Shown: piece by piece, positions 1 to 64,000 of the stretch
Layout of the letters: every line of letters begins with the position of its first letter
Numbering within the stretch: the stretch's first letter is position 1
NCBI GenBank assembly: GCA_034432095.1
Contig: DAOUCV010000026.1
Span: 24,657-88,656, forward strand
Length of the DNA stretch: 64,000 bases
Source of the DNA: Dehalococcoidales bacterium
GTDB taxonomy: Bacteria > Chloroflexota > Dehalococcoidia > Dehalococcoidales > UBA2162
Direction of reading: 5' to 3'
Notes under the pieces: generated by a model
Told to the model about the DNA's origin: nothing
Database searches by the model: none
The model's input: only the letters and a program-made list of their open reading frames with translations
Position numbers and translations under genes: made by a program

Positions 1-1
1 G

Positions 2-571
2 CCGGACGAGTTCATCTTCTGGGATGGAGATGCTCCCGATTGGTTCTATATTGTTGCCGAAGGAAAAGTGAGGGTACTGAAGCATTCCTCTTCAGGGAAG
101 CAGTTTACCATTGGCTTCTTCGGCTCCGGTGAGATGGTCGGCGAGGTGGGTGTCTTCGAGAACAAACCCTACCCTGCCTCAGCCCAGGCTGTGACTGAGA
201 CCAGAGTAATAGGAATTAAGAGAGAAGACCTCCTTTCTTTTCTTGCCAATCGCCCTCAAGTAGCCCTGAGGATTATTAGTATTCTGGGGGGACGGCTCAG
301 GGATGCCCAGAGCCGCCTTAGGGATTTCGCCGGGGAGAGAGTTGAGCAGCGCCTTGCCAGTGTCCTAGTCATGCTTTCTTCGAAGCTTGGTTCCATTCTC
401 CCCTTCACCCGACAGGAGATAGCTGATATGGCGGGAACCACCACCGAGACAGCCATCCGGGTTATGAGCCACCTGAAGGACAGAGGGATTATTCGTTCTA
501 CTCGTGGTAAAGTGGTTATCCTTGATGAGAAGAAGCTCAGGCTGCTGAGTGAAGGTCCACCGCAGGTATAG
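2..571 (+). CDS. Crp/Fnr-family transcriptional regulator (5' end upstream of window)
   Basis: The reading frame stays open back to position 2 (PDEFIFWDGDAPDWFYIVAEGKVRVLK, cNMP-binding beta-roll). C-terminal HTH: FTRQEIADMAGTTTETAIRVMSHLKDRGII. Confidence 0.85.
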   Translation, partial: PDEFIFWDGDAPDWFYIVAEGKVRVLKHSSSGKQFTIGFFGSGEMVGEVGVFENKPYPASAQAVTETRVIGIKREDLLSFLANRPQVALRIISILGGRLRDAQSRLRDFAGERVEQRLASVLVMLSSKLGSILPFTRQEIADMAGTTTETAIRVMSHLKDRGIIRSTRGKVVILDEKKLRLLSEGPPQV

Positions 572-681
572 AACCCCATTGCTATAGCCACCCGCCCGCT
601 TGAGGCACCCCGAAAAATTTCCGCCTTTACAAGTCTGGTATTAATGCTGTATTCTAGCTCTATAAAAAGGGGGAAAACAGG

Positions 682-1929
682 TTGTATCGAGCGCCGCGTG
701 GCACCTCAGACATCCTACCACAGGAGCAAGCCTACTGGCGTTATGTAGAGCAAAAGGCATTTAATATCTGCCAGCTCTACGGTTACGAGCGTATTGATAC
801 TCCCGCCTTTGAGGATGCCGGGTTGTTCACTCGTAGCGTAGGAGAGGGGACTGATATTATTGAAAAGGAGATGTACACCTTCGAGGACAGAGGCGGGAAC
901 AAACTGGCCCTGATACCGGAGGGCACTGCCTCAGTATGCCGAGCCTATGTAGAGCACGGCATGCACAATTTACCACAACCAGTAAAGCTCTATTATATTG
1001 CCTCTATTTTCAGGTACGAAAGACCCCAGGCAGGCAGGTATCGCCAACACCGCCAGTTTGGCTATGAGGCAATTGGCGATGATGACCCAGCCATCGATGC
1101 TGAAGTCATTGATATGGCCTGGCAATTCTTTAAGTCCTTGAACCTTCGTCACCTGTCGGTTAACCTTAATAGTATCGGTTGTAAAACGTGCCGACCGGGA
1201 TATATCACTGCCCTGGAGGATTACTACAACAGTCATATCGGTGAAGTATGTTTGGACTGCAAAACTAGGCTGGTAAAAAATCCTTTACGTTTGCTTGATT
1301 GCAAAAAGCACTCGTGCCAGCCGATAGCTATATCTGCTCCCAGGAGTATTGACCACCTTTGCCAAGATTGCGCTGGACACTTTAACCGGTTGAAGAGATA
1401 CCTGGACTTGCTTCAAATCCCCTTTGAGGTGAATCACCGCCTAGTTCGTGGTTTCGACTATTACACCAGGACCGTATTTGAGGTTCAACCAGAGGCAGGA
1501 GGAAGCCAAAGCAGCGTTGGTGGCGGGGGCAGATATGATGGCCTGATTGAGGAGCTCGGTGGTAAACCTACGCCGGCGGTTGGGTTTGCTGCTGGCATTG
1601 AGCGGGTAATACTCAACCTGAAGAAACAGAGTGTGCCTGTCCCCCCTCTGGATAAGCCACGGGTCTTCATTGCCCATATCGGTGATGAAGCTATGGATAT
1701 GTCAATAAAGCTGGCATCCAGTCTAAGGCAGGCTGGCATTGGCGTAGTATGGACTATCAGCTCGAGGAGCCTGAAAGCTCAATTAAGGCAGGCAAATACT
1801 CTGGGTGTTCGCTACACGGTGATTATCGGTGACCGGGAGGTAAAGACGGGCACCGTGATATTACGCAACATGGTTAATGCCCAACAGGAGGCTGTCCCCA
1901 TTGACCGGTTACAAGAGCTGCTAGGGTGA
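682..1929 (+). CDS. hisS: histidine--tRNA ligase
   Basis: 415 aa with class II aaRS HisRS motifs (RGTSDILP, FRYERPQAGRYRQHRQFG, GGGGRYDGL) and a C-terminal anticodon-binding domain. TTG start preceded by AAGGGGGA. Confidence 0.95.
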   Translation: MYRAPRGTSDILPQEQAYWRYVEQKAFNICQLYGYERIDTPAFEDAGLFTRSVGEGTDIIEKEMYTFEDRGGNKLALIPEGTASVCRAYVEHGMHNLPQPVKLYYIASIFRYERPQAGRYRQHRQFGYEAIGDDDPAIDAEVIDMAWQFFKSLNLRHLSVNLNSIGCKTCRPGYITALEDYYNSHIGEVCLDCKTRLVKNPLRLLDCKKHSCQPIAISAPRSIDHLCQDCAGHFNRLKRYLDLLQIPFEVNHRLVRGFDYYTRTVFEVQPEAGGSQSSVGGGGRYDGLIEELGGKPTPAVGFAAGIERVILNLKKQSVPVPPLDKPRVFIAHIGDEAMDMSIKLASSLRQAGIGVVWTISSRSLKAQLRQANTLGVRYTVIIGDREVKTGTVILRNMVNAQQEAVPIDRLQELLG

Positions 1930-1933
1930 TCAT

Positions 1934-2668
1934 ATGCGCTATGCGATTATGGCTGATATTCATGCTAACCTTTCGGCTTTTAAGGCGGTGCTGATGGATA
2001 TCGTGCACCAGGGAGGGGCGGACATGCTGTGGTGTCTGGGGGATGTGGTCGGCTATGGCCCAGACCCGCATGAGTGCATTGAACTTTTGCGCCAGACTAA
2101 CCATGTCTGTGTTGCCGGGAATCATGATTGGGCGGCAATCGGTAAGGTTGATACCGGGGATTTTAATCCTGATGCGGCAGCGGCGTGTCAGTGGACAGCC
2201 AAGCAATTGAACTCAGCGGATGTGGCATATCTCACGCAACTGCCCTTGGTTATTGAAGACGGTGATTTTACCCTGGTGCACGGTAGCCCTAGAGAGCCTA
2301 TCTGGGAATACCTGGTATCGACGGGCGTCGCCAAGGAGAATTTTGCCTACTTCAAATCACAGTTCTGCCTGGTGGGTCATTCCCATATACCGCTGGTGTT
2401 CAGCTACGGTGGGGGCGATGATTGCGCCGCCAGTCGGTTTTTGACGAGCGTTGAACTTGCGAAGAATGGCAAACGGTTCATTATCAACCCCGGTGGCGTG
2501 GGGCAGCCCCGAGATGGCGACCCCAAAGCCAGCTATGCCATATATGATAGCGAGACCAGACTGGTTAAGCTCTACCGTGTTCCTTATGATATCCGTGCTA
2601 CACAGGACAAGATGGTAGAGTGTGGCTTACCTCTGCGTTTGGTGGCTCGATTAAGCTACGGTATGTGA
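1934..2668 (+). CDS. metallophosphoesterase family protein
   Basis: Calcineurin-like phosphoesterase motifs: ADIHAN, GDVVGYG, GNHD, GHSH. Confidence 0.8.
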   Translation: MRYAIMADIHANLSAFKAVLMDIVHQGGADMLWCLGDVVGYGPDPHECIELLRQTNHVCVAGNHDWAAIGKVDTGDFNPDAAAACQWTAKQLNSADVAYLTQLPLVIEDGDFTLVHGSPREPIWEYLVSTGVAKENFAYFKSQFCLVGHSHIPLVFSYGGGDDCAASRFLTSVELAKNGKRFIINPGGVGQPRDGDPKASYAIYDSETRLVKLYRVPYDIRATQDKMVECGLPLRLVARLSYGM

Positions 2669-2672
2669 GTAT

Positions 2673-3779
2673 CTACCTCAAACACGCCCAGTAGTCTTTT
2701 AGTTTTGTTCTGACTTCGTCTATAACCCTTTCCGTCTCAGCGTATGAGGGGTCGGTAGTGAGCCTTTGAGGAATCGGCACTGGTTCCGCTATTTTAAGCT
2801 CAATCCCTGTCAGGCCAGAAATTAGAGCTAGCCATCCATAGGGCAGAACTTCTTCGTTATAACCAGAGGCAATCAAATCAATAGCTTTGCCTCCGCAGAC
2901 CCTGGCCATTTCTCTGACTCTTTCCCCAATCATCCTGAAGCCTTTTACCGACAGTCCCAGGTTGGTTAACCTGTCAGCAAAATGGGGGTCCGAACCGCCA
3001 TTTCTGATGATAATCTGAGGTTTGAATTCCTGAGTTACTGGCTCGACTATAGACTGAAAAGCCAGCTTGTAGGAATCGTAGCCAGCGTAAACGGGCATGG
3101 GGATATTGATGGTAAAACCTTTCCCCTGCCCAGCCCCAGTCTGGTGAGCAAAACCAGTGCCAGGGTAAAGGGTTCTGGGGTCTTGGTGCAGGTCGATAAA
3201 CAGAACCCGCGGTTCTTCATAAAAATACTCGCTGGTTCCATTTCCAGCATGAGCATCGGTATCCAGGATCAGGATTCTTTCTAGCTTATATTCCTGCATT
3301 AAATATAAGCCGCAAAAGGCGACATCGTTATAAAGACAGAATCCTTCTCCGTAGTTGGGCTTGGCGTGATGCAGTCCGCCGCCGATTGATACCACCTTTT
3401 CAAACTTGCCTTCTTGAACCAGATCGCAGGCTGTCTTGGCCTGCCCGATAATCAACCTCGCTGCTTCTTCCAGTTTTCCTGGCTTGCCAATCGGCCTGTT
3501 ATCCCCACTGTGGAACCGGGAAAATTGGCCGGGATAGCTCAGACCAAGATTGGCCGCCCGGTAGTAGCCCCTGGTGAAGTCAATGTATTCTTTCTGGCAG
3601 ATCAGGAGTAAATCTTCGTCGGTGGCTGGCTCCGCTTTCAGAATTCGGTAATTGTTATCCTCCGGCACGTTCTCCTGCAAGAATTTAGGAAATACGTCGT
3701 ACCGGTCTCCGCGAAAGGGGTGTCCCGGTCCAAAATCGTATTCCCTCAGATTCTCGTGATACAGCACGGCGAAAGCCAT
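2673..3779 (-). CDS. histone deacetylase / acetoin-utilisation (AcuC)-like family deacetylase
   Basis: HDAC-family motifs GGGLHHA and DTDAHAGNGT. ATG at 3779 (MAFAVLYHE) is preferred over the longer ORF start at 3836. Confidence 0.8.
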   Translation of the reverse strand: MAFAVLYHENLREYDFGPGHPFRGDRYDVFPKFLQENVPEDNNYRILKAEPATDEDLLLICQKEYIDFTRGYYRAANLGLSYPGQFSRFHSGDNRPIGKPGKLEEAARLIIGQAKTACDLVQEGKFEKVVSIGGGLHHAKPNYGEGFCLYNDVAFCGLYLMQEYKLERILILDTDAHAGNGTSEYFYEEPRVLFIDLHQDPRTLYPGTGFAHQTGAGQGKGFTINIPMPVYAGYDSYKLAFQSIVEPVTQEFKPQIIIRNGGSDPHFADRLTNLGLSVKGFRMIGERVREMARVCGGKAIDLIASGYNEEVLPYGWLALISGLTGIELKIAEPVPIPQRLTTDPSYAETERVIDEVRTKLKDYWACLR

Positions 3780-4115
3780 AAATTCCCCTGCCCCTATTGT
3801 GTTTTTTCTTTCGCAGTCCTGGCATGCTGAAACCACGGGGAAAATCTGGCGCTTGAAGGCTATTTCCTTTACTTTTACTTTCGGCTCCTCTCTTTTCTGG
3901 CGGTCATAATGTGTCCCGGATTGGCTTCTAAGGATGGGCAGGCAAGAAAACTTTTGCCGATATTGCTTATCGTTTGCTGTGCTGTTGGTCTTAGCTTTGT
4001 CAGTATTGTCTTCGAATTCTGAGTGAGTGTGGTTGTTAGGATACTGACTTGTTAAGTCTACCCCAAGGCGGGTCCACAGTCAATATTTTCGCTGGTTTAA
4101 GGCAGGGCTATAAAA

Positions 4116-4508
4116 TCAAACGATTTTCCAGTCTCGGTAACCCTGCTGAATGACGGATAAATACTCTTTTGAGGGTGGAGTTTCCTCTGCCTGACCGGCG
4201 TGGATATAGGTTATTGCTTCGATAGGTGTGCCGTCTTCGTCAAATACCCTGACTTTCAAGCGGCGATAAGAGCTTTCATATTTGTCCAGCTGTTTCAAAC
4301 ATTGTTCCGAAACTTCATAGATAGCTCCGATGACCTTCTCTCCTCTGAAGAGCCGGATGCTGGCTTTACCTCCTCGCCATTGTCTGGACCAGCCGACAAA
4401 TACCAGCTTATAGTTAGGCAGGGTAGCCCTAAACAGAGGCTTGCTTTCGGGGCAGCGTTCCCGCATTTGTTTTTGGTTCAAATTGGAAGCGTAGGCAAAA
4501 TAATACAT
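4116..4508 (-). CDS. gamma-glutamylcyclotransferase (AIG2/GGACT-like) family protein
   Basis: 130 aa. N-terminal YFAYASNLNQKQMRERCP is typical of the GGCT-like fold. Confidence 0.7.
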   Translation of the reverse strand: MYYFAYASNLNQKQMRERCPESKPLFRATLPNYKLVFVGWSRQWRGGKASIRLFRGEKVIGAIYEVSEQCLKQLDKYESSYRRLKVRVFDEDGTPIEAITYIHAGQAEETPPSKEYLSVIQQGYRDWKIV

Positions 4509-4519
4509 CGGTCTTTTTC

Positions 4520-5437
4520 TTATTCTGGAAATAGTAGTCTTTCGATTTCCCTGAGCCTGTCCAGGCCTTTTAGTTCGTAGGGGAACAGGGGTAATTCAAC
4601 TATTTCCAAGTCAGAATATCTGTCATGGATAGCCTCAAGGTAGTTCTTTTGTTGCCTGGCTTTGGTTCGCAAAAAATCTGAGTCCTTCTCCTTGACCACG
4701 TTATTAATTATTAACCGTTGCACCTTGAGTCCGTATTCGCTAAGCTCTTGAAAGATACCTTGAAGTTGCTCAACAGCCAGAGCCTCCGGTATGGTGACCA
4801 TAGTGAATTGTACTCGATTTCTGAGGAAATCCATATTGTCCGCGGATAACCTCTCCCACCTCTTTATAATGTCCAGTATTGGTTCCCGGCTCGTTTGAGC
4901 AAACTTCAGTTTGGAATAGACGCGGGGCGCCATTCTCAGATGTTTCTCCAGCAGGGCGGGGGTCTCAAGTAAGGCGAGGGTCTGACCCAGCGGAGCTGTA
5001 TCCCAGACAATTGTCTGATACTCGCCTTTCAGGTCTAATTCCCTGATATAGTCAACCATGAACTCATCGCTCAGTCCCGGCAGCACCGAGGTCATGAAGT
5101 TAACAAATTCAGCATAGTCAATGGAAACGAAGGAGGAAAAGACTGCGTAGACCTGGCTACCAAATTTCCTGTCCCACATCTCTTTCACTTCTTCGGCACC
5201 GAGTTCATTGAGGTATAACGATTCTCGAACTCTGGCTGGTTTCTTTTTATCGGTGACCTCAAAGATATGGGACAGGGAGGGCGTGGCATCGGTCGATATT
5301 ACTAAGGTCTGCTCTCCCAGGGAAGCATAGTGCAGTGCGGCGGCAGCGGCGCAGGTTGTCTTACCAACGCCGCCCTTCCCGGCAAACATGGTGATACTGC
5401 CTCCGCTTGAGCTAACCCGACGGTTGGTATTAGTCAT
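4520..5437 (-). CDS. ArsA/GET3-family P-loop ATPase (single domain)
   Basis: Deviant Walker A GKGGVGKTT, then ISTDATPSL and DTAPLGQTL motifs of ArsA-type ATPases. Confidence 0.8.
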   Translation of the reverse strand: MTNTNRRVSSSGGSITMFAGKGGVGKTTCAAAAALHYASLGEQTLVISTDATPSLSHIFEVTDKKKPARVRESLYLNELGAEEVKEMWDRKFGSQVYAVFSSFVSIDYAEFVNFMTSVLPGLSDEFMVDYIRELDLKGEYQTIVWDTAPLGQTLALLETPALLEKHLRMAPRVYSKLKFAQTSREPILDIIKRWERLSADNMDFLRNRVQFTMVTIPEALAVEQLQGIFQELSEYGLKVQRLIINNVVKEKDSDFLRTKARQQKNYLEAIHDRYSDLEIVELPLFPYELKGLDRLREIERLLFPE

Positions 5438-5567
5438 GTTACCTGCTCACCAGCTCTAGGTCAAAACTACGGGGTTTTTTAGTCATCTCCATTCTACACC
5501 ATAAGGCTGGGTCTAGGTAAGGCTGGATTTGCTCTTTGGAGCTTAAGAGTGTAAAGTATAGGCGTCA

Positions 5568-6881
5568 ATGGAAAAGCGGCCGGATGAATTTAGAGGTATG
5601 GCTGGGGATATGGGGATGGGGCTGGGGATACCATCAGCTAGACCAGCCGGGTTCTCTTTACGCAATCTGAAGACCTTTAGCTCCTTCAAGAACCCGGTCT
5701 ATCGTCTCTACTATGGCGGTATGATGGGCGAGATGGCTGCCATGAATATGCAGATAGTAGTCCGCTCCCTGCTTATCTATCGCCTGACTAACTCACCAGC
5801 TATCCTAGGGGCGATGTCTCTAGCCTTCGCTGTACCTATGCTATCTTTGTCCCTCTTTGGTGGTGTCATCGCCGACCGGGTACAGAAAAAGTATGTTATG
5901 CTCATCGGGCAGGCAGCCTCGGCTGTGCTCTCTCTGGGTATCGCACTAGCGCTGGCTCTGGGCTACCTGAGCGCTGAAAAATCTGGCTCGTGGTGGATTT
6001 TAGTGGTATCCGCCGTGCTCCAGGGAATTATTATGGCTCTGGTAATGCCCTCACGTCAGGCTATCCTCCCTGAGATAGTTGGCGGAGAGCAGCTGATGAA
6101 TGCAATATCACTGAGTAGCATGGGGACGAGTATTCTGCGTCTCTTTGCTCCGGCGTTGTCAGGCTTTCTCGTTGACGCAATAGGCTTTGAGGCAGTCTAT
6201 TATACCACGACCGGCTTGTACCTTGTGGCGGTGGGCTTCATCGCTCTTCTGCCACTTACCAGCACCACAACTATCCGCGGCAGCAGTGCCTGGACTGGCA
6301 TGAAAGAAGGGATTAACTATCTCAGGCGTGAGACCACCCTCCTCTTCGTTCTTGGCTTCACCCTTGTCACGACCGTACTCTCGATGCCCTATCAGCAGAT
6401 GATGCCTATCTTCACTGATGACATCCTGAAGGTGGGTGCCAGCGGTCTGGGAGTGCTGATGAGCGTCTCCGGCGCTGGTTCCATGGTTGGCTCCTTCGTC
6501 CTCGCCTCCTTGCCCAATAAGAAGCGGGGGCTCATGTTGTTAATTAGCAGCACCTTTTTGGGCGTGGCACTGGCGAGTTTCTCCTTCTCAACTTCGTGGC
6601 CCCTCTCCCTGGGCTTGGTTGTCTTTGTTGGACTGGGCCAGATGGGGCAGATGACCTTGGGCAACACCCTGCTCCAGTACTATGTAGCGGACGAGTACCT
6701 TGGACGGGTGATGAGTATCCTTATGATGCAGTTTGGTCTGATGAGCCTTGGTACCTTCGTAGCCGGGCTGCTGGCGGAGGCTCTGGGGGTACAGTGGGCG
6801 GTCGGTGGGTTTGCTATGTGTCTTGTCTTCCTGTCCGTCCTGGCGCTGGTCTTACTCCCCCGGATAAGGAATCTGGACTAA
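5568..6881 (+). CDS. MFS transporter
   Basis: 437 aa, about 12 hydrophobic segments, MFS loop motif GGVIADRVQKK. The exact start is uncertain. Confidence 0.8.
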   Translation: MEKRPDEFRGMAGDMGMGLGIPSARPAGFSLRNLKTFSSFKNPVYRLYYGGMMGEMAAMNMQIVVRSLLIYRLTNSPAILGAMSLAFAVPMLSLSLFGGVIADRVQKKYVMLIGQAASAVLSLGIALALALGYLSAEKSGSWWILVVSAVLQGIIMALVMPSRQAILPEIVGGEQLMNAISLSSMGTSILRLFAPALSGFLVDAIGFEAVYYTTTGLYLVAVGFIALLPLTSTTTIRGSSAWTGMKEGINYLRRETTLLFVLGFTLVTTVLSMPYQQMMPIFTDDILKVGASGLGVLMSVSGAGSMVGSFVLASLPNKKRGLMLLISSTFLGVALASFSFSTSWPLSLGLVVFVGLGQMGQMTLGNTLLQYYVADEYLGRVMSILMMQFGLMSLGTFVAGLLAEALGVQWAVGGFAMCLVFLSVLALVLLPRIRNLD

Positions 6882-6889
6882 CCTAAATC

Positions 6890-6918
6890 TTGACAATCAT
6901 CCATATCTCATCTAAACT
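6890..6918 (+). promoter_or_regulatory. sigma70-type promoter candidate TTGACA-17-TAAACT upstream of the DUF47/PiT pair
   Basis: TTGACA at 6890-6895, exactly 17 nt spacer, TAAACT at 6913-6918. AAGGAGG RBS before the GTG start at 7008. Confidence 0.5.
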
Positions 6919-7007
6919 CTCAATGGAAGTAAAATTTCCCGTTCTTATTTTGTGGTTTCAACTTTTCCGTCACTCTAGCGTACCTCTGTGGTCAAGGAGG
7001 ATTAGCC

Positions 7008-7637
7008 GTGTTTAGGTTTCCCTTTATGCCCCGGGAAGAGAAGTTTTTTGAGCTCTTTGAAAGAAGTGCCCAGAATATGGTAAAAGCAGCCCAGGTACTG
7101 AGGGAGTTAGTTGATACCTGGGAGAATGTAACGGAAAGAGTGGACGAAATAAGTGAGCTTGAGAGCAGAGGGGATACCATTACCCATCAGATTATGGAGC
7201 AGTTACACCGTACCTTTGTTACCCCGTTTGACCGGGAGGATGTCGCCCAACTGGCTCATAGTTTGGATGATGTTACTGACTTTATTGATGCTGCTGTTGA
7301 TGCCATGTTTTTATATAAGGTTGACCCTCCCGGCCAGAGCGCTAGAGAACTATCTGGTATTATAGTCGAGGCGGCTATTGAGGTAGAAAGAGCAATATCT
7401 CAATTACGCCACCGTGCTGAGTTAAATAAGATTCTTGAGCGGTGTGTGGAGATTAACCGGCTGGAGAATGTAGCCGATGAGATATACCGCTCAGCTCTGG
7501 CTGAGCTTTTTACTGATACTTCGGATATTGCTGATGTCATCAAGTGGCGTGAGATTTATGAGCATATGGAGAGCGCCACCGACAGGTGTGAGGATGTGGC
7601 TAATGTCCTTGAAGGGGTAGCCCTCAAGCGTGGATAA
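7008..7637 (+). CDS. DUF47 / PhoU-like phosphate transport regulator (YkaA type)
   Basis: 209 aa helical protein. It overlaps the downstream PiT gene by 8 nt, the conserved DUF47-PiT pairing. Confidence 0.8.
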   Translation: MFRFPFMPREEKFFELFERSAQNMVKAAQVLRELVDTWENVTERVDEISELESRGDTITHQIMEQLHRTFVTPFDREDVAQLAHSLDDVTDFIDAAVDAMFLYKVDPPGQSARELSGIIVEAAIEVERAISQLRHRAELNKILERCVEINRLENVADEIYRSALAELFTDTSDIADVIKWREIYEHMESATDRCEDVANVLEGVALKRG

Positions 7638-8625
7638 TCTCAGTCCCCAACTGATAGTCACTCTGCTATTAGTGCTGGCTGCAGAATTCGTTAATGGCTG
7701 GACTGACGCCCCCAATGCTATTGCTACCGTAGTCTCGACGCGTGTCCTCTCCCCAGCCCTGGCGGTGACTATGGCTGCCATACTCAATATCGCCGGGGCT
7801 ATAGCTACGGGTACTGCGGTAGCGACCACAATAGGAACAGGTATTGTCAGACCGGAGATTATCGACCTCCCTGTGGTGGCGGCGGCGATGCTTACCATTG
7901 TACTCTGGAGCACAGTAACGGCGTTCTACGGAATACCTACCAGCGAAAGCCACGAACTTATTGCCGGTCTTACCGGAGCTGGTCTGGCGGTTGCTGGTCC
8001 TTCGGTTCTTCTCTGGGAAGGGTGGCGGAAGGTGCTTATCGGTCTGGGCTTCTCTACTCTCTTGGGGTTTTCCTTCGGCATGATGATGATGACTGCTCTC
8101 TACTGGCTGCTTCGGCGAACTAGTGTATCATCTATTCGTGGTGTCTTCAGCAAGCTTCAGATACTTTCTGCCGCCTTTATGGCATTTAGCCACGGTAGCA
8201 ATGACGGGCAGAAGTTTATGGGAGCCTTTGCCCTGGCGCTGGTGCTGGGAGGAGTGATGACTCAGTTCACCGTTCCCATATGGGTGATGCTTCTTTGTGG
8301 TATGGTGATGGCAACTGGCACAGCCGTGGGGGGATGGCGCATAATCCGCACACTCGGCTTTAAAATCACCAAGCTGGAGCCAGTAAATGGCTTTGCTGCT
8401 GAGAGTTCAGCGGGATTGGCTATTCTACTGGCTTCCGCTTTTGGCATACCTCTGAGCACCACTCATACTATCGGCACGTCTATTATGGGGGTGGGCGCCC
8501 TCAGGCGGTTTTCGGCAGTGCGCTGGGGGGTGGCAGGCAATATTGTTGTGGCGTGGATAATAACCTTTCCTGTCTGCGCTATATTGGGTTGCCTGTTTAC
8601 TTGGCTACTTAAGCTAGTATTTTAG
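7630..8625 (+). CDS. pit: inorganic phosphate transporter, PiT family
   Basis: 331 aa membrane protein carrying both PiT signature repeats (GWTDAPNAIATVVSTR and GSNDGQKFMG). Confidence 0.9.
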   Translation: MDNLSPQLIVTLLLVLAAEFVNGWTDAPNAIATVVSTRVLSPALAVTMAAILNIAGAIATGTAVATTIGTGIVRPEIIDLPVVAAAMLTIVLWSTVTAFYGIPTSESHELIAGLTGAGLAVAGPSVLLWEGWRKVLIGLGFSTLLGFSFGMMMMTALYWLLRRTSVSSIRGVFSKLQILSAAFMAFSHGSNDGQKFMGAFALALVLGGVMTQFTVPIWVMLLCGMVMATGTAVGGWRIIRTLGFKITKLEPVNGFAAESSAGLAILLASAFGIPLSTTHTIGTSIMGVGALRRFSAVRWGVAGNIVVAWIITFPVCAILGCLFTWLLKLVF

Positions 8626-8626
8626 C

Positions 8627-9280
8627 TTACAAAGTAACTTCTCGGGGGGTTACCCGGCATTTCTCAGCAGTAATGATGGCTTTGATTTCTGATACTGCCA
8701 GGTCAATTTTATCCCCCCTGTTGACGACGAGATAATCGAACAGGGATAATCGTTTTATTTCTTCTTCTGCGGTCTTCAGGCGTAAGTTCAGGTCAGCGGG
8801 CGATTCAGTACGGCGTTTTTTGAGCCTGGCGAGCAACTCGTCCATCGATGGAGGTACCAGAAAGATAAGGACCGCCTGAGGCAGGATTTTTCTAATCGTA
8901 GCGGCTCCCTGAATGTCAACTTTTACCATCACATCCTGTCCCCGGTCTAAGGCTTGTTTGACTGGTTCCTTAGGTACACCATACCAATTGCCATAGACTT
9001 TTGCCCACTCTAGTAACTCGTTATTTTTAATCATCTCCTGAAACTTTTCCGTTGAGACGAAGTGGTAGTCGATATTATCTTTCTCCTTGGCTCGCCGGGG
9101 GCGTGTGGTCAGGGTAGTAATGTATTGGAGAGGGTAATCGGATTGTTTCAACCTAGCTAAAACTGCGTCCTTACCGGCTCCTGATGGACCGGAGAGGACG
9201 ATGAGTAACGGTCTTGCTGGTAGGTTAAACCTGAGCTGATCTTTACGAGCTGCCGGCTCTATCTCTTTTTCTGGTCTCAA
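8627..9280 (-). CDS. gmk: guanylate kinase
   Basis: P-loop SGPSGAGKD and TTRPRRAKE motif. The TTG start overlaps the remA stop codon (TTGA). Confidence 0.9.
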
Positions 9281-9555
9281 GATTGAAGTTCCTCGGTCTG
9301 GGTTGCCTTCGACTCGACCTGTCGGTACCTGCTGGTAATGGTTTCCGGGGCAAGGGCAGACAAAATAATATGTCCACTGTCGGTGATGATAACCGCCTTG
9401 GTTCTTCTACCGTTGGTCATATCAATTAGCAGCCCTTTGTTTTTGACTTCCTGGACAGTGCGTTTGGTAGGTGCTGAGTTTGGCGAAGCTATGGCAATAA
9501 CTCTATTCATGGCGATTATATTATTAAACCCGATGTGAACCAGTTCTATGCTCAT
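9277..9555 (-). CDS. remA: RemA/YlzA (DUF370) family regulator
   Basis: 92 aa. [25 protein letters not shown] is the DUF370 signature, and the remA-gmk order is the usual one. Confidence 0.85.
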
Positions 9556-9638
9556 CTTTAATCACCTCGCTAGATTGTATTAACGGTACGTCCTTATATC
9601 TTATACCTTTAGTGCTAGTTAGGCAATCATTAAATTGC

Positions 9639-9667
9639 TTGCATTATACACTTTTTGATGTTAAATT
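9639..9667 (+). promoter_or_regulatory. promoter candidate TTGCAT-17-(TGt)TAAATT upstream of nuoE-like gene
   Basis: TTGCAT at 9639-9644, 17 nt spacer ending in TGt (extended -10), TAAATT at 9662-9667. GGAGG at 9691-9695 precedes the TTG start at 9703. Confidence 0.45.
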
Positions 9668-9702
9668 ATTAAATTGATGTCATTCTATTTGGAGGTTAGA
9701 GT

Positions 9703-10161
9703 TTGTCGGAACAGTTAGCCCAGATTCTTGCTCCTTACCAGGGGCAAAGGGGAGCTACCGTCCCCGTTCTACAGAAGGTACAAGAGAAATTTGGCTATCT
9801 CCCTGAGGAAATAATCTCAGAGATAGCCAAATTTTTGGGTTTGACTAAGAACGAGGTCTACGGTGTGGCTAGCTTTTACGCCCAGTTTCGATTTGAGCCG
9901 CCGGCAGAACATACGATAAAATGTTGCCAGGGCACTGCCTGCTATGTTCAGGGCGGGCAGCGCATTCTAGAGGCGGTCGAACGGGAACTTGATATTCCAC
10001 CAGGGAAAACTATTACGAAAGATTACAGATTTAGTCTTGAGAGAGTGGCTTGTTTTGGTTCGTGTGCTTTAGCCCCGGTCATGGTGGTGGATAAGGCTAT
10101 CTATGGTAAAATGACTCCGGCTAAGGTAAGAGAAATACTGGCTCAGTATCAAGGAGAGTAG
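9703..10161 (+). CDS. NuoE/HoxE-type [2Fe-2S] flavoprotein small subunit (formate dehydrogenase gamma-like)
   Basis: 152 aa with the four-Cys thioredoxin-like 2Fe-2S pattern (CCQGTAC ... CFGSCALAP). Confidence 0.9.
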   Translation: MSEQLAQILAPYQGQRGATVPVLQKVQEKFGYLPEEIISEIAKFLGLTKNEVYGVASFYAQFRFEPPAEHTIKCCQGTACYVQGGQRILEAVERELDIPPGKTITKDYRFSLERVACFGSCALAPVMVVDKAIYGKMTPAKVREILAQYQGE

Positions 10162-10163
10162 TA

Positions 10164-12086
10164 GTGTCATTTGATGAAATCCGTGGGCAAGCGGTGGCGG
10201 AATGGGAGGCTTTACAGCACAGCGATAAACCTCGTATTCTGGTGGGCACCGCCACCTGTGGTCGAGCCGCCGGGGCGCTAACTGTTTTGGAGACCATTGA
10301 GAAAGAATTATCCAGATTAGACATTGAGGCAATAGTAACGCAGGTCGGCTGTATCGGGCTCTGTTATGCTGAACCTATTGTCGACATCATTAAGCCAAAC
10401 CGCCCTCGTATCTCTTACGGCAGGGTCACCCCGGAAGTTGTTTCCCGTCTAATTGAAGACTATATTGTCAATGACAACCCTCGTCCCGACCTGGCTATGG
10501 GTTATATCGGTGAAGGTAGTGTTGATGGCATTCCCAGGCTTTTTGATTTACCGGTGTTCAAGCCCCAGTTGCGTATCTCACTGCGTAATTGTGGGCACAT
10601 AGACCCTACCGATATAAAGCAATACATTGCCAATGATGGTTATAGCGGTTTTATTAAGGCACTAAAGATGACTCCTGAAGAGGTTATTGATGAGGTAAAG
10701 AAGTCTGGATTGAGGGGGAGGGGGGGGGCTGGTTTTCCTACCGGTCAGAAGTGGGAATTCTGCCGACGCTCACCGGGTAAAGAGAAGTATCTGATCTGCA
10801 ATGCTGACGAAGGTGACCCTGGTGCTTTTATGAATCGGTCGCAGTTGGAAAGTGACCCCCACGCTGTATTAGAAGGGATGCTTATTGGTGCCTATGCCAT
10901 CGGAGCAGCCAAGGGCTATATTTATTGTCGTGCCGAATACCCACTGGCTATAGAGCGGTTAAAGATTGCTCTGGAGCAGATGCGAGGGTGTGGCTTGCTA
11001 GGGGAAAATATACTTGGTTCTGGCTTCAGTTTTGATATTGAGATAAAGGAAGGCGCTGGTGCTTTTGTCTGTGGCGAGGAAACCGCCTTGATGGCTTCTA
11101 TTGAGGGTAAGAGAGGGATGCCCCGGTCCCGTCCTCCGTTTCCGGCAGTATCTGGTTTATGGGGGAAGCCGACCAATATTAATAATGTCGGGACCTGGGC
11201 TGATGTCGCCGCCATATTGCAAAAGGGAGGTGAATGGTATTCCCGTTTCGGTTCGGAGACAAGCAAAGGCACTAAAACCTTTTCTCTAGCCGGCAAAATA
11301 GCGCGTACCGGGTTAATCGAAGTACCGATGGGTATCAAGCTGGGTGAAATTATCTATGAGATTGGCGGGGGAATTGTTGGGGGCAGGCAATTTAAGGCGG
11401 TACTGACGGGAGGGCCATCGGGTGGTTGCCTGCCAGCCAGTATGCTGAATCTCCCCGTAGACTATGAGAACTTAGCCGAGGCCGGTTCCATAATGGGTTC
11501 CGGAGGTATGCTCGTTGCTGATGAAGATACCTGTATGGTTGATATGGCAAGGTTCTTTTTGTCCTTTACTCAGGCCGAATCTTGCGGTAAGTGTGTTCCC
11601 TGCCGTGTCGGCACCAGGCAGATGCTGGGTATCCTGGAGCGTATTATCCGGGGTGAAGGGCAGCCGGACGACATTGAGCGCCTTGAACAATTAGCCCGGT
11701 TGGTTAAATCTACCTCTCTGTGCGGCTTGGGGCAGACTGCTCCCAATCCGGTGCTAACCACGATTCGTTACTTTCGTGACGAATATGAAGCTCATATTCA
11801 CCAGAAAAGATGCCCAGCATTAGTCTGTAGCAGGTTGGTTTCTTATTATATCCTCCCTGATAGATGTGAAGGTTGTGGCATATGTCTCAGAAATTGCCCG
11901 GTTAGAGCTATATCCGGTGGCAAGCGGATGGTGCATGTTATTGACCAAGATAGGTGTACCAAATGCGGCACTTGTCTCAGTGTCTGTCCTGAGCGATTCA
12001 GTGCGGTGGTGAAAGTTTCCGGAGAGAGATTAGATGTTCCCAGCGAACCAGTCCCGGTAGCTTCATCAAAGGTAAAGGGAGATTGA
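10164..12086 (+). CDS. NuoF/HydB-type NAD(P)H-binding FMN iron-sulfur subunit (formate dehydrogenase beta-like)
   Basis: 640 aa. N-terminal thioredoxin-like 2Fe-2S domain. Canonical GRGGAGFPTGQKW, CNADEGDPGAF and GAGAFVCGEETAL motifs. ESCGKCVPCRVG plus LCGLG (4Fe-4S). C-terminal 2x[4Fe-4S] ferredoxin (CEGCGICLRNCP, CTKCGTCLSVCP). Confidence 0.9.
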   Translation: MSFDEIRGQAVAEWEALQHSDKPRILVGTATCGRAAGALTVLETIEKELSRLDIEAIVTQVGCIGLCYAEPIVDIIKPNRPRISYGRVTPEVVSRLIEDYIVNDNPRPDLAMGYIGEGSVDGIPRLFDLPVFKPQLRISLRNCGHIDPTDIKQYIANDGYSGFIKALKMTPEEVIDEVKKSGLRGRGGAGFPTGQKWEFCRRSPGKEKYLICNADEGDPGAFMNRSQLESDPHAVLEGMLIGAYAIGAAKGYIYCRAEYPLAIERLKIALEQMRGCGLLGENILGSGFSFDIEIKEGAGAFVCGEETALMASIEGKRGMPRSRPPFPAVSGLWGKPTNINNVGTWADVAAILQKGGEWYSRFGSETSKGTKTFSLAGKIARTGLIEVPMGIKLGEIIYEIGGGIVGGRQFKAVLTGGPSGGCLPASMLNLPVDYENLAEAGSIMGSGGMLVADEDTCMVDMARFFLSFTQAESCGKCVPCRVGTRQMLGILERIIRGEGQPDDIERLEQLARLVKSTSLCGLGQTAPNPVLTTIRYFRDEYEAHIHQKRCPALVCSRLVSYYILPDRCEGCGICLRNCPVRAISGGKRMVHVIDQDRCTKCGTCLSVCPERFSAVVKVSGERLDVPSEPVPVASSKVKGD

Positions 12087-12135
12087 GAAAGTTCAGATAG
12101 CTCCTAAAGATTATTTTAGCGAGGTTAGATGCAGA

Positions 12136-14889
12136 ATGATTACTTTAACTATTAATGACCAGAAAGTTGAAGCCAGTGAAGGGATGACGGTGCTGGAAGC
12201 AGCGAAGAAGGCTGGCATATATATCCCGACATTATGTTATCATGAATCCTTATCCCCCTACGGAGGCTGTCGTCTATGTGTTGTGGAGATTGAGAAGATG
12301 CGGGGCTTCCCCACGGCGTGCACGACACCGGCTGATAACGGCATGGTGGTAAAGACAAACACGCCACAGCTTCAGGAGTTCCGGCGGGGTATTTTAGAAC
12401 TGATGCTGACCGAGCATCCCCATACCTGCCTCATCTGTGACCGGAAGGAGCGATGTGAACCTTTTGATATATGTTTGCGCAGTGTGGCTGTGACCGAGCG
12501 CTGTGTGCTTTGTCCCAAGAATGGACGCTGTGAGCTGCAGGGGGTATTCGATTATGTAGGTCTTAAAGAAATCACGTTGCCGTATGCCTACAAGGATTTA
12601 CCGGTACACCGGGAAGACCCCTTCTTTGACCGGGATTACAACCTGTGCATCCTGTGCGGGCGGTGTGTCAGAGTCTGCCAGGAGGTAAGAGGTGCGGGGG
12701 CAATAGCCTTTACTTACCGCGGCAGCCGGACACTGGTTGGGACTGCCTTCGACCGACCGCTACAGGAATCGGGGTGTCAATTCTGTGGGGCGTGTGTTGA
12801 TATCTGCCCTACTGGGGCACTAATGGAACGGAGCCGAAAATGGGAGGGAGCCCGGGCTGAGCGTGAGGTGATTACCACCTGTCCTTACTGTGGGGTTGGC
12901 TGCCAGTTGAAGCTACAGCTTAAAGGGGACAGGATAATTGAAGTTCTCCCCAAGCGAGAAAATGCCGTAAATCGCGGGCAAGCCTGTGTCAAAGGCCGCT
13001 TTGGCATTCAAGAATTTGTTCATCACCCGGAGCGTCTACGCACCCCCCTAGTGAAGCGGAACGGGAAGTTTGAAGAGGCTACCTGGGATGAGGCACTGGA
13101 CATCGTCGCCCATAAGCTAGCCGGTTACAAACCAGATGAACTGGCTGTAATCCTCTCAGCCAAGGGTACTAATGAAGATAATTATGTTGCCCAGAAATTT
13201 GCCCGGGTGGTGCTGGGCACCAACAACATTGACCACTGTGCCCGTCTCTGACATGCCCCCACCGTAGCCGGTCTGGCTACAGCCTTTGGTAGCGGAGCAA
13301 TGACCAACTCTATCAACGAGATTGGTGATGCTGCCTGCATTCTGGCTATCGGCACCAACACCACGGCGGCTCACCCGGTAATCGGGCTGGAGGTGAAGAG
13401 GGCGGTGTTCAACGGGGGCAAGCTCATTGTTGCCAACCCCCGGGAAATTGAGCTGGTGCGTTTTGCTGACCTGTGGCTGAGGCATCAGCCGGGTAGTGAT
13501 GTCGCCCTGCTGATGGGGATGATGCGGGTGATAGTAGATGAGGGACTGCTTGACTCAACCTTTATACAGGAGCGGTGCGAGAACTTTGATGCCTTTAAGG
13601 CATCGCTAAAAAACTTTGACCTTGATTTTGTGGAGCAGGTTACCGGGGTGCCTAAGGAAAAGGTAGTTGAGGCTGCCCGGATGTATGCCACTAGTAAACC
13701 AGCAACTATTCTCTATTGTATGGGACTTACTCAACACTCGCATGGCACCGATAATGTTCTGGCTACGGCTAACCTAGCGATGCTCACCGGCAACATCGGT
13801 AAGCGGTCAACCGGGGTTAATCCGTTGCGTGGTCAGAACAATGTGCAGGGTGCCTGCGATGTTGGTGCTCTGCCCAATGTGTATACTGGCTACCAATCAG
13901 TAGCCGATGCGGCTGTTAGAGAGAAATTTGAAAAAGCCTGGGGAGTTAGCCTGAACCCCTCTCCAGGGCTGACCCTCACTGAGATATTTGATGCTGCCCA
14001 CAAAGGACAGATAAAAGCGGTCTATCTTATCGGGGAGAACCCGGTGCTCAGTGACCCCGACGCTAACCACGTCAGGGAATCTATAGAAGCACTGGAATTC
14101 TTTGTCGTTCAGGATATATTCCTCACCGAGACAGCCCAGCTGGCTGATGTCGTCCTGCCCTCAGTTAGCTTCGCTGAGAAGGACGGCACCTTTACCAATA
14201 CTGAACGCCGGGTACAACGGGTAAGGAAAGCGATTGAGCCGCTAGGCGATGCCAAGCCTGACTGGGAGATTACCTGCCAGATTGCCCGGAGAATGGGGGC
14301 TAAGGGCTTTGATTTTGAGAGTCCAGCTCAGATTATGGACGAGATTGCCAGTCTCACTCCCAGCTACGGGGGCATTTCCTACAGTCGTTTAGAGGGTGGA
14401 GGCTTGCAGTGGCCCTGCCCGAATAAGGAGCATCCGGGCACTCCAGTTCTGCATACTCAGCAGTTCAGTCGGGGGAAGGGTAGGTTTACACCTCTGGAGT
14501 ACAAGCCACCTAAGGAATTGCCCGATAGTGAGTATCCCTTAATCCTGACCACCGAACGAAGCCTGTATCAGTACCACACTGGCACCATGACCCGGAAGGT
14601 GAAGGGACTGAATACCATCCGTGGGGAGGAAATGGTTGAGATAAACCCGAGCGATGCCTCAGCCTTGGGTATTGCTGATGGCGAGATGGTCAAGGTCATC
14701 TCCCGGCGGGGAGAGGTGGTGGCTAGGGCTAAAGTGACTGAGACTTCGCCGGTAGGGGTGGTCACGATGGACTTTCACTTTGCCGAAAGCCCGGCGAATG
14801 TGCTGACCAATCCCGCGCTTGACCCGGTGGCTAAAATCCCTGAACTCAAGGTCTGCGCTGTCAGAATAGAGAAGAACGGGCGTAAGTGA
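12136..14889 (+). CDS. fdhA: formate dehydrogenase alpha subunit, selenocysteine-containing (in-frame UGA at 13249-13251)
   Basis: ORFs 12136-13251 and 13300-14889 share a frame. Their junction reads [26 protein letters not shown], the Mo/W-bisPGD Fdh active site. N-terminal NuoG-like 2Fe-2S and 4Fe-4S Cys clusters. Confidence 0.9.
13249..13300 (+). other. selenocysteine UGA codon plus SECIS hairpin
   Basis: TGA at 13249-13251. Twelve nt downstream lies the hairpin GUAGCC-GGUCU-GGCUAC (13264-13280), whose GGUC-containing apical loop resembles the E. coli fdhF SECIS. Confidence 0.8.
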
Positions 14890-14913
14890 CTGAAAACGGA
14901 ATGTTTGATAAGG

Positions 14914-14949
14914 AACGGAAAAGAGGGGCTTTAGCCCCTCTTTTCCGTT
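14914..14949. terminator. bidirectional intrinsic terminator hairpin between convergent genes
   Basis: Perfect 16-bp stem AACGGAAAAGAGGGGC / GCCCCTCTTTTCCGTT with TTTA loop, between fdhA (+) and the 98-aa ORF (-). Confidence 0.7.
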
Positions 14950-14957
14950 GCCGGTAG

Positions 14958-15254
14958 CTAGAGCTGACGGTAGAGGAACCACTTCTGGCGTTGGGCTTGC
15001 TTGAGGCTGGTACCCCGGTCGTGATAGATTTCAAAAACCTCACCCTGAGTGGTCTTGACCCGGTAGTAGTTGCGGTGGCGGCGTTGCCACCATCTTCGGC
15101 GACGCAACGGGCTTGAGCCAAAGCCGTAATCGTGCCAGGCTTGGAGTATGTCCGAGATAGCATATTCCTGCTCACCAAGACGGAAAGAGACCGGTGCTCT
15201 TAGCTCGCCACTTACGGTTACCTCAATCTCCCGACTGAAAAATCTTGGCGCCAT
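14958..15254 (-). CDS. hypothetical small arginine-rich protein
   Basis: 98-aa ORF in an otherwise empty convergent slot, with a basic patch (PLRRRRWWQRRHRNYYR). I do not recognise the family. Confidence 0.45.
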   Translation of the reverse strand: MAPRFFSREIEVTVSGELRAPVSFRLGEQEYAISDILQAWHDYGFGSSPLRRRRWWQRRHRNYYRVKTTQGEVFEIYHDRGTSLKQAQRQKWFLYRQL

Positions 15255-15337
15255 AGTCTAATTATATACCTAAAAGGGAAGGTGAGGTTGGATAAAAATC
15301 CCTTTTCTTTTAGCTAAAAACTCTAGTAGAATAGACA

Positions 15338-17935
15338 GTGATGCGAGAAGGTTCAACCCCTATCCGAGAGCAGTACCTCCGCATTAAGCGAAGGTACCCT
15401 GAAGCCATTGTCCTGTTTCGTCTGGGGGACTTCTATGAGACCTTTGACAATGATGCCAAGATTGTCTCCAAGGAACTCGATATTGTTCTGACCTCCAGAG
15501 AGATGGGTAAGAACTACCGGGTGCCTCTAGCTGGTATCCCCTATCATGCCCTCGGTAACTATCTTGCCAGACTGGTCAATCGCGGCTATAAAGTAGCTAT
15601 CTGTGAGCAGCTCACTCAGCCCGGCGAGACCAGAGGTCTGGTGGAGCGAGAGGTTGTCCGTGTGGTAACCCCGGGCACGGTAGTTGAGCCAAGCCTTCTT
15701 GATAGCAAGTCAAATAACTACTTGACCAGCCTGGTCCTGGGTGATAACGAGGTAGGCATCGCCTATGTTGACATAACGACCAGCGAATTTGCCACTACCC
15801 AGCTACCTCTCTCCCGGGCGCAGCCGGAGCTGGAGCGCCTCAAGCCCTCGGAGATTATTGCCGCCAACGGTGCCGAACTGTCTGGCTGGGGACTAAGCGC
15901 TCCAGTGACCCGCCTTGAGGACTACTGGTTTGAGCTGGAGATTGCCCGTCAAACACTGCTTGAGCATTTCAGGGTGGCTACCCTTGACGGCTATGGCTGC
16001 GCCAATCTGCCGCTGGCAATAAGAGCCGCCGGCGCTATTATCCGCTACATTCAGGAGACGCAGAAAGGAGCGCTGGGACAACTGACCAGACTTTCTACTT
16101 ACTCTACCAGTTCATTTATGGCGCTGGATATAGAGACCCAGAACAACCTGGAGCTTTTTCGTAGCAGTCGGACCGGGACAACTGGCGGCTCACTGCTGGG
16201 GGTTATTGACCTGACCAAGACGGCTATGGGGAGCCGACTATTAAAGAAGTGGCTGAGCCAGCCTCTGCTTGACATAACAGAACTGGTCAAGAGACAGGAC
16301 GCCATTGAATGGTTCTACAATAACACCCTGCCCCGTAATCAGACCATCTCTTTGCTGAGTAAGACGGCTGACCTTGAACGGCTGATTAACCGGGTAAGGA
16401 GCGGGATTGTTACCCCCCGCGAGCTGGTCGCCTTGAAGCGCGGGCTGGAGGTGATACCTAAGCTGGTAGAAGTATTTGAGGGTGGTAGCAGTAATAGCCC
16501 GATAAACTGGTTAAAGGAGGAGCTTAAACCACGCCAGGATGTTGTTGAGTTGATTGGCGAGGCGCTCGCTGACGAACCGTCTTCGAGCCTGAGTGAGGGC
16601 AATGTCATCAGGAAGGGTTTCGATGAGGAGCTGGACAAGCTCAGGTTAGTATCTCAGAACGCCAAGCAATACCTGGCTAATCTGGAACGGCAGGAGCAGG
16701 AAAAGACCGGGATTAAATCCTTAAAGGTCGGCTATAATAGGGTCTTTGGCTACTATATTGAGGTATCTAAACCCAATCTGCCGCAGGTGCCTGAGCACTA
16801 TATCAGGAAGCAGACACTGGTGGGTGGTGAACGCTTCTTCACCCCCGAGTTAAAAGAGTATGAGTCTCTGATTCTAAACGCCCGGGACAGGATTAGCGAG
16901 CTTGAGACCAGCCTCTTTCATCGGGTATGCCGTCAGGTAGCCACCGCCAGCGAGCGCATTCTAGCCGTCGCCAACGCTTTAGCGAATGTAGACGTCTGCT
17001 CAAGCCTGGCGGAAGTGGCGGTGCGCAATAGCTATGTTCGTCCCAAGCTGACTACGGGTAAGGAGATAGTTATCAGTCAGGGGCGTCACCCGGTAGTCGA
17101 GCAGAGTCTAGCTGATGGCGGCTTTGTGCCCAATGATACCTATTTGTCCAATGATGATGCCCAGCTTGTTATCCTTACCGGTCCCAATATGGCCGGGAAG
17201 TCAACCTACTTGAAGCAGGTAGCCCTGATTGTGCTCTTAGCCCAGATTGGCAGTTTTGTGCCGGCGGCTTCAGCCACCATCGGTCTGGTTGACCGTATCT
17301 TTACCAGAATTGGTGCCAGGGAAGACCTGGCGGCAGGCCAGTCCACCTTTATGATGGAGATGGTGGAGACCGCCAATATCCTGAATAATGCTACCCCGAA
17401 ATCGTTAATCATCCTTGATGAGATTGGTCGGGGCACCAGCACCTACGACGGGCTCTCCATCGCCCGGGCGGTCGCTGAATATATTCATAATAACCCGAGG
17501 CTTGGGGCTAAGACCCTCTTTGCCACCCATTATCACGAGCTGGTGGAGCTGGCTAATTTCCTGCCAAGGGTGAAGAATTTCAATGTGGCAGTAACTGAGG
17601 AGGGAGGGGAGGTTATCTTTCTGCGCAAGATTGTGCCCGGCGGTGTTGATAAGAGCTACGGCATTCATGTGGCTCAACTTGCGGGGCTGCCCAGGTCGGT
17701 TGTGCACCGGGCTAATGAGGTACTGGAAGAGCTTGAAGAGGGTAGCCGTAGAGACTTAGCCAGACCATCGGTCAAGGGTCGCCGCCGTAAGCCCGAGCCA
17801 GCCCAGCAACTGACCTTCTTCGGTCAAAAACCACCGGTCTTGGAGGAACTGGAAGAGCTGGATATAGACTCCCTCACCCCCCTCCAAGCCCTCACTAAAC
17901 TATATGAATTACAGAAGAAGGCGAGGGGAACATAA
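15338..17935 (+). CDS. mutS: DNA mismatch repair protein MutS
   Basis: 865 aa. N-terminal mismatch-binding motif (FYETFDNDA), Walker A GPNMAGKST, DEIGRGTSTYDG, THYHEL. Confidence 0.95.
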   Translation: MMREGSTPIREQYLRIKRRYPEAIVLFRLGDFYETFDNDAKIVSKELDIVLTSREMGKNYRVPLAGIPYHALGNYLARLVNRGYKVAICEQLTQPGETRGLVEREVVRVVTPGTVVEPSLLDSKSNNYLTSLVLGDNEVGIAYVDITTSEFATTQLPLSRAQPELERLKPSEIIAANGAELSGWGLSAPVTRLEDYWFELEIARQTLLEHFRVATLDGYGCANLPLAIRAAGAIIRYIQETQKGALGQLTRLSTYSTSSFMALDIETQNNLELFRSSRTGTTGGSLLGVIDLTKTAMGSRLLKKWLSQPLLDITELVKRQDAIEWFYNNTLPRNQTISLLSKTADLERLINRVRSGIVTPRELVALKRGLEVIPKLVEVFEGGSSNSPINWLKEELKPRQDVVELIGEALADEPSSSLSEGNVIRKGFDEELDKLRLVSQNAKQYLANLERQEQEKTGIKSLKVGYNRVFGYYIEVSKPNLPQVPEHYIRKQTLVGGERFFTPELKEYESLILNARDRISELETSLFHRVCRQVATASERILAVANALANVDVCSSLAEVAVRNSYVRPKLTTGKEIVISQGRHPVVEQSLADGGFVPNDTYLSNDDAQLVILTGPNMAGKSTYLKQVALIVLLAQIGSFVPAASATIGLVDRIFTRIGAREDLAAGQSTFMMEMVETANILNNATPKSLIILDEIGRGTSTYDGLSIARAVAEYIHNNPRLGAKTLFATHYHELVELANFLPRVKNFNVAVTEEGGEVIFLRKIVPGGVDKSYGIHVAQLAGLPRSVVHRANEVLEELEEGSRRDLARPSVKGRRRKPEPAQQLTFFGQKPPVLEELEELDIDSLTPLQALTKLYELQKKARGT

Positions 17936-17965
17936 AGTAAACTTTTTAGAGAAAGGAGAACGGAA

Positions 17966-18571
17966 ATGAAGATTTTGGCTGTTTCGTGCAGTCCAAGAAG
18001 ACAGGGGAATACTGAGATATTGTTAGGCGAGGCACTCAAGGGAGCGCAATATGAGGGGGCTGAGACAGAGCTTTTTAGTGTTGCCGGCAAGACCATAGCG
18101 CCCTGTGACGCCTGCAATAGCTGTATGAAGAAAGGCGTATGTCACATCAAGGACGACATGCAGGGACTATACGATAAGCTATTAGAAGCCAATGGTATTA
18201 TCTTCGGTACCCCGATTTACTTCTACAACATGGCAGCCCAGTGCAAGGTGATAATGGACCGGACGATTGCGCTGAACCATCCGGAGAGGAACTTGGCCAA
18301 CAAGGTTGGGGGCATCGTCGTGGTCGCTGCCAGTCTGGGCAACATAGACGCCGTAAAGGACCTCTATTTCTACTTCGTCTCACGGCGGATGCTTGCCGCC
18401 AGTTATGTCGCCGCTTACGCCATGGCTCCGGGTGAGGTAAAAAACCTCGAAAAATGTATGAAGGCAGCCTATGACCTTGGTCGGCAGGTGGCGCGTCTGG
18501 CAGCGATGAATTTCAAATATCCCAGCGATTTGATATTACCCGCTATCGCCTACGGCACCCACACCCGCTAG
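17966..18571 (+). CDS. iron-sulfur flavoprotein (Isf-type NADPH-dependent FMN reductase / flavodoxin-like fold)
   Basis: CSPRRQGNT flavodoxin-like N-terminus and a compact CX2CX2CX5C motif (CDACNSCMKKGVC). Confidence 0.75.
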   Translation: MKILAVSCSPRRQGNTEILLGEALKGAQYEGAETELFSVAGKTIAPCDACNSCMKKGVCHIKDDMQGLYDKLLEANGIIFGTPIYFYNMAAQCKVIMDRTIALNHPERNLANKVGGIVVVAASLGNIDAVKDLYFYFVSRRMLAASYVAAYAMAPGEVKNLEKCMKAAYDLGRQVARLAAMNFKYPSDLILPAIAYGTHTR

Positions 18572-18583
18572 CCGAATACCTAC

Positions 18584-18870
18584 TATCAACATTCCTAACC
18601 CTATCCCCTTAATCCCCTTCCCCTTGCCAAGGGGAAGGGGAATTTTTATATTTTAATTTTATATAAGGGAGGCTTCGTCTCTCTTTAACTCTCTTTATTT
18701 ATGGGGTCTCTGAGAGGGGCGTAAGCCCCTCTTTAAAAATAACTTCCCCTCTCTTTTTAAGGAGAGGAGATAGGGGGTGAGGGAAGATTTAAAAGAGGCG
18801 GCTTTCGTCCCCTCTCTTACTATTCTCCCCCTTCCCTTAGTAAGGGAAGGGGGCAGGGGATAGGTTGCTA
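18584..18870. repeat. MITE-like multi-hairpin intergenic element, copy L1 (287 bp)
   Basis: Inverted termini: TATCAAC..AACCCTATCCCCT at 18584-18609 and AGGGGATAGGTTGCTA at 18855-18870. Perfect 12-bp hairpins at 18614-18640 and 18827-18853. AGAGGGGC-GTAA-GCCCCTCT at 18713-18732. Confidence 0.75.
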
Positions 18871-18946
18871 TACTTAAAAAACCACTTAAAAGACCTGTCT
18901 TGGTTTGTTGTTGAGTGTGGGCCTAGTGTAATATTTAGCGGAGAGA

Positions 18947-20248
18947 ATGGTCAAAGAAGTCACAACAAAGCGACGTAAGGTTAGAAAAAGTCTAAAGCTG
19001 AGCGTACTGGATGCAGCCGCCTTTTCCGCCATGCTGGGGCTAACCCAGAACTACATCACTCCATTTGCTCTAGCTCTTAAAGCCACCACAGCACAGGTCG
19101 GCCTGCTGGCAAGCGTTCCTAGCTTCACCACGGCACTATCGCAGCTGGCGGCTCCCAAATTGTCCCAGAGAGCTGGCAGCCGCAAGGGCTTTATACTGCC
19201 TGTGGCTTTTGGGCATGCTTTGATGTGGCTCCCTATCCTGCTCATCCCTTACGTGTTCCCCGGACCAAAAGTCTGGTGGCTGATTGGGTTTGTTACTCTC
19301 AGCGGGGTTCTCAGTTCAATAGCTAACCCGGCCTGGGGCAGCATGATGGCAGACCTGGTGCCCGAAGAGGTAAGGGGGAGGTATTTCAGCTTCAGGGGGA
19401 GGATAGCTGGCTTTATCAGCCTGGTATTTTCCCTTATTGCCGGTGGGGTACTACAGCTCTTCACCGGCAACGTATTCGTTGGTTTCTCTATAATCTTCGC
19501 CGGAGCTATGTTATTCCGGCTATTATCTTTATATTTTCTGTCCGGGATGTATGAACCTCCTATTTCCTACGGTAAAGAAGGCGGGCAGAGCCTGCTTTAT
19601 ATGGTAGGACACCTGGGCTCGTCAAACCTGGGCAGATTTATAATTTACGTAGCTCTGGTTAACTTTGCCACCAATATAGCTGCTCCCTTTTTCGCCGTTT
19701 ATATGCTGCGCGACCTGAAGTTTAACTATGTGACCTATATGCTCATCATCGCCTTTAATGCCATAGCCAATCTCGTTTTCCTGACTTTCTGGGGGCGCCG
19801 CGCTGACCGGGCAGGTAATATAAAGGTAATCAGGGTCACTTCTTTCCTTCTTCCCTTCGTCCCACTGGTATGGTTGGGTAGCCCCAATATGTATTATCTG
19901 ATGGGAGCGGAGATACTGAGTGGATTTGCCTGGTCCGGATTCAACCTGGCTATCGTTAATTTTGTTTATGATGCCTCTGAACCGGAGAACCGGACAAAAT
20001 ATATTGCCCTGTTTAACTCGATCGTCCTTGTAGCCTCCTGCCTTGGTGCTCTAACTGGCGGCTACCTAGCTCCCCATCTCCCGCCAGTACTGGGCTATCA
20101 GTTGCGCACTCTATTTACGATTTCCGGCGTCCTTCGTGGTCTGGTGGTGGCGTCTTTGCTCCGCTTCATCTTCGAGGTACGCCGTGTGCCGAAGATGAAT
20201 ATTGTCCAGTTCCTGCTTGGCCGTTCTGGTTCCACAGAAAGGAATTAG
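18947..20248 (+). CDS. MFS transporter
   Basis: 433 aa polytopic membrane protein with MFS-like topology. Confidence 0.75.
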   Translation: MVKEVTTKRRKVRKSLKLSVLDAAAFSAMLGLTQNYITPFALALKATTAQVGLLASVPSFTTALSQLAAPKLSQRAGSRKGFILPVAFGHALMWLPILLIPYVFPGPKVWWLIGFVTLSGVLSSIANPAWGSMMADLVPEEVRGRYFSFRGRIAGFISLVFSLIAGGVLQLFTGNVFVGFSIIFAGAMLFRLLSLYFLSGMYEPPISYGKEGGQSLLYMVGHLGSSNLGRFIIYVALVNFATNIAAPFFAVYMLRDLKFNYVTYMLIIAFNAIANLVFLTFWGRRADRAGNIKVIRVTSFLLPFVPLVWLGSPNMYYLMGAEILSGFAWSGFNLAIVNFVYDASEPENRTKYIALFNSIVLVASCLGALTGGYLAPHLPPVLGYQLRTLFTISGVLRGLVVASLLRFIFEVRRVPKMNIVQFLLGRSGSTERN

Positions 20249-20282
20249 CCGGTTCCTTTGTGATAATATAGTATTTGTCAAA

Positions 20283-23200
20283 ATGCGTATCTTTTTGAGG
20301 ATGACGTCATTATTTTGGAAGTACTGGCCACGGGCGGTAGTGGCTTACTTCTGTCTTTTTGCCGGAGCCGGGCTGTCTATGCTGATACCCCGCCTTACCG
20401 GTCAAGCCATTGACCTGGCTCTGGGCTCAAGCCGGACAAGTGCCCTTGTCTTTACGGCTCTGGCTATTGTCGGCGCTGGTCTGTTACGCAGCGTCTTTTC
20501 CTACTGGCAGAGCTACCTCTCTGAGTTTATTTCGCAGAGAGTAGCCTATGACCTCCGTAATCTCCTTTATAACCGTCTGCAACGGCTCAGCTACGCCTTT
20601 CACGACCGCTCTCAGACAGGGCAATTAATGTCCCGGGCAACGGTTGATGTCGAGGGAGTGCGCATGTTTGTCGGTTTTGCTTTGCTCCGGGGTGTCTATT
20701 TCTTTGTGCTGTTAATCGCCATTGCTATCGTGCTCTTCTTCCTTAACTGGCAACTGGCTCTAATCAGCCTGAGTGTCCTTCCTTTTATATCCTTCAGAAC
20801 CATTGCCATTTACCGGAAACTCAGGGTACTGTGGATGAAGATACAGCAGGGCATAGGAGTTCTGGGCACTATCGTTCAGGAGAACCTTGTCGGAGCCAGG
20901 GTGGTGCGGGCTTTTGCTCGAGAACATTTTGAGAGCGAAAAGTTCCGCCGTCAGGCTGAAGTCATTTACAATCAGGAGATAGAATCAAATAACCTGCTTG
21001 CTTCCAACAGTCCGGTTATGGACTTTGCTCTTATGCTGGCGATGGCAGGAATATTATGGTTCGGAGGGAGGCAGGTCGTTGCAGGTGTTCTCACCCAGGG
21101 AGAACTGGCGCAGTTTCTGCTTTATGTTGTCATGCTTAATATGCCGGTAAGGATGCTGGGGTGGCTGACGACTCTCTACTCAAGGGCATTATCCTCCGGG
21201 CAGCGCATCTTCGAAATTCTGGATGAGGCGTCACCCGTTGAAGAGAAGCCTGACGCCATAGAACCCCTTGAAGTAAAGGGCTTAGTTCGCTTTGAGAATG
21301 TTTCCTTTAATTATGACTCTCACGGAGCCACGCTGAAAGACATAAGTTTTGAGGCTAGACCGGGGCAGATTGTAGCTCTGGTGGGTGCCAGCGGCAGCGG
21401 TAAATCAACCATAGCCAATCTTATACCGCGGTTCTATGATGTAACCGCCGGTCGCATTACTATCGATGATATGGATGTAAGGGACCTATCACTGGCGTCT
21501 TTGCGTCGGCATATAGGCATTGTTCATCAGGATACCTTTCTTTTTTCTGGCACTATCCGGGAAAATATCAGCTATGGCCGGCCGGATGCTACGCTGGAGG
21601 AAGTGATAAAAGCCGCCAAGATAGCCCATCTGCATGACTTTATTATGAGCCTGCCTGATGGCTACGAGACCCGGGTGGGGGAGAGGGGCATAACCCTTTC
21701 CGGCGGGCAAAGGCAGAGACTGGCTATTGCCCGCACTATACTGCTTAACCCACGCATTATCATTATGGATGATTCTACCTCAAATGTGGATACCGAGACC
21801 GAGTACTTCATCCAGCGGGAGTTGTCCAGGCTGCTGGCTGGTCGGACGGCTTTTATTATCGCCCAGCGGTTGCGCTCAGTACAGATGGCTGACCTTATCC
21901 TGGTACTCAAGGATGGTCGTATTGTTGAGCGGGGTACGCATCAGGAGCTTATCGCCCGGAACGGGCTCTATCAGCAACTCTATGCCTCACAATTTCAGTA
22001 TGAGGAAGGCTGGGGAGGACCCATAGCTGCCACCGTTGCTCTGGAACCGGTCGAAGACGTCTTTACTGGTGGCGATGGGCATGACTCTCAAGGCGCCAGG
22101 CGGGGACGACTGAGCAGCCTGACTGGTTCCGATGATATTGTCTTTAGTAAGCCCTATGACCTACGCGTTGTTTCTCGTCTGGCTAAATACTTTGCCCCTT
22201 ATAAGGTAGCGGTACCACTGACTATTGCTGCCACTTTACTCTATACCTTTACCATCGTCGCCAATCCCTACATAATTAGCGTAGCGATAAACCGCTATAT
22301 TGTTGCTGCTAATCTCGCTGGTCTCAGCATGATTATGCTGTTTTTCCTCGGCAATGCTCTTCTGTACCTGGTATCCCTGTATACTCAGATAAGAGCTGAA
22401 GCATCTGTAGGGCAGGGTATCTTGCTTAACCTGCGTACCGATGTTTTTGACCACTTGCAGCGTCTTTCGGTGAGTTTCTTTGACCGTAACGAAGTGGGGC
22501 GTATTATGTCCCGGGTGCAGAACGATGTGGGACAACTGGGTGAGTTCCTTGATTCGGGAATCTTCTGGGTAACCGGTGAGGTTGTTACCCTGATAGCCAT
22601 AGCCGTCGCCATGTTTGCCATGAACTTTAACCTGGCTTTAATCACTCTATCAGTTATACCTTTGCTTATCGTGTTCATAGTGTTGTGGCAAAAGAGGTCA
22701 CGTCAGTGCTTTATCAGGGTGAGGCAAGCCATATCAGCGGTTAACGCCGCTCTAGAGGAAAACATCTCCGGCGTTCGAGTTATCCAGAGTCTATCACGGG
22801 AGGAGGTTAATTTTCAGCGCTTTGAGCAGGTCAACCGGGTTCACTTTGAGGCTAACCTAAAGGCAGGGCGGTTGTCAGCGGTGATGATGCCGGTGGTGGA
22901 GTTTTTAATGGCAATTGCGATGGCACTGATTATCTTCTTTGGTGGGATGAGTGTGATAAATGGGACGCTCCTCGTGGGTGCTCTGGTGGCTTTTGCTCTA
23001 TATATACAGAGCTTCTTTGACCCGATTAGGTCGCTGAGTAATGAATATGCTCAGCTCCAGAGAGCCATAGCCTCGGCTAATCGCATCTTCGAGCTCCTCG
23101 ATGTAAAGCCCGAGATAGTTGACCGCCCCCAGAGCACGAAGGTGCCTCGACTAAAAGGTGAAATTAGCTTTGAGGGCGTCTCTTTCAGCTATGAACCAGG

Positions 23201-23900
23201 GCTTGAGGTTCTTCATGATATTAACCTGCATATATCACCGGGAGAGACCGTGGCGTTGGTAGGACCGACCGGGGCAGGTAAGAGCACCATGGTGAGCCTC
23301 ATCGCCCGTTTCTACGATGTCACCAAGGGGCGTATCCTGGTTGACGGTTATGACTTGCGTGAAATTGAGCAGACTTCTTACCGACGGCAGCTGGGGCTGG
23401 TGCTGCAGGACCCGTTTCTCTTCTCCGGGACTATCCGTGATAATATACGCTACGGTAACCTGGAGGCGACCGAGGAGGAGATAGTCAGTGTCGCCAAGAC
23501 CGTTGGGGCTCACGATTTCATTATGAGGCTGGAAAAGGGGTACGATACCTGGCTTCAGGAGCGGGGGCAGAACCTGAGCATGGGGCAGCGCCAGCTTATC
23601 AGCTTTGCCCGTGCCCTCCTGGCTAACCCCGCTATTCTACTGCTGGATGAAGCCATCGCCAATGTGGACTCCCACAGTGAACTCATCCTAAAGCAAGCTC
23701 TGGAACCCTTATTGAGAGGGAGAACAGCAGTAGTCATTGCCCATCGGTTGTCTACGGTTCGCCACGCTGACCGCATCGTGGTGCTGGATAAGAGGCGGCT
23801 TATAGAGGAAGGACGCCATGAGGAACTTCTGGCGCGGGGTGGTCTCTATTCTCGACTCTACGAGATGACCTTCGCTCCGGTGGCAAATCGGGTTAGATAG
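20283..23900 (+). CDS. fused full-length ABC exporter (TMD-NBD-TMD-NBD) with one degenerate ATP site
   Basis: Two type-I exporter halves in one frame. NBD1 has GASGSGKST, LSGGQRQR, IIIMDD (Asp at the catalytic Glu position) and IIAQRL (Gln at the H-loop). NBD2 has GPTGAGKST, LSMGQRQ, ILLLDEA and VIAHRL. ATG 20283 is preferred because the longer ORF overlaps the upstream MFS gene. Confidence 0.85.
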   Translation: MRIFLRMTSLFWKYWPRAVVAYFCLFAGAGLSMLIPRLTGQAIDLALGSSRTSALVFTALAIVGAGLLRSVFSYWQSYLSEFISQRVAYDLRNLLYNRLQRLSYAFHDRSQTGQLMSRATVDVEGVRMFVGFALLRGVYFFVLLIAIAIVLFFLNWQLALISLSVLPFISFRTIAIYRKLRVLWMKIQQGIGVLGTIVQENLVGARVVRAFAREHFESEKFRRQAEVIYNQEIESNNLLASNSPVMDFALMLAMAGILWFGGRQVVAGVLTQGELAQFLLYVVMLNMPVRMLGWLTTLYSRALSSGQRIFEILDEASPVEEKPDAIEPLEVKGLVRFENVSFNYDSHGATLKDISFEARPGQIVALVGASGSGKSTIANLIPRFYDVTAGRITIDDMDVRDLSLASLRRHIGIVHQDTFLFSGTIRENISYGRPDATLEEVIKAAKIAHLHDFIMSLPDGYETRVGERGITLSGGQRQRLAIARTILLNPRIIIMDDSTSNVDTETEYFIQRELSRLLAGRTAFIIAQRLRSVQMADLILVLKDGRIVERGTHQELIARNGLYQQLYASQFQYEEGWGGPIAATVALEPVEDVFTGGDGHDSQGARRGRLSSLTGSDDIVFSKPYDLRVVSRLAKYFAPYKVAVPLTIAATLLYTFTIVANPYIISVAINRYIVAANLAGLSMIMLFFLGNALLYLVSLYTQIRAEASVGQGILLNLRTDVFDHLQRLSVSFFDRNEVGRIMSRVQNDVGQLGEFLDSGIFWVTGEVVTLIAIAVAMFAMNFNLALITLSVIPLLIVFIVLWQKRSRQCFIRVRQAISAVNAALEENISGVRVIQSLSREEVNFQRFEQVNRVHFEANLKAGRLSAVMMPVVEFLMAIAMALIIFFGGMSVINGTLLVGALVAFALYIQSFFDPIRSLSNEYAQLQRAIASANRIFELLDVKPEIVDRPQSTKVPRLKGEISFEGVSFSYEPGLEVLHDINLHISPGETVALVGPTGAGKSTMVSLIARFYDVTKGRILVDGYDLREIEQTSYRRQLGLVLQDPFLFSGTIRDNIRYGNLEATEEEIVSVAKTVGAHDFIMRLEKGYDTWLQERGQNLSMGQRQLISFARALLANPAILLLDEAIANVDSHSELILKQALEPLLRGRTAVVIAHRLSTVRHADRIVVLDKRRLIEEGRHEELLARGGLYSRLYEMTFAPVANRVR

Positions 23901-23924
23901 GGATATTATTAAAGAGGAGTAGGA

Positions 23925-24491
23925 ATGGATATTGAAGACATACACAAGAATATCAAGGTACTGATTAACGGCGTCCCTTACAATGTTGATGAAGCCGAAT
24001 TTATGAAGCCGGGGAAGGGTCGCGCCATCTACCGTCTCAGACTTAGGAACCTGATTGATGGTAGTATCGTTGACCGCACCTATCACTCCGGGGAAAAGAT
24101 TGAAGAGGCTCATACCACCAGCGTGGAGGAGCAATACCTCTACCGGGAGGGTGAGCACTATGTGTTTATGAATACCGAGACCTTCGAGCAGCATCTCATT
24201 GATGAGGCGCAACTCGGGAATAAGCAGGGCTTCCTCAAAGAAGGTATGATTGTTACCACGCTCATGATGGGCGACAAGCCTATTGATGTTACCCTGCCGA
24301 TTTTTGTTGAGCTTAAGGTGATAGAGAGTGAAGTAACCAGCAAGACAGGCAGGATTACCCCGGAGACAAAATCAGCCGTCCTAGAAACGGGCTATACTAT
24401 TGAAGTTCCGGCCTTTGTCAAAGCGGGCGACATTATTAAAGTTGACACCCGTACCGGAACATACGTGGAACGGGTCAGCACCAAGAAGTGA
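23925..24491 (+). CDS. efp: elongation factor P
   Basis: 188 aa with the conserved KPGKG loop (FMKPGKGRAIYRL). Confidence 0.95.
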   Translation: MDIEDIHKNIKVLINGVPYNVDEAEFMKPGKGRAIYRLRLRNLIDGSIVDRTYHSGEKIEEAHTTSVEEQYLYREGEHYVFMNTETFEQHLIDEAQLGNKQGFLKEGMIVTTLMMGDKPIDVTLPIFVELKVIESEVTSKTGRITPETKSAVLETGYTIEVPAFVKAGDIIKVDTRTGTYVERVSTKK

Positions 24492-24494
24492 AAC

Positions 24495-25424
24495 ATGATA
24501 GAAGATGAGCGCCAGAGGCTTATTCGCCTGAAACTCAATCTGGAGCGCCGAGCCTTAATCTGTGAGCTTACCCGCACCTTCTTTAAGGAGAAGGGGTTTC
24601 TCGAGGTAGAGACACCTATCCGCGTGCCCGCTATCGCTCCAGAGCTACACATTATGCCTTTTGAGAGTGAAGCCTGGTTCCTGTCCACGTCTCCCGAACT
24701 CCATATGAAACGAATGCTGGCGGCTGGTTACGACCGGCTGTTTCAGATTACTCATAGCTTCCGTAGAGCTGAGCGGGGCCGGTGGCATAACCCGGAATTC
24801 ACCATGCTGGAATGGTACCGCACCGGTGCCAACTACAGACAAATGGTTCAGGATATCGAAGAGCTGGTGGTGACGCTGGCTGGTAAACTTGGACTTAATA
24901 CCGTAGTTAAATATGGAGGTCAGGATATAGACATTAGCCTGCCCTGGCCGAGGATTACGGTCAGAGATGCCTTTCTCCACGCCGCTGGCTGGGACCCTAT
25001 TGCTGAGCCCGACTTTTTAAGATTTGACACCGACCTCATTGATAAAGTGCTCCCCAGCTTCACGCCAAGCCGCCCCACCGTGCTTACGGACTATCCTGCG
25101 GCTATGGCGGCGCTAGCGCGTCTCAAGCCGGGTGACGCTAAAGTAGCCGAGCGGGCTGAAGTCTTTATCGGCGGACTGGAGCTGGCCAACGCCTACAGCG
25201 AGCTTAGAGATGCCCGAGAACAGGAGAGCCGCTTCCGGGCGGCAATAGAACAAATCCTCAGGGAATATGGACGGCAACTCGTCATGCCCCGGCAATTTCT
25301 TGAAGCGGTAGTTCACCTTCCTGAGTGTGGTGGTGTGGCCCTGGGCATTGACCGGCTGGTAATGCTCTTCTGCGATGCGGGTTCGATAGATGAGGTCATC
25401 GCCTTCAGCGTGGACACGGCATGA
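24495..25424 (+). CDS. epmA: EF-P--(R)-beta-lysine ligase (EpmA/GenX/PoxA, truncated class II LysRS paralog)
   Basis: 309 aa. Collinear with my recollection of E. coli EpmA (GFLEVETP, SPELHMKR, FRRAERGRWHNPEFTMLEWY, ELANAYSELRDAREQ, GVALGIDRLVML, EVIAFSVD). Confidence 0.85.
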   Translation: MIEDERQRLIRLKLNLERRALICELTRTFFKEKGFLEVETPIRVPAIAPELHIMPFESEAWFLSTSPELHMKRMLAAGYDRLFQITHSFRRAERGRWHNPEFTMLEWYRTGANYRQMVQDIEELVVTLAGKLGLNTVVKYGGQDIDISLPWPRITVRDAFLHAAGWDPIAEPDFLRFDTDLIDKVLPSFTPSRPTVLTDYPAAMAALARLKPGDAKVAERAEVFIGGLELANAYSELRDAREQESRFRAAIEQILREYGRQLVMPRQFLEAVVHLPECGGVALGIDRLVMLFCDAGSIDEVIAFSVDTA

Positions 25425-25538
25425 AGATAGATATGCACCAACGCAGCGGTAAAGGATAGACATATCCACTTTTTAAAGTGCCATCATCACCCATCCAGTC
25501 GGTCAAGGACTGACCTATCCACTTAGCCGGGTTTGTTA

Positions 25539-26618
25539 CTAAAACACTATCACATTACGCAGTGCTTCTCCCTTTTCCGTTGAGGCAATAGCCTCGTTAA
25601 TCCGCTCCAGGGGATAGCGAGCCGTGATAAGCTCATCCAGCTTGAGACGTCCGGACTGATATAACGCTACAAGGCGCGGAATATCTACTTTCAGATTAGT
25701 TGAGCCCATAAAGCCGCCGCTTATCGTCTTCTCCGCCCCGATTAGTTCGAGCGGCGAGATAGAAAGCATATCCTTTACCGGGGGTAGTCCTATAACCACG
25801 GTATTTCCACGCGGGCCTGACATTGAGATACCCTGGCGTATTGCGGCGACACTGCCGACAGTAATAAATACGTAGTCCGCCCCTCTTCCTGCTGTGAGCT
25901 TTTTAACCACGTCAACCGCGTCATCCCTCCTGGCATTAACGGTATGGGTGGCACCGAAGTTCATAGCGGTCTTCATTTTCGCCTCCAGGACGTCCACAGC
26001 AATAACGGGGTAAGCCCCCGCATATGCGGCCCCCTGAATAGCGTTTATCCCTACCCCTCCAGCCCCCATTACAACGACGCTCTGGAAAGGCTTGACCCGA
26101 GCGCGATTAACCACCGCGCCGAACCCGGTAATGACGCCACAGGCTAGAAGAGCCGCACGGTCCAGTGGCATCTCCTTGGGGACTACCATTACCTGGGACT
26201 CATTCACCAAGACGTACTGGGCAAAGCCAGCCACTCCTCCCTTCTGTACCAGAGGTTGTCCCGTCCTGGTACGCAGCGCTGGTGCTCCTGGTGGCGCCAT
26301 CCTAGCTTCGCATAGGTGGGGTAGTCCGGTGACGCAAAAAAAGCACCTTCCGCAGGATTTCAGAAGCGAGACCACCACCGGGTCCCCAGGTTTAACCGAT
26401 GTGACGCCCTCTCCCACCTCATCCACGTAACCCGCCGTTTCATGACCGCTGACAAAAGGTAATTTCCCGGGCAGTTCCCCCTTGATGTCATGGATGTCGC
26501 TATGACAAACAGCCGTCGCCGCGACACGGACTTTCACTTCGCCTCTCTTCGGCGGGTCTAAATCTACCTCTTCTATGACCAGGGGCTTACCGAATTCGTA
26601 ACAGACTGCAGCTTTCAT
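25539..26618 (-). CDS. zinc-dependent alcohol dehydrogenase family protein (paralog 1)
   Basis: CHSD, GHETAG, structural-zinc CGRCFFCVTGLPHLC, Rossmann GAGGVG. Confidence 0.9.
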   Translation of the reverse strand: MKAAVCYEFGKPLVIEEVDLDPPKRGEVKVRVAATAVCHSDIHDIKGELPGKLPFVSGHETAGYVDEVGEGVTSVKPGDPVVVSLLKSCGRCFFCVTGLPHLCEARMAPPGAPALRTRTGQPLVQKGGVAGFAQYVLVNESQVMVVPKEMPLDRAALLACGVITGFGAVVNRARVKPFQSVVVMGAGGVGINAIQGAAYAGAYPVIAVDVLEAKMKTAMNFGATHTVNARRDDAVDVVKKLTAGRGADYVFITVGSVAAIRQGISMSGPRGNTVVIGLPPVKDMLSISPLELIGAEKTISGGFMGSTNLKVDIPRLVALYQSGRLKLDELITARYPLERINEAIASTEKGEALRNVIVF

Positions 26619-26654
26619 TTATAACTATAACCTCCTAATATCCTAGAATATTAA

Positions 26655-27740
26655 CTAAAACATTATCACATTACGCAGTGCCTCCCCCTTTTCCGTTGAG
26701 GCTATCGCCTCGTTAATCCGCTCCAGGGGGTAGCGAGCCGTGATAAGCTCATCCAGCTTGAGATACCCAGCGCGGTAGAGCCTCACCAGGTTGGGAATAT
26801 CGATATTCAGCCGGGGCGACCCTCCCCCGCAGCCGGTAACCACCCGCTCACCCATAACGAAGTCAAAAGCCGTAAAGGACATGCTTTCCTTCATCGGTAC
26901 CAGTCCGATGATGACGGTCATTCCCCGTTGAGCTGACATGAGGAAGCCCTGACGGAGGGCGGCAGCACTACCGACGGTAACAAATACATAATCAGCCCCC
27001 CTGCCGGATGTTATCTGCTGGACCAACTTGATGGGGTCTCTCTCCTTAGCAGAGTTTACCAAATGAGTCGCCCCAAAAGACCTAGCCATCTCCAGCTTAC
27101 TATCCAGGATATCCACGGCAATAACCGGGTAGGCTCCCACCAGAGCGGCTCCCTGTATGGCATTGAGTCCAACTCCCCCGCTTCCCATTACAACGACGCT
27201 GTTGAGGGGCTTGACCTGAGCCCGGTTGACCACCGCCCCAAACCCCGTTAAGACCCCGCACGACAGCAGCGCTGCCCTATCCATGGGTAAATCTCCAGGA
27301 ATTACTGCTAGCTGGGTTTCCGAGACGACGGTATACTCGGCAAAGCCACCCACTGGGCCAGCCATAGGGGCAAGTAGTTGTCCCCTCTTGTTGCGATGGT
27401 GAGGCGGCAGGGGCTGTCTTCTTTCACACAGGTGGGGTAACCCGACAGCACAGTAAAAGCACCGTCCACAGCCTGATGTCACCGTCGATACGATAACAGG
27501 GTCACCGGGTCTTACTGACGTGACGTTTTTCCCCACCTCTTCCACATAGCCCGCCGATTCATGACCCGGAACACCGGGCAGTCCTCCAGGGAGCTCCCCC
27601 TTAATGCAATGGATGTCACTGTGACATATGGCGGTGGCAATGATGCGGATTTTCACTTCACCTTCCTGTGGCGGGTCTAAATCTACCTCTTCTATAACCA
27701 GGGGCTTACCAAATTCGTAACAGACCGCGGCTTTCATCAT
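26655..27740 (-). CDS. zinc-dependent alcohol dehydrogenase family protein (paralog 2)
   Basis: CHSD, GHESAG, CGRCFYCAVGLPHLC, GSGGVG. Arranged in tandem with paralog 1. Confidence 0.9.
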   Translation of the reverse strand: MMKAAVCYEFGKPLVIEEVDLDPPQEGEVKIRIIATAICHSDIHCIKGELPGGLPGVPGHESAGYVEEVGKNVTSVRPGDPVIVSTVTSGCGRCFYCAVGLPHLCERRQPLPPHHRNKRGQLLAPMAGPVGGFAEYTVVSETQLAVIPGDLPMDRAALLSCGVLTGFGAVVNRAQVKPLNSVVVMGSGGVGLNAIQGAALVGAYPVIAVDILDSKLEMARSFGATHLVNSAKERDPIKLVQQITSGRGADYVFVTVGSAAALRQGFLMSAQRGMTVIIGLVPMKESMSFTAFDFVMGERVVTGCGGGSPRLNIDIPNLVRLYRAGYLKLDELITARYPLERINEAIASTEKGEALRNVIMF

Positions 27741-27846
27741 ACCCTCCTAATATAGAATACCCCTCGAACCCGGAGATGGTGCTGTATTTACTTTAGCCCT
27801 CATCTTAGCACTGATTTTGGTTCTGTTCAACCTTAATTCGACTAAC

Positions 27847-27875
27847 TTGACAAATTCCCAGAACAGGGCTAGACT
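27847..27875 (+). promoter_or_regulatory. sigma70-type promoter candidate TTGACA-17-TAGACT
   Basis: TTGACA at 27847-27852, 17 nt spacer, TAGACT at 27870-27875. AGAGGAGG RBS before the GTG at 27909. Confidence 0.5.
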
Positions 27876-27908
27876 AACCTACACAAATAGAGAGGAGGTG
27901 AAACGACA

Positions 27909-29771
27909 GTGAAAAGGAAGGTTGTCTGGATGCTGGTAAGCTGCTTGATGGCACTATCCCTGGTGGTAGCCTCCTGTGCCCCGAAAGAAGAGGCGAAGGA
28001 AAAGGAAGTAGGGAAAGCAACGGTAGTAAAAGCAGAGGAGGAGGTGAAAGAGGAGGAAAAGGCGGCGCCGGTGGAAGAAATGATTAAGGTGACGCTGACG
28101 AAGAGGGACGGAACGACCATGACAAAGATGGTGCCAAAGCCGAAGTATGGCGGGACAATGGTAACCGCCCTGACGGCTGACTACTCACAGTGGGACCCGT
28201 ACCACACTCAGACTATTAACGTGGGGCATATGCAGTTGACCAGCAACGAATTAATCGGGGGAGACTGGACGAAAGGTCCTCAGGGCACCGGGGACACGGA
28301 CTGGGAACTTGGCTGGCTTGGTGACTGGAAGGTATGTGCGGGCGAACTGGCTGAAAGCTGGGAGTTGCCCGATGACACCACCATCATCTGGCACCTTCAT
28401 CGTGGGGTTAAGTTCCACAATAAGGCACCCGCCTGGGGCCGTGAGTTGACTGCTGAGGATGTAATCTGGAACTGGAACTACCAATTCAACAACGAAGGGT
28501 GCTGGCAGGCCGGGGAGTATCCTGTGGGGAATCCTTATCGGCCAATATCCTGGAGGGTGATTGATAAGTATACTGTTGAAGTCAAGTTTCAGTCGGCGGA
28601 CGCCCAGAGCCTGATGTTGCCCGAAATGGGTGATAACATGTATTATAGCCCGCCTGAAGTATGGACGTCCGGCGGGGACATGAACCACTGGACAAAAGCC
28701 ATTGGAACAGGACCATGGATACTGACTGACTATATTCCGGGCAGTACAATAACCTATACCAAGAACCCGAACTACTTTGAGAGCGACCCCATCTACGCCG
28801 CGGCAGGGCTGGATTACAGGTGGCCCTATCTCGATACCTTCAGATTTCAGATTATACCGGACACCTCCACGCGAATCGCAGCACTGCGGACGGGTAAGCT
28901 CGACTTTTTGGTGGCGGTCGACCGCGACAACGCCGCCATACTGAGGAGGGATGTACCTGCCCTGCAATTTAGAGAAGGATTTGCGATGGTCAGCAATATT
29001 GCCGCCGGCAGGATAACACAGAAGCCTTATAGTGACATCCGAGTCAGGCGGGCGCTGAACATGGCTATCAACAAGCAGGAGATGGTGGACAAGTACTATG
29101 CGGGGCAGGCCGCTCTGATTGGTTATCCCTATCCTCCCGGTAAATCGTGGGCCAAAGTGTACACTCCGTTCGAAGAGCAGCCACCGGAGGTTCAGGAGAT
29201 CTTCACCTACAATCCGGAAAAGGCAAAGAAGCTTCTAGCAGAAGCCGGTTATCCTAATGGCTTCAAGATCAAAATTACGTGCACAGCCGCCACGGCAGAT
29301 GAATTGTCCTTGGTCAAAGAATACTGGGCTAAGGTCAATATTGACCTGGAACTGGAAGTACTGGAGGGTGGTGCATTCTTCGGGACCTGGATGTCTCACG
29401 GGTATAAGGATATGATTTATGCCCCGGGTCTTGGGTCCTGGGCTGGTGTCGAACAAGATATGATGACCCGTGCGGGGTTTTTCGCCAACGTCTCTGAAAT
29501 TGACGACCCGCGTACCAAAGAGTTCAAGGCTCAAATTGCCAAGTATGTCATCAAAGACCCCGATAAAATGTTGGCAGCCAAGAAAGATTACGCCATATGG
29601 GAGCTTCAACAAGCCTGGGGAGTATTCATGCCGCGACCATATGAGTACAGAATGTGGTGGCCCTGGGTAGAGAACTACTACGGCATCAACTGGACGGGCG
29701 GAGCCGGCCAATGGGACTGGACCAAGAGCATCTGGATAAACCAGGCGCTGAAGAAGTCTATGGGATACTAG
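27909..29771 (+). CDS. ABC transporter substrate-binding lipoprotein, family 5 (peptide/nickel/opine type)
   Basis: 620 aa. Signal peptide with lipobox LVVASC, followed by an E/K-rich linker and an SBP_bac_5-like body. Confidence 0.75.
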   Translation: MKRKVVWMLVSCLMALSLVVASCAPKEEAKEKEVGKATVVKAEEEVKEEEKAAPVEEMIKVTLTKRDGTTMTKMVPKPKYGGTMVTALTADYSQWDPYHTQTINVGHMQLTSNELIGGDWTKGPQGTGDTDWELGWLGDWKVCAGELAESWELPDDTTIIWHLHRGVKFHNKAPAWGRELTAEDVIWNWNYQFNNEGCWQAGEYPVGNPYRPISWRVIDKYTVEVKFQSADAQSLMLPEMGDNMYYSPPEVWTSGGDMNHWTKAIGTGPWILTDYIPGSTITYTKNPNYFESDPIYAAAGLDYRWPYLDTFRFQIIPDTSTRIAALRTGKLDFLVAVDRDNAAILRRDVPALQFREGFAMVSNIAAGRITQKPYSDIRVRRALNMAINKQEMVDKYYAGQAALIGYPYPPGKSWAKVYTPFEEQPPEVQEIFTYNPEKAKKLLAEAGYPNGFKIKITCTAATADELSLVKEYWAKVNIDLELEVLEGGAFFGTWMSHGYKDMIYAPGLGSWAGVEQDMMTRAGFFANVSEIDDPRTKEFKAQIAKYVIKDPDKMLAAKKDYAIWELQQAWGVFMPRPYEYRMWWPWVENYYGINWTGGAGQWDWTKSIWINQALKKSMGY

Positions 29772-29802
29772 TCCCGACGTAGTGGCGATAACCAGACAGC
29801 GA

Positions 29803-29834
29803 GAGGGGATGGAGGGTGAACTCTCCATCCCCTT
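29803..29834 (+). terminator. terminator-like hairpin after the SBP gene
   Basis: AGGGGATGGAG (29804-29814) pairs with CTCCATCCCCT (29823-29833), 8-nt loop, then a T-rich tail CTTGCTT. Confidence 0.5.
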
Positions 29835-29921
29835 CTTGCTTAATAGAGTAAATTGACAGGAAGTGGCGGCAAGTTGTACCATTTCGCAAAATCAATTTAT
29901 AAAGGAGGCGGACAATATCCT

Positions 29922-31265
29922 ATGGGAACGGGTAAGAAATGGGCTGATTTATCCTGGGAGGAAAAACGGGAGGAGCGGTTCAAGCGCTGGTTATCCCCAC
30001 TGGGTGTAAAATTTGTCAGCCCCGAGGCTGAGAAACTCTACAAGGAAAGGGTGACCCGGTTCATCAAGGCTATCAAAATGGAGGAGCCCGACCGTGTGCC
30101 GGTGATGCTACCAGCCCATGTTTACCCAGCCTACTACGCCGGGGCGGACTTCCACACGATAATGTATGACTATGACGTGATGCGTAATGCCTGGGTCAAG
30201 TTTATGGACGACTTCGGAGATATGGATACTTTTAGTGGGCCCGGTCTAATCCCGTCGGGAAAGATATCGGAGGCCCTTAATTCCAAGACTCAGAAATTGC
30301 CCGGTATCGGCCTGCCGGTGGATGCGACGACGAACCAGTTCGTTGAGGGCGAATACATGTATGCCGACGAGTATGACCTTTTGATGATGGACCCCTCTGA
30401 CTTTAGTATCAGGGTCATGCTGCCGCGCACGACCGGTCTCTTTGAGTCCTTTAAGAATCTGCCGCCCCTCCGCTTCCTCCAGGGGGCGGCCTGGGTTGCC
30501 GCTCTGGCAGACCCCGAGATACGCAAGACCTTCGAGACTTTGATGAGCCTGACGGAGGAGTGCAAGAAGTGGCAGGCCGCCGTTGCCGAGATTAGGGACA
30601 TCGCCATTTCCCGGGGGTACGCTACCACGTTTGGCGGCGGCATTATGGCTGGAGCCCCTTTCGACCACTTTGCTGATACGCTTCGGGGTACCAGGGGTAT
30701 TGTTATGGACATGTACCGTCAGCCGCAAAAGCTGCTCGAGGCTATGGAATTCTGGCTAAACCTGACTATTAATACATCCATCAAGAATTTCCCGATGACG
30801 AATTGCCCCCTAGTAATGATGCCCCTGCACAAGGGTGATGATACGTTCATGTCCGATAAACAGTTTGAGACGTTCTACTGGCCAACACTGCGGAGGCTAT
30901 TCATGGCAATGATTGAAGAAGGGCTCGTGCCGATGCCATTTGCCGAGGGCAGATATACCAATCGCCTGAAGCAGATTGCGGACACGCCCAGGAGCGCCGT
31001 CGTCTGGTACTTCGACCAGACGGATATGGCCGAGGCGAAAAGAATACTGGGCAATGTCTCCTGTATTGTCGGCAATGTACCTGCTTCACTAGTGATGACC
31101 GGCACTCCCAAGCAGGTGAAGGAATACTGCCGCAAGCTCATCGAGACCTGTGCCCCGGGTGGTGGCTATATCCTGGCAGGTGGTGCCAGTGTTGCTAAAG
31201 TAAATATAGAGAACCTTCGGGCAATGATGGAAGCCGCCTACGAATACGGCGTTTATAAGAAATAG
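29922..31265 (+). CDS. uroporphyrinogen decarboxylase (URO-D)-fold family protein, possible methyltransferase
   Basis: 447 aa. Overall resemblance to long URO-D/MtaA-like family members. AAGGAGG RBS before ATG 29922. Family assignment is from memory only. Confidence 0.5.
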   Translation: MGTGKKWADLSWEEKREERFKRWLSPLGVKFVSPEAEKLYKERVTRFIKAIKMEEPDRVPVMLPAHVYPAYYAGADFHTIMYDYDVMRNAWVKFMDDFGDMDTFSGPGLIPSGKISEALNSKTQKLPGIGLPVDATTNQFVEGEYMYADEYDLLMMDPSDFSIRVMLPRTTGLFESFKNLPPLRFLQGAAWVAALADPEIRKTFETLMSLTEECKKWQAAVAEIRDIAISRGYATTFGGGIMAGAPFDHFADTLRGTRGIVMDMYRQPQKLLEAMEFWLNLTINTSIKNFPMTNCPLVMMPLHKGDDTFMSDKQFETFYWPTLRRLFMAMIEEGLVPMPFAEGRYTNRLKQIADTPRSAVVWYFDQTDMAEAKRILGNVSCIVGNVPASLVMTGTPKQVKEYCRKLIETCAPGGGYILAGGASVAKVNIENLRAMMEAAYEYGVYKK

Positions 31266-31289
31266 TTTGGGTTGGAACCAAATTCCCTC

Positions 31290-32435
31290 TCAACTGTCCC
31301 GGAGTATCCTTCGGGCGATAACCAAACGCTGCATCTCAGAGGTACCCTCATAGATTTCGGTAAGTTTGGCGGCACGCCAGTGCAACTGGGCACGAGAATC
31401 CCTCATATAACCATAACCGCCAAGAATCTGTACGGCTTTGGTGCTTACCTCTACGGCTGTTTCAGAAGCATAAAGCTTCGCCATAGCCGCTTCCTTGGTA
31501 AAGGGTAGCTTCTGGTCCATAAGATAGGCTGCCCGGTAGGTCAACAGCCGTGCGGCATCAATTCTGGTTGCCATATCTACCAGCATCCACTGTATTGCCT
31601 GGAACTCAGCGAGGGATTGACCGAACTGCCGGCGCTGCTTGGCGTGAGCTACTGCCAGTTCGTAAGCACCCTGAGCAATACCCAGCGCCTGGGCGGCGAT
31701 TCCTATTCTTCCCATGTCTATGGTACCCAGGGCTATTTGGAAACCTCGACCTTCCTCACCCAGACGATTGGATGCCGGCACGCGACAGTCCTGAAAAATA
31801 AGCTCGTGCTGAGTTGATGCCCGCATGCCCGCCTTGAGGTATTTTTTCCCGAGGGAATAGCCTGGGAAGCCCTTTTCAACGATAAAGGCGGTGATGCCTC
31901 TATAACCGAGTGCCCTGTTGAGGGTAGCGAACACTATTATGGTGCTGGCTACCTTGGCATTGGTGATGAAAATCTTATTGCCGTTTAGTATATAATCGTC
32001 TCCATCCCTCACCGCCGTGGTCTCAAGTGCGGCAGCATCGCTGCCGGCATTCGGTTCCGTCAGAGCAAAGGCTCCTATTTGTTCCCCTTTAGCCAGTGGC
32101 GGCAGGTAGCGTTTTTTCTGTTCCTCACTGGCGAAGTGTTGCAGGCATTCGCAAGCCAGAGAATTGTGCGTGGCAATAACGCCACCGGTTGAGGGACACG
32201 CCCGTGACAATTCTTCGATAGCAATGACGTAGCCGACTTTATCTAAGCCGCTACCGCCATACTCGGGGGGAACGGTCAGCCCCGAAAGTCCAAGCCGGGC
32301 TACCTTCCTGAAGACCTCCTTCGGGAACTCTTCCCTTTCATCCAGCTCCAGGGCTATTGGCTCCAGTTCCTTCCTGGCAAACTCCCGCACCCGCTGCTGC
32401 AACATCTTCTGTTCTTCAGTCAGAGACAAATCCAT
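31290..32435 (-). CDS. acyl-CoA dehydrogenase (short/medium-chain type)
   Basis: 381 aa with ACAD motifs (FALTEPNAGSDAA, catalytic C-terminal YEGTSEMQRLVIAR). Confidence 0.9.
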   Translation of the reverse strand: MDLSLTEEQKMLQQRVREFARKELEPIALELDEREEFPKEVFRKVARLGLSGLTVPPEYGGSGLDKVGYVIAIEELSRACPSTGGVIATHNSLACECLQHFASEEQKKRYLPPLAKGEQIGAFALTEPNAGSDAAALETTAVRDGDDYILNGNKIFITNAKVASTIIVFATLNRALGYRGITAFIVEKGFPGYSLGKKYLKAGMRASTQHELIFQDCRVPASNRLGEEGRGFQIALGTIDMGRIGIAAQALGIAQGAYELAVAHAKQRRQFGQSLAEFQAIQWMLVDMATRIDAARLLTYRAAYLMDQKLPFTKEAAMAKLYASETAVEVSTKAVQILGGYGYMRDSRAQLHWRAAKLTEIYEGTSEMQRLVIARRILRDS

Positions 32436-32537
32436 GTCCTCCTCCTTTTGTAACTAAGACATATTGACTTTTTCTTTCCACTCCGTCAAAAATTTGTAGT
32501 TCTAGTATAACACGTCCTTTGTGATTGACGGTTCTAA

Positions 32538-32546
32538 TGTTATAAT
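32538..32546 (+). promoter_or_regulatory. extended -10 promoter candidate TGtTATAAT
   Basis: TG at 32538-32539, TATAAT at 32541-32546, about 30 nt upstream of ATG 32578. No good -35 element. Confidence 0.35.
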
Positions 32547-32577
32547 CTATGAAAGTCATCAATCGAAGGGGGAGAAA

Positions 32578-34044
32578 ATGATTGAAAAGGAGAAGCTGGT
32601 AGAAATCGTTGGGACCGCCAATGTAAGCTATGAGCCAGCCACTTTGGATGAATACTCCAGGGATGTGAGTTTTGTCAATAGCGTGAGGCCGTTATGTGTG
32701 GTAAAGCCAGCAAATGCTGGAGAAGTACAGAAGATAGTGAATCTGGCGAATGAGACGCTAACGCCGCTGGTGCCGGTGAGCTCTGGACCTCCCCACTTTC
32801 GCGGCGATACTGTTCCCGGCATTGGAGGGGCGGTTATCGTAGATTTAAGTAGAATGAAAAAAATCATCAGGGTTGACCGTTATCACCGGGTTGCCATGGT
32901 TGAGCCGGGGGTAACATTCGGAGAACTGATACCAGCGGTAGAAAAAGAGGGCCTCAGACTGAATATGCCCCTACTACCACGGAAGTCAAAGACTGTTGTC
33001 GGTAGCATGCTCGAAAGAGAGCCGGTAATAATGCCCAAGTATCAGTGGGATATATCAGACCCACTGGCTTGTGTTGAAGTAATCTTCGGGACTGGTGATG
33101 AGTTTAGAACCGGGCAGGCAGCCGGACCGGGGACAATAGAGGAACAGTGGGCAGCCGGGGGAGCACAAAAAGCGCCGTATGGGCCCGGTCCATTTTCCTG
33201 GCATCGGCTTATTCAGGGGGCGCAGGGGACGATGGGCATTGTAACCTGGGCATCGTTGAGATGTGAGTTGCTCCCCACGCTTGAAGAGCCTTTCCTGGCT
33301 GGCTCCTCAGAACTCGCTAGGCTCCTCGAGCTAACTCACTGGCTGGTAAGGCTGAGAGTGGTTAATGAGTGCTTTATCCTTAATAATACCAGTCTGGCAG
33401 CAATTACGGCGAAAAAATGGCCCGGGGATTACCGGGATTTGAAGGATGCTCTACCCCCCTGGGTGCTCTTCTTCAACATAGCTGGCTATGACTATTATCC
33501 TGAAGATAGGGTGAGCTACCAGATAAAGAACATCCGGGAAATAACCCAGCGGTTGGGGGTGGAACCGGTGAAAGCAGTCGGGGGAGTTTCAGCCAGTGAA
33601 TTATTGAAAGTAGTCCAGAGACCTTCTGCTGAGCCTTACTGGAAACTCCGCTACAAAGGAGCCTGCCACGACGTATTCTTTTTGACCATCTATGATAAGC
33701 TCGAAGGTCAAATTAGCCTCATGAATGACCTCGCTAATAAAGCTGGCTACCCTGCTTCGGATATGGGTGTGTACCTCCAGCCGATAGTACAGGGCACCAG
33801 CTGCCACGTTGAGTTTAATCTGTTCTATACTCCCGGAAGCCAAAGTGAGCTGGAGCGAATCAAGGAACTTTCTACTTCAGCCATCAAGAACTTAATGGCT
33901 AAGGGCGCTTTCTTCTCAAGACCTTATGGTGAAAGCGCAAGGATGATTATTAATAGAGATGCGGCTACCGTTGCTGTTTTATCGAAGGTTAAGAAGATAT
34001 TTGACCCAAACAATATTATGAATCCGGGGAAACTGTGCTTTTAA
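32578..34044 (+). CDS. FAD-binding oxidoreductase, VAO/GlcD (FAD_binding_4) family, divergent
   Basis: 488 aa. The N-terminal FAD-binding segment (VVKPANAGEVQKIVNLA ... IVDLSRMKKIIRVD ... VEPGVTFGEL) matches the family layout. GGGGAG RBS before ATG 32578. Confidence 0.7.
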   Translation: MIEKEKLVEIVGTANVSYEPATLDEYSRDVSFVNSVRPLCVVKPANAGEVQKIVNLANETLTPLVPVSSGPPHFRGDTVPGIGGAVIVDLSRMKKIIRVDRYHRVAMVEPGVTFGELIPAVEKEGLRLNMPLLPRKSKTVVGSMLEREPVIMPKYQWDISDPLACVEVIFGTGDEFRTGQAAGPGTIEEQWAAGGAQKAPYGPGPFSWHRLIQGAQGTMGIVTWASLRCELLPTLEEPFLAGSSELARLLELTHWLVRLRVVNECFILNNTSLAAITAKKWPGDYRDLKDALPPWVLFFNIAGYDYYPEDRVSYQIKNIREITQRLGVEPVKAVGGVSASELLKVVQRPSAEPYWKLRYKGACHDVFFLTIYDKLEGQISLMNDLANKAGYPASDMGVYLQPIVQGTSCHVEFNLFYTPGSQSELERIKELSTSAIKNLMAKGAFFSRPYGESARMIINRDAATVAVLSKVKKIFDPNNIMNPGKLCF

Positions 34045-34089
34045 ACACGAAGAAACTCACCGGTGAATAAATTCAGGAAGGAGCGAAAA

Positions 34090-35358
34090 ATGGGACTGGA
34101 AGAATACTTAGGTGATATGGAGATGTGCTGCCGGTGTTCTGCCTGCAAGTTTATACCCATGCAAAGGGTGACCGGATTTCAGTACGCAAATGTGTGTCCC
34201 AGCATATCGAAGTATGATTTCCATGCCTACTCGGGCGGCGGAAGATTAAACATCGCCGCGGCGATGTTGAAGAATAAAATTGAGTATTCCGACAAGCTCC
34301 TCGATATTGTGTACAACTGTCAGATGTGCGGTGCCTGTGATATATCCTGTAAATATGCTATGGATATGGAGGTACTTGAGCCCATCTATGAATTCCGCAT
34401 CAGAGCTGTGGAAACAGGACATACCCACCCGGCTCTTGATAAAGTTATCAGGAGCCTGGGCAAACAGGGTAGTATGGTGCCCGGCGTCAGGGGCAAGCGT
34501 GGCGACTGGGCGGCCGGCCTGGACTTAAAGGACGCTACTGAAGAGAAGGTGGCTGTTTTATATCATGTCGGCTGTCTGGCGAGCTACGACAAGAATTACC
34601 AGAAGCTGGCTAGAGCTATTGCCAAGATATTACAGAAGGCTGGTGTCAACTTCGGTATCGCTGGCGACGCTGAGACCTGCTGCGGCGGGCGGGCTTATCA
34701 GATGGGCTATAAAGAGGACTTTCTAAATCAGGCAAAAAAGAACGTGGAAATGATAAAAAGAGCAGGGGCAAAAACATTGGTCACCGGCTGTGCCGACGGC
34801 TATCAGGCTTTCAAGGTGCTCTACGACAAATACAACCTCAAGGGTGAGTGGGAAGTCGTGCATATCACCGAGTTAATAGCCCGCCTGATTAAACAGGGCA
34901 AACTCAAGCTGAACAAGAAAGTTAATATGAATGTCACTTACCATGACCCCTGCCACCTCGGCAGGCTGAGTGAGCCGTGGATTCACTGGGAGGGGAAAAA
35001 GGTTCCGGGGCACCGGTTTGTCTTCGACCCGCCCAAGACCTATCGCCGGGGTACCAATGGCGTTTATGACCCACCGAGGGATGTGCTGAACAGCATTCCC
35101 GGTGTAAGGCTTACCGAGATGGTCAGGATAAAGGAATACTCCTGGTGCTGCGGGGCCGGTGGCGGCGTTAATGAGTCCAACCCTGAGTTTTCCCTGTGGA
35201 CCGCCAAAGAAAGGCTCGAAGAAGCTGAGTCTACCGGGGCTGAGGCGATTGTTACCACCTGTCCCTGGTGCGAAAAGAACCTTAGCGAAGCCATCAAGGA
35301 AACCGGCAGCAGCCTGAAGGTGTACGATATCGTTGAACTCGTAGAAAAGGCAATCTGA
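34090..35358 (+). CDS. GlcF/HdrD-like (Fe-S)-binding subunit with two CCG domains
   Basis: Two 4Fe-4S ferredoxin motifs (CCRCSACKF...CPS and CQMCGACDISC) and two CCG motifs (ETCCGGRAY, SWCCGAGGG). Confidence 0.8.
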   Translation: MGLEEYLGDMEMCCRCSACKFIPMQRVTGFQYANVCPSISKYDFHAYSGGGRLNIAAAMLKNKIEYSDKLLDIVYNCQMCGACDISCKYAMDMEVLEPIYEFRIRAVETGHTHPALDKVIRSLGKQGSMVPGVRGKRGDWAAGLDLKDATEEKVAVLYHVGCLASYDKNYQKLARAIAKILQKAGVNFGIAGDAETCCGGRAYQMGYKEDFLNQAKKNVEMIKRAGAKTLVTGCADGYQAFKVLYDKYNLKGEWEVVHITELIARLIKQGKLKLNKKVNMNVTYHDPCHLGRLSEPWIHWEGKKVPGHRFVFDPPKTYRRGTNGVYDPPRDVLNSIPGVRLTEMVRIKEYSWCCGAGGGVNESNPEFSLWTAKERLEEAESTGAEAIVTTCPWCEKNLSEAIKETGSSLKVYDIVELVEKAI

Positions 35359-35376
35359 GAAAGGGGGCAATGAACC

Positions 35377-36846
35377 ATGGCTTTAAGCAAGGACATTTAT
35401 CAGGCGTTCGAAGATGTGGTGGGAAAGGAGTACATCTGTGATGACCCGGCAATAATGCCGGCGTATCATTCGGCTGAGCTCGCCGCGGTAATTCTTCCCA
35501 AGAACACCGCGGAAGTTCAAGCGATAGTCAAGCTATGTAACAAATTCAAGCTGAAATTCAGAGCGGTATGTACCGGCTGGACGGGGATGTTCCCCAAGGG
35601 GATTATCTATTTAGACCTGAGAAGGATGAACCGCATCATTGAGATCAATGAGAAAAATATGTATGCCGTGGTTGAGCCGTATGTCATCTCAGCACAGCTA
35701 CAAGCCGAGCTATTCAAGAGGGGCTTGAATTGCAACATAAAGGGAGCGGGGTCTAACTGCACGGCGCTCCTCAGGGGTCACGGACATATGGACCAGACCA
35801 CCAGTGGCGACGACCGAAACCATCTGGCGGTAGAATGGGTAACTCCTGAAGGGGAAATAGTCAGGTTGGGTTCGCTGGGGTCTTCGGATGAATGGTTCTG
35901 TGGTGACGGGCCAGGACCGTCTTTAAGGTGCTTGATTAGCAGTGCGGTGCCGCCAGGCGTAACACCGGGTGTATTTACAAAAGTGGCGATGAAGCTTTAT
36001 CACTGGCCAGGACCCCCAAGATTTCCAATAACAGGGGTATCACCAAATTACACCCTGAGTGAGATACCACCTGGCTTCATGGTACGATATTTCAGCTTCC
36101 CGTCACCAGAGAAAATGTATGAGGCGGAGCTAAAGATAGGTGAGAGTGAAATAGCCTTTGAGCTAATGGGTTTCAATATGTCAATGGTAGCAGCGAATAT
36201 AACAACTTGTAATGAAGAAGAGGCGGAAGTCTTCGGGCGGCTAAACAAGTTGGTGCAGGGGCCTGGCTTTATGGTAATCATCGCCGGCAACTCTCCGGAA
36301 GACTTTGACTATAAGAAACGGGTGCTGGAGCAAATTATCAGTGAAACTGACGGGCAGTCCTTAAAACCAGTCGAAGACCCCAAAATTGAAGGGGTTCTGT
36401 TGTGCCAGTGTATAAGAATTAGTGCCTCCATTAGAGAGACGTTCCGGGCTGGAGGGGTCTTTAATTCAATTCCTGTTATGGGCCAAAGAGACTTGACGCT
36501 CAAATGGATGTTAGGGGCTGCCAGGGCAAAGGAGCCCTTGATAAGTAAGGGGTTGATAGTGGATGATGGCGCCGCGGGCTTTGGCTGGGGAGTTGAACAT
36601 GGGCATCTCGGGAAAACTGAGATATTCTGCCGGTACGACCGTCTCAACCCTGAAGCGGTAAAAGCCGTGCAGGAATGGCAAAGGGAGCAAACTAAGAGGG
36701 CTTTTGATGGCCGCTTCTTCGCCTCCACAATGGGCCCGATTGATGAAATCGGACCAGCTTTGTCAAATTACCATATATGGTTGAGGAAGGTTCAGAAAGC
36801 ACTTGACCCGAATGATGTATCACCCGCGGGAGGCGCACTTGTCTAG
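35377..36846 (+). CDS. FAD-binding oxidoreductase-like protein, VAO/GlcD family, highly divergent second subunit
   Basis: 489 aa. Same domain order as 32578-34044 (ILPKNTAEVQAIVKLC ... YLDLRRMNRIIEINEKNMYAVVEPYV), but the glycine-rich FAD loop is altered. Confidence 0.6.
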   Translation: MALSKDIYQAFEDVVGKEYICDDPAIMPAYHSAELAAVILPKNTAEVQAIVKLCNKFKLKFRAVCTGWTGMFPKGIIYLDLRRMNRIIEINEKNMYAVVEPYVISAQLQAELFKRGLNCNIKGAGSNCTALLRGHGHMDQTTSGDDRNHLAVEWVTPEGEIVRLGSLGSSDEWFCGDGPGPSLRCLISSAVPPGVTPGVFTKVAMKLYHWPGPPRFPITGVSPNYTLSEIPPGFMVRYFSFPSPEKMYEAELKIGESEIAFELMGFNMSMVAANITTCNEEEAEVFGRLNKLVQGPGFMVIIAGNSPEDFDYKKRVLEQIISETDGQSLKPVEDPKIEGVLLCQCIRISASIRETFRAGGVFNSIPVMGQRDLTLKWMLGAARAKEPLISKGLIVDDGAAGFGWGVEHGHLGKTEIFCRYDRLNPEAVKAVQEWQREQTKRAFDGRFFASTMGPIDEIGPALSNYHIWLRKVQKALDPNDVSPAGGALV

Positions 36847-36962
36847 TCCCGGCTGGCGGGGGAGCGGAGATTGCTCCGACCGCTCAATAACAAAACAGGA
36901 GAAGATGTGTAAATGGACACGAGATTGATACCTGGTGTATTGACAGCAAGGAGACGGAATAG

Positions 36963-37634
36963 ATGAGCATTAAGGTACTGACTATTAAAGAGGACATCCT
37001 GGGCGCTAACGAAGAAAAAGCGAAGGCAAACCGGGAACTGGTAGATAAACACCACATCCTTATGATTAACATCATGTCCTCACCCGGGGCGGGCAAGACC
37101 AGTCTTATCCTACAAACCATAAACAGGTTCAAGGGGAAAACCCGTATTGCTGTTATTGAGGGTGATGTTGCTTCGACAATGGATGCCGATAAGGTAAGCA
37201 AGCTAGCTGTCCCGGTAATTCAAATAAATACCGCTGGTGCCTGCCACCTTGATGCCAATATGATTAGGAAGGCGCTGGATAATCTAGCTCTTGAGCAGAT
37301 TGACCTCCTCCTTATCGAAAATGTCGGTAATCTTATCTGCACGGCTGAGTTTGCCCTCGGTGCCCATAAACAGGTAATGCTCTTGAGCGTTCCCGAAGGC
37401 GATGACAAACCTTATAAATACCCCTTAATGTTTACGGAAGCTGATGTGGTGCTGGTAAACAAAATCGATGTCCTGCCGTACTTTGATTTTAATGTTAACG
37501 CCTTCTCTAAAGCAGTCAGTGGTCTAAACCCTTCGGCTAAAATATTCCCGGTTTCCGCTAAGACGGGCGAAGGTCTGGAAGCATGGTTCTCCTGGCTTGA
37601 AAACGCGATAAAACAGCAAACCAGCACAGCTTAG
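36963..37634 (+). CDS. hypB: hydrogenase/urease nickel-incorporation GTPase HypB
   Basis: 223 aa. P-loop SSPGAGKTS, CH motif (AGACHLDA), ENVGNLIC, NKID. Confidence 0.9.
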   Translation: MSIKVLTIKEDILGANEEKAKANRELVDKHHILMINIMSSPGAGKTSLILQTINRFKGKTRIAVIEGDVASTMDADKVSKLAVPVIQINTAGACHLDANMIRKALDNLALEQIDLLLIENVGNLICTAEFALGAHKQVMLLSVPEGDDKPYKYPLMFTEADVVLVNKIDVLPYFDFNVNAFSKAVSGLNPSAKIFPVSAKTGEGLEAWFSWLENAIKQQTSTA

Positions 37635-37688
37635 GGTTACTTTGCGGCTGCGAAATTCATGCCGGAGGAGGCCGATGCGCCTGGTCTT

Positions 37689-38283
37689 TCATTGCTCTAC
37701 ATCCAGTCCCCATATCCTGAACAACTCCTTGTAGAACTCAGGACGGGGGAAGTCAGGCCTCATCTCAAAGCTGGAATAGGTATATCCGGCACCCCTCTTT
37801 CCCCATTGCCTGAGCTCCAAGATTAAGTCTTCTATCTTATCTTTAGGCACGGAGAAAATGAGTTCGTCCTCTCCTGGCATTGCCCGCTGCTGCTCGCCGG
37901 CACAGGGCAGGCTAATCCGGTACCGGCCTGTTAACATTACATCCACAACGGCGTAAACGCACGAGTTTATCGGGTCCAATTGAGAGCTCACCAGGATGCC
38001 CTCTCTATTCGGTCGCCTCGGGCTCCACCAGCCCGAAGCTGATTAACGGGGCCCAGCACCAGTTGTCCTCTTTCAGCATGGCTACAGTAATTCTCTGCCG
38101 ACGCGACATGGCGAAAGCCTGACATTGCGAAAGATGAAAGCCACGGTCTCGCCGTGGTCTGAAGGCGTCTTTGGGGGGTTCCTCTTTCTTCTCAAGCATC
38201 TTCACCGCTAGGGGGGAAGTCCTCAATAGCAGTAACTTCTCAAGGTCTTCTCCATATTGATTGTAATCGCTGATTGTTATCAT
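37689..38283 (-). pseudogene. DUF169-like gene split into two ORFs (92 aa N-part, 100 aa C-part) by a frame change, apparently missing the middle section
   Basis: N-part: LRTSPLAVKMLEKKEEPP...LSQCQAFAMSRR. C-part: ISLPCAGEQQRAMPGEDELIFSVP. Together these resemble the ends of DUF169 proteins. The stop is at 38005-38007, and the next ORF is in the +1 frame from 37991. Confidence 0.4.
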
Positions 38284-38384
38284 ATAGACTTACCCCCGCT
38301 ATGAGGCAATAATGCGCCTTGTGCCGACAAGCTTCAGGTAATTGTTGAGGTACTGTGGGATATAGCCTGCCCCATATTAAAGAG

Positions 38385-38777
38385 CTACTTTTTCACAAAC
38401 TTCGCCACTCTAGCTAGCAGCTCTTCAGGGCTAACTGGCTTTTCAATGTAATCTTCAGCGTCGAGGGTAAACCCGCGGCTAACTGGGATCCCTGTCCCCG
38501 CACGCTTAGCTGAAAAACCCGTTAACATGAGGGTCGGGATTTTACTGAGTTGAGGGTCTTTTTTGAGCTGTTCAGCAGCCGTGAACCCATTTTTGACTGG
38601 CATTATCACATCCAAGAGAATCAAATCAGGTTTTTCCTCTCTTGCTTTCCGTAATGCCTCATCACCTTCACGGGCGACTATTACCTCATAAGCCTTACTC
38701 TCTAGGATAGTTTTGGTTGACTCCACAAAGTCCATATCATCGTCAACAAGCAAAATTCTGGTTTTCTTCTGCTTCAT
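38385..38777 (-). CDS. single-domain response regulator (CheY-like receiver only)
   Basis: LLVDDD, phospho-acceptor LILLDVIMP, LMLTG, EKP. No output domain. GAGGAG RBS before ATG 38777. Confidence 0.9.
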   Translation of the reverse strand: MKQKKTRILLVDDDMDFVESTKTILESKAYEVIVAREGDEALRKAREEKPDLILLDVIMPVKNGFTAAEQLKKDPQLSKIPTLMLTGFSAKRAGTGIPVSRGFTLDAEDYIEKPVSPEELLARVAKFVKK

Positions 38778-38813
38778 TGTTTCTCTCCTCAAGTATTGAG
38801 CCTATGGCCCAGG

Positions 38814-39215
38814 TCAGACCTTCTGTCTCTTTTTGATAAGCTTGCCCACCCTCTCCAGCAGAACATCAGGGGAAACAGGCTTCTCAACATAATCATCGAC
38901 ATCGAGCTCGAGACCGGTCTCCAGCTCGTAGCGACGGCGACTAGCCTCCTCCCTTACTGAGGTTAGAATTAGAATGGGTATATCCTTGAACTTTGCCCAT
39001 CTTGGGTCTTGCAACTCTTTACATACCCCAAACCCATCCAGCTTTGGCATCAACAGGTCGAGGATCATCAGGTCAGGTTTTTCCGCTTTGAGGGTAGCTA
39101 AACCTTCTATCCCGTCTCGGGCGGTAACCACCTGATAGCCCTGAGTTTCCAGAATCATACTTACCGCATCTAAGATGTCCGGGTCGTCATCAACTACCAA
39201 TATCTTCGCTGGCAT
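38814..39215 (-). CDS. single-domain response regulator (CheY-like receiver only)
   Basis: LVVDDD, LMILDLLMP, LILTS, EKP. 133 aa with no output domain. Confidence 0.9.
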   Translation of the reverse strand: MPAKILVVDDDPDILDAVSMILETQGYQVVTARDGIEGLATLKAEKPDLMILDLLMPKLDGFGVCKELQDPRWAKFKDIPILILTSVREEASRRRYELETGLELDVDDYVEKPVSPDVLLERVGKLIKKRQKV

Positions 39216-39232
39216 ATTATCCTCCTCTGCAA

Positions 39233-40150
39233 TTATAATACAGGTCTGGGCAATAATCCAGCCTGCTTTACAATTTCCGGGACGATGTCCTCCCAGCCGA
39301 CTGCCATAATATGGATGCCGTGCACTCCGGGTATTTCCTTGAGTTGCTCAATAATCTCAAGAGCGATTTTCACTCCCTCCTCTTTGGCATTCCTCGCCTC
39401 TTCCATTCTGGTGACTATCTCATCGGGGACACTGACTCCGGAAACATAGTCGCGCATATAGCGAGCCATACCTGCTGACCTGATGGGTATTACTCCAGCT
39501 AGAATATGTACCTGCTTGTCCAGACCTTTATCGGTAACCATCGCCATCCATCTGGCGAACTTGGCTACATCATAGACTGCCTGGGTTTGAATAAAGTCAG
39601 CTCCTGCTTTTATCTTCTTAGCCAGTCTCGTTACTCGGAACTCAAAGGGGTCAGCATAGGGATTCTCCGCAGCGCCAATGAATAGCGGGACTTCTCCAGA
39701 GATATCCTCGCCGCAGAGAAGTTTCTTCTCATCCCGCATTTTCTTCAGGGTTTGAATTAACTGGATGGAGTCAATATCAAAGACATTCTTGGCTGTGGGG
39801 TGATTGCCAAACTTTTGATGGTCGCCGCTAAGGCAGAGGATATTGCCGATGCCCAGAGCTACCGCCCCCAGTACATCGCTTTGAATGGCGATTCTGTTGC
39901 GGTCTCGGCAGACGATCTGCATAACTGGGTCAACCCCCTGTTGCTTTAGAAGGAGACAACCGGCGAAGCTGGACATACGAACGATGGCGGTCTGATTATC
40001 AGTTACATTGACGGCATCGCAACAGTTACGGAGTAGTTCACCCCTCCTCAGCATCACCGTAGCGCTAGTCCCCTTGGGTGGACCTGCCTCAGCAGTAACG
40101 GCGAACCCCCCACTTTCCAGGACCTTCTCCAGATTTGTTCCTGCTTTCAT
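39233..40150 (-). CDS. metF: methylenetetrahydrofolate reductase, acetogen-type MetF
   Basis: 305 aa MTHFR TIM-barrel (FAVTAEAGPPKG, NVTDN, FIGAAENP, GADFIQTQ). Its ATG overlaps the histidine kinase stop (ATGA). Confidence 0.9.
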   Translation of the reverse strand: MKAGTNLEKVLESGGFAVTAEAGPPKGTSATVMLRRGELLRNCCDAVNVTDNQTAIVRMSSFAGCLLLKQQGVDPVMQIVCRDRNRIAIQSDVLGAVALGIGNILCLSGDHQKFGNHPTAKNVFDIDSIQLIQTLKKMRDEKKLLCGEDISGEVPLFIGAAENPYADPFEFRVTRLAKKIKAGADFIQTQAVYDVAKFARWMAMVTDKGLDKQVHILAGVIPIRSAGMARYMRDYVSGVSVPDEIVTRMEEARNAKEEGVKIALEIIEQLKEIPGVHGIHIMAVGWEDIVPEIVKQAGLLPRPVL

Positions 40151-41622
40151 TGTTGTTGCCTCCGTTCTATTTCACACTTAGGTAAGCGGAAGGAAAATTT
40201 GCTGCCTACGTTATTCTCGGGGCAAGGGGACTCAACCCATATCGTCCCTCCATGTGCCTCTATAATCCTCCTGGCTATGGATAGCCCTAAGCCTGTGCCC
40301 TTCGTTTCCACATTACTGGCACGGAAAAAGTCTTCAAAGATGTGGGGCAGGTCCTGGGGAGGGATGCCAATCCCGGTATCGATGACTTCAACCCGTATGT
40401 CCCTGTCTTCTTCCTCCACTCTGACCGTTATTGTGCCCTCAGGGGTGTAGGTAATAGCATTGCTCACCAGATTGGTTATCACCTGCTGGAGACGAGGGGC
40501 TGAGCCACGAATATTAGGGACTGACCCGGGCAACTCCACCTTGAGCTTTAGTCCCTTTTCCTTTGCCCGGTCACGCAGGTCGTCGCACCCGGTCTTGACC
40601 ACCTGGCACAGGGAGATCTCCTTCATCTCTTCAACAAGCTGCCCGGTTTCAATGCGGGGGATATCGAGAAGGTCGCTGATTAGACTCAGGAGTTCATTAA
40701 TCCTTCTGGTGCTCCTTTCCAGCATATTCTTCTGTTTGGCAGTGATTTCCCCGGCATATCCACCCAGCATAACCCACAGGAAACCTTGGATAGCCGTAAG
40801 CGGGGCTTTAAGGTCATGAGCGGCAATGCCCAGGAAGCGGAGGAAGCGACTTTTCTCTTCTTCAAGCTTGGCTATCTCCCTTGAAGCTTGCTCTAATTCT
40901 CCCGTTTTCTCTCGAAGCAGGTACTCTCTTAATTGAACTACTTCTCTCTGTCTCTTCCTCAGCTCTCCTGAGATAGCTGTGGTCATATACGTGGTAGCAT
41001 AAAGAATAACCACTAAAGCGGTAAGAACCGATAAGATATAACCCCCCTCTTTATACAGTGTCGGAGGAGCAAAGCCTACTAGATTGACATGGGCTATCAC
41101 TCCGGCATATTCCAGCCCTACCAGCAAAGTTATCATTAGCGTTGCTACAGTTGCTAGCAGATATACCGTCCGGTAAGGCTGGATTATGCTGGCAATGATA
41201 ATGTGGAATACGAAGAAGAAGATAAATGGGTTTTCTATTCCGCCGGTAAAGTGAAGAATTGCGGTGAGGGCCAATAGGTCGAAGATGGTGTTGATGTAGC
41301 CATAGGTTCGGGATTTCTGGATTATCATGCCGGGCTTCTCAGTTCGGAGTCTTCGCACCTGGTAAATTAGAATCAGGTTATACCCGGCCAATATGACACA
41401 GATAATATAGACCGGGAGGGTGGGGAACCCAATATGGAAAACCTTTGACGCTAACAAGGTAGCAACAATCACCCCGAGAATAGCCAGCCATTTCAGGCGA
41501 ATGAGAATCCTTCGCCGCATTAATAATGCGGCTTCCTCGGGGGTGTATTCGTGTTTCCCCTCCTCCTTCCCCCCATCCAGCAGGTAAGCCAGGGATTGCA
41601 GGGACTTGTTCCACCGCCTCAT
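40147..41622 (-). CDS. membrane-bound sensor histidine kinase
   Basis: About 6 N-terminal TM helices, coiled coil, H-box GIAAHDLKAPL, N-box LVSNAITYT, G-boxes DTGIGI and GTGLGLSIARR. ATG 41622 is preferred because it avoids overlap with metV. Confidence 0.9.
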   Translation of the reverse strand: MRRWNKSLQSLAYLLDGGKEEGKHEYTPEEAALLMRRRILIRLKWLAILGVIVATLLASKVFHIGFPTLPVYIICVILAGYNLILIYQVRRLRTEKPGMIIQKSRTYGYINTIFDLLALTAILHFTGGIENPFIFFFVFHIIIASIIQPYRTVYLLATVATLMITLLVGLEYAGVIAHVNLVGFAPPTLYKEGGYILSVLTALVVILYATTYMTTAISGELRKRQREVVQLREYLLREKTGELEQASREIAKLEEEKSRFLRFLGIAAHDLKAPLTAIQGFLWVMLGGYAGEITAKQKNMLERSTRRINELLSLISDLLDIPRIETGQLVEEMKEISLCQVVKTGCDDLRDRAKEKGLKLKVELPGSVPNIRGSAPRLQQVITNLVSNAITYTPEGTITVRVEEEDRDIRVEVIDTGIGIPPQDLPHIFEDFFRASNVETKGTGLGLSIARRIIEAHGGTIWVESPCPENNVGSKFSFRLPKCEIERRQQQ

Positions 41623-41627
41623 TATTA

Positions 41628-42287
41628 TTACCCCTCTAAAGCAATCTTTCTGGGTCCCCCGGCGTGGCTGGTGCTCCAATCGCGGGGTGGGGCGATTTCC
41701 TCCAGCCGGTCCAGCTGCCCCAGAGTTTCCAGGCGCTCAATTATCATCTGCCAGGCGCAGGGGATGTCTGGTGATAGTTCGCACCTGCCCTTTACCGAAC
41801 CACCGCAGGGCCCGTTAAGCAGGCTCTTAGCACATCTGACCAGGGGGCATATACCCGCCGTCTGTGCCAGGACGCAACTACCGCACTGGGCACAAACCTC
41901 GATAAAATAACCCGGACTCTCCTCCTTACCAACAAACAAGGTGTTCAGTGCCGGATAAACAGGCTTGGGCTTCCCCAAATAGAGGGAAACAGTTTGTACT
42001 CCAAAGGCACAGGTGAGCACCAGGATACAATCGGCAGCATCAATATCATTAGCATTCTCCTGCAAAGCTTCCCGTGTGAGCTCGTCACAGGCGGTGGGGA
42101 TGACCATCCATCCGGTCACTTTCTTGCCGGCTTCCTCAAGCTTGGCTTTCATTTCCAGAACCTCGGATTTACCACCAGTTCGGCACAGAGTAGCACAGGT
42201 ACCACACCCGATAAGGTAAACCCCCTGGCATTTACCCAGTAATTGCGTAACCTCTTCCCAGGGTTTTTGCTGGGTTATTGTCTTCAT
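41628..42287 (-). CDS. metV: MetV (methylene-THF reductase C-terminal-domain / zinc-ribbon Fe-S subunit)
   Basis: 219 aa. Hallmark motifs CPLVRCAKSLLNGPCGG and CAQCGSC. Its ATG overlaps the NuoF-like stop (ATGA). Confidence 0.85.
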   Translation of the reverse strand: MKTITQQKPWEEVTQLLGKCQGVYLIGCGTCATLCRTGGKSEVLEMKAKLEEAGKKVTGWMVIPTACDELTREALQENANDIDAADCILVLTCAFGVQTVSLYLGKPKPVYPALNTLFVGKEESPGYFIEVCAQCGSCVLAQTAGICPLVRCAKSLLNGPCGGSVKGRCELSPDIPCAWQMIIERLETLGQLDRLEEIAPPRDWSTSHAGGPRKIALEG

Positions 42288-43504
42288 ATCACTGCTCCTG
42301 CCTTAATGTCTTTTCTTAGCCGGTCATCATAGGCGCTTCTAAAATACCGAAGGCTGTCCATTACCGGATTGGGCACTGCCTGTCCCAAACTACATAGGGA
42401 AGCAAGCCTCATAACCTTGGACAATTCCTGTAGGTTCTTAATGTCTTTCTCTGTCCCCTCCTCACCGGAGAACTTCTTCAAGATTTCAAGCATTACCTGG
42501 GTTCCCTCCCGGCACGGAGTACATTTACCGCAGGATTCCCGGCTAAGAAACTCCAGTGTCTGGTAGACAATGTCTATTATACCTTTGGTTTCATCAAATA
42601 CGCTAACTGCTCCAGCCCCAAGAACAGCCTCAAAGGCGAGGGGAGTATCTATCATTTCATAGGGTATAATCCTTCCAATAGCGCCGCCTACCTGAACTGC
42701 CTTGACCTTTTCCGCTAGGGCTAGTCCTTCGACTAGTTCCCTCAGTGGACTCCCTAAGACTAGTTCATATACGCCGGGCTTCTTCACATCCCCGCTCACC
42801 CAGAAGACCTTGGTGCCTTTGCTCTTTTGTGTGCCCAACTGTCTGAACCATCGGGCGCCGTTAAGGATTATTTGGGGTATATTCATCAGGGTTTCTACAT
42901 TATGGACAATAGAGGGTTCCCTCCATAAGCTTTTAGCTGTGGTAAATGGGGGTCTATAGCCGACCTCTATGCGCTTACCCTCAATGGAATCCATAATTGC
43001 TGATTCATCACCAGTAACATAGGGAGCCGACCCCTGGCGAAGACCAATTTCAAAGTCTGCCAGAAGACCCTTCTCTTTGGCTTGCTGAAAAGCATTGGTC
43101 AAGAGAGGAATAAGATGACGATATTCAGTAGACAGATAGATATAGCCCTTATTTGAGCCTGTAGCATAGCCGGCAATAGCCATCGCTTCAATCAGAGTGA
43201 AGGGGTCTCTCTCCAGAATATACTTATCCTTAGATGTTCCAACCTCTCTCCCATCGGCATAGGCGATAACATACTTCTTATTCTCTTGAGCCTTTCTCAC
43301 CTCTTCCCACCTCAATCCGCAGAGAGAACCATCCCCTCCCCGCTCCTGCAAGCCCGATGCCTTTACTTCCCCCAGTACTTCTTCCGGGGTCATCTCTTCT
43401 CTAGCTTTTTTCAAAGCCTTGAAACCGTCTCTATCCAAATAGGTGGCTATGCGCTTGGGGTCAATTACCTCGCAATTTCGTAACACAATTCGCTTCTCTG
43501 GCAT
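42284..43504 (-). CDS. NuoF-like iron-sulfur protein with degenerate FMN/NADH-binding motifs
   Basis: 406 aa, collinear with the core of 10164-12086. RGGDGSLCGLRW replaces GRGGAGFPTGQKW, YADGREVGTS replaces CNADEGDPGAF, and APYVTGDESAI replaces GAFVCGEETAL. ESCGKCTPCREG and LCSLGQ are retained. AAGGAGG RBS before ATG 43504. Confidence 0.8.
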   Translation of the reverse strand: MPEKRIVLRNCEVIDPKRIATYLDRDGFKALKKAREEMTPEEVLGEVKASGLQERGGDGSLCGLRWEEVRKAQENKKYVIAYADGREVGTSKDKYILERDPFTLIEAMAIAGYATGSNKGYIYLSTEYRHLIPLLTNAFQQAKEKGLLADFEIGLRQGSAPYVTGDESAIMDSIEGKRIEVGYRPPFTTAKSLWREPSIVHNVETLMNIPQIILNGARWFRQLGTQKSKGTKVFWVSGDVKKPGVYELVLGSPLRELVEGLALAEKVKAVQVGGAIGRIIPYEMIDTPLAFEAVLGAGAVSVFDETKGIIDIVYQTLEFLSRESCGKCTPCREGTQVMLEILKKFSGEEGTEKDIKNLQELSKVMRLASLCSLGQAVPNPVMDSLRYFRSAYDDRLRKDIKAGAVI

Positions 43505-43505
43505 G

Positions 43506-43751
43506 CTATAGCCTCCTTGCTGAACCTGAGCTTGGCGGCTTGGTCGAGAGGAAAGGGCAAAAGGTGGCAACGCTATATACCTGGCTGGGGAATAGCTTTA
43601 GCCTGTCAGCAATAGCCTCTATAGCTGGTGCAGGAATCCAGCCAAATTCAGCTTGGACCTCAGCCAACACTGAGATTAAGGCGCCTTCCTGTCCTTTATA
43701 ATTAGCCAGTATTTTATCCAGTTTGCTTAGCTCTATTTCCTCGGTTTTCAT
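43506..43751 (-). CDS. NuoE-like N-terminal helical domain only (no 2Fe-2S domain)
   Basis: 81 aa. Aligns to residues about 5-65 of the NuoE at 9703-10161 (ILANYKGQEGALISVLAEVQAEFGWIP...VYSVATF). It stops before any cluster cysteine, and the next gene starts 2 nt later. Confidence 0.65.
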   Translation of the reverse strand: MKTEEIELSKLDKILANYKGQEGALISVLAEVQAEFGWIPAPAIEAIADRLKLFPSQVYSVATFCPFLSTKPPSSGSARRL

Positions 43752-43752
43752 C

Positions 43753-46434
43753 CTAAGCTTTCTCTACCTTCACCGCGCATGCCTTTAGCTCGGGTATCTT
43801 GGCCACCGGGTCCAGCGCCGGATTAGTCAGTATATTGGCGGCCGCTTCTTTAAAATGGAAGGGCATAAATACTGTGCCCGGTAGCACCATCTCGGTTACC
43901 CTAGCCCTGGTTATCAACGAGCCGCGTCTGGATGTTATCTTGACCATGCTGCCATCCAACACTCGCAGGTTTTCAGCATCGTCAGGATTTATCTCAACAA
44001 AGCCTTCAGAACATATTTCATTAAGTCCCCTAACCCTTCTCGTCATTGTCCCGGTATGGAAGTGATATAAAACCCTCCCCGTGGTCAGTACCAGGGGGTA
44101 GTCCTTATCTGGCAGTTCGGCCGGGGGAATATATTCTACAGGGGTAAACTTGCCTCGACCCCTGATAAACCTGTCTTCGTGCAGAAACCTTGTCCCGGGA
44201 TGGTCTTGACCGGGGCATGGCCATTGTAATCCCCCATTTTCAAGTCGGTCGTAGCTTATGCCACCGTAGCTGGGCGTTAGCCGGGCAATTTCGTCCATAA
44301 TTTGCTTGGGTGATTCATAAGCCATGGGATAACCCATCCTGGTAGCTAGCTCGCTGATTATCTGCCAGTCAGGCTTTGCCTGCCCGATAGGCTCGATAGC
44401 CTTCCTCACCCTCTGGACACGCCTCTCGGTGTTGGTGAATGTCCCGTCCTTCTCGGCAAAGCTGACGGCGGGGAGTACTACATCAGCCAGTTTGGCGGTC
44501 TCACTCAAGAATATGTCCTGGACGACGAGAAAATCAAGCGATTCAAGGGCTTCTATGACATGAGTAATATCTGGGTCACTGAGTGCCGGGTTCTCTCCCA
44601 TAATATACATCCCTCTGACTTTTCCTTCTTTGGCGGCTTGGAGCATTTCCACTACCGAGAGTCCGGCTTTGTCAGGTAGTTTACTTCCCCATTCCTTCTC
44701 AAACTTTTCCCTAACTGAGGCAACATCCAGCCGTTGGTATCCCGGAAATACATTTGGCAAAGCCCCCATATCGCACGCTCCCTGGACATTGTTCTGACCT
44801 CTCAGAGGGTTGACCCCGGTGCCCTCTTTACCGACATTCCCGGTCAGCATCGCCAGATTGGCCAGACTAAGCACATTATCCGTACCGCTGGTATGCTGGG
44901 TAATCCCCATGGCGTAGATTATTGAAGCTCTCTCGGCTTGGGCATATAGCCTGGCTGCCTTACGGATATCAGAGGCTGGAACGCCGGTGACCCGTTCCGC
45001 ATACTCCGGGGTGTATTTCTGTATCCCTGCCTTCAGTTCCTCAAAGCCTTCGGTCCTTTGGCTGACAAACTCCTTGTCCCAGAGTTCTTCATTGATAATT
45101 ACATTTACCAAGCCATTGATAAGGGCGACATCGGTGCCTGGTCTTTGTCTCAGCCATATGTCGGCAAATTTGGTCAGTGTTATGGCTCGCGGGTCAGCGA
45201 TGATTAACTTTGCTCCCTTTAACTTGACCGCCCGTTTAATCCGATGGCTTATTATGGGATGTTCTTCGGTGGTGTTGGAGCCGATAACCAGAATGGCAAT
45301 GGCACTTTCTATTTCCTCTATAGAGTTGGTCATCGCTCCGCTACCGAAGGCTGTAGCCAGACCGGCTACGGTGGGGGCATGTCAGAGGCGGGCGCAATTA
45401 TCTATGTTATTGGTACCAATAACCGCCCGCATAAATTTTTGCATCAGGTAGTTTTCTTCATTGGTGCACTTGGATGAACTCAAGCCAGCGAGACTATCGC
45501 TACCATATTTCTGTTTGATTTCCTCCAGTTTATGAGCCACGAAATCCAGCGCTTCTTCCCAGGAGCTTTCCGTAAGCTCGCCATTTTTCCTGATTAATGG
45601 GGCTTTCAGCCGGTCAGGGTGATTGATAAAGTTGAGTCCATAGCGACCTTTGACACACAGGCGCCCCTGGTTAACCGGGTTTTCTCCATCAGGAGTCACG
45701 CTAATGACTTCTTGGTCTCGAACGTTAAGCTCAACTCCACAGCCGCAGCCACAATAAGGGCAGATGGTACGAACCTTTCTCGTCGTTTTCCACTTATACT
45801 TGGCCGGTCTATCTGATAACGCCCCCACAGGGCACATGGAGACGCAGAGCCCGCAAAATTCACAAGAGGATTTTTCCAAAGGCTGGTCAAGCAGGGTCGC
45901 CGGTTTGGACTGAAATCCCCGGTAGGCATAATCAATGGCACCTACAACTGACAGTTCCTGGCAGGCTCTTATGCATTTGCCACAAAGAATGCACTTGGTA
46001 AGGTCCCTCTCAATAAAGGGGTTGGTGTCTTCTATCGGGTAATAGCGTTTCTTAGCCCTGAATCGGGGGAGCCCTACCCCCAGGTCAGCCGCAATCTTGC
46101 GTAACTCGCACAGGTTCGCTTTGTCACATACCAGGCAGTTATCGGGGTGGCTGGCTAGCAACAGTTCCACTATTGCCCGCCGAGCTTCCACAACCTTTGG
46201 GGAATGAGTATATATAACCATTCCCTGGGCAATTGGCGTGTGGCAGGAGCCGACAAGCGTACCAGAGCCCTCCACCTCAACGACGCAAACACGACAGGCA
46301 CCGATAGGAGTCAAGACCGGACTATGGCAGAGGGTGGGAATATATATGCCGTTGTCCCGGGCAACCTCCAGAATGGTCATGCCCTCACGCCCGCTAACTT
46401 TGGAACCGTCAATCGTTATAGAGATATTGCCCAT
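43753..46434 (-). CDS. fdhA: formate dehydrogenase alpha subunit, selenocysteine-containing (in-frame UGA at 45384-45382)
   Basis: ORFs 45382-46446 and 43753-45333 share a frame. Their junction reads [27 protein letters not shown]-terminal 2Fe-2S/4Fe-4S clusters. Paralog of 12136-14889. ATG 46434 is preferred over TTG 46446. Confidence 0.9.
45333..45384 (-). other. selenocysteine UGA codon plus SECIS hairpin (second copy)
   Basis: TCA at 45382-45384 on the + strand is UGA on the - strand. The hairpin GUAGCC-GGUCU-GGCUAC lies at 45369-45353, 12 nt downstream of the UGA, and is identical to the first copy. Confidence 0.8.
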
Positions 46435-46446
46435 GTTATGGCTCAA

Positions 46447-46475
46447 TTATTACGCCATCCTCGGTCTGCCGTCAA
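46447..46475 (-). promoter_or_regulatory. promoter candidate TTGACG-17-TAATAA directly upstream of the fdhA start
   Basis: On the - strand: TTGACG (46475-46470), 17 nt spacer, TAATAA (46452-46447). The ATG at 46434 is only about 12 nt past the -10 and has no SD, suggesting a very short or absent leader. Confidence 0.35.
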
Positions 46476-46593
46476 GCCCCGCCTGAAGGAACTGGGTTAC
46501 CAAATGACCTCTGACCTTGATTTAGGGAAGAGCGATAGCGTATACTAATGTAAAAGTATCGGTCACAAATCAAAGATAAAGGAGGGGGCGTAA

Positions 46594-46848
46594 ATGCCAG
46601 AGGTAGAAATCGGAAGGGTGTCTGATTTCTTCGCCAGACCGGTGGTAGCCGGCATTGAGCTAACAGCACCTCTGAAAGTGGGTGATAGAATCCATATTGT
46701 GGGTCATACCACTGATATGGAGTTGACCGTTGAGTCAATGCAGATTAACAACGTAGATGTCAAGTCGGCTAAAGCCGGGGATGCTGTTGGCGTTAAGGTC
46801 AGCGACAGGGTAAGGCGGGGAGACAAAGTCTATAAGGTTGCTGCCTAA
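46594..46848 (+). CDS. small stand-alone EF-Tu domain-2-like beta-barrel protein
   Basis: 84 aa. The pattern GRVSDFF...VAGIELTAPLKVGDRIHI...SMQINNVDVKSAKAGDAVGVKV...RGDKVY resembles translation-factor domain II. AAGGAGGGGG RBS. Confidence 0.55.
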   Translation: MPEVEIGRVSDFFARPVVAGIELTAPLKVGDRIHIVGHTTDMELTVESMQINNVDVKSAKAGDAVGVKVSDRVRRGDKVYKVAA

Positions 46849-46990
46849 AGCCCATCATATCCGTATCCCTTAAATCGTCTCTAAAGGCTGCTGAGAAATC
46901 CCCCGGGAGCTTTTGGCTAATGGTTGACGTTCATTATGAGGGTTTTAGGTCGCAATGCGGGAAAAGTGTTTTTCAGCACCCCGTCAGTAA

Positions 46991-47458
46991 CTAGTCAATC
47001 CTTTTGAGCAGGTTAGCCATTTCAATGGCATCAACCGCAGCATTGAAGCCCCTGTTTCCGGCTTTAGTCCCTGCCCGCTCAATAGCCTGTTCCAGAGTAT
47101 CCGCCGTGATTACGCCATAGATGACTGGCATTCCTGTCTCCAGACCTACCTTAGCAATGCCCTTGCTAACCTCAGCCGCAACATATTCAAAATGGGGCGT
47201 TGCCCCACGAACCACCGCGCCAAGACAGATAATAGCGTGATACTTCTTGCTTTCAGCCAGTTTTTTGGCGACTAGCGGAATCTCGAAGGCGCCCGGCACC
47301 CAGGCGATATCTATATCCTCCTGGCTAACATCGTGGCGAAGGAGAGCATCTTGTGCCCCCTCCAGCAGTTTCTTAGTGATAAACTCGTTGAAACGGGAGA
47401 CAACCACCCCAAATTTTAGCCCTTTCCCAACCAACACACCTTCAAAAATCTGGCTCAT
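46991..47458 (-). CDS. ribH: 6,7-dimethyl-8-ribityllumazine synthase
   Basis: 155 aa lumazine synthase ([35 protein letters not shown]). Confidence 0.95.
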
Positions 47459-47469
47459 AACTTCCTCCT

Positions 47470-48711
47470 TTATTTCTCGTCACCATCCGGGATTTCAATA
47501 AGGTGACCCAGTTTTTTCTTCTTTGTCTTCAGATAATTGATGTTATGCGGGTTGGGAGTAGCAAGGATAGGTACCTGTTCCACAACCCTCAGCCCATAAC
47601 CCTCAAAACCGATTATCTTTTTAGGATTGTTGGTAAGAAACCTGATTTCGTGCAAGCCTAGGTCAACCAGAATCTGGGCACCGATACCATAGTCCCGCAG
47701 GTCGGGAGCAAATCCTAAAGAGAGGTTAGCCTCGACGGTATCCAGCCCCTTGTCCTGAAGGGCATAGGCACGAAGCTTGTTATGGAAGCCGATGCCCCGA
47801 CCTTCCTGCCGCATATAAAGGAAAACACCCCGTCCTTCTTTAGCGATACTCTGCATCGCCAGGGCAACCTGCTCACCGCAATCACAACGCAGACTGCCAA
47901 ACACGTCGCCGGTAAGACACTCGCTATGGACACGGACTAGCACTGGTTCCCGAGTAGATATGTCGCCCATAACCAGAGCGAGGTGTTCATCAGGGTCAAT
48001 ATCGCTCTTATAGGCAATGGCGATGAACTCGCCATATCTGGTGGGGAGCCTGGCCTCGGCAACCCGGTGCACCAGCTTCTCATGGCGACGGCGATAAGCA
48101 ATAAGGTCAGCCACGCTGACAATCTTAAGCCCCCACTTCTCAGCCATTTTCTCCAGTTGAGGTAGCCGCGCCATGGTGCCGTCTTCATTCATGATCTCGC
48201 AGATGACTCCCGCCGGGTAAAGTCCCGCCAGCCTCGCTAGGTCAACCACAGCTTCGGTGTGCCCCGCCCGCACCAGAACACCACCATCACGGGCTCGCAG
48301 GGGGAACATATGTCCCGGCCGAGCTAAATCCTCTGGCTTCGTGGCTGGGTCAATCAGCACCCTTACCGTTTCTGCCCGGTCAGCGGCGGAAATACCGGTG
48401 CTCACTCTGTGCTTGGCTTCAACAGAGACAGTGAAAGCAGTGGAGTACTTTGAGGTATTTTCGCTCACCATCATAGGAATCTTCAGCTCATCCAGCCGTT
48501 TACCCGTAAGCGGCACACAAATCAATCCCCTGGCGTGGGTTGCCATGAAGTTGATAGCTTCAGGGGTCACCTTCTCGGCAGCCATAATCAGGTCGCCTTC
48601 GTTTTCCCTGTCCTCGTCATCAACGATGATGACAAACTTACCTGCCTTTATATCCTCAATCGCCTGTTCAATCGTGGCTAACCCCATACTTGCCCTCTCT
48701 CCTTCAAGCAA
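47470..48711 (-). CDS. ribBA: bifunctional 3,4-dihydroxy-2-butanone-4-phosphate synthase / GTP cyclohydrolase II
   Basis: DHBP synthase N-half ([11 protein letters not shown]) and GCH-II C-half ([19 protein letters not shown]). An internal ATG at 48687 is an alternative start. Confidence 0.95.
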
Positions 48712-48712
48712 A

Positions 48713-49342
48713 CTAACTCACCATGAAGCCGTGCTCCTGTAAGAAATCAGCGGTTATGCCCGTGCGGCGAGTTTGGCTGAGTTGCTCGACATACTTGGCA
48801 ATAATATCCACCTCCAGATTAACTGAGTCACCTACCTGCCGGTTACCCAGAGTGGTGTGCTGGCGGGTGTAATCAACAACAGAGACCTGAAACGAGCTGG
48901 TATCCTTAGCCGCCACCGTTAGACTAACCCCATCCACAGCAATAAAACCTTTCTCCACGATATAGCGCATCACCCCGGGAGGAGCTTCAAATCTAACCAC
49001 CATTGCCTCGCCATCCCACCTGATAGAGGCTACTCTTCCGGTAGCGTCTATATGACCTTGAACCAAATGTCCCCCCAGAAGTCCGCCAAGAGGCAGAGGT
49101 CGCTCCAGGTTAACTCTATCACCTGCGGAAAGTAGCCCGAGATTAGACCGTTTCAATGTCTCTGGCATCATGTCAACAGCAAAGGAACCGGTGTCAAGAC
49201 CGGTTATGGTCAGGCATACTCCGTTAACAGCGATGCTCCCGCCTGGCTCCAAACCCTGGAGAACCTTGCTGGCGGTAATAACCAGCCTTCCCGGCCGTAC
49301 TGAATTAACCGTACCAACCTCTTCTATAATCCCGGTGAACAT
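48713..49342 (-). CDS. ribE: riboflavin synthase alpha chain
   Basis: [11 protein letters not shown]-terminus and the duplicated lumazine-binding repeat. Confidence 0.95.
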
Positions 49343-49377
49343 CCAGACTCCCTAATTCGGACTGAACAATATCGTTT

Positions 49378-50472
49378 TCAGCGGTTTTTAACATATCCGC
49401 TGACCATCAAGTCTTCACCAAACGTCTCTACCCTGATACGCTCCAGTCTGATAGCATCCACCACTTTATCAACCCCTTTACCAGCAACCGCCGTCTTGGC
49501 TTCCGCCCCGCCAAGGATAATCGGGGCGATAAAAGCAATCACCTTATCTACCAGCCCACGGTCAAACAAGGAACCAAGCAGAATCCCCCCGCCTTCCACT
49601 AAAACACTGGTAATTCCCCGCTCCCCCAATGCCTTTAGCAACTTTTCTAAATCTAGCAGCCCCTGTTCTGAGGGCAATTCTAACACCTCGGCACCAGCCT
49701 CTCTAAAAGCTTTTTTCTTCTCCGGTTCGACCGGCTTGCCCAATGCCAGGAGCGCTTTACCTGGCTCGTTAAATACGTGCGCCATTGCCGAAGTCCGCCC
49801 CCTGCCATCAACAATTACCCGGAGTGGTTGCTTTTTTGCCTCTCCTCCTTTGCCAGCACACCGGCAGGTGAGGCGGGGGTTATCAGTAATAACGGTATTG
49901 GCTCCAGCCATAATAGCATCAGTGATATACCGCAGATAATGGACATACTTCCTCGCCTCACTGCCACTAATCCACTCAGAGTCACCACTCTTAGTGGCAA
50001 TCTTCCCATCCAGGCTTACGGCAAACTTAGCCGTAACGAAAGGCATTCCAGTGGTAATAAATTTGATATAGGCTTCGTTAATCTCTCTAGCCTCTTCCTC
50101 ATGTTCCCCCACATAAGTCTTAATGCCTTCCTTCTCCAGTTCGTCTTCCCCCTTTCCTGAGACCAGAGGATTCGGGTCAAGCATCGCCAGATGGACCTCA
50201 GAGACGCCGGCCTCTATGATTGCCTTAGTGCATGGTGGAGTGCGACCGTAGTGGCAGCACGGCTCCAGAGTAACATACATCACGCCCCCCCGGGCCTTTT
50301 CCCCCGCCTGTTTTAGAGCCATTACCTCAGCATGCCAGGAGCCCGGTGGTTGTGTGTAGCCCTGCCCGACAACTCTGCCGTCTTTAACCACCAGCGCTCC
50401 CACCGCCGGGTTGGGGCTGACCTGACCCAACGCCAGCTTAGCCAAGGACAGCGCCTGCTTCATGTAGTCCAT
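49378..50472 (-). CDS. ribD: bifunctional diaminohydroxyphosphoribosylaminopyrimidine deaminase / 5-amino-6-(5-phosphoribosylamino)uracil reductase
   Basis: CMP/dCMP deaminase zinc motif (HAEVMAL ... PCCHYGRTPPC) and a C-terminal RibD reductase domain. Confidence 0.95.
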   Translation of the reverse strand: MDYMKQALSLAKLALGQVSPNPAVGALVVKDGRVVGQGYTQPPGSWHAEVMALKQAGEKARGGVMYVTLEPCCHYGRTPPCTKAIIEAGVSEVHLAMLDPNPLVSGKGEDELEKEGIKTYVGEHEEEAREINEAYIKFITTGMPFVTAKFAVSLDGKIATKSGDSEWISGSEARKYVHYLRYITDAIMAGANTVITDNPRLTCRCAGKGGEAKKQPLRVIVDGRGRTSAMAHVFNEPGKALLALGKPVEPEKKKAFREAGAEVLELPSEQGLLDLEKLLKALGERGITSVLVEGGGILLGSLFDRGLVDKVIAFIAPIILGGAEAKTAVAGKGVDKVVDAIRLERIRVETFGEDLMVSGYVKNR

Positions 50473-50481
50473 ACTACCGCC

Positions 50482-50511
50482 ATTCTAGCACTACCCTTAA
50501 AAAAAGTGCAA
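50482..50511 (-). promoter_or_regulatory. promoter candidate TTGCAC-18-TAGAAT for the rib operon, near-leaderless
   Basis: On the - strand: TTGCAC (50511-50506), 18 nt spacer, TAGAAT (50487-50482). The ribD ATG (50472) begins 9 nt after the -10 with no SD. Confidence 0.35.
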
Positions 50512-50532
50512 CAAAAGTCAATGAGTTTTGTT

Positions 50533-50761
50533 TATCAACCCATCCCCCTGAGGCACCCGGAAAAATCTTTGATTTTTCCGGGAACCCGCCTAACCCCCTT
50601 CCCTTATTAAGGGAAGGGGGAAGCTTTTTGAAAAGGGGCTGACGCCCCTCTTAAACACCTCAAAAATATAGGGAGAGTTAAAGAGAGGCAAAGCCTCTCT
50701 TATATAACTAATTCCCTTTCCCCTTAATAAGGGGAAGGGGATACAGGGGATAGGGTTACTA
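50533..50761. repeat. MITE-like multi-hairpin intergenic element, copy L2 (229 bp)
   Basis: Termini: TATCAACCCATCCCCCT (50533-50549) and AGGGGATAGGGTTACTA (50745-50761). Hairpins: CCCGGAAAAATC/GATTTTTCCGGG, CCCCCTTCCCTT-ATT-AAGGGAAGGGGG (50594-50620), AGAGAGGC-AAA-GCCTCTCT (50682-50700), and 50714-50740. Confidence 0.75.
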
Positions 50762-50862
50762 AAAAATCTAAGAGGGTGAGGTTGATGGACAATCTTGTTA
50801 ACTCGTTAGTAGGAATGGGAATAAATAGAGTATAATTACAACTGGACTCGAAAAGGCAACCA

Positions 50863-51420
50863 ATGAAAACTATTTTTCGTAACACCTTCTTCAGTGATAC
50901 CCTGACAATACTCATCATAGCGGCAGTAGTTGCCGTCGGGCTTCAAGCCGTAGTCCAGAAATTCGCCGTAAAAGGTCACAGCATGGACCTTACTCTTGAA
51001 CACAAACAACAGTTAATAGTCAATAAAGTCGTTTATAAATTTCATCAGCCGGAAAGGGGCGATATCATCATATTCCATTCCCCTTTTGAGGAAGAGGAGT
51101 GGGTCAAGCGTATCATCGGCTTACCCGGTGAATCAGTTGAGATAAAAGACGGGAAAGTTTATATTCATAAGAAAGATGGCACGGTGTTGCCATTAGATGA
51201 GCCTTACGTCACCAGACCAGCCACAGAACCTTTCAGGGGGGGAGTAATTCCAGAAAACCAATACTTTGTCATGGGTGACAACCGCACCGGTAGCAGTGAT
51301 TCTCGCAATGGCTGGACACTACCACAGAAGAACATCATCGGTAAAGCCTGGTTATCAATCTGGCCGCCACATAAATGGGGACTGGTGCCTCACTACTCCT
51401 TTGAAGAGCCAGCAAAATAA
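50863..51420 (+). CDS. lepB: signal peptidase I
   Basis: N-terminal TM helix, catalytic GHSM box, RGDIIIF, KRIIGLPGE, GDNRTGSSDSR. Confidence 0.9.
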   Translation: MKTIFRNTFFSDTLTILIIAAVVAVGLQAVVQKFAVKGHSMDLTLEHKQQLIVNKVVYKFHQPERGDIIIFHSPFEEEEWVKRIIGLPGESVEIKDGKVYIHKKDGTVLPLDEPYVTRPATEPFRGGVIPENQYFVMGDNRTGSSDSRNGWTLPQKNIIGKAWLSIWPPHKWGLVPHYSFEEPAK

Positions 51421-51430
51421 CAATTCCGTT

Positions 51431-52447
51431 TTAGTCTTCTTTCACCAGCTTTACTCTAGGCTTGACTGTTTTATTAATGACATTCTTGGGCCACCGTCCG
51501 CTGAGCACCCGGGCAACTTCCTGAGCGGGGTTTACCGGTTGCAGGTCTAAGGCGGCATCTGAGTAGGAAGCGGTGTGGGGCAGAGTCACAACATTGTCCA
51601 TCTTAAGCAGGGGATTGTCGGGTTCAACGGGCTCCTTTTCAAAAACATCCAGCCCGGCCCCGGCGAGCCGCTTTTCGCTGAGGGCCTTGATGAGAGCTGC
51701 CTCATCGATGACGCTACCCCGGGATGTGTTGATAAGATAGGCGGTTGGTTTCATCTGTTTGAATTCCCTCTCTCCAATCAGATGATATGTTTCCGCATTT
51801 AAGGGGGTGTGAACTGAGACAAAATCCGATTCCTTTAGTAGCTCAGGCAGGCTCATCAGGGTTATCCCGTACTCCTCAGCCAGGGGTCTAGCCAGGTAAG
51901 GGTCATAGCCTAACGTCCTCATGCCAAAGCATTGCGCTTTCTTGGCCGTCATTCGCCCAATGGCGCCACAGCCTACCAGCCCCAGAGTTTGCCCATGAAT
52001 CGGCACCATCGGTGACAGAACTCGTCTGGACTCCATCCAGCGACCCTGTTTGGTCAGGTCATTTAACAAAGTCAGCTTCTTAGCACAGGCAAGAAGCAGG
52101 GCGATGGCGTGGTTGGAGACCTCCTCAACGCACCAGTATGAGGCAGGGTTATTGACCACAATGATGCCATTATCAGTGGCAGCATCAACATCAATTCCAT
52201 CAAAACCAACGGAATAAGTGACGATTACCTTGCATTTGGGTAACGCCTCGATAACCCGGCGGGTGAGCAGGTGTCCCCCCAGTATGGCATCGGCATCCTT
52301 AGCCACGGCAATTAGCTCGTCCTCAGTTCGGCATCTAGCTTCCACTACTTCAGCGTCAACATTAAACCGAGCCAGCTCCCGGCGCTCTATTTCCATGGAG
52401 CCACCTTTCAATTTGGCGAACCCCACAACTTTATATTTACTTGCCAT
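51431..52447 (-). CDS. D-isomer-specific 2-hydroxyacid dehydrogenase (CtBP/PGDH family)
   Basis: NAD-binding GLVGCGAIGR and catalytic-region motifs (NTSRG, TLPHTAS). Confidence 0.85.
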   Translation of the reverse strand: MASKYKVVGFAKLKGGSMEIERRELARFNVDAEVVEARCRTEDELIAVAKDADAILGGHLLTRRVIEALPKCKVIVTYSVGFDGIDVDAATDNGIIVVNNPASYWCVEEVSNHAIALLLACAKKLTLLNDLTKQGRWMESRRVLSPMVPIHGQTLGLVGCGAIGRMTAKKAQCFGMRTLGYDPYLARPLAEEYGITLMSLPELLKESDFVSVHTPLNAETYHLIGEREFKQMKPTAYLINTSRGSVIDEAALIKALSEKRLAGAGLDVFEKEPVEPDNPLLKMDNVVTLPHTASYSDAALDLQPVNPAQEVARVLSGRWPKNVINKTVKPRVKLVKED

Positions 52448-52474
52448 CGGCTTTACCCTCCTGTCTGGTTTATC

Positions 52475-53554
52475 TTAAAGGTCGTATTCAATGCCCAATT
52501 CCTTGGCTAAATCCCTAAGCGAAGTGATTATGGTAGGATGTAGTGGAATACCATCCCTCCGCCTTTGCTTTTCTATTTCATACTCAACCTCGCCAGGCAG
52601 GTAGATTCTGTCCACGCCTGCTGCCCTGGGCAAAGCCCGGTACTCCCTTATCATCTCATCCATTCTTTTCTTGAATTCGTCGGCGGGCATAAAACCATCG
52701 ATGCGGAGGGCGCCGAAGAAATGACTGCCTGCCATTTGAGTAGTGGCCAGCGAGCCGGAAAGGATTCTACAAAGGATATCCACCGCGATGGCTAAACCAA
52801 AGCCCTTATACGCCCCCGTCTGCGGCGTTCCACCCAGGGGCAGTAAGGCACTTCCCTCCTGGTAGTACCGGCGCGGGTCGGTTACTGGCTTCCCTTCCTT
52901 GTCCACTGCCCAGCCCTCCGGCAGGGTCCTGCCTTCCCGCATGGCTATCTCTATCTTGCCCGCCGCTACTACCGTTGTCGCCATATCAAGGACGAATGGG
53001 GCTTCTTCCTTGGCGGGAGCAGCAATACTTATCACGTTAATCGTGACCCCCCGACCGACGCTCCCCGGGGCGACCATGCCCTTGCCACCTACTGTCATAG
53101 ATATCCCAATCATATCGCGGGATAGAGCCATCATGGCGTAGTTACCACCAGCGCCGAAGTGGGTACTGTTGCGAACGGACACAAAACCGGCGCCCGTTGT
53201 CTCCGCCCGGCGCATCGCCTCCATCATTGCCCGGTAGCCGACGACGAAGCCCAGACCCTGGTCACCGTCCATAATTGCCGTAGCTGGAGCCTGGCTGAAA
53301 ATCTTCGTCTTGGGCTTCGGATTAGTCCGCCCTTCCCTTATGCCCCTGATGTACATTGAGGCTAGATGGGCAACGCCGTGGGAGTCTATGCCCCTGAGGT
53401 CTGTAGTTACCAGTATACTGGCTGTTATCCGTGCATCCTCTTCCGGGACGCCCACCTTCTGTAGCGCCCTGATGGTAAAATTGGTCAGCTTTTCGGCATC
53501 AACGGTACCGCTTCTTGCCACCATTAACTTTCCCTTTCTATCCCAATGTTTCAA
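52475..53554 (-). CDS. Ldh_2 family oxidoreductase (malate / L-sulfolactate / ureidoglycolate dehydrogenase type)
   Basis: 359 aa. GIDSHGV, NSTHFGA and related motifs are characteristic of the Ldh_2 fold. The start is uncertain (M1 or M11). Confidence 0.8.
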   Translation of the reverse strand: MKHWDRKGKLMVARSGTVDAEKLTNFTIRALQKVGVPEEDARITASILVTTDLRGIDSHGVAHLASMYIRGIREGRTNPKPKTKIFSQAPATAIMDGDQGLGFVVGYRAMMEAMRRAETTGAGFVSVRNSTHFGAGGNYAMMALSRDMIGISMTVGGKGMVAPGSVGRGVTINVISIAAPAKEEAPFVLDMATTVVAAGKIEIAMREGRTLPEGWAVDKEGKPVTDPRRYYQEGSALLPLGGTPQTGAYKGFGLAIAVDILCRILSGSLATTQMAGSHFFGALRIDGFMPADEFKKRMDEMIREYRALPRAAGVDRIYLPGEVEYEIEKQRRRDGIPLHPTIITSLRDLAKELGIEYDL

Positions 53555-53640
53555 GTAATAGATTATGTCTTCTCCCCAAACACTCTGTCAAATGTCTGTC
53601 GTGTATGATTGTGATAAAATGTTCGCAAACTCAGGAGAAA

Positions 53641-54990
53641 ATGATTATTAAAAATAAGCATGAGCTTTCTACCACCGAATTAAGAAGGCAAGCTCTGGAT
53701 ATTATTGAAGCCGGTATTGCCCGGGTGCTCCCTCCAGCGGTTATGAAATCCGCCATCAGCTATGACCCGGCGGGGAAAACCCTGACCGTAAATGATGATA
53801 CTTATGATATCTCCAGGGGCAGGCTCTTTGTTATCGGAGGGGGGAAAGCATCAGCCCTTATGGCAGAGACCCTGGAAAGCATCCTGACGCCCGAGAATAT
53901 ATCAGCCGGTGTTGTCACGTGTAATTCTAGGAGCAGCGGTTACCGGACAAGCAAAATAAGAATAGTAGAGGCCGGTCACCCGGTGCCAGACCAGAGAGGA
54001 CTTAACGGCGTAAAACAGATGCTGGCTCTCAAAGACCGCTACTGGATAAATGAAGATGATTTGGTGATATGTCTAATTTCAGGTGGAGGTTCCGCCCTGA
54101 TGCCCTGTCCGGCTGACGGAATAACCCTAAAAGACAAGCAGAGATTAACCGAACTATTGTTAGGCTGTGGCGCTCCGATAGATGAAATCAATTCAGTAAG
54201 AAAACACCTCTCTAAGACGAAGGGCGGAAGGTTAGGTAGTTTCTATTCACCAGCGACTGTTGTCTCTCTGATACTATCTGATGTAATTGGCAACGACCTA
54301 GGTGTCATTGCCTCCGGTCCAACATGCCCGGATTCTTCCACTTTTTCCGATGCCTATAATGTGTTAGCAAAATACGACTTATTATCGAGGGTGCCCGAAA
54401 GAGTCATCACCCTCTTAAAGAGGGGTTGCCGGGGCGAGGTAGAAGAGACTCCCAAAACTCTGGATAACTGCCGTAACTACATCATTGGCGATAACAGACT
54501 GGCTCTAGAAGCCATGGCAGAAAAGGCGAAGGAAAAGGGGCTCGCTCCTTGTATCGTTACTGCCGAGCAGAAAGGCGACACCGCTACGATAGCCCGGCTC
54601 AGAGCCGGGGAGATATTGGGCGCAAGATATACCGGCTATGACATAGTCCTTATCGGCGGTGAGACCACACCAAAATTGCCCGATAAAGCGGGCAAGGGAG
54701 GTCGGAATCAACACTACGCCGCCGTATCTATGGTGGCGATGAAAGAATATAATGGGGAATGGGCTTTAGCCAGTGTTGGCACAGACGGCTCGGATTTCCT
54801 GCCCGACGTGGCTGGCGCCATTGTCGATAATAACTCCCTGGATACTGCAAAAAGCAAAGGAATAGATGTGAAATCATACCTTGACCGGTACGACAGCCAC
54901 ACACTACTAAGGGAAATTGGCACATCTCTCATCGTAACCGGCAACACCGGCACCAATGTTGGCGATGTTATCGTGTATGTCTTAAAATGA
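53641..54990 (+). CDS. glycerate 2-kinase / hydroxypyruvate reductase-like (DUF4147 + MOFRL) protein
   Basis: 449 aa. GGGKAS, LISGGGSALM and C-terminal MOFRL (GTDGSD ... TGNTGTNVGD). AGGAG RBS before ATG 53641. The longer ORF overlaps the divergent gene. Confidence 0.8.
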   Translation: MIIKNKHELSTTELRRQALDIIEAGIARVLPPAVMKSAISYDPAGKTLTVNDDTYDISRGRLFVIGGGKASALMAETLESILTPENISAGVVTCNSRSSGYRTSKIRIVEAGHPVPDQRGLNGVKQMLALKDRYWINEDDLVICLISGGGSALMPCPADGITLKDKQRLTELLLGCGAPIDEINSVRKHLSKTKGGRLGSFYSPATVVSLILSDVIGNDLGVIASGPTCPDSSTFSDAYNVLAKYDLLSRVPERVITLLKRGCRGEVEETPKTLDNCRNYIIGDNRLALEAMAEKAKEKGLAPCIVTAEQKGDTATIARLRAGEILGARYTGYDIVLIGGETTPKLPDKAGKGGRNQHYAAVSMVAMKEYNGEWALASVGTDGSDFLPDVAGAIVDNNSLDTAKSKGIDVKSYLDRYDSHTLLREIGTSLIVTGNTGTNVGDVIVYVLK

Positions 54991-55010
54991 GTCAGCTCGA
55001 CATAGAAATT

Positions 55011-55246
55011 TATCAACCTCACCCCCCTAGCCCCCTCTCCTTAAAAGGAGAGGGGGAGTTAAATTAAAAGAGGGGCGTTAGCCCCTCTTAGACTCCCCCT
55101 CCAGTTCGAATCCAGCTTGCTCTAGCTAAATACCTGAAAAGTGGGCAACGGGTGTTTAGAGGGGGGCGCTAAAGCGCCCCCCTCTTTTAAAAACTTCCCC
55201 CTTCCCCTTAAAAAGGGGAGGGGGATAAAGGGGGATGGGGTTAATA
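55011..55246. repeat. MITE-like multi-hairpin intergenic element, copy L3 (236 bp)
   Basis: Termini: TATCAACCTCACCCCCCT (55011-55028) and AGGGGGATGGGGTTAATA (55229-55246), 15/18 complementary. Hairpins: CCCCCTCTCC-TTAAAA-GGAGAGGGGG (55031-55056), AAGAGGGGC-GTTA-GCCCCTCTT (55068-55089), a perfect 12-bp AGAGGGGGGCGC-TAAA-GCGCCCCCCTCT followed by TTTT (55158-55189), and 55197-55224. Confidence 0.75.
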
Positions 55247-55278
55247 AAAACCATAAGTCCGGTAAGAGAGTTATGAAC

Positions 55279-56916
55279 CTACTGATATAATGAACAGGCA
55301 AGCTCCTCCCGGGTGATAATTTCAATGAGGGCTGCCCGCCCTGAGTCCACGGCTTTCTTTGCCCTTTTTATTGCGGGAATAATATCACCCGGCTGTTCTA
55401 CCTTTTCCGCATAGCCCCCCAGTCCTTCAGCGACTTTAGCATAATCTCCCGATTGCCGATTGAGATTATAGCGCTCGGAAGCTACCGGATGAAACCTCGT
55501 ATATCCCGAAAGTACCGAATTATTTACCACGATGACCAGGATGGGGATCTTCTCCCTCACTGCCGTCTCGAAGTCCATACCCACCATACCAAAGGCGGCG
55601 TTACCCATAAAAGCAACGGCGGTCTTATCCGGTCTGGCTAGCTTTGCCCCCATGGCAAAGCCCAGGGAACCACCCAGCGTGGTCGTCTTTCCCCAACCGA
55701 TATAGCCCCCCGGTATAAGACACTCCCAGAAAGGAACGAGGTGGTCTCGCGGATAGCCGGAGTCGTGGGTGATGATTGTTTCCCTCCTGTCTAACACCTG
55801 CATCATGTCCCAGATGACCCGGTAGGGATTAATGGGGACCTCATCGGAGGTAAGCTTCGGCATCCACTCTTTCAGCCACTCATCCTTGACCGCCTTAATC
55901 TCTTTAGCAACAGCTTTTTCCCCTTTTCTACCTTCAGGACCAATCTGTGCTTTAACTTCCTCGATGAGCTGTCGCAGCACTAGCTTGGCATCCCCAATGA
56001 TGGCGTGCTCCAGGGAATAGTCTTTGTTTATGTCCCGTTCATCTATGGTAGACTGTATGACACGCTTGTCATCGGGGATAGGAGTGGTAAAACCCTCTTT
56101 GGTACAGCTGGAGCCGATGGCAAACACCAGGTCGGCTTTCTTTAGAAAGTGCATCACCATTTTGGGTCGTGTCCGTCCGCCGGTCCCGAGGGATAGAGGA
56201 TGATTCTCCGGGAAGGCGCTCTTCCCGCACATCGTGGTGAACACCGGGATCTGTAGTAACTCGGCAAGCTCGCGCAGTTCATCCCAGGCACCGGCAAAGA
56301 GGGTTCCCTGACCCGAGCGGATGATTGGATTCTTGGCGGCAATCAGGGCTTTAGCTACTGCCCTTACATCGGCAGGGTCTCCCTCAGCCTTGACGCCTTT
56401 TACCGGTCTATACTGGAACCTAGCATCATCAAACTCCTCCATGGCTACATCCCCTGGTACCTCGAGCAATACCGGACCTGGGCGCCCCGTTCGGAGGTAA
56501 GTAAAGGCGCGTCTCATCATCTCAGGCACCTGGTCAGCGAAGTAGATCATATCTGTCCACTTGGTGATTTCCCGGTAGTTTTTCACCGCAATGAAATGCG
56601 GCGGTACTAACCGGCGGCGTGGCTGTCCACCGGGCAGGACTAGAATCGGCACCGATTCGCTAAAAGCCTGCGCTACACCCGAGAAAGCGTTTTCAATTCC
56701 AGGTCCGGACTGCATGGCGCAGACACCGATACGCTGACCGAACGAAGCCCGGGTGAAACCATCGGCTATGCCCACCCCCACCCGTTCATTCCTCGCCATT
56801 ATCGGTCTGATGCCTTCCTCGGCACCGGCTTCGATTACGGGGTTCTGGGGGAAACCGCTGATAAAGTCAACCCCTTCCATCTTCAGAATCTTCGCTATGG
56901 CAGTTCTACCTTGCAT
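55279..56916 (-). CDS. thiamine diphosphate-dependent enzyme (acetolactate synthase large-subunit / sulfoacetaldehyde acetyltransferase superfamily)
   Basis: 545 aa with the three-domain ThDP layout and the ThDP-binding motif region (GNAAFGMVGMDFETAVREKIPILVIVVNN). Confidence 0.8.
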   Translation of the reverse strand: MQGRTAIAKILKMEGVDFISGFPQNPVIEAGAEEGIRPIMARNERVGVGIADGFTRASFGQRIGVCAMQSGPGIENAFSGVAQAFSESVPILVLPGGQPRRRLVPPHFIAVKNYREITKWTDMIYFADQVPEMMRRAFTYLRTGRPGPVLLEVPGDVAMEEFDDARFQYRPVKGVKAEGDPADVRAVAKALIAAKNPIIRSGQGTLFAGAWDELRELAELLQIPVFTTMCGKSAFPENHPLSLGTGGRTRPKMVMHFLKKADLVFAIGSSCTKEGFTTPIPDDKRVIQSTIDERDINKDYSLEHAIIGDAKLVLRQLIEEVKAQIGPEGRKGEKAVAKEIKAVKDEWLKEWMPKLTSDEVPINPYRVIWDMMQVLDRRETIITHDSGYPRDHLVPFWECLIPGGYIGWGKTTTLGGSLGFAMGAKLARPDKTAVAFMGNAAFGMVGMDFETAVREKIPILVIVVNNSVLSGYTRFHPVASERYNLNRQSGDYAKVAEGLGGYAEKVEQPGDIIPAIKRAKKAVDSGRAALIEIITREELACSLYQ

Positions 56917-57055
56917 CCTGACGCTTCTCCTTTCTTTTCTACCGTAATAGAGATTTACAGACTATAGTAAGCGTCTCAAAGCATACCGCAGTAAACCGGT
57001 CCTGTCAATTATGGGTTATTTAATCAATATGCTATAGTTTATATAGAGGTGACGG

Positions 57056-57826
57056 ATGGATAAAATTGACGCTGTTTCGGATATTATTGTGCAATCGAAA
57101 AGGATTGTCGTCTTTACCGGTGCGGGCATCAGTACCGAATCAGGCATCCCTGATTTTCGCAGTCCCGGGGGTATCTGGGAGAGATATGACCCGAATGAGC
57201 TTACCTATCAGAAATTCCTGACAAGCCAGGCAAGCCGGGAGAAATACTGGGAGCGACAGCGGTTGCTCTGGCCGGTAATCGCTGCCGCCAAACCTAACGC
57301 CGGACATCTTGCCATCGCCGAGCTTTATAAAATGGGTAAGCTGGACTGTGTCATCACTCAGGACGGCGATAGTTTGCATCAGAAATCTGGGGTTCCTGAG
57401 GAAATGGTCATCGAACTACACGGCACCTGGACAAGGGCTGTCTGCCTTGGCTGTGGCAGGAAATATCCCAGTGAAGAAGTCCAGGTCAGGCTTGAGGCAG
57501 GAGAGAAGGTACCTACCTGTAAGGAGTGCGGCGGCATTATGAAGCCAGACGTTATTCAGTTTGGTCAGCCAATGCCGGAGAAAGAAACCCATGAAGCCCA
57601 AAGGAGAGCCGCCAGTTGTGATTTACTGCTAGCGTGTGGTTCGTCACTGGTAGTCTATCCGGCAGCCCAGATGCCGCTAATCGCCAAAGAAAATGGAGCC
57701 AAACTGGTTATCATTAACCTTACGCCAACGCCTCACGACCAGTATGCCGATGTGGTTATTAATGAAAAGATAGGGGCGGTTTTGCCCCGAATAATTGAGC
57801 AGGTCAAGGCAAAAAGTAAGAAGTAA
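57056..57826 (+). CDS. cobB: NAD-dependent protein deacylase, Sir2 family
   Basis: GAGISTESGIPDFRS, QDGDSLHQKSG, HG, zinc ribbon CxxC...CxxC (CLGCG, CKECGG). Confidence 0.9.
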   Translation: MDKIDAVSDIIVQSKRIVVFTGAGISTESGIPDFRSPGGIWERYDPNELTYQKFLTSQASREKYWERQRLLWPVIAAAKPNAGHLAIAELYKMGKLDCVITQDGDSLHQKSGVPEEMVIELHGTWTRAVCLGCGRKYPSEEVQVRLEAGEKVPTCKECGGIMKPDVIQFGQPMPEKETHEAQRRAASCDLLLACGSSLVVYPAAQMPLIAKENGAKLVIINLTPTPHDQYADVVINEKIGAVLPRIIEQVKAKSKK

Positions 57827-57828
57827 CG

Positions 57829-58338
57829 CTAGGATGACGGTGGAAAAGGTTTTTTCGCTCTGGTTGAGCAGAAGAGGGAGCAAGCAAGCAAAATAACGCC
57901 GACCGTTAAGGCAGAATCGGCAACGTTAAAGGCTGGCCAGATACCGATACTGATAAAATCAGTAACATAGCCAAAGCGAAGCCGGTCGATTAAATTACCG
58001 ACGGTGCCACCAAGAATCAGGCCAAGGGCCAGTTTAGCTAGCTTGGTATCTAAGAGGGGAAAGCGACGAGGAACAAGGAAAACAAAAAGCAGAACAAGGA
58101 CAATACCGATAAAGTCCACTATACTCAGGAAAAAGGAATGTCCCTGAAGTAAGCCGAAGGCAGCTCCAGTATTTTGAATATGGGTGATACGGAAAAATCC
58201 TGCCTCAAAAATAGGCTGCCCGTCAGTATAGAGCCTTATCCATCTCTTGCTGAGCTGGTCAACCGCTACCACCAACAAGGCAGTCAGGGAAAAGACTGCG
58301 TACCACCAATTAGCCTGGCGTGAATCTGCCCTTCGCAT
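57829..58338 (-). CDS. lspA: lipoprotein signal peptidase (signal peptidase II)
   Basis: 169 aa, 4 TM helices, conserved NTGAAFG and FNVADSALTVG motifs. Confidence 0.9.
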   Translation of the reverse strand: MRRADSRQANWWYAVFSLTALLVVAVDQLSKRWIRLYTDGQPIFEAGFFRITHIQNTGAAFGLLQGHSFFLSIVDFIGIVLVLLFVFLVPRRFPLLDTKLAKLALGLILGGTVGNLIDRLRFGYVTDFISIGIWPAFNVADSALTVGVILLACSLFCSTRAKKPFPPSS

Positions 58339-58681
58339 TCCTTGCCTTACACGTGACGCATAAGCTTGCCTGAGGAAGCGCCTCCAATCGGTTCTGCCCT
58401 ATCGGTTGACCACAACTATCGCACAGGCCATAGGTTCCTTCGTCAAATTTGCGTAAAGCATGCTCTATCTCGGCCAGATGACTTTTCACCTGCTTCTCTA
58501 GGGCTAGCCGCTTCTCCAGTTCAAGGCTCTCGGTAGCTTCCTCCTCCCTTTTGCCAAACGGACTGCCCTCACGCCTCACCTCTGTAGGACGGGCACTAGC
58601 TTCTAATTGCGTTAATTCCTCAAGTAAGCGCTTTTTCTCACTCTCTAAACGAGAGCGAAGTTGTTCAAAGGTGGTAGCCAC
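58310..58681 (-). CDS. DksA/TraR-family C4 zinc-finger protein
   Basis: Coiled-coil N-part and CDSCGQPI...CVTCK zinc finger. Overlaps the lspA start by 29 nt. Confidence 0.8.
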   Translation of the reverse strand: MATTFEQLRSRLESEKKRLLEELTQLEASARPTEVRREGSPFGKREEEATESLELEKRLALEKQVKSHLAEIEHALRKFDEGTYGLCDSCGQPIGQNRLEALPQASLCVTCKARNAKGRFTPG

Positions 58682-58797
58682 TTCTTCTTCCTCCCGCTCA
58701 CCTGCCAGCTTAAGTGGGCGTCGTTTCCGTTTTAGATATTGACAGGTAAGCTATTATACTTAAATTGTTAAATAGAGAACAATAAATGAACGGGTGA

Positions 58798-59565
58798 TTA
58801 GTCCAGCATCACGCGAAGTTGGCGAATGGTACTGACTGATTGCCCACGCCAGTGATTGTTGGCGAAGACGAAGGTCTTTTCCGCCACACTGTCCAGCTTC
58901 CGAATTCTGGGCAGCCACTCGCTAAGTTCTTGAGGTGTGTAGCTATAATCGTACCGCTCATAAGCGTGCTCGTGTTGCCACCACTTTTCACTATTACGCC
59001 CATGAAAGCGGACATAACCTATCTCACCCGTTACCTCAGCCAGGGGTGGTAAAAGATTGGGCAGTTGCGGCTCATCAACACAGCAGAAGCCTAAGTTCAG
59101 GTGCCGAAGCCAGTCAAATACTTCATCCCTCAGCCACTGAGCATTACGGAATTCAACAACCACCGGTAACTTGCCGAGCCGTTCCCTGAATATTTTGAGG
59201 TATTCCCAGTTGGTTCGATTCGGCCGGAAACTATACGGGAACTGAGCCAGGATACAGCCCAGCTTGCCCGCCGAGATGACAGGCTCTAACATCTGGCAGA
59301 AAGCCTCAAAAATGGCTTCGTTATTTTCCCGTTGGTGAGTCATTTCTTGATGCGCCTTAATAGAAAACAGGAAATTTTCATTTGTTTTTTTGACCATGGC
59401 CTTCATACTGGACAATTGGAGGAAAGAATAATAGGTTGAATTTACCTCACAGGTATTAAATTCACGCGCGTAATAGGCAAGCCACTCCCGCTTGGGCATA
59501 CCTATCGGGTAGAAGTTCCCCACCCAATCATCATAGCTAAAGCCGGAAGTACCTAAGTATATCAT
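58798..59565 (-). CDS. DUF72 (UPF0759, YecE-like) family protein
   Basis: N-terminal IYLGTSGFSYDDWVGNFYP and overall DUF72 layout. Confidence 0.8.
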   Translation of the reverse strand: MIYLGTSGFSYDDWVGNFYPIGMPKREWLAYYAREFNTCEVNSTYYSFLQLSSMKAMVKKTNENFLFSIKAHQEMTHQRENNEAIFEAFCQMLEPVISAGKLGCILAQFPYSFRPNRTNWEYLKIFRERLGKLPVVVEFRNAQWLRDEVFDWLRHLNLGFCCVDEPQLPNLLPPLAEVTGEIGYVRFHGRNSEKWWQHEHAYERYDYSYTPQELSEWLPRIRKLDSVAEKTFVFANNHWRGQSVSTIRQLRVMLD

Positions 59566-59605
59566 ATTCCCTCTATATATTCAATGTAGCCTATCTATGC
59601 TATTT

Positions 59606-59694
59606 TATCAACTTTATTCACTCTCCTTAAGAGGGAGACGGGGATGAATATTATGAGAGGGGCTCCGTCTCTCTGCCCTTCTCTGTCTGGTATA
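59606..59694. repeat. miniature/degenerate copy (L4) of the multi-hairpin element
   Basis: Begins with the same TATCAAC terminus (59606-59612). Contains C-type (CTCTCCTTAAGAGGGAG) and B-type (GAGAGGGGCTCCGTCTCTC) modules. The right end is poorly defined. Confidence 0.45.
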
Positions 59695-59755
59695 GTCAAA
59701 ACCCTCTTTTTGGGCTATGATAAGGAAAATAAATTATAGAGCAGGGGTGAAGAAT

Positions 59756-60103
59756 ATGAGAGAGTCAGTTATCGCCGATATAAGGGTCCTACCTTTTGGC
59801 ACGGAGACCGCCAGCTTGAGCCACTATGTTGCCGCCTGTGTTAACGTGCTGAAACAGGCTCCGGATATAAAATACCAGATAACACCTATGGCAACGATGG
59901 TTGAAGGTCCCCTGGAGAGGATACTGGAGCTAGTGCAGGAAATGCACGAATTACCCTTCACCATGGGAGTTAAGCGAGTGGTTACCAGCATCAGCATTGA
60001 TGACCGACGCGATAAACAAATTACCATGGAGAGCAAGGTTAAGGCGGTAGAAGACAAACTCCGAGCCCAGCCGCATAGAGAGTTGGCAGGACTCGTTCAC
60101 TAG
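59756..60103 (+). CDS. UPF0045 / MTH1187-YkoF-like thiamine-binding fold protein
   Basis: 115 aa. The pattern DIRVLPFGTE...SHYVAACVNVLK...YQITPMATMVEG is typical of the MTH1187 family. Confidence 0.7.
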   Translation: MRESVIADIRVLPFGTETASLSHYVAACVNVLKQAPDIKYQITPMATMVEGPLERILELVQEMHELPFTMGVKRVVTSISIDDRRDKQITMESKVKAVEDKLRAQPHRELAGLVH

Positions 60104-60156
60104 CCACATATCTAAGACAGTAGAGACAAGGGTTTGTTATCGGGCTTCCCCGCCAC

Positions 60157-60206
60157 TTGACAGTAATGAATGGTTTAAGTAAGATGTAGATGAAAAAATT
60201 TTTCAT
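60157..60206 (+). promoter_or_regulatory. promoter TTGACA-17-TAAGAT with overlapping 8-1-8 AT-rich palindrome (candidate Fur-family operator)
   Basis: TTGACA at 60157-60162, TAAGAT at 60180-60185. Perfect inverted repeat ATGAAAAA-A-TTTTTCAT at 60190-60206, over the predicted transcription start and 13 nt before the regulator ATG. Confidence 0.55.
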
Positions 60207-60218
60207 TTAGAGCTTGAA

Positions 60219-60650
60219 ATGAGGTTTACAGAGAGAAAAGTGGTAGCGGCATTGAGGCAACATAGCTATAAACTTACTCCACAGCGGCGGGCGATAATCC
60301 GCACCATCGTTTCCACTCAGGACCATCTTACTCCAGCCACTATATATGAGAAGATGCGCCAGGTTTACCCTGATATCGGGCTGGTAACTGTTTACCGCAC
60401 CCTCGGCATACTTGCTGAACTGGGGCTCATCTGTGAGGTGCATGCCGGAGGTAGTTGCCGAAGCTATACAATTAGCAACCCGCGGCACCACCACCACTTG
60501 ATTTGTTCTAACTGTGGTATAGTTGTTGACTTCACCAGTCACCATCTTGGTAGACTGGAGCGCAGTCTTTCCAGGCAGAGCGGGTTCAGAATAGACAGCC
60601 ACCTGCTTGAGTTCGTTGGCCTCTGCCGGGCGTGTCAGAAAGCAAGATAA
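60219..60650 (+). CDS. zur: Fur-family metalloregulator, probably Zur
   Basis: 143 aa. Winged helix (LTPQRRAIIRTI), HHHH patch, CxxC...CxxC (CSNCG, CRAC). Immediately upstream of a ZIP transporter. Confidence 0.75.
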   Translation: MRFTERKVVAALRQHSYKLTPQRRAIIRTIVSTQDHLTPATIYEKMRQVYPDIGLVTVYRTLGILAELGLICEVHAGGSCRSYTISNPRHHHHLICSNCGIVVDFTSHHLGRLERSLSRQSGFRIDSHLLEFVGLCRACQKAR

Positions 60651-60666
60651 ATGTCATTCAGGTGTA

Positions 60667-61431
60667 GTGAGTTGGGGGGATGATTCCAGTTTGGTAACTT
60701 TGATACAGATACTGGTAGCTACTTTTATCGTCAGTATTATTGCCTTTGTTGGTATCCTGACCTTCTTCTTGAGACAGGAATTATTGAACAAAGCCCTGCT
60801 TCTTCTGGTAGCACTTTCTGCCGGAGGTTTAGTCGGTGGCGCTTTTCTGCATCTAATACCTGAAGCTATTGAGAAGGCGGGAGCCAGCCTGGGCATTTTC
60901 TTGTTTTTACTCCTCGGTTTCTGCCTTTTCTTCGTCCTGGAGCAATTCCTACGGTGGCGACATGAACACGGTACAGTTCATCGGGTGCAGCCTTTCTCTT
61001 ACCTGATTTTAATCAGCGATAGCGTGCACAATTTTGTTGACGGTTTGGTTATCGCTGCCAGCTTTATTGTCAGCTATCCAATAGGCATTGTTACCACCCT
61101 GGCAGTAGCGCTCCATGAGATACCTCAAGAGCTTGGTGATTTCGGGGTTTTAGTGTATGGTGGCTTCACCGGAAGGCGAGCCCTGGTTTTTAACTACATT
61201 TCCGCAATTACCGCAATCGTTGGGGGTGTTACTGGCTATTTCCTCTCTTCTCCAATGCAGGATTCTATCGTTTATCTTCTTCCTTTTGCCGCCGGCAACT
61301 TCATCTATATCGCCGCGGCGGATTTAATCCCCGAAATTAAACATACGACAAACCTTGGAAGGTCAGCAATCCATTTCTGTGCTTTTGTGGCTGGTTTAGG
61401 AATCATGCTAGCCGTCAAGTATATCCACTGA
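60667..61431 (+). CDS. ZIP-family divalent metal (zinc) transporter
   Basis: Polytopic protein with ZIP signatures (HNFVDGLVIA, ALHEIPQELGDF). The start is uncertain: GTG 60667 or TTG 60691. Confidence 0.8.
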   Translation: MSWGDDSSLVTLIQILVATFIVSIIAFVGILTFFLRQELLNKALLLLVALSAGGLVGGAFLHLIPEAIEKAGASLGIFLFLLLGFCLFFVLEQFLRWRHEHGTVHRVQPFSYLILISDSVHNFVDGLVIAASFIVSYPIGIVTTLAVALHEIPQELGDFGVLVYGGFTGRRALVFNYISAITAIVGGVTGYFLSSPMQDSIVYLLPFAAGNFIYIAAADLIPEIKHTTNLGRSAIHFCAFVAGLGIMLAVKYIH

Positions 61432-61522
61432 TTTCGCTTGCCACCCCAGAGTATATGGCCTATAATCTTCCCATAGAAAGAGGCAAAGCTCCTTTAACAA
61501 AGTCATCGCCCAAGGAAGGGAA

Positions 61523-62446
61523 GTGAATCTTTCAGTCCAATTAGCCCCTAAACACCCGCGGGGATTGTTGCTGGCCAACCCGGTAATGACTGCTTCTGGC
61601 ACCTCTGGCTACGGCACCGAGCACAGCTACCTTTTTGATATTCAGAAGCTAGGGGCAATGGTATGCAAGGGGACTACCCTTGAGCCCAGGGAGGGTAACC
61701 CTCAGCCGAGGCTGGTCGAGACCGCCTGGGGCTTGCTCAACTCAATCGGGCTGGAGAATATCGGCGTCGATGCCCTGATTAAGGAAAAAGCGCCGGTCTG
61801 GGCAAGCTGGCAAATACCGGTCATCGTTAATATTGCCGGTGAAACCGTTAACGATTACGCCAGACTAGCGGGTCGGCTTGAAGGCGTAGCCGGGGTGAGT
61901 GGACTGGAAGTGAATATCGGCTGCCCTAACATCAAAGCTGGCGGTGCCGAGTTTGGCGCTTATCCCGATTCGGCGGCTGAGGTGACCACCGCCGTCAGGA
62001 ACGCCACTTCTTTACCCATACTGGTCAAATTGACTCCGAACACTTCAGATATAGCCAAGGTAGCTCTGGCCGTTGCCGGGGCTGGAGCCGATGCCCTAAC
62101 CTTAATCAATACTCTGAAGGGTATGGCTATTGACATTGCTAGGCGTAAACCCCTGCTGGGTAACATCACCGGAGGGCTATCCGGACCAGCCATAAAACCG
62201 GTGGCGCTATATATGGTCTATGAGGTGGCTGGTGCCGTAGACATACCTATCATTGGCTGTGGTGGCATCATGAGCGCCAGTGATGCTATAGAGTTCATTA
62301 TGGCTGGCGCCAGCGCCGTTCAGGTAGGGACGGCTGGGTTTGCCAACCCCCGGGCTCCGCTTGACGTCCTGGAGGGGATAGAGCAATTTATGAAGAAAGA
62401 GAGGATAGATAATCTGACCGACCTTATCGGCGTTGCCCGGCGGTAG
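61523..62446 (+). CDS. pyrD: dihydroorotate dehydrogenase, class 1 catalytic subunit
   Basis: 307 aa. ASGTSGYG, NIGCPN (active-site Cys), GGLSGPAIKP, IGCGGI. Confidence 0.9.
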   Translation: MNLSVQLAPKHPRGLLLANPVMTASGTSGYGTEHSYLFDIQKLGAMVCKGTTLEPREGNPQPRLVETAWGLLNSIGLENIGVDALIKEKAPVWASWQIPVIVNIAGETVNDYARLAGRLEGVAGVSGLEVNIGCPNIKAGGAEFGAYPDSAAEVTTAVRNATSLPILVKLTPNTSDIAKVALAVAGAGADALTLINTLKGMAIDIARRKPLLGNITGGLSGPAIKPVALYMVYEVAGAVDIPIIGCGGIMSASDAIEFIMAGASAVQVGTAGFANPRAPLDVLEGIEQFMKKERIDNLTDLIGVARR

Positions 62447-62455
62447 AAATTGAAT

Positions 62456-62569
62456 ATGAGCGCCATCGTTGAATGTGAGCATCTCACCAAAAGCTACGGT
62501 AGCTTGGTTGCCGTCAATGATGTCAGTTTTACGGTTGAGGAATATAGTGTATGGGATGCCTCTGGATGA
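62456..62569 (+). pseudogene. 37-codon relic of an ABC transporter ATP-binding gene
   Basis: MSAIVECEHLTKSYGSLVAVNDVSFTVEE is the standard N-terminal beta-strand region of ABC ATPases. The frame ends (YSVWDASG-stop) just before where a Walker A motif would lie. Confidence 0.55.
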
Positions 62570-62653
62570 GCCCTGGCAGTCTGGAATAATGGCGGGCTGG
62601 CTCGTTGTAGGCAACATCATCACTGTAAAGATTCTTCCGGTGGGAATAGCTCC

Positions 62654-63283
62654 CTAGCTGTTACTCAGCGATACCTTCTTTCCCGGTGACACGGTACCGG
62701 CAGATACCACCAGCCTCAGGGCATCTTCGACGGTGAGACTGGTGGGGACAATCTCATCCTCCTTGACTATTTCTAAAAAGCCCGTGGTTGGATTAGGCGA
62801 TGTGGGTATGAAGACAGTAATAAGTCGGTCTCCTGAGTTGGTATCAAGCTTATTGGTAACAAAACCGATAGACCGAATGCCTTTTCTGGGAAACTCCACG
62901 AATACTACCTGCATAAAACCGGACTCACCGGGCGACACAAAACCTTCAAGAACCTGTTTGATGCCGTGGTAAAGCCCCCGGACTAGTGGCACTTTATCCA
63001 ACAGTGTTTCTCCAAAGGCGATAATCCTCTTCCCGATGATATTGCTGGCTATGATTCCAGCCAGAAAAACCAGTAGTATGATAATGCCGAAGCCAACACC
63101 AGGAACCGGATGTTCCCATACAGACTTAATTATGGGCTGAAGGATCTTGTCTAGGCTATTGAAAACCCAGATTAACAGCCATACAGTGGCACTTAGTGGC
63201 ACAACAACGAGGATACCGAGGAAGAACTTGTTTCTCAGTTGCTTGGCTAACCAGCCCCACGAAATTCCATGCACACTAGCCAT
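62654..63283 (-). CDS. DUF502 family membrane protein
   Basis: 209 aa, two N-terminal TM helices, conserved IPTSPNPTTGFL motif. Confidence 0.75.
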   Translation of the reverse strand: MASVHGISWGWLAKQLRNKFFLGILVVVPLSATVWLLIWVFNSLDKILQPIIKSVWEHPVPGVGFGIIILLVFLAGIIASNIIGKRIIAFGETLLDKVPLVRGLYHGIKQVLEGFVSPGESGFMQVVFVEFPRKGIRSIGFVTNKLDTNSGDRLITVFIPTSPNPTTGFLEIVKEDEIVPTSLTVEDALRLVVSAGTVSPGKKVSLSNS

Positions 63284-63412
63284 CGCACTTGACCTCCTTG
63301 CTTTGTAAGTCTAGCTTGGGACTTTATTAAGGGTATACTGCACCAATGCATGAAGCGGTTCTCAAAGACCTGACAATCATTGTTTCATGTTCTAAGTTTG
63401 TGTGAATGCTTA

Positions 63413-64000
63413 TTAGAGCCGCAACTCCAGACGGGGCTCGAGTAACCGCTTGGGGACGTTGGTCTCACGCATAAACTTGACCAGTAATTGATGGAGCTCA
63501 CGGGCTATGTCCCGGTGCTGAGATATCACGTTTTTCTCCTGCTTGGGGTCTTGTGATAGGTTGTATAATTCTGACCCGCCTGGTTCGACGTCATAGAGTA
63601 GTGACCACTCGTCAGTGGTGACAGTCGCCATAGAAGGCGTGATACACTTTCGCCGGATATGGTCAACCAACTGGTCCGTATCACCGGCGTTAATGAATGG
63701 ACAGGCAGTGAACACATGCTCACGGCCAGGTAGGGTCGGGTCTTTTATCATCGGCAGTAGCGATTTGCCTTCGACCCGGGAGGGTATTTCCTGCCCCATG
63801 ATTTCGAGAACCGTTGGCATCAGGTCCACCGCTGATGTCAGACCATCATAAGTTCCAGGAGGAATACCGGGCACATAAATAAGCAAGGGGATAGCCGCAA
63901 CTTCCTCGTACAATGGTGAGCGTGCCCAGGCTCCGGGCGTGCGCGGGTACATGCCGGGGGGTGGTGAACTCTCATCTCCTGCCTCCCTGGCGAAGACCAT
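63413..64000 (-). CDS. sulfatase-family protein, C-terminal part (5' end beyond window)
   Basis: The ORF is open to the window edge. DLMPTVLEIMG and the C-terminal sulfatase subdomain pattern are present. Confidence 0.7.
   Translation of the reverse strand: MVFAREAGDESSPPPGMYPRTPGAWARSPLYEEVAAIPLLIYVPGIPPGTYDGLTSAVDLMPTVLEIMGQEIPSRVEGKSLLPMIKDPTLPGREHVFTACPFINAGDTDQLVDHIRRKCITPSMATVTTDEWSLLYDVEPGGSELYNLSQDPKQEKNVISQHRDIARELHQLLVKFMRETNVPKRLLEPRLELRL

Follow-up and report, generated by a model that had tools for sequence, protein, structure and literature searches.

Four intergenic loci of a Dehalococcoidales contig are probable copies of a hairpin-rich, MITE-like element widespread in uncultured Dehalococcoidia

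The Correia elements (NEMIS) of Neisseria are non-coding, intergenic sequences of about 100-155 bp, which occur in high copy number, have terminal inverted repeats of about 26 nt, and form long hairpins. Promoters or terminators can be provided by them, RNase III cleaves their transcripts, and their presence differs between strains. The BOX elements of Streptococcus pneumoniae are modular, with a boxA, a variable number of boxB, and a boxC; their ends are complementary and a stable structure is predicted. The ERIC (or IRU) sequences of enterobacteria are imperfect palindromes of about 127 bp in transcribed intergenic DNA, with longer variants arising through insertions at fixed sites.

I analysed four intergenic loci, L1 to L4, in a window of 64 kb (the whole stretch of DNA under analysis) of a Dehalococcoidales contig. 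With a probability of roughly 80%, they belong to a non-autonomous DNA transposon (MITE) found widely among uncultured Dehalococcoidia. As in the Correia elements, these are small, non-coding, intergenic sequences with terminal inverted repeats, many copies, hairpins, and presence/absence differences. In contrast, Correia elements duplicate TA and lack a trio of perfect homopurine/homopyrimidine hairpins, while the Dehalococcoidia element duplicates 7-11 bp and lives in another host phylum. The number of modules varies between copies in both BOX and the present element, but BOX has no well-defined target duplications and the Dehalococcoidia element has a fixed order of terminus, hairpins A, B and C, and terminus. 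The fixed-site insertions of ERIC/IRU are comparable to a module D and an AT-rich insert in hairpin C described here, whereas ERIC/IRU has no comparable internal perfect hairpins and a different host range. These three families are set apart by their architecture, and their sequences are presumably unrelated to that of the Dehalococcoidia element. The REP/BIME sequences, the REPINs (RAYT), and the TIR repeats (TIRYT; PMC3733652) are likewise short palindromic mosaics, strictly extragenic and high in copy number. However, the Dehalococcoidia element has no GTAG/CGTC tag, it has long termini that are not self-complementary as well as target duplications, and no associated tyrosine transposase gene was found in its examined loci. 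A preliminary description of this DNA had not recognised the repeat as a named family. In agreement, there was no Rfam match at the gathering score in the whole window, E-value searches of L1 and of L2-L3 gave only generic hairpin and miRNA matches far below the threshold, and the literature searched held nothing relevant and no published description of the element.

The canonical unit in Dehalococcoidia MAGs is about 150 bp long (147-160 bp) and has no coding capacity. It is composed of a terminus, hairpin A, hairpin B, hairpin C, and an inverted terminus, and canonical copies from different MAGs can be aligned over their full length. The terminus is an inverted repeat of 24-25 nt, consisting of GAGATTGTTTAKCWACC plus TATCCCCC or TCACCCCC, so that the canonical ends are GAGATTGTTTAGCAACCTATCCCCC on one side and GAGATTGTTTATCAACCTCACCCCC, inverted, on the other. 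Its consensus, GAGATTGTTTA[T/G]C[A/T]ACC..., reaches 13-14 nt beyond the ACC core, with GAGATTGTTTAKCWACCTMWCCCC as the terminus pattern. The termini are conserved in sequence and pair with each other, and neither is self-complementary. The three internal palindromes are short, perfect, and G+C-rich, with the stems CCCCCTTCCCTT/AAGGGAAGGGGG (hairpin A), AGAGAGGGGC/GCCCCTCTCT (hairpin B), and CCCCCTCTCC/GGAGAGGGGG (hairpin C). The termini had been described as inverted repeats conserved across copies, which is correct, but they had been drawn too short, as they extend about 10 nt further out. By this longer consensus, what had been noted as an A-run just beyond the right end is the terminus's own outer half in degenerate form. 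An IS630-like reading with a TA duplication (TA/TCAACC...GGTT../TA) was also dropped because the termini were found to reach further out.

Are the window loci members of this family? An nhmmer profile made solely from elements of other genomes was run against the 64-kb window, and precisely these four loci were matched at E<1e-3 (L1 5e-22, L3 7e-16, L2 5e-12, L4 9e-8), with none elsewhere. The claim of repeats shared by four intergenic loci was thus borne out, and the sequence descriptions given for them agree with the letters of the window. The covariance model scored L3 at 106.1 bits (E 3e-35, full model), L2 at 82.4, and L1 at 61.1 (E 1e-18). The left-terminus pattern with up to three mismatches was found 16 times against 6.6 expected; the matches with up to two mismatches all lie inside the three large loci, with one extra at 50772-50787. 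Allowing up to two mismatches, AAGGGGAAGGGG was found 36 times against 10.5 expected, and the type-B hairpin pattern occurs 4 times against 0.47 expected. The homopyrimidine/homopurine hairpins were found where they had been reported, as perfect stems of 8-13 bp, and the three large copies as single-stranded DNA have folding z values of -5.9 to -8.5 against shuffles. A tRNA/tmRNA scan of the window found none. In total, about 81 kb of this contig hold 5 copies, about one per 16 kb.

The window copies are 90-300 bp long, and their terminal inverted repeats are clear in L2 and L3 and partial in L1 and L4. They overlap only spurious low-complexity ORFs. Of three such ORFs attributed to the elements before, those at 50724-50918 and 55122-55325 exist, but the one at 17824-18117 does not touch L1. 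L1 is a composite, L2 is extended, L3 bears an insert, and L4 is decayed.

L1 lies between an FMN-reductase-like gene (ending at 18571) and an MFS transporter gene (starting at 18947) and folds at -62.4 kcal/mol (z -5.9). It had been taken for a single copy at 18584-18870, but nhmmer and the covariance model revealed a composite with a canonical copy on the minus strand inside. The nhmmer matches are at 18743-18873 (minus, 5e-22), 18711-18783 (plus, 1e-11), and 18593-18687 (minus, 5e-9). The minus-strand copy at 18728-18879 has a terminus TAGCAACCTATCCCC, hairpin A, a degenerate hairpin B, and hairpin C, while its far terminus is missing, and it adjoins further partial copies. What had been called an ATTCCT insertion in the left terminus more plausibly reflects a deletion inside a doubled terminus; doubled termini such as GATTGTTTATCTACCTCACCCCCTTTAGATTTTTATTGGTAACCCTATCCCC occur in other genomes. 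The features of L1 are as follows (a strand is given, here and below, where one was assigned).

18584-18883: L1, composite of at least two element copies (nhmmer and folding)
18584-18610, plus strand: left terminus, TATCAAC-ATTCCT-AACCCTATCCCC (compared with doubled termini elsewhere)
18613-18641: hairpin A, perfect 13-bp stem TCCCCTTCCCCTT/AAGGGGAAGGGGA, followed by a T-run
18713-18732: hairpin B, AGAGGGGC-GTAA-GCCCCTCT
18728-18879, minus strand: near-complete canonical copy (covariance model positions 1-155, profile alignment)
18745-18770: hairpin C, imperfect, CCCCTCTCTTTTTAAGGAGAGGAGA
18827-18853: second hairpin A, perfect 12-bp stem CCCCCTTCCCTT/AAGGGAAGGGGG
18854-18879, minus strand: right terminus, read on the minus strand as TATAGCAACCTATCCCCTG

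L2 is flanked by two divergent genes, a ribD-like one (start 50472) and one for a signal peptidase (start 50863), and folds at -68.5 kcal/mol (z -8.5). Its bounds had been given as 50533-50761; the true span is about 50524-50796, as a second right terminus beyond the supposed end had been missed. The order is terminus, module D, A, B, B, A, inner terminus, outer terminus. Module D is found at the same place in copies L039, L056, L025, and L132 (three-digit labels, L004 to L132, denote loci in other genomes, and L1 to L4 the window copies).

50524-50796: L2 as redefined (paired termini; nhmmer 5e-12 and 5e-11; covariance model 82.4 bits)
50524-50548, plus strand: left terminus, AGTTTTGTTTATCAACCCATCCCCC
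50556-50582: module D hairpin, CCCGGAAAAATC-TTT-GATTTTTCCGGG
50594-50620: hairpin A, perfect 12-bp stem
50632-50651: hairpin B, AAAGGGGC-TGAC-GCCCCTCT
50681-50701: hairpin B variant, AAGAGAGGC-AAA-GCCTCTCTT
50714-50740: second hairpin A, one mismatch
50742-50770, minus strand: inner right terminus, ...AGGGGATAGGGTTACTAAAAAATCTA
50773-50796, minus strand: outer right terminus, AGGGTGAGGTTGATGGACAATCTT

L3 lies between convergent glycerate-kinase-like (ending at 54990) and TPP-enzyme (ending at 55279) genes and folds at -63.7 kcal/mol (z -7.1), in the order terminus, C, B, an insert of about 68 nt, B, A, terminus. L4, between divergent DUF72 and thiamine-binding-protein genes, retains a degenerate terminus and C-like and B-like hairpins.

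55002-55255: L3 (covariance model 106.1 bits; nhmmer 7e-16 and 4.5e-14)
55005-55028, plus strand: left terminus, GAAATTTATCAACCTCACCCCCCT
55031-55056: hairpin C, CCCCCTCTCCT-TAAA-AGGAGAGGGGG
55068-55089: hairpin B, AAGAGGGGC-GTTA-GCCCCTCTT
55158-55185: hairpin B variant, 12-bp stem AGAGGGGGGCGC/GCGCCCCCCTCT
55198-55224: hairpin A, one mismatch
55226-55252, minus strand: right terminus, AAAGGGGGATGGGGTTAATAAAAACC
59601-59694: L4, short decayed copy (nhmmer 59613-59680, minus strand, E 9e-8)

It had been noted that both module order and module number differ between the copies. The number does vary, but the order derives from the fixed series of terminus, A, B, C, and terminus, and its variation arises from nesting, insertions, and deletions.

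A pattern scan of species-representative genomes found at least 118 stretches, mostly in Dehalococcoidia MAGs. Among the matches listed, 104 of the 121 scanned loci hold 171 element regions, 165 of which are intergenic by a crude gene call, and the motif grammar recurs in about 118 loci, with order and spacing fixed in about 100. Many further copies thus clearly exist in other genomes, and the 24-25-nt termini are kept in them. Six IMG/VR contigs also carry copies. For a canonical copy, no match was found in plasmid and phage records.

The preliminary description had suggested looking in related genomes for insertion polymorphisms and target duplications. Both were found, the latter in 8 of 21 near-full copies of other genomes and the former at several orthologous sites. 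The flanking direct duplications are 7-11 bp long, such as GCTTTCATT (L025), TAATGCTGA (L035), CTCAGTGA and ATAACAGA (L054), CAATAAGAAG (L086), TAATAAGG (L082), and GTGTATG (L098); since their length varies and they run in part into the GAG/CTC tips of the termini, the exact boundary of the element is uncertain. In a first screen, a repeat of at least 6 nt was present in 7 of 57 candidate terminus pairs, compared with about 1% of random controls. The four window copies have no recognisable flanking duplications of their own and appear to be old.

At one orthologous site, L004 is filled, L061 is without the element, and L017 has only hairpin B left. Other filled and unfilled pairs are L107 and L093, L082 and L090, L077 and L078, and L110 and L068. 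As for the window itself, the stretch 50541-50796 of L2 is absent from the orthologous L121, where the flanking proteins are 79-93% identical and the outer 13 nt of the L2 left terminus remain although the element is missing. In the element-less L121 and L093, the outer 10-13 nt of one terminus are joined directly to the other flank, which would not be expected of simple never-occupied sites; they may be deletion products, and the direction of the event is uncertain there. Orthologous copies last between species whose proteins are 85-93% identical. A search with the glycerate-kinase-like protein for sites orthologous to L2-L4 in metagenomes yielded only three loci, and the differing downstream synteny at the L3 site gave no clean comparison. 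Over the stretches compared, other assemblies of the same organism, from JGI and ENA, are 99.995-100% identical to each other, including the elements, and show no strain polymorphism. The flanking duplications and the presence/absence differences at orthologous sites show that the element has been mobile in relatives.

The hairpin stems are maintained with unusual exactness. Cells are paired in 93.9% of cases as against 84.7% in shuffles, and 0 of 500 shuffles reached the observed value; 588 cells were changed on both sides, compared with 155 in shuffles, and slid controls were at most 75% paired. In helices 3, 4, 6, and 7 (hairpins A, B, and C), a hand tally gave about 500 two-sided against about 80 G·U-type one-sided changes. 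For example, the two members of one orthologous pair have AGGGAGGC/GCCTCCCT and AGAGAGGC/GCCTCTCT, respectively. With the covariance model, each element is matched on both strands. Since the Watson-Crick stems are kept near-perfect through two-sided changes with few G·T pairs, the hairpins point to DNA-level palindromes rather than RNA structure.

The MITE-like nature proposed in the preliminary description is supported by the further copies, the conserved termini, the duplications, and the presence/absence differences. It is likely that the termini are bound by a transposase whose gene lies elsewhere, and that this enzyme places the unit in intergenic DNA and duplicates a target of about 7-11 bp. 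The inserted copies may persist for long, diversify, and acquire extra hairpin modules at fixed internal points. New copies would land beside resident termini, which would account for doubled termini and for composites like L1 and L2, and internal sequence would be lost until a stub or a lone hairpin remains (L4; L017). It speaks against this reading that DDE-type MITEs do not, as a rule, require perfect internal palindromes that undergo compensatory change. In the present element, a requirement of transposition or palindrome-templated repair might keep the stems exact, and any use by the host, for example as terminators, would be secondary. A transposase gene with matching termini, another proposed check, and any autonomous element were not found in about 0.9 Mb of examined loci, the window, and the 10-kb contig extensions on each side. 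Pairs of termini 0.9-5 kb apart have ordinary genes between them, the ORF clusters that recur consist of housekeeping genes or orthologues, and the ORFs between adjacent copies encode BioY, RNase III, tRNA synthetases, peptidases, and similar proteins.

It is also conceivable, if unlikely, that these are REP/BIME-like or "TIR-repeat" elements on which a RAYT/TIRYT-type tyrosine (HUH) transposase, encoded in single copy, acts through single-stranded hairpins, which implies spread without classical cut-and-paste. Short perfect palindromes in mosaics do dominate the elements, the stems stay exact DNA palindromes, and at two element-less sites a half terminus is joined exactly to the other flank without duplication, much as if the element had been inserted 3′ of a fixed sequence or had been excised precisely. 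However, 8 of the 21 near-full copies have their two termini enclosed by direct duplications of 7-11 bp, while IS200/IS605-type and REP elements are not known to make any. Moreover, the sequence of the 24-25-nt termini is conserved, the two ends pair mutually without being self-complementary, and no small HUH-type gene bounded by termini was found in the examined loci, where the genes between copies are housekeeping genes. The terminus GGGGTGAG fits GGGGWSAS, the motif of the inverted repeats flanking TIRYT genes (PMC3733652), but this match covers only 8 degenerate bases. A REP unit is a palindrome of 20-40 bp with a GTAG or CGTC tag at one end (PMC3733652), whereas no such tag adjoins hairpins A, B, and C in the copies inspected, their neighbours being TTTATC, CTGACC, GTAAG, and the like.

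The very stable folds (z -5.9 to -8.5) and the strong covariation might instead indicate a structured RNA or a cis-regulatory module (a terminator, an mRNA stabiliser, or an RNase III substrate) that is kept by the host, the repeat family being a by-product. Several hairpins with T-runs resemble terminators directly downstream of genes (18613-18641, 55219-55197, 50594-50620), the RNase III gene is immediately preceded by a copy in three MAG loci through two independent insertions, and orthologous copies are kept between species with 85-93% identical proteins. Nevertheless, I regard this idea as quite improbable: no Rfam family was matched at the gathering score and the sub-threshold matches are generic hairpins, the model matches on both strands and the rarity of G·U fit DNA palindromes and not a stranded RNA, and the target duplications, like the presence/absence differences, show that the copies were inserted rather than conserved by vertical descent. 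Selection for terminators was rejected as the main explanation because the copies show no enrichment in convergent gaps (8 of 119 classified regions, compared with 45 of 442 background gaps); divergent gaps are slightly enriched (33 of 119 against 78 of 442). The stem arms are simple in composition, and at 14914-14949, between convergent genes and outside any element, there is a lone hairpin with the type-B core, as would be expected if independent intrinsic terminators or low-complexity sequences were alike by composition alone. This is hardly credible for the family, as the profile and covariance matches cover linkers and termini and not the stems alone, module order and spacing are fixed in about 100 loci among the matches listed, and the conserved 24-25-nt termini and target duplications refute it.

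Elements of similar appearance in other phyla give a hint of a larger superfamily. I would give only a small chance to the broader idea that the present family is a branch of a hairpin-based superfamily of Chloroflexota, candidate-phyla-radiation, and other phyla, which is moved or kept through exact DNA palindromes, and not a conventional cut-and-paste MITE. The routes might be an HUH/TIRYT-type or other single-strand mechanism, or insertion beside resident termini, and hosts might have recruited the structures, e.g., as RNase III-sensed leaders or bidirectional terminators.

The element is an ordinary kind of bacterial repeat, and the picture of the known kinds of bacterial mobile elements is unchanged. 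Dehalococcoidia genomes are small and compact. In these genomes, the element matters for annotation since it creates spurious ORFs, and its density exceeds one per 16 kb in some examined loci. Copies at contig ends in several loci suggest that short-read assemblies break at the element, which can also confuse binning labels. A MAG labelled "delta proteobacterium" was found to be syntenic with Dehalococcoidales loci. The profile can now be used for masking and for tracing strain-level insertion differences. The strict upkeep of three exact palindromes, together with doubled termini and remnants of half a terminus, offers handles on how such elements insert and decay.

The four intergenic loci L1 to L4 of the window carry copies of a non-coding repeat of about 150 bp with inverted termini and hairpin modules (A to D), which, judged by its architecture, is a bacterial MITE. 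The sequences of the loci agree with the preliminary description, and all three motif classes exceed shuffled sequence: the terminus pattern occurs 16 times where 6.6 are expected, with all close matches inside elements, the A-arm 36 times (10.5 expected), and the B hairpin 4 times (0.47 expected). A mechanical hairpin search returned perfect stems of 8-13 bp at the places described; the 5′ arms are homopyrimidine in types A and C and homopurine in type B. When the window was searched with a test profile made from twelve copies, all from other genomes, only the L1-L4 loci were matched at E<1e-3, and a covariance model scored L3, L2, and L1 at 106, 82, and 61 bits. The window has a G+C content of 51% and contains no tRNA, and the genes flanking its copies are ordinary housekeeping genes.

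Features of the window

18584-18883: L1, composite; a near-complete canonical copy at 18728-18879 (minus strand) abuts more partial copies
About 50524 to 50796: L2, with a spacer and a second terminus, AGGGTGAGGTTGATGGACAATCTT, at the right end
50556-50582: module D of L2, at the same position as in copies from other genomes
55002-55255: L3; terminus, C, B, insert of about 68 nt, B, A, terminus
59601-59694: L4, short decayed copy (profile E 9e-8)
18599-18623 (minus), 50731-50755 (plus), 55215-55240 (plus), and 5604-5627: G-quadruplex-type motifs
14914-14949: lone hairpin with a 16-bp stem

Some boundaries had to be redrawn. The right end first assigned to L2 falls short of the second terminus, which lies farther out after the spacer; this doubled right terminus is a form present in the copies of other genomes. 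The left end of L1 resembles a doubled terminus from which internal sequence was deleted, rather than a terminus carrying the supposed 6-nt insertion, and what had been reported as an A-run beyond the right ends belongs to the terminus itself, as its degenerate outer half (TAATAAACAATCTC). Motifs of G-quadruplex type, with four runs of three or more G, number only four in the 64-kb window, and three of them are formed by hairpin A's 3′ arm together with the adjoining terminus (L1, L2, and L3). On the G-rich strand, a quadruplex would compete with the hairpin.

The window belongs to a JGI metagenome contig of 137.7 kb, and the elements are unchanged in near-identical contigs from a second JGI sample and an ENA assembly. 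The window proteins share 70-93% identity with proteins of the metagenome contig L121 and of contigs from MAGs that bear the label Dehalococcoidia or Dehalococcoidales, which places the host among the uncultured Dehalococcoidia. (Three-digit handles denote loci from other genomes or metagenome contigs, except L132, which is the same contig beyond the window.) Between pspC-like and cysS genes, about 3.8 kb past the right end of the window, lies a fifth copy (L132, 5440-5610), which also has module D. Its consensus outer terminus GAGATTGTTTATCAACC is broken by an extra hairpin, followed by module D, a degenerate C, and B, and it has no right terminus.

Is the family found in other genomes? A scan with the type-A hairpin (20 specified bases; one genome per species) revealed at least 118 stretches, overwhelmingly in Dehalococcoidia MAGs, where I estimate that a handful would match by chance under uniform composition. 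Among the matches listed, the type-A hairpin has a fixed module grammar around it. In one end type, 4-5 nt separate a terminus (AACCCYATCCCC or AACCTATCCCCC) from hairpin A, and hairpin B follows after about 11 nt; in the other, 4 nt separate a terminus (AACCTCACCCCC) from hairpin C, and hairpin B follows after about 9 nt. The smallest complete units join both, as terminus-A-B-C-inverted terminus, in 147-160 bp. Alignment of the outside sequence revealed that the terminus reaches 13-14 nt beyond the ACC core (GAGATTGTTTA[T/G]C[A/T]ACC), which gives a full terminal inverted repeat of 24-25 nt conserved across these copies. Many copies have tandem double termini, such as GATTGTTTATCTACCTCACCCCC-TT-TAGATTTTTATTGGTAACCCTATCCCC. 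In several genomes, module D (CCCGGAAAAATC-TTT-GATTTTTCCGGG and close variants) lies between the terminus and the first hairpin (window 50556-50582; L132 ~5497-5530; L039, L056, L025, and L036), that hairpin being A where the end is END-I. At least 10 copies contain a quasi-palindrome rich in AT and about 28 bp long, CATGATAGGAATATATATCCATATCATG (L082 1046; L016 3072 and 3233; L117 5470; L119 4165; L090 913; L019 7322; and others), which is absent from the window and in several copies clearly replaces the hairpin C loop. Either it marks a variant subfamily or it is a yet smaller nested insert.

Pairing of inverted termini reveals abutting direct repeats (for example GCTTTCATT, TAATGCT(GA), CTCAGTGA, ATAACAGA, CAATAAGAAG, TAATAAGG, and GTGTATG), which flank 8 of 21 near-full canonical copies. 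In the first screen, a repeat of at least 6 nt was found in 7 of 57 candidate terminus pairs, against 1% of random controls. The duplications are 7-11 bp long, depending on where the tip is drawn, and vary more than is usual for one transposase. None is visible at the four window copies, which is consistent with old insertions.

Orthologous syntenic pairs from different MAGs were identified by all-against-all ORF comparison of the loci obtained. Several of these pairs have a full element between genes that adjoin, or nearly so, in the relative (L004 vs L061 and L017; L082 vs L090; L077 vs L078; L107 vs L093; L110 vs L068). At the L2 site, 50541-50796 is missing in L121, while both flanks align and the flanking proteins are 79-93% identical. 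The sites without the element in L121 (~690-720, GAGTTTGTTTATC) and L093 (~810-840, GATTATTTAG) retain the outermost 10-13 nt of a single terminus, with the opposite flank following immediately, and the L017 site holds a lone B hairpin only. These three sites resemble products of deletion, or spots at which a new copy inserted beside an older terminus, rather than never-occupied sites; the half-terminus could be the scar of a deletion, the footprint of an excision, or a favoured target. They still show turnover of the element without its direction. Taken together, the flanking duplications and the filled and lacking orthologous sites argue that the element is mobile. Thus, the MITE-like reading is borne out by termini, duplications, orthologous-site differences, and further copies.

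The lone hairpin at 14914-14949 lies between convergent molybdopterin oxidoreductase and DUF6504 genes. Its core is type-B (AGAGGGGC/GCCCCTCT), without a match to the element profile. Since the L017 site is down to a lone B hairpin, the hairpin at 14914-14949 may likewise be the relic of an element, or else just a terminator.

In 16 canonical copies, RNAalifold predicted three hairpins and a closing stem from the termini (-72 kcal/mol). Among 149 distinct model-aligned matches, 93.9% of cells are paired (84.7% in shuffles; 75% or less in slid controls), and 588 cells have two-sided changes, against 155 in shuffles. By my tally, the three hairpins have about 500 two-sided against about 80 one-sided G·U-type changes, all these counts being of sequences, not events, and inflated by subfamilies. 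Unpaired cells are few in the hairpins, except at the outermost pair of hairpin B. A copy beside a tRNA gene, present at the orthologous site in two species, reads AGGGAGGC/GCCTCCCT in the first and AGAGAGGC/GCCTCTCT in the second. Because two-sided changes far outnumber G·U-type ones and the covariance model matches each element on both strands, the signature is that of exact DNA palindromes, not stranded RNA. Their upkeep may serve transposition or may result from palindrome-templated correction as the DNA replicates, two causes that the data do not separate.

No transposase bounded by element termini was found in the window or the 10-kb extensions of the contig, nor was one found in the loci obtained, whether between paired termini at distances up to 5 kb, in recurrent ORF families, or in genes between neighbouring copies. 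An HUH mechanism is argued against by the flanking duplications. The inverted repeats flanking some tyrosine-transposase (TIRYT) genes have GGGGWSAS in common (PMC3733652), and GGGGTGAG in one terminus fits it, a weak lead to a TIRYT-type enzyme. Size, termini, and structure are similar to those of Correia elements, and the modular variation is like that of BOX or ERIC elements, whereas REP/BIME differ, the present element having duplications and no GTAG or CGTC tag. Rfam gave no match at gathering score across the window and no family description, plasmid and phage collections no record, and full-text literature searches, literal sequence strings included, no description, in line with the initial view that the family is unnamed.

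Similar small elements (ACCCCATCCCC-type terminus, A-like hairpin, more CT/GA hairpins, inverted terminus) occur in MAGs recorded as Saccharibacteria, Patescibacteria, Parcubacteria, Gammaproteobacteria, Bacteroidota, Cloacimonadota, Armatimonadota, and Ignavibacteriae (L007 2794-2918 and 4114-4234; L079, L063, L052, L071, L075, L034, L070, and L018). Most have no significant match to the Dehalococcoidia profile. A MAG titled 'uncultured delta proteobacterium' carries the same elements as Dehalococcoidales loci in L010 (CAVTZP010000007) and L017 (CAVTZP010000003). L010 is syntenic with Dehalococcoidales L040/L058 (~80% protein identity) and L017 with L004/L061 (~70-84%), so the taxon label looks unreliable. 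Six IMG/VR contigs classed as viral (putative; L124-L129) carry the terminus and element copies, including a near-full one (L125 1650-1818, E 7e-44).

Do the elements serve as terminators? Some hairpins just downstream of genes are followed by a T-run and have a terminator-like score. A placement test drew on at least 171 element regions, 119 of them classified. Elements lie between convergent genes in 8 of the 119, against 45 of 442 background gaps, and between divergent genes in 33, against 78, a slight enrichment. Since convergent gaps are not enriched, selection for termination was rejected as the main cause, and placement is better explained by insertion into any non-coding space. Secondary host use of individual copies is possible. 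In three MAG loci, the RNase III gene rnc has a copy immediately upstream (L054 4221-5122; L030 7146-7998; L101 4227-5305). L030 and L101 share one orthologous copy (rnc 84% identical), while that of L054 is independent and canonical, with the duplication ATAACAGA. Since RNase III cuts double-stranded RNA, a hairpin-rich leader might matter for rnc regulation. The kind of element is already known, a bacterial MITE rather than a new category; the family is of use in the annotation of Dehalococcoidia, and some of its features are curious.

What the first reader, a model, noticed from the sequence alone, without database searches (positions are those of the whole stretch)
38385..46475. Operon joining a Sec-formate dehydrogenase, a stripped-down NuoE/NuoF pair, MetV/MetF and a two-component system: candidate formate-linked methylene-THF reductase
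Seen in sequence: eight co-directional minus-strand genes run 46434 -> 38385 with gaps of 1-21 nt and two ATGA start/stop overlaps (42284-42287 and 40147-40150). In order they are:
- Sec-FdhA
- NuoE N-terminal domain
- NuoF-like protein
- MetV
- histidine kinase
- MetF
- CheY-like receiver
- CheY-like receiver

Established knowledge: acetogen-type methylene-THF reductases consist of MetF and MetV plus a variable electron-input module. Acetobacterium woodii uses a NuoF-like NADH-binding flavoprotein (RnfC2), and Moorella-type enzymes use HdrABC-MvhD.

Inference: here the input module is a molybdo/tungstopterin Sec-FdhA with its Fe-S chain. It is joined to a NuoF-like protein that keeps the 4Fe-4S motif but has lost the canonical FMN/NADH loops. 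Electrons might therefore pass from formate to methylene-THF (or the reverse) without free NAD(H). I know of no described enzyme with that arrangement.
Basis: partly seen in the sequence, partly recalled or inferred. Interest (0 to 1): 0.85.

Follow-up and report, generated by a model that had tools for sequence, protein, structure and literature searches.

The report
Formate dehydrogenase wired to methylene-THF reductase
A Chloroflexi-type operon joins a selenocysteine formate dehydrogenase to the MetV/MetF methylene-tetrahydrofolate reductase through a NuoE/NuoF pair that has lost its NADH/flavin site, and relatives show every stage from NADH-only to formate-only versions, so formate probably feeds this carbon-fixation step directly.

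Summary

- **NuoE' and NuoF'.** NuoE' (81 aa) lacks the whole [2Fe-2S] domain. NuoF' keeps its [4Fe-4S] cysteines but differs at 15 of 73 near-invariant NuoF positions, 14 of them in the FMN/NADH domain.
- **Not pseudogenes.** Three diverged relatives share both defects, with dN/dS about 0.2.
- **Family context.** About 40 related loci carry a short NuoG-like Fe-S protein, intact NuoE and NuoF, then MetV and MetF. This is the unstudied 'X-type' reductase noted in 2021.
- **Sister clade.** Here the Fe-S protein is the N-terminus of a full FdhA, always upstream of MetV. The module between them is canonical, HydB-like, GltD-fused, degenerate as here, or absent (FdhA directly followed by MetV).
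- **Complementary loss.** No short-form locus has a degenerate NuoF.
- **Second enzyme.** The window also encodes a canonical NuoE-NuoF-Sec-FdhA operon.

Best reading, at about 0.5 confidence: a formate-driven, NAD(H)-independent methylene-THF reductase complex. The main rival is two separate ferredoxin-linked enzymes that are merely co-transcribed. No biochemical or transcript data were available to test this. I class it as a new variant of a known kind.

The parts
43753..46434 (-). FdhA-2: cytoplasmic selenocysteine formate dehydrogenase alpha subunit. It has a NuoG-like N-terminal Fe-S domain (2Fe-2S, a His-ligated 4Fe-4S and 2x 4Fe-4S) followed by a 4Fe-4S and bis-pterin catalytic domain.
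   Evidence: ORFs and read-through translation. Pfam domains. Full-length match to FdsA-type NAD-dependent formate dehydrogenases and to HDCR FdhF and E. coli FdhH. Residues 1-207 are 62-73% identical to the short NuoG-like proteins of MetVF loci, and group with them in the tree.
45382..45384 (-). In-frame UGA read as selenocysteine (CARL-U-HAPTV).
   Evidence: Translation. The same column is TGC (Cys) in L128, L129, L130, L135, L136 and L137, and TGA in L051, L132 and L003.
45353..45369 (-). SECIS-like hairpin GUAGCC-GGUCU-GGCUAC, starting 12 nt after the UGA.
   Evidence: Fold. The stem is kept in the Sec-type genes, with compensatory changes in L003 (GUGGUC-GGUCU-GGCCAC), and is degraded in the Cys-type genes. 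The GGUC loop resembling E. coli fdhF is from my own knowledge.
43506..43751 (-). NuoE': N-terminal helical domain only, 81 aa. The thioredoxin-like [2Fe-2S] (N1a) domain and all four Cys ligands are absent.
   Evidence: Pfam covers profile positions 2-63 of 145. In alignment with full-length relatives it ends right after ATFCPFLSTKP. L051 is cut at the same point and L138 carries the same tail. dN/dS is 0.20-0.21. Domain boundaries come from Aquifex NuoE, PMC6560083.
42284..43504 (-). NuoF': the NuoF/HydB fold with an intact N3 [4Fe-4S] motif (C325, C328, C331, C371). The three FMN/NADH loops are degenerate: ERGGDGSLCGLRW, AYADGREVGTSKD and GSAPYVTGDESAI, plus HNVET.
   Evidence: PDB alignments. 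Motif table. 15 of 73 near-invariant columns are changed, 14 of them in residues 53-201. Only 3 of the 120 best clusters are degenerate. dN/dS is 0.19-0.24. The fold is retained, TM about 0.8.
41628..42287 (-). MetV: Fe-S subunit of the acetogen-type methylene-THF reductase, with the NGPCGG motif present. Its start overlaps the NuoF' stop (ATGA).
   Evidence: Pfam PF12225. ORF and sequence. The motif is as defined in PMC8515935. 89-93% identical to L123, L132 and P0242.
40147..41622 (-). Membrane histidine kinase (6TM PilS-like, HisKA, HATPase_c) inserted between metV and metF.
   Evidence: Pfam. The same position is occupied in many related loci. Noted earlier for marine Chloroflexi in PMC5736913.
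39233..40150 (-). MetF: catalytic flavoprotein subunit of the methylene-THF reductase. Its start overlaps the kinase stop (ATGA).
   Evidence: Pfam PF02219, 145 bits. 96% identical to L051, with dN/dS 0.047.
38814..39215 (-). Receiver-only response regulator 1 (no output domain).
   Evidence: Pfam PF00072. Conserved downstream of metF in relatives.
38385..38792 (-). Receiver-only response regulator 2 (no output domain).
   Evidence: Pfam PF00072. Conserved in relatives.

Best explanation
**Proposal.** The cluster encodes a derived form of the NuoEFG-type ('X-type') MetVF methylene-THF reductase. In it, formate replaces NADH as the electron donor.

**Proposed electron path (inferred).**
1. Formate is oxidised at the Sec/pterin site of FdhA-2.
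2. Electrons run through the 4Fe-4S cluster of the catalytic domain and the Fe-S chain of its NuoG-like N-terminal domain.
3. They pass to the Fe-S clusters of MetV.
4. They reach the flavin of MetF, which reduces methylene-THF to methyl-THF.

**Role of NuoE' and NuoF' (inferred).** They no longer bind N1a or FMN/NADH. They persist as a scaffold that still carries one 4Fe-4S cluster.

**Shown here.**
- Gene content and spacing.
- Sec decoding signals.
- Loss of the N1a domain.
- Concentrated loss of conserved FMN/NADH residues with the N3 ligands retained.
- Purifying selection on NuoE' and NuoF'.
- Strict FdhA-MetV synteny, with a variable or absent NAD(P)H module between them.
- A separate canonical NuoEF-FdhA operon in the same window.

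**Not shown.** Physical complex formation, the electron path, the direction of the reaction and independence from NAD(H).
For: 1. **Orthology of the Fe-S domain.** FdhA-2 residues 1-207 are 62-73% identical to the short (about 210-230 aa) NuoG-like proteins encoded just upstream of NuoE-NuoF-MetV in 27 loci. They are only about 40-47% identical to the N-domains of other FdhAs. In an NJ tree the fused and short forms are sister clades.
2. **Strict synteny.** All six distinct contexts of FdhA homologues at least 82% identical whose contigs extend downstream have FdhA upstream of MetV: L128, L130, L132/L133, L135, L136 and L137. The module between them varies: NuoE + NuoF399, NuoE + HydB-like646, NuoE + NuoF::GltD1039, NuoE::NuoF511, the degenerate pair, or nothing. 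In L128 and L129, FdhA is followed after 30 nt by MetV. A seventh context, L138, has FdhA-NuoE'-NuoF' but its contig ends inside NuoF'.
3. **Complementary loss.** The only NuoF proteins with degenerate FMN/NADH motifs are P0001-P0003, out of the 120 best clusters from 5.8 billion proteins. They sit behind a full FdhA wherever the upstream gene is visible. None of the 27 short-form loci is degenerate.
4. **Selective degeneration.** 14 of 42 near-invariant columns are changed in the FMN domain against 1 of 31 elsewhere (p = 0.002). The N3 cysteines are intact. NuoE' lacks all four N1a ligands.
5. **Not decay.** dN/dS is 0.19-0.24 for NuoE' and NuoF' across two independent comparisons with dS of 0.35-0.54. 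All reading frames are intact in window, L051/L132 and L138.
6. **Translational coupling.** Gaps are 1 nt, and NuoF'/MetV share an ATGA overlap.
7. **A separate general enzyme.** The window carries a canonical NuoE(152 aa)-NuoF(640 aa)-Sec-FdhA operon at 9703-14889. Its FdhA is 56% identical to FdhA-2. The MetVF-linked paralogue is therefore not the cell's only formate dehydrogenase.
Against: - There is no direct evidence of a complex, of a single transcript or of activity.
- Wood-Ljungdahl genes are often clustered without forming complexes. In L003, a separate full FdhA lies next to a short-form module.
- MetFV alone can use reduced ferredoxin (C. ljungdahlii, PMC8515935). FdhA and MetVF could therefore communicate through free ferredoxin.
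- No FdhA-MetV or NuoG-MetV fusion protein appeared among the 120 best MetV relatives.
- Several flavin-contacting positions are retained in NuoF' (Y162, G165, E167, N202, E204, T205), so loss of FMN is likely but not proven.
- Direct formate-to-methylene-THF transfer would dissipate about 230 mV under standard conditions (textbook potentials). That seems wasteful for an energy-limited anaerobe unless formate is kept low.
Confidence: 0.5

Rival explanations
1. Two separate enzymes are merely co-transcribed. FdhA-2, with or without its vestigial NuoE'F', is a ferredoxin-linked or other-carrier-linked formate dehydrogenase. MetVF is a 2S-type reduced-ferredoxin-dependent reductase. They exchange electrons through a free carrier, and the gene order reflects pathway clustering.
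For: MetFV alone works with reduced ferredoxin in C. ljungdahlii, and Wood-Ljungdahl genes cluster in acetogens (PMC8515935). FdhA and NuoEF genes lie next to, but apart from, short-form modules in L003 and L001. No fusion proteins were found.
Against: - This does not explain why the short NuoG-like Fe-S protein, which has no catalytic site of its own, is invariably encoded with NuoEF-MetV (27 loci).
- It does not explain why the FdhA-2 N-domain is that protein's closest relative.
- It does not explain why this FdhA clade precedes MetV in every contig that extends downstream.
- It does not explain why a cofactor-stripped NuoE'F' stays under purifying selection.
Confidence: 0.28
2. NuoF' is still a working nucleotide or flavin site with altered specificity. 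It might use a different flavin-binding mode, a different dinucleotide, or act as a docking site for ferredoxin or flavodoxin. The complex would then remain a three-site enzyme like its relatives.
For: The fold is retained (TM about 0.8). Several pocket residues are conserved (Y162, G165, E167, N202, E204, T205). The altered motifs are themselves conserved among window, L051 and L138, and dN/dS is about 0.2.
Against: - Acidic residues are introduced into the glycine-rich phosphate-binding loop (G54E, A58D).
- Near-invariant F60, K65, N82, E85 and G160 are lost.
- E85 aligns with the E95-S96 peptide at the flavin in Aquifex NuoF (PMC6560083).
- The partner N1a domain is lost at the same time.
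- A close relative dispenses with NuoEF altogether (L128).
Confidence: 0.14
3. The NuoE'F' genes, or the whole 5' part of the operon, are decaying relics of a recombination event and have no function.
For: The structure is mosaic. FdhA and NuoE(1-72) are closest to L137, while NuoF through REC2 are closest to L123. The joint lies exactly at the NuoE truncation. dN/dS of NuoE'F' is about twice that of neighbouring genes.
Against: Frames are intact and dN/dS is about 0.2 in three diverged lineages with dS of 0.35-0.6. The N3 cysteines are conserved. Start-stop coupling is tight. FdhA itself has dN/dS of 0.08-0.13.
Confidence: 0.05

Closest known systems
'X-type' MetFV methylene-THF reductase with a NuoEFG-homologue module (gene arrangement noted in Dethiosulfatarculus sandiegensis, Desulfobacterales and Chloroflexi; Yi et al. 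2021, PMC8515935)
   Same: MetV and MetF are preceded by NuoG-like, NuoE-like and NuoF-like genes. About 40 related loci found here have exactly this layout with canonical NuoE and NuoF.
   Different: - Here the NuoG-like protein is a complete Sec-FdhA.
- NuoE lacks its cluster domain, and the NuoF FMN/NADH loops are degenerate.
- The X type itself has never been purified and was only speculated to bifurcate.
NAD+-dependent formate dehydrogenase FdsABG / FdhA-NuoEF (Rhodobacter capsulatus 6TG9, Cupriavidus necator 6VW7)
   Same: The alpha subunit matches over its full length, including the NuoG-like N-terminus. The beta-like (NuoF) and gamma-like (NuoE) genes are adjacent.
   Different: - The gamma-like subunit has no 2Fe-2S domain.
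- The beta-like subunit has lost conserved FMN/NADH residues.
- The operon continues into MetV/MetF.
- A canonical version of this enzyme is encoded separately at 9703-14889.
Acetobacterium woodii 3S-type reductase (MetF-MetV-RnfC2)
   Same: It has a MetVF core plus one extra Fe-S/flavin subunit of the NuoF/RnfC superfamily that supplies electrons.
   Different: - The donor there is NADH, bound at RnfC2.
- Here the homologous site is degenerate.
- A molybdo/tungstopterin formate-oxidising subunit is attached instead.
Moorella thermoacetica 6S-type reductase (MetFV-HdrABC-MvhD), as also found in marine Chloroflexi DscP3 with phoBR-like genes around metF (PMC5736913)
   Same: It has a MetVF core. 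A two-component kinase and regulator are embedded around metF in Chloroflexi.
   Different: No HdrABC or MvhD genes are present in this operon. The input module is FdhA/NuoE'F'.
Hydrogen-dependent CO2 reductase and HydABC/NfnABC/StnABC-type modular enzymes
   Same: A formate dehydrogenase or other catalytic module is wired by Fe-S subunits directly to a second catalytic module without a free carrier. NuoF' is structurally closest to HydB, NfnB and StnB.
   Different: - The partner here is a folate reductase, not a hydrogenase or a GltD-type module.
- The flavin that is the bifurcation site in those enzymes appears to be missing.

Membership tests
Sec-containing FdhF/FdsA-type formate dehydrogenase alpha subunit | bis-pterin catalytic domain with the 4Fe-4S domain and the Sec/Cys-His pair, plus the RGQNNVQG arginine region | tested here: met
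   Pfam finds Molybdop_Fe4S4, Molybdopterin and Molydop_binding. The motif is CARL-U-HAPTV, and [13 protein letters not shown] is present. E-values are 1e-194 to 1e-244 against solved formate dehydrogenases. The catalytic role of these residues is recalled from E. coli FdhH, not tested.
Sec-containing FdhF/FdsA-type formate dehydrogenase alpha subunit | In-frame UGA with a downstream SECIS hairpin | tested here: met
   The UGA aligns with Cys in six homologues. A hairpin 12 nt downstream is kept, with compensatory changes, in Sec-type genes only. selA, selB and selC were not looked for, and no Rfam hit was found.
NuoEF-coupled (NAD-dependent) formate dehydrogenase | NuoF/FdsB subunit with a conserved FMN- and NADH-binding site | tested here: not met
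   15 of 73 near-invariant columns are changed, 14 of them in the FMN domain. 39 related NuoF proteins differ at 0-2 columns. Cofactor binding itself cannot be tested with these tools.
NuoEF-coupled (NAD-dependent) formate dehydrogenase | NuoE/FdsG subunit with a thioredoxin-like [2Fe-2S] domain | tested here: not met
   The protein is 81 aa and covers profile positions 2-63 of 145. All four Cys ligands are absent.
NuoEF-coupled (NAD-dependent) formate dehydrogenase | NuoF [4Fe-4S] N3 ligands | tested here: met
   C325, C328, C331 and C371 are present. PF10589 scores 101.6 bits.
MetFV-type (acetogen-type) methylene-THF reductase | MetF (PF02219) together with MetV (PF12225, NGPCGG motif, Cys clusters), with metV upstream of metF | tested here: met
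   Pfam hits. NGPCGG is present in the MetV sequence. metV lies upstream of metF but is separated from it by the kinase gene, as in many relatives.
X-type MetFV reductase (NuoEFG homologue upstream) | NuoG-, NuoE- and NuoF-homologous genes immediately upstream of metV | tested here: met
   The gene order is FdhA(NuoG-like)-NuoE'-NuoF'-MetV with 1-nt gaps and an overlap.
X-type MetFV reductase (NuoEFG homologue upstream) | A functional NAD(P)H-oxidising NuoEF module (presumed; the type has never been characterised) | tested here: not met
   NuoE' and NuoF' are degenerate. The relatives are canonical.
3S (RnfC2) and 6S (HdrABC-MvhD) MetFV reductases | RnfC2 or HdrABC-MvhD genes adjacent to metVF | tested here: not met
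   None is found in the operon. A CCG/Fer4 protein at 34063-35358 belongs to a divergent FAD-oxidase cluster.
Formate:methylene-THF oxidoreductase complex (proposed here) | Physical FdhA-MetVF association and carrier-independent formate-driven activity | not testable with these tools
   Only indirect evidence exists: synteny, orthology of the Fe-S domain and complementary loss.
Two-component system | HisKA + HATPase_c kinase with a cognate receiver domain | tested here: met
   Pfam. Both receivers lack an output domain, so the target of regulation is unknown.

The most novel reading that the evidence does not exclude
These Chloroflexi-type bacteria carry a natural series of methylene-THF reductases built on one Fe-S wire. 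The forms are NADH-only (short NuoG' + NuoEF), dual-input (FdhA + NuoEF variants) and formate-only (FdhA + stripped NuoE'F', or FdhA alone). The window enzyme would then be a carrier-free formate:methylene-THF oxidoreductase, an electron-input class not among the E. coli, 2S, 3S, 6S and X types. The dual-input relatives could be three-site enzymes linking formate, NAD(P)H and folate reduction.
Probability: 0.45. Interest if true: 0.8.

Novelty: new variant of a known kind. Interest (0 to 1): 0.66.

Why it matters
The electron donor of methylene-THF reductase differs between acetogen types, and the cell's energy balance depends on it. Yi et al. 2021 list several input modules and call the NuoEFG-linked 'X type' unstudied.

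If correct, this locus and its relatives provide:
- a predicted new donor (formate) for that step;
- a minimal candidate for biochemistry, namely FdhA-MetVF as in L128;
- a natural 'knock-out series' showing which modules are dispensable. This makes the function of the X-type module directly testable.

It would also change carbon and electron budgets inferred for these uncultured Chloroflexota-type bacteria. The habitat of the source sample was not determined here.

Tried and rejected
- **AlphaFold confidence as a test of the FMN loops.** NuoF' gave pLDDT below 50 at residues 54-63, 85-91 and 159-195. A control with a canonical relative (P0004) and the same 37-sequence alignment gave the same low-confidence segments. 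The test is uninformative and is not used as evidence.
- **Rosetta-stone search.** The 120 best MetV relatives are all 215-231 aa and contain only PF12225. No fusion supports or refutes a complex.
- **Rfam scan of the whole window.** No family reached its gathering score. This includes any SECIS, Moco, THF or FMN riboswitch model.
- **Promoter and terminator scans of 37500-47100.** Counts were at chance level: 11 promoter-like sites against 9.3 +/- 2.8 expected, and 14 terminator-like sites against 10.0 +/- 3.9 expected. These scans say nothing about a single transcript. The best promoter-like site (46475-46446) abuts the start codon.
- **Pseudogene reading.** Rejected as the main explanation because dN/dS is about 0.2 in two independent comparisons.
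- **FdhA-2 as the cell's general formate dehydrogenase.** Made unlikely by the separate canonical operon in the window.
- **Literature.** Eight full-text searches found the X-type note and the phoBR note. None found a formate dehydrogenase-MetVF complex or a degenerate NuoEF. The library lacks most subscription-journal papers.

Full report
**1. Observation**

The region 38385-46446 holds eight co-directional minus-strand ORFs. Pfam assigns them as follows:
- a NuoG-like Fe-S domain fused to a molybdopterin formate dehydrogenase;
- a fragment of the NuoE family (profile positions 2-63 of 145 only);
- a NuoF-like protein (Complex1_51K 98.9 bits, NADH_4Fe-4S 101.6 bits);
- MetV (PF12225);
- a 6TM histidine kinase;
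- MetF (PF02219);
- two receiver-only proteins.

Read-through translation shows one in-frame TGA in the motif CARL-U-HAPTV. The junctions are 1 nt, 1 nt, an ATGA overlap, 5 nt, an ATGA overlap, 17 nt and 21 nt. NuoF' has an AGGAGG ribosome-binding site 8 nt before its ATG at 43504.

The window comes from a 137.7-kb metagenome contig, JGI 3300022548 Ga0212092_1000040. Its closest named relatives are Dehalococcoidia/Chloroflexota MAGs.

**2. Selenocysteine**

The TGA column is TGC (Cys) in six close homologues and TGA in L051, L132 and L003.

Twelve nucleotides downstream lies the hairpin GUAGCC-GGUCU-GGCUAC. The stem is intact in the Sec-type genes and shows compensatory changes in L003. It is degraded in the Cys-type genes. 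The whole 71-nt stretch does not fold better than shuffled sequence (z = -0.6), and Rfam reports nothing. The support therefore comes from the comparative pattern.

**3. How degenerate are NuoE' and NuoF'?**

*NuoF' motifs.* Alignment with solved HydB, NfnB and NuoF chains (E = 1e-108 to 1e-56) shows good conservation overall. The three glycine-rich loops, however, are altered:

| Canonical | Window |
|---|---|
| GRGGAGFPTG | ERGGDGSLCG |
| CNADEGDPGAF | AYADGREVGTS |
| GAGAFVCGEETAL | GSAPYVTGDESAI |

*Conserved columns.* I compared 109 NuoF homologues fetched from two public collections.
- 73 columns are at least 95% conserved. The window differs at 15 of them and its relative L051 at 14.
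- The 39 MetVF-linked relatives differ at 0-2.
- 14 of the 15 changes lie among the 42 conserved columns of residues 1-205. Only one lies among the other 31 (Fisher p = 0.002).
- The N3 ligands C325, C328, C331 and C371 are intact.

*NuoE'.* It ends right after ATFCPFLSTKP. Full-length relatives continue into the thioredoxin-like domain with its four cysteines. In Aquifex NuoE that domain is residues 80-160, and the N1a ligands are C86, C91, C127 and C131 (PMC6560083).

*Rarity.* Among the 120 best clusters from a 5.8-billion-protein search, only three carry the degenerate motifs: the window protein and relatives at 85% and 84% identity.

*Still functional genes.* The NuoE truncation at the same point and the altered NuoF motifs occur together in L051/L133 and L138, and L132 has the same 81-aa NuoE' and an equally similar NuoF'. 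dN/dS is 0.19-0.24 for both genes, against 0.05-0.13 for the neighbours, at dS 0.35-0.6. These proteins are altered but maintained. They are not pseudogenes.

*Structure.* A model keeps the NuoF fold, with TM about 0.8 to NfnB and HydB. Its low confidence in the cofactor loops also appears in a canonical control, so it proves nothing.

**4. The family it belongs to**

NuoF-seeded searches returned about 40 loci at 61-73% identity. They come from Dehalococcoidia MAGs, the NPL-UPA2 MAG Unc8, a MAG labelled Calditrichales and many metagenome contigs.

Their layout is:
- a short NuoG-like Fe-S protein (210-230 aa);
- full NuoE;
- a canonical NuoF of about 400 aa;
- MetV;
- optionally the kinase;
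- MetF;
- optionally the two receivers.

Yi et al. 2021 mention this arrangement as an unstudied 'X type' of MetFV reductase found in Desulfobacterales and Chloroflexi (PMC8515935). Sewell et al. 2017 had already noticed the kinase and regulator genes around metF in marine Chloroflexi (PMC5736913). Suzuki et al. 2018 noted that nuoEF and nuoEGF gene sets lie close to fdhAB and folD in the NPL-UPA2 genome (PMC6305446).

**5. The FdhA-linked sister clade**

Searching with the catalytic part of FdhA-2 gave homologues at 82-91% identity. In every one whose contig extends downstream, FdhA lies upstream of MetV. What sits between them varies:

| Locus | FdhA type | Module between FdhA and MetV |
|---|---|---|
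| L137 | Cys | NuoE (155 aa), NuoF (399 aa) |
| L130 | Cys | NuoE, HydB-like NuoF (646 aa) |
| L136 | Cys | NuoE, NuoF::GltD fusion (1039 aa) |
| L135 | Cys | NuoE::NuoF fusion (511 aa) |
| window, L132, L133 (L138: contig ends inside NuoF') | Sec | NuoE' (81 aa), degenerate NuoF' |
| L128, L129 | Cys | none (30-nt gap to MetV; L128 continues kinase-MetF-REC-REC) |

A homologue at 72% identity (L134) is not linked to MetV.

In an NJ tree of the N-terminal Fe-S domain, all MetVF-linked domains form one group with two sister clades, FdhA-fused and short. Full-length FdhAs are the outgroups. This suggests the short form arose by losing the catalytic domain. The result is tentative because the tree is NJ without bootstrap support.

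No short-form locus has a degenerate NuoF. Losses are therefore complementary. A lineage loses either the formate site or the NADH site, and in this sample never both.

**6. Origin of the window's version**

Segment-wise identities show a mosaic.

| Segment | Closest locus | Identity to closest | Identity to the other type |
|---|---|---|---|
| FdhA and NuoE(1-72) | L137 | 79-86%; NuoE 83% | NuoE 41% to L123 |
| NuoF' through REC2 | L123 (short form) | MetV 89%, kinase 84%, MetF 93%, REC1 95% | 63-90% to FdhA-type loci |

The joint coincides with the NuoE truncation. A recombination that grafted FdhA and the 5' end of nuoE onto an L123-like operon would explain the truncation. After it, the FMN domain of NuoF diverged faster than the rest of the protein (68% against 77% identity to L123).

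**7. Context in the window**

A canonical operon lies 30 kb away on the plus strand:
- NuoE, 9703-10161, full-length;
- a HydB-like NuoF, 10164-12086 (Complex1_51K 155 bits, C-terminal ferredoxin domain);
- a second Sec-FdhA, 12136-14889.

The two FdhAs are 56% identical. The canonical one has a 24-residue Cys-rich insertion in its N-domain that FdhA-2 lacks.

Other neighbours are a riboflavin operon, a FAD-oxidase/CCG cluster, a CobW/HypB-type GTPase and a disrupted DUF169 gene. No other Wood-Ljungdahl gene was found in the 64 kb.

**8. Mechanism**

The best-supported reading is a complex in which formate oxidised at FdhA-2 supplies electrons to methylene-THF. They would pass through the NuoG-like Fe-S chain to MetV and then to MetF. 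NuoE'F' would be retained as a scaffold carrying one cluster.

Sections 1-7 give what is shown. The complex, the electron path and the direction are inferred.

On textbook potentials, CO2/formate lies near -430 mV, NAD+/NADH near -320 mV and methylene-/methyl-THF near -200 mV. The forward reaction is therefore strongly exergonic and the reverse is implausible. At micromolar formate the couple approaches the NADH potential, so the energy forgone would be similar to that of an NADH-dependent enzyme. This last point is inference.

The main rival is that FdhA and MetVF are separate ferredoxin-linked enzymes sharing an operon. It is not excluded. It does, however, leave several findings unexplained: the catalytic-site-free short NuoG-like partner, the strict synteny of this FdhA clade with MetV, the complementary losses, and the selection that maintains NuoE'F'.

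**9. Verdict**

It gains strong comparative backing but has no biochemical proof, and part of its background was already in the literature.
- The locus is a new variant of a known, uncharacterised kind (X-type MetFV reductase).
- It is worth experimental follow-up. Together with L128 it offers a minimal, testable candidate for a formate-driven methylene-THF reductase.

Noticed in passing
window 9703-14889 (+): A second, canonical formate dehydrogenase operon. It has full-length NuoE (152 aa), a HydB-like NuoF (640 aa with a C-terminal ferredoxin domain) and a second Sec-FdhA. That FdhA has a TGA at 13249-13251 in the same CARL-U-HAPTV motif. It is 56% identical to FdhA-2 and has a 24-residue Cys-rich insertion in its N-domain.
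   Followed up: yes
window 43506-43751 / 42284-43504; loci L123 and L137: The operon is a mosaic. FdhA and the NuoE N-part resemble L137-type loci, while NuoF through REC2 resemble the short-form locus L123. The joint falls at the point where NuoE is truncated, which suggests a recombination scar.
   Followed up: partly
L128 9001-15591 (JGI Ga0499970_0000280) and L129: A Cys-type FdhA 83% identical to FdhA-2 is followed after 30 nt by MetV-kinase-MetF-REC-REC, with no NuoE or NuoF gene. This is the minimal form of the arrangement.
   Followed up: partly
L136 3536-6655, L018 1648-4779, L134 5215-8295: These loci carry NuoF fused to a GltD/pyridine-nucleotide-disulfide-oxidoreductase-like domain (1026-1043 aa). 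In L136 and L018 the fusion sits between FdhA/NuoE and MetV. It is reminiscent of the Stn/NfnABC-type modules that top the structure search.
   Followed up: no
L135 353-1806: A ferredoxin-like protein and a CCG-domain (HdrB-like) protein lie directly upstream of an FdhA-NuoE::NuoF-MetV-GAF-kinase-MetF operon. L001 also has CCG-domain and HdrA-like genes upstream.
   Followed up: no
NJ tree of N-terminal Fe-S domains (loci L001-L138): The short NuoG-like proteins of X-type loci form the sister clade of the FdhA-fused domains, with full-length FdhAs as outgroups. The short form may therefore derive from a formate dehydrogenase that lost its catalytic domain.
   Followed up: partly
window 37689-38283 (-): A DUF169 gene is split into two ORFs (92 and 100 aa) that match profile positions 2-73 and 160-207 of 209. 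The middle is missing, so it is probably a disrupted gene just downstream of the operon.
   Followed up: partly
window 46991-50472 (-): A four-gene run that, from the ORF translations only (not scanned against Pfam), looks like a riboflavin biosynthesis operon lies directly upstream of fdhA-2. No FMN riboswitch, or any other Rfam family, reached threshold anywhere in the window.
   Followed up: no
window 32521-37634 (+): A cluster of FAD-binding oxidase, Fer4/CCG protein and FAD-binding oxidase is followed by a CobW/HypB/UreG-type GTPase. It converges on the end of the operon. Its substrate is unknown.
   Followed up: no
window 46594-46848 (+): An 84-aa ORF with a weak EF-Tu domain-2 match, below the Pfam cut-off, is divergent from fdhA-2 and about 160 bp from its start. 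The shared intergenic region holds the best promoter-like match of the scan.
   Followed up: no
window 38385-39215 and 40147-41622 (-): Both response regulators are receiver-only, and the kinase has only a membrane 6TM sensor. The trio is conserved inside many metV-metF operons. This hints at regulation by protein-protein contact rather than DNA binding.
   Followed up: no
window 29853-31265 (+): A 470-aa protein has a URO-D-family domain only in its C-terminal half (residues 265-465). It lies next to a solute-binding protein and an acyl-CoA dehydrogenase.
   Followed up: no

Follow-up and report, generated by a model that had tools for sequence, protein, structure and literature searches.

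Within the Wood-Ljungdahl pathway, the step catalyzed by methylene-THF reductase (MTHFR) is the least understood and the one that is decisive energetically. In acetogens the MetFV reductases occur as MetFV, as RnfC2-MetFV in Acetobacterium woodii, and as HdrABC-MvhD-MetFV in Moorella thermoacetica, with MetF and MetV accompanied by a flavin/FeS electron-input module encoded upstream. Among redox-sensing kinases, RegB/PrrB/ActS of the Proteobacteria works with RegA/PrrA; RegB binds quinone, with the oxidized quinone inhibiting the kinase, and PrrB reads flux through the cbb3 oxidase. The pilin sensor PilS has the sigma54 activator PilR as its partner. CheY-FliM, CpdR-ClpXP, and DivK exemplify stand-alone receivers whose output is a protein contact, and to our knowledge a metabolic enzyme would be an unusual target for such a protein.

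Literature searches on MetV/MetF with histidine kinases, and on RegB with Dehalococcoidia, returned one passing sentence on the arrangement described here, in which Sewell et al. (2017, PMC5736913) place "phoBR" on the flank of metF_1 in the single-cell genome DscP3 from marine Chloroflexi, a genome that also has an hdrABC-mvhD-metVF cluster. This appears to be the same arrangement, annotated there as a phosphate regulon; the sentence notes no RegB-type sensor, missing DNA-binding domain, or breadth of distribution. PMC10681998 mentions RegB/RegA for subsurface MAGs in a generic, KEGG-style way.

The window analyzed here, a 64-kb stretch of DNA, contains a minus-strand operon with the gene order fdhA(Sec)-nuoE'-nuoF-metV-HK-metF-RR1-RR2:

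43753..46446 (-), fdhA, at the head of the operon, molybdopterin formate dehydrogenase with a fused NuoG-like N-terminus
43506..43751 (-), nuoE', 81 aa, PF01257 matched over profile positions 2-63 of 145 only
42284..43504 (-), nuoF-like subunit gene, 406 aa, PF01512 and PF10589 (Nuo51 FMN-binding domain and 4Fe-4S region)
41628..42287 (-), metV, small subunit of a MetFV-type methylene-THF reductase, PF12225 E=5e-36, stop TAA at 41630-41628
40147..41622 (-), histidine kinase (HK) gene, 491 aa, ATG at 41622, Pfam domains 6TM_PilS, HisKA, and HATPase_c
39233..40150 (-), metF, catalytic subunit of methylene-THF reductase, PF02219 E=3e-42
38814..39215 (-), RR1, 133 aa, sole Pfam domain PF00072
38385..38777 (-), RR2, 130 aa, ATG start, sole Pfam domain PF00072

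As in acetogens, MetF and MetV are thus encoded downstream of an electron-input module, but here a 1.5-kb HK gene separates metV from metF and two receivers follow metF. This order, with a 491-aa kinase between the two reductase genes, had been described in an earlier note on this DNA, and the junctions it gave for the kinase are exact: the HK start codon lies 5 nt past the metV stop, and the HK stop (TGA, 40149-40147) overlaps the metF start (ATG, 40150-40148) as ATGA. Its spacing of 17-21 nt ahead of the receivers stands for metF-RR1 (17 nt), but not for RR1-RR2, where 36 nt precede the RR2 ATG that is also the start in the source gene call; the figure of 21 nt holds only if an upstream TTG, which lacks a ribosome-binding site, is taken as the start. 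The ribosome-binding sites claimed for both receivers are present, GGAGG upstream of RR1 and GAGGAG upstream of RR2. When the five module proteins were searched against the 64-kb window by tblastn, no further HK or receiver genes came up. Promoter and terminator counts across the operon equaled the shuffled expectation, so nothing usable came from that scan.

The electron-input module differs from those of the acetogen enzymes in its Sec-containing FdhA and truncated NuoE. The fdhA frame (start at 46434 in the source gene call) is interrupted by a single in-frame stop, a TGA (selenocysteine) at 45384-45382 in the context NCARL-*-HAPTVAG, and encodes the Pfam domains Fer2_4, NADH-G_4Fe-4S_3, Molybdop_Fe4S4, Molybdopterin, and Molydop_binding. 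The nuoE' frame stops directly after ...LSTKP, immediately ahead of nuoF, and lacks the C-terminal half present in relatives, whose NuoE is 148 aa. The NuoF-like protein (NCBIfam nuoF_fam, E=8e-108) is a subunit as in the RnfC2 type; some relatives have Hdr/Mvh instead.

The earlier note saw in the sensor region of the kinase only membrane helices and no obvious periplasmic or PAS domain; the helices in fact form a redox-sensing domain of RegB/PrrB type that keeps GGxxNPF:

40906..41541 (-), six-helix TM sensor domain, HK residues 28-239
41224..41244 (-), GGIENPF, HK residues 127-133, the RegB quinone-site motif GGXXNPF in the short TM3-TM4 loop

Residues 1-236 alone match NF033792 (ActS/PrrB/RegB) with E=2.4e-19 (residues 34-216 to profile positions 7-174) and NF045988 (RegB) with E=5e-16, and the whole kinase matches the NCBIfam ActS/PrrB/RegB model over residues 34-467. 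The PilS-like 6TM family (PF25323) matches the same domain less strongly (E=3e-7 to 4e-7), and the locus, unlike the setting of PilS, has no pilus genes. An AF2 model of moderate confidence (pLDDT 69.6), which served for helix positions only, places helices at residues 28-60, 68-94, 100-125, 133-147, 150-172, and 193-239. GGXXNPF was defined for RegB in PMC3000548; across 24 aligned members of the HK family, G127, E130, N131, P132, and F133 never vary, G128 and I129 reach at least 90% conservation, and of the 150 best relatives of the TM domain 101 have the motif. A manual alignment of TM1, with the RegB sequence taken from primer sequences in PMC3000548, extends the likeness to the R-W...G pattern: the equivalent of RegB R31 is K44 in the window HK and R in most relatives, and W45 and G50 are invariant in the family.

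The window HK also shares with RegB a HisKA/HATPase_c core and a tie to redox or energy metabolism, yet it stays far below the RegB family cut-off (116 vs 350 bits). RegB Q38 is not kept in the HK family, which has V/I at that position, and none of the 24 aligned kinases has a Cys at the position equivalent to the redox-active Cys265, about 40 residues past the phospho-His; C339 and C346 of the window HK are not conserved in the family. In place of the DNA-binding RegA, the window HK has two receiver-only proteins as partners, and it sits inside an enzyme operon, unlike RegB. Kinases of the window type occur in Chloroflexota and Bipolaricaulia/Acetothermia, in contrast to the proteobacterial RegB. 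At the same gene position, some variants have GAF or PAS in place of the TM sensor and others add a fused cNMP-binding-like domain, with the kinase core and gene position kept in each case. The recurrent cNMP-binding-like partner shows a cNMP_binding domain only and no DNA-binding domain.

The kinase core carries the full set of catalytic motifs of a classical HisKA-type kinase:

40816..40818 (-), His269, predicted phospho-acceptor, in the HisKA match (PF00512) with H-box AAHDLKAPL
40177..40500 (-), HATPase_c domain, residues 375-482, PF02518 E=2.6e-33

H269, D270, L271, K272, A273, P274, and L275 are invariant in the alignment, as are the N, G1, F, and G2 boxes (N384, D415-x-G417-x-G419, F432-F433, and G442-x-G444-x-G446). 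More than 120 clusters have at least 67% identity to the window HK.

In both receivers PF00072 spans nearly the entire protein. Residues assigned by position are the acidic triad D9-D11, phospho-acceptor D53, T85, Y109, and K112 in RR1, and D12-D14 with phospho-acceptor D56 in RR2, and these positions are conserved among orthologs. By sequence, then, RR1 and RR2 carry the residues expected of phosphorylatable receivers and have no output domain. They are 43% identical to each other, with mean identities of 82% for RR1 (113 orthologs) and 73% for RR2 (94 orthologs); RR1 is thus about as conserved as MetF (86%), and the kinase lower (62%). The nearest solved structures to RR1 are PhoP and OmpR-family receivers, and PhoB, RpaB, and OmpR models match RR1 and RR2 in their receiver halves only; both are receiver domains of OmpR/PhoB lineage that have no DNA-binding domain. 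An identity as a "PhoBR" phosphate system was considered and rejected: matches to the PhoR and PhoB models are far below cut-off and confined to the generic kinase core and the receiver halves, and both receiver proteins end after the receiver domain with no winged-helix DNA-binding domain as in PhoB. "PhoR/PhoB" labels on these HK and RR genes are wrong. RR1 shares its receiver-only architecture and its phospho-acceptor, T, Y, and K positions with CheY, CpdR, and DivK, and RR1 and RR2 differ from those proteins in their OmpR/PhoB lineage and RR1 in an Arg-rich alpha4 insertion:

38913..38954 (-), RR1 alpha4 motif REEASRRRYELETG, residues 88-101, pattern RE(E/D)ASRRRYELETG

In PDB alignments this motif includes an insertion of 5 residues that the PhoP receiver lacks. 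It is nearly invariant among the 113 RR1 orthologs and is identical, except for E/D at the third position, in RR1-type receivers of 3 other loci (L073, L171, and L173) and of the Mvh-linked L072.

The earlier note had held that metV and metF are normally adjacent, which agrees with PMC5736913 and with the adjacent MetV2-MetF2 pairs in L016 and L171-L173, and had called for a survey of this neighborhood in related genomes, taking absence of the two-component genes from all close relatives as the mark of a recent local insertion. Nearly all relatives have HK and RR genes at the same position. Of 77 evaluable HK loci, no two from one species, about 71 show linkage to metF or metV. In a set of 80 HK loci, likewise from separate species, 61 have metF as the next gene after the kinase, and 56 of these 61 have metV immediately upstream of it; a further five of the 80 have the order metF-HK-RR. 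Seen from the reductase, HK lies directly upstream in 66 of 69 close MetF loci and an RR downstream in 61 of 64. Of 131 loci, 130 keep HK and metF no more than 26 nt apart; the spacing falls between -4 and +26 nt in 129, and in 43 the two genes overlap by 1 or 4 nt. With these junctions found again in more than 130 independent loci, the HK-metF-RR arrangement is far from chance, and the HK-RR module is old and conserved, as judged from these comparisons. The statement that the operon lacks a DNA-binding response regulator is true here and in more than 100 related loci.

HK-metF-RR(-RR) was found in Dehalococcoidia, Anaerolineae, and Bipolaricaulia/Acetothermia-type contigs, with the core present in MAGs labeled Dehalococcoidia/Dehalococcoidales, Anaerolineae (L073), and Acetothermia (L080), and also on contigs with the cNMP-fused HK (L171-L173), a form whose members with a taxon name belong to Bipolaricaulia and Anaerolineae. 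This core stays constant while the electron-input genes vary between loci: FdhA-NuoE'-NuoF in the window, NuoG'-NuoE-NuoF in L002 and L004, FdhA-NuoE-NuoF::GltD in L007 (with a 42% MetF paralog), and HdrA-like/MvhD/NiFe hydrogenase in L058, L171, and L173. Members of the HK family are also found away from metF, as HK-RR-RR alone (L031, L065, and L071), as HK alone (L048), or beside HdrA-like/Mvh hydrogenase genes (L072 and L075), so the target may be broader than MTHFR. In none of about 170 loci was a conserved Hpt protein or DNA-binding partner found.

Since hundreds of sediment Chloroflexota and relatives of Bipolaricaulia/Acetothermia type share the layout, it looks like a dedicated control circuit for MTHFR. 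The reading that we prefer, and hold with a little less than even confidence, is that HK-RR1-RR2 would be a redox-responsive two-component module controlling the MTHFR step of one MetFV paralog through protein contacts, with the reductase as candidate target. The HK would sense redox or energy state at the membrane by way of a lipophilic redox carrier, quinone-like or other, the GAF, PAS, or cNMP-like variants would read a cytoplasmic ligand instead, and HK would phosphorylate both receivers. Because the receivers consist of a receiver domain alone, their output would necessarily run through protein contacts; phosphorylated RR1 could bind a partner through its unchanged alpha4-beta5-alpha5 face, most probably the complex of MetF or MetFV with its electron-input module, and so tune the activity, direction, or assembly of the methylene-THF/methyl-THF step. 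RR2 may give a further output, enter a heterodimer, or drain phosphate as a sink. The proposal in the earlier note of a protein-protein output onto the enzyme complex gains plausibility from the linkage pattern and the unchanged RR1 alpha4 face. In its most specific form, in which RR1~P docks by the Arg-rich alpha4 on MetF or on a MetFV-NuoEF/Hdr complex and gates or reverses the methylene-THF/methyl-THF step upon a RegB-type membrane redox signal, the proposal is possible but doubtful.

Several other readings were weighed against this one. RR1 and RR2 might be intermediates in a phosphorelay, a sink for phosphate, or connectors to a DNA-binding regulator or sigma/anti-sigma factor encoded elsewhere, and would then set expression of the MTHFR/Wood-Ljungdahl operon and not enzyme activity. 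The OmpR/PhoB lineage, normally associated with transcriptional output, would fit such control, as would the position of some HK family members away from metF and the presence of two paralogous receivers for one kinase, a layout known from sink and relay systems. We nevertheless regard it as somewhat unlikely, given that an Hpt or DNA-binding partner is conserved in 0 of about 170 loci, that the cNMP-binding-like partner has no DNA-binding domain, and that the tight HK-metF coupling and the unchanged alpha4 motif would be left unexplained. Signal flow could also be reversed, with the MetFV-electron-input complex as co-sensor, the HK reading electron flux or enzyme redox state, and the RRs reporting to other cellular targets. 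PrrB and the cbb3 oxidase offer a parallel that the RegB/PrrB-type sensor domain makes pertinent, translational coupling of a kinase encoded between enzyme subunits would favor co-assembly, and the HK accompanies several redox modules, including Mvh hydrogenase without metF. This reading seems unlikely: it argues by analogy alone, it does not specify RR targets, and the GAF and PAS variants imply small-molecule inputs, although it is compatible with control of the MTHFR step and does not exclude it.

With its gene placed between metV and metF, the polytopic HK might also be mainly a membrane anchor or structural subunit tethering the MTHFR complex, with signaling secondary or vestigial, and methylene-THF reductase activity has been stated to be membrane-localized in an acetogen (PMC9586279). 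The invariance of all HK kinase motifs, the soluble GAF/PAS variants at the same position, and the two receivers, which are conserved together with the HK and absent together with it (L114 and L168), make this very improbable. That an unrelated two-component system, functionally unconnected with metF, was inserted here by chance or recently has in its favor that two-component genes can move, and no other point; conservation in more than 130 loci, in several gene orders and in MAGs labeled Dehalococcoidia, Anaerolineae, and Acetothermia, leaves it next to no probability, and recent insertion or hitch-hiking is ruled out by the conservation seen in both the HK-centered and the MetF-centered survey.

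A module that accompanies metF whatever the electron input would provide a handle on redox sensing and on the throttling or switching of C1 flux in abundant subsurface Chloroflexota, and RegB-type redox sensing would extend beyond the Proteobacteria. If the receivers act on the enzyme, this would be among the rare two-component systems that control a metabolic enzyme through direct contact, and RR1 docking, if true, would mean post-translational two-component control of the Wood-Ljungdahl pathway from Chloroflexota to Bipolaricaulia/Acetothermia.

Operon linkage is just as compatible with a module that regulates expression of its own operon by way of a partner encoded elsewhere. MetV-MetF also occurs without the HK and RRs (L114 and L168), natural variants from which it follows that the enzyme can do without the module; in L157 the HK is likewise missing and the contig ends before the RR positions. 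In a comparison aimed at relaxed constraint in these three HK-less loci, MetV has no changes at otherwise invariant columns, and MetF has 6, 1, and 3, with K121R common to two of them (n=3).

The reductase operon forms one tightly packed string of minus-strand genes (46446-38385) within a 137.7-kb JGI metagenome contig, in which the genes of a MetFV-type methylene-tetrahydrofolate reductase (MTHFR) are joined by a histidine kinase (HK) and two receivers (RR1 and RR2).

fdhA, 46446-43753, minus strand: NuoG-like N-terminus and molybdopterin domains
nuoE', 43751-43506, minus strand: 81 aa
nuoF, 43504-42284, minus strand: 406 aa
metV, 42287-41628, minus strand: PF12225
HK, 41622-40147, minus strand: 491-aa histidine kinase
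metF, 40150-39233, minus strand: PF02219
RR1, 39215-38814, minus strand: 133 aa, receiver only
RR2, 38777-38385, minus strand: 130 aa, receiver only

The earlier note had placed the kinase between metV and metF, and its reading of both junctions was borne out: the HK ATG lies 5 nt past the metV stop, and the HK TGA overlaps the metF ATG (ATGA). Its receiver gaps of 17 to 21 nt hold for metF to RR1 (17 nt, with GGAGG preceding RR1) but not for RR1 to RR2, where the spacing is 36 nt and GAGGAG stands before the RR2 ATG. Also as that note described, both proteins after metF are receivers and nothing else, matching PF00072 only and lacking a winged-helix DNA-binding domain. Searching the 64 kb by tblastn with the five module proteins as queries yielded no further kinase or receiver gene.

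This arrangement is broadly conserved. Full-length relatives of HK with at least 67% identity make up more than 120 clusters at the 90% identity level, nearly all from MAGs labelled Dehalococcoidales, Dehalococcoidia, or Chloroflexota. One genome per species was scanned, which gave 295 relatives, and tblastn was used to map the neighbours in 80 of their loci. HK was directly followed by metF in 61 of the 80, and in 56 of those 61 metV was directly upstream. The order metF-HK-RR occurred in 5 loci, and HK-RR1-RR2 preceded fdhA-nuoE-nuoF in 2 (L014, which runs on to metV, and L084, whose contig stops within nuoF). On 2 short contigs (L044 and L081) metV is directly upstream of HK and the sequence stops before any downstream gene, while in L078, from a MAG labelled Fraserbacteria, metV lies upstream but in opposite orientation, and the sequence breaks off after HK; contigs too short for judgement account for 3 of the 80. 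Linkage to metF was absent in 6 loci: HK-RR-RR stands alone in L031, L065, and L071, HK alone in L048, and in L072 (3107-9900) and L075 (1212-8307) HK-RR1-RR2, its RR1 alpha4 motif intact, immediately precedes an HdrA-like/MvhD/MvhG/MvhA hydrogenase cluster, and metF is missing from the vicinity. These metF-free members indicate that the target could be a wider class of cytoplasmic redox complexes.

A survey centred on MetF gave the same picture. Among 80 metagenome loci whose MetF shares 85% identity or more with that of the window, HK was immediately upstream in 66 of the 69 that could be evaluated, and a receiver was immediately downstream in 61 of 64, one of the 3 exceptions (L156) being spurious, since its MetF match was split. 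The HK stop is at most 26 nt from the metF start in 130 of 131 loci, with a 1- or 4-nt overlap in 43. The neighbourhood comparison that the earlier note proposed thus found the HK/receiver insertion at metF in most relatives, and the recent local insertion that it had considered does not agree with conservation in both surveys. Chance insertion of an unrelated two-component system is refuted by the same counts, and we assign it a negligible probability. Three loci (L114, L157, and L168) carry a plain NuoF-MetV-MetF string with MetF 86% to 88% identical to that of the window; L114 and L168 have neither HK nor receivers, and L157 has no HK, on a contig too short to show receivers. Two of these 3 share MetF K121R at an otherwise invariant position. 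It appears from such loci that the module is gained or lost as one unit and that the enzyme can exist without it.

Around the constant core of HK-metF-RR(-RR), the upstream electron-input genes vary by locus. They encode a selenocysteine-containing FdhA, a truncated NuoE', and NuoF in the window; a short NuoG-like protein with NuoE and NuoF in L002 and L004; FdhA, NuoE, and a NuoF::GltD fusion in L007, where HK follows a 42%-identical MetF paralogue; and HdrA-like/MvhD proteins with a [NiFe] hydrogenase in L058, L171, and L173. The core extends beyond Dehalococcoidia, for example, to L073 (a MAG labelled Anaerolineae) and L080 (Acetothermia). Shortly after the receivers, many relatives also have a second pair, MetV2-MetF2, whose genes are adjacent in the canonical way (L016 10507-12059; L171 10615-12212; L172 10803-12218; L173 10761-12319), with 42% to 46% identity as measured in L016 and sometimes with FolD next; no second MetV-MetF copy is present within the 64-kb window.

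The sensor of HK had been described as membrane helices only, a view that has to be revised. The full protein matches the NCBIfam ActS/PrrB/RegB model end to end, and its N-terminal 236 residues alone match that model (E = 2.4e-19), a Rhodobacter RegB model (E = 5e-16), and Pfam 6TM_PilS (E = 4e-7), identifying a RegB-type 6-TM domain. An AF2 model (pLDDT 69.6) has six helices and puts the conserved GGIENPF (residues 127-133) into the short loop that joins TM3 to TM4, at the position of the RegB GGXXNPF ubiquinone site, where mutation of N110 or F112 disrupts quinone binding and redox sensing (PMC3000548). Of two further TM residues implicated in RegB, the equivalent of R31 is still R or K in the HK family, but Q38 is V or I; the redox-active Cys265 has no counterpart, and the whole-protein score falls far short of the RegB cut-off (116 against 350 bits). 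Judged by sequence, HK is therefore RegB-like in its sensor domain without being an orthologue of RegB. Among 50%-identity cluster representatives, 808 relatives of the TM domain reach E ≤ 1e-10, and GGxx[NS]PF is present in 101 of the best 150 of these. All catalytic motifs of the kinase are invariant. The residue at +4 from the phospho-His is Ala (HDLKAPL). HisKA kinases commonly require T or N there for phosphatase activity, and the Ala would fit a role of the second receiver as a phosphate sink.

Sensor domains are exchanged among relatives. In L073 (840-2708), L078 (7536-9398), and L080 (7536-9455), HKs 48% to 50% identical to that of the window carry an extra N-terminal cNMP-binding-like domain, for a total of 620 to 639 aa, and in L080 the fused-HK stop also overlaps the metF start. 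This form comprises more than 120 clusters, the named members being Bipolaricaulia and Anaerolineae, and all 3 contexts sampled read metV-(hydrogenase)-HK-metF-RR(-RR)-metV2-metF2. In about 19 Dehalococcoidia loci (for example, L002 13233-13721 and L004 13223-13711) a stand-alone gene next to the cluster, of about 160 aa, encodes the same domain, which does not occur in the window. Its phosphate-binding cassette looks degenerate by eye (FGWSAL... versus FGE...RSA), and the ligand may therefore be something other than a cyclic nucleotide. In 5 further loci, the HK between metV and metF is soluble, its 6-TM domain replaced by GAF (four loci) or PAS (one locus) (L082 ~7540-8795, L083, L086, L087, and L088 ~7640-8760), with the same kinase core at 63% to 66% identity.

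Both receivers have the residues expected for phosphorylation. They are closest to the receiver portions of PhoP, PhoB, RpaB, and OmpR-family regulators, an ancestry that explains the "phoBR" label in the literature. By residue count, the stretch from the conserved Thr to the conserved Lys exceeds that of CheY by about five residues in both, and RR1 has a 5-residue insertion in alpha4 compared with the PhoP receiver. RR1 is conserved about as well as MetF and more than MetV or HK (mean identity to the window copy: MetF 86%, RR1 82%, RR2 73%, MetV 72%, HK 62%), and the RR1 alpha4 sequence RE(E/D)ASRRRYELETG recurs without change in L073, L171, L173, and the Mvh-linked L072. Receivers usually dimerise and pass on their signal through the alpha4-beta5-alpha5 face, and the invariance of this face in RR1 points to a conserved macromolecular partner.

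A kinase with intact catalytic motifs and RegB-type membrane input (GAF, PAS, or cNMP-like in variants), and two receiver-only proteins, are genetically locked to one metF paralogue. HK may report the redox or energy state of the membrane or cytoplasm, and RR1 and RR2, because they have no output domain, would act through protein contact, the most parsimonious target being the MTHFR complex whose gene they flank. We hold this whole chain tentatively, at slightly less than an even chance. The receivers could instead control transcription indirectly, by way of a relay or a partner encoded elsewhere, a reading that we consider doubtful; none of the loci shows a conserved Hpt protein or DNA-binding partner. 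By analogy with cbb3 oxidase and PrrB, the enzyme might be a co-sensor feeding HK, an improbable option that is compatible with receiver control of MTHFR. A role of HK as membrane anchor is very improbable, since the kinase motifs are invariant and the GAF and PAS variants are soluble, both of which contradict it.

Sewell et al. (PMC5736913) gave one sentence to what appears to be the same arrangement, "phoBR" flanking metF_1 in the single-cell genome DscP3; beyond this, nothing specific to it was found in the searchable literature. To judge from that literature, the new points are how widely the module is conserved, its RegB-type sensor, the swapping of sensor domains and the fusion to a cNMP-binding-like domain, the loss of a DNA-binding domain, and the constancy of the RR1 motif. 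The parts of this two-component system are known, and it is their conserved union with a metabolic enzyme operon that is unusual; the comparative support is solid and the hypothesis can be tested, with the mechanism as a proposal.

Several other features of the window were observed. The fdhA gene has an in-frame TGA (45384-45382, minus strand) within NCARL-U-HAPTVAG, read as selenocysteine, and a second formate dehydrogenase gene (12136-14889, plus strand) has a single in-frame stop at about 13249-13251 in the same motif, which is interrupted once in each gene as (N/H)CARL-*-HAPTVAG. Use of selenocysteine by this organism is probable, given that the operon copy has TGA at this site. Upstream of the second copy are a NuoE of 152 aa and a NuoF of 640 aa, the latter with additional ferredoxin domains. 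The nuoE' gene (43506-43751, minus strand) ends just past ...LSTKP and lacks the C-terminal half of the 148-aa NuoE in related operons; because a few related contigs carry it too, the truncation may be genuine and not an artefact of assembly. Downstream of RR2, a DUF169 gene (37689-38283, minus strand) is broken by a frameshift, not by a recoded stop, into ORFs of 92 and 100 aa that lie in different frames, and is either a pseudogene or the product of a sequencing error. At 32521-36846 (plus strand), two FAD_binding_4 proteins surround a CCG-domain Fe-S protein in a glycolate/D-lactate-oxidase-like trio, and a cobW/HypB-like GTPase (36963-37634) comes next, on the other strand from the operon.
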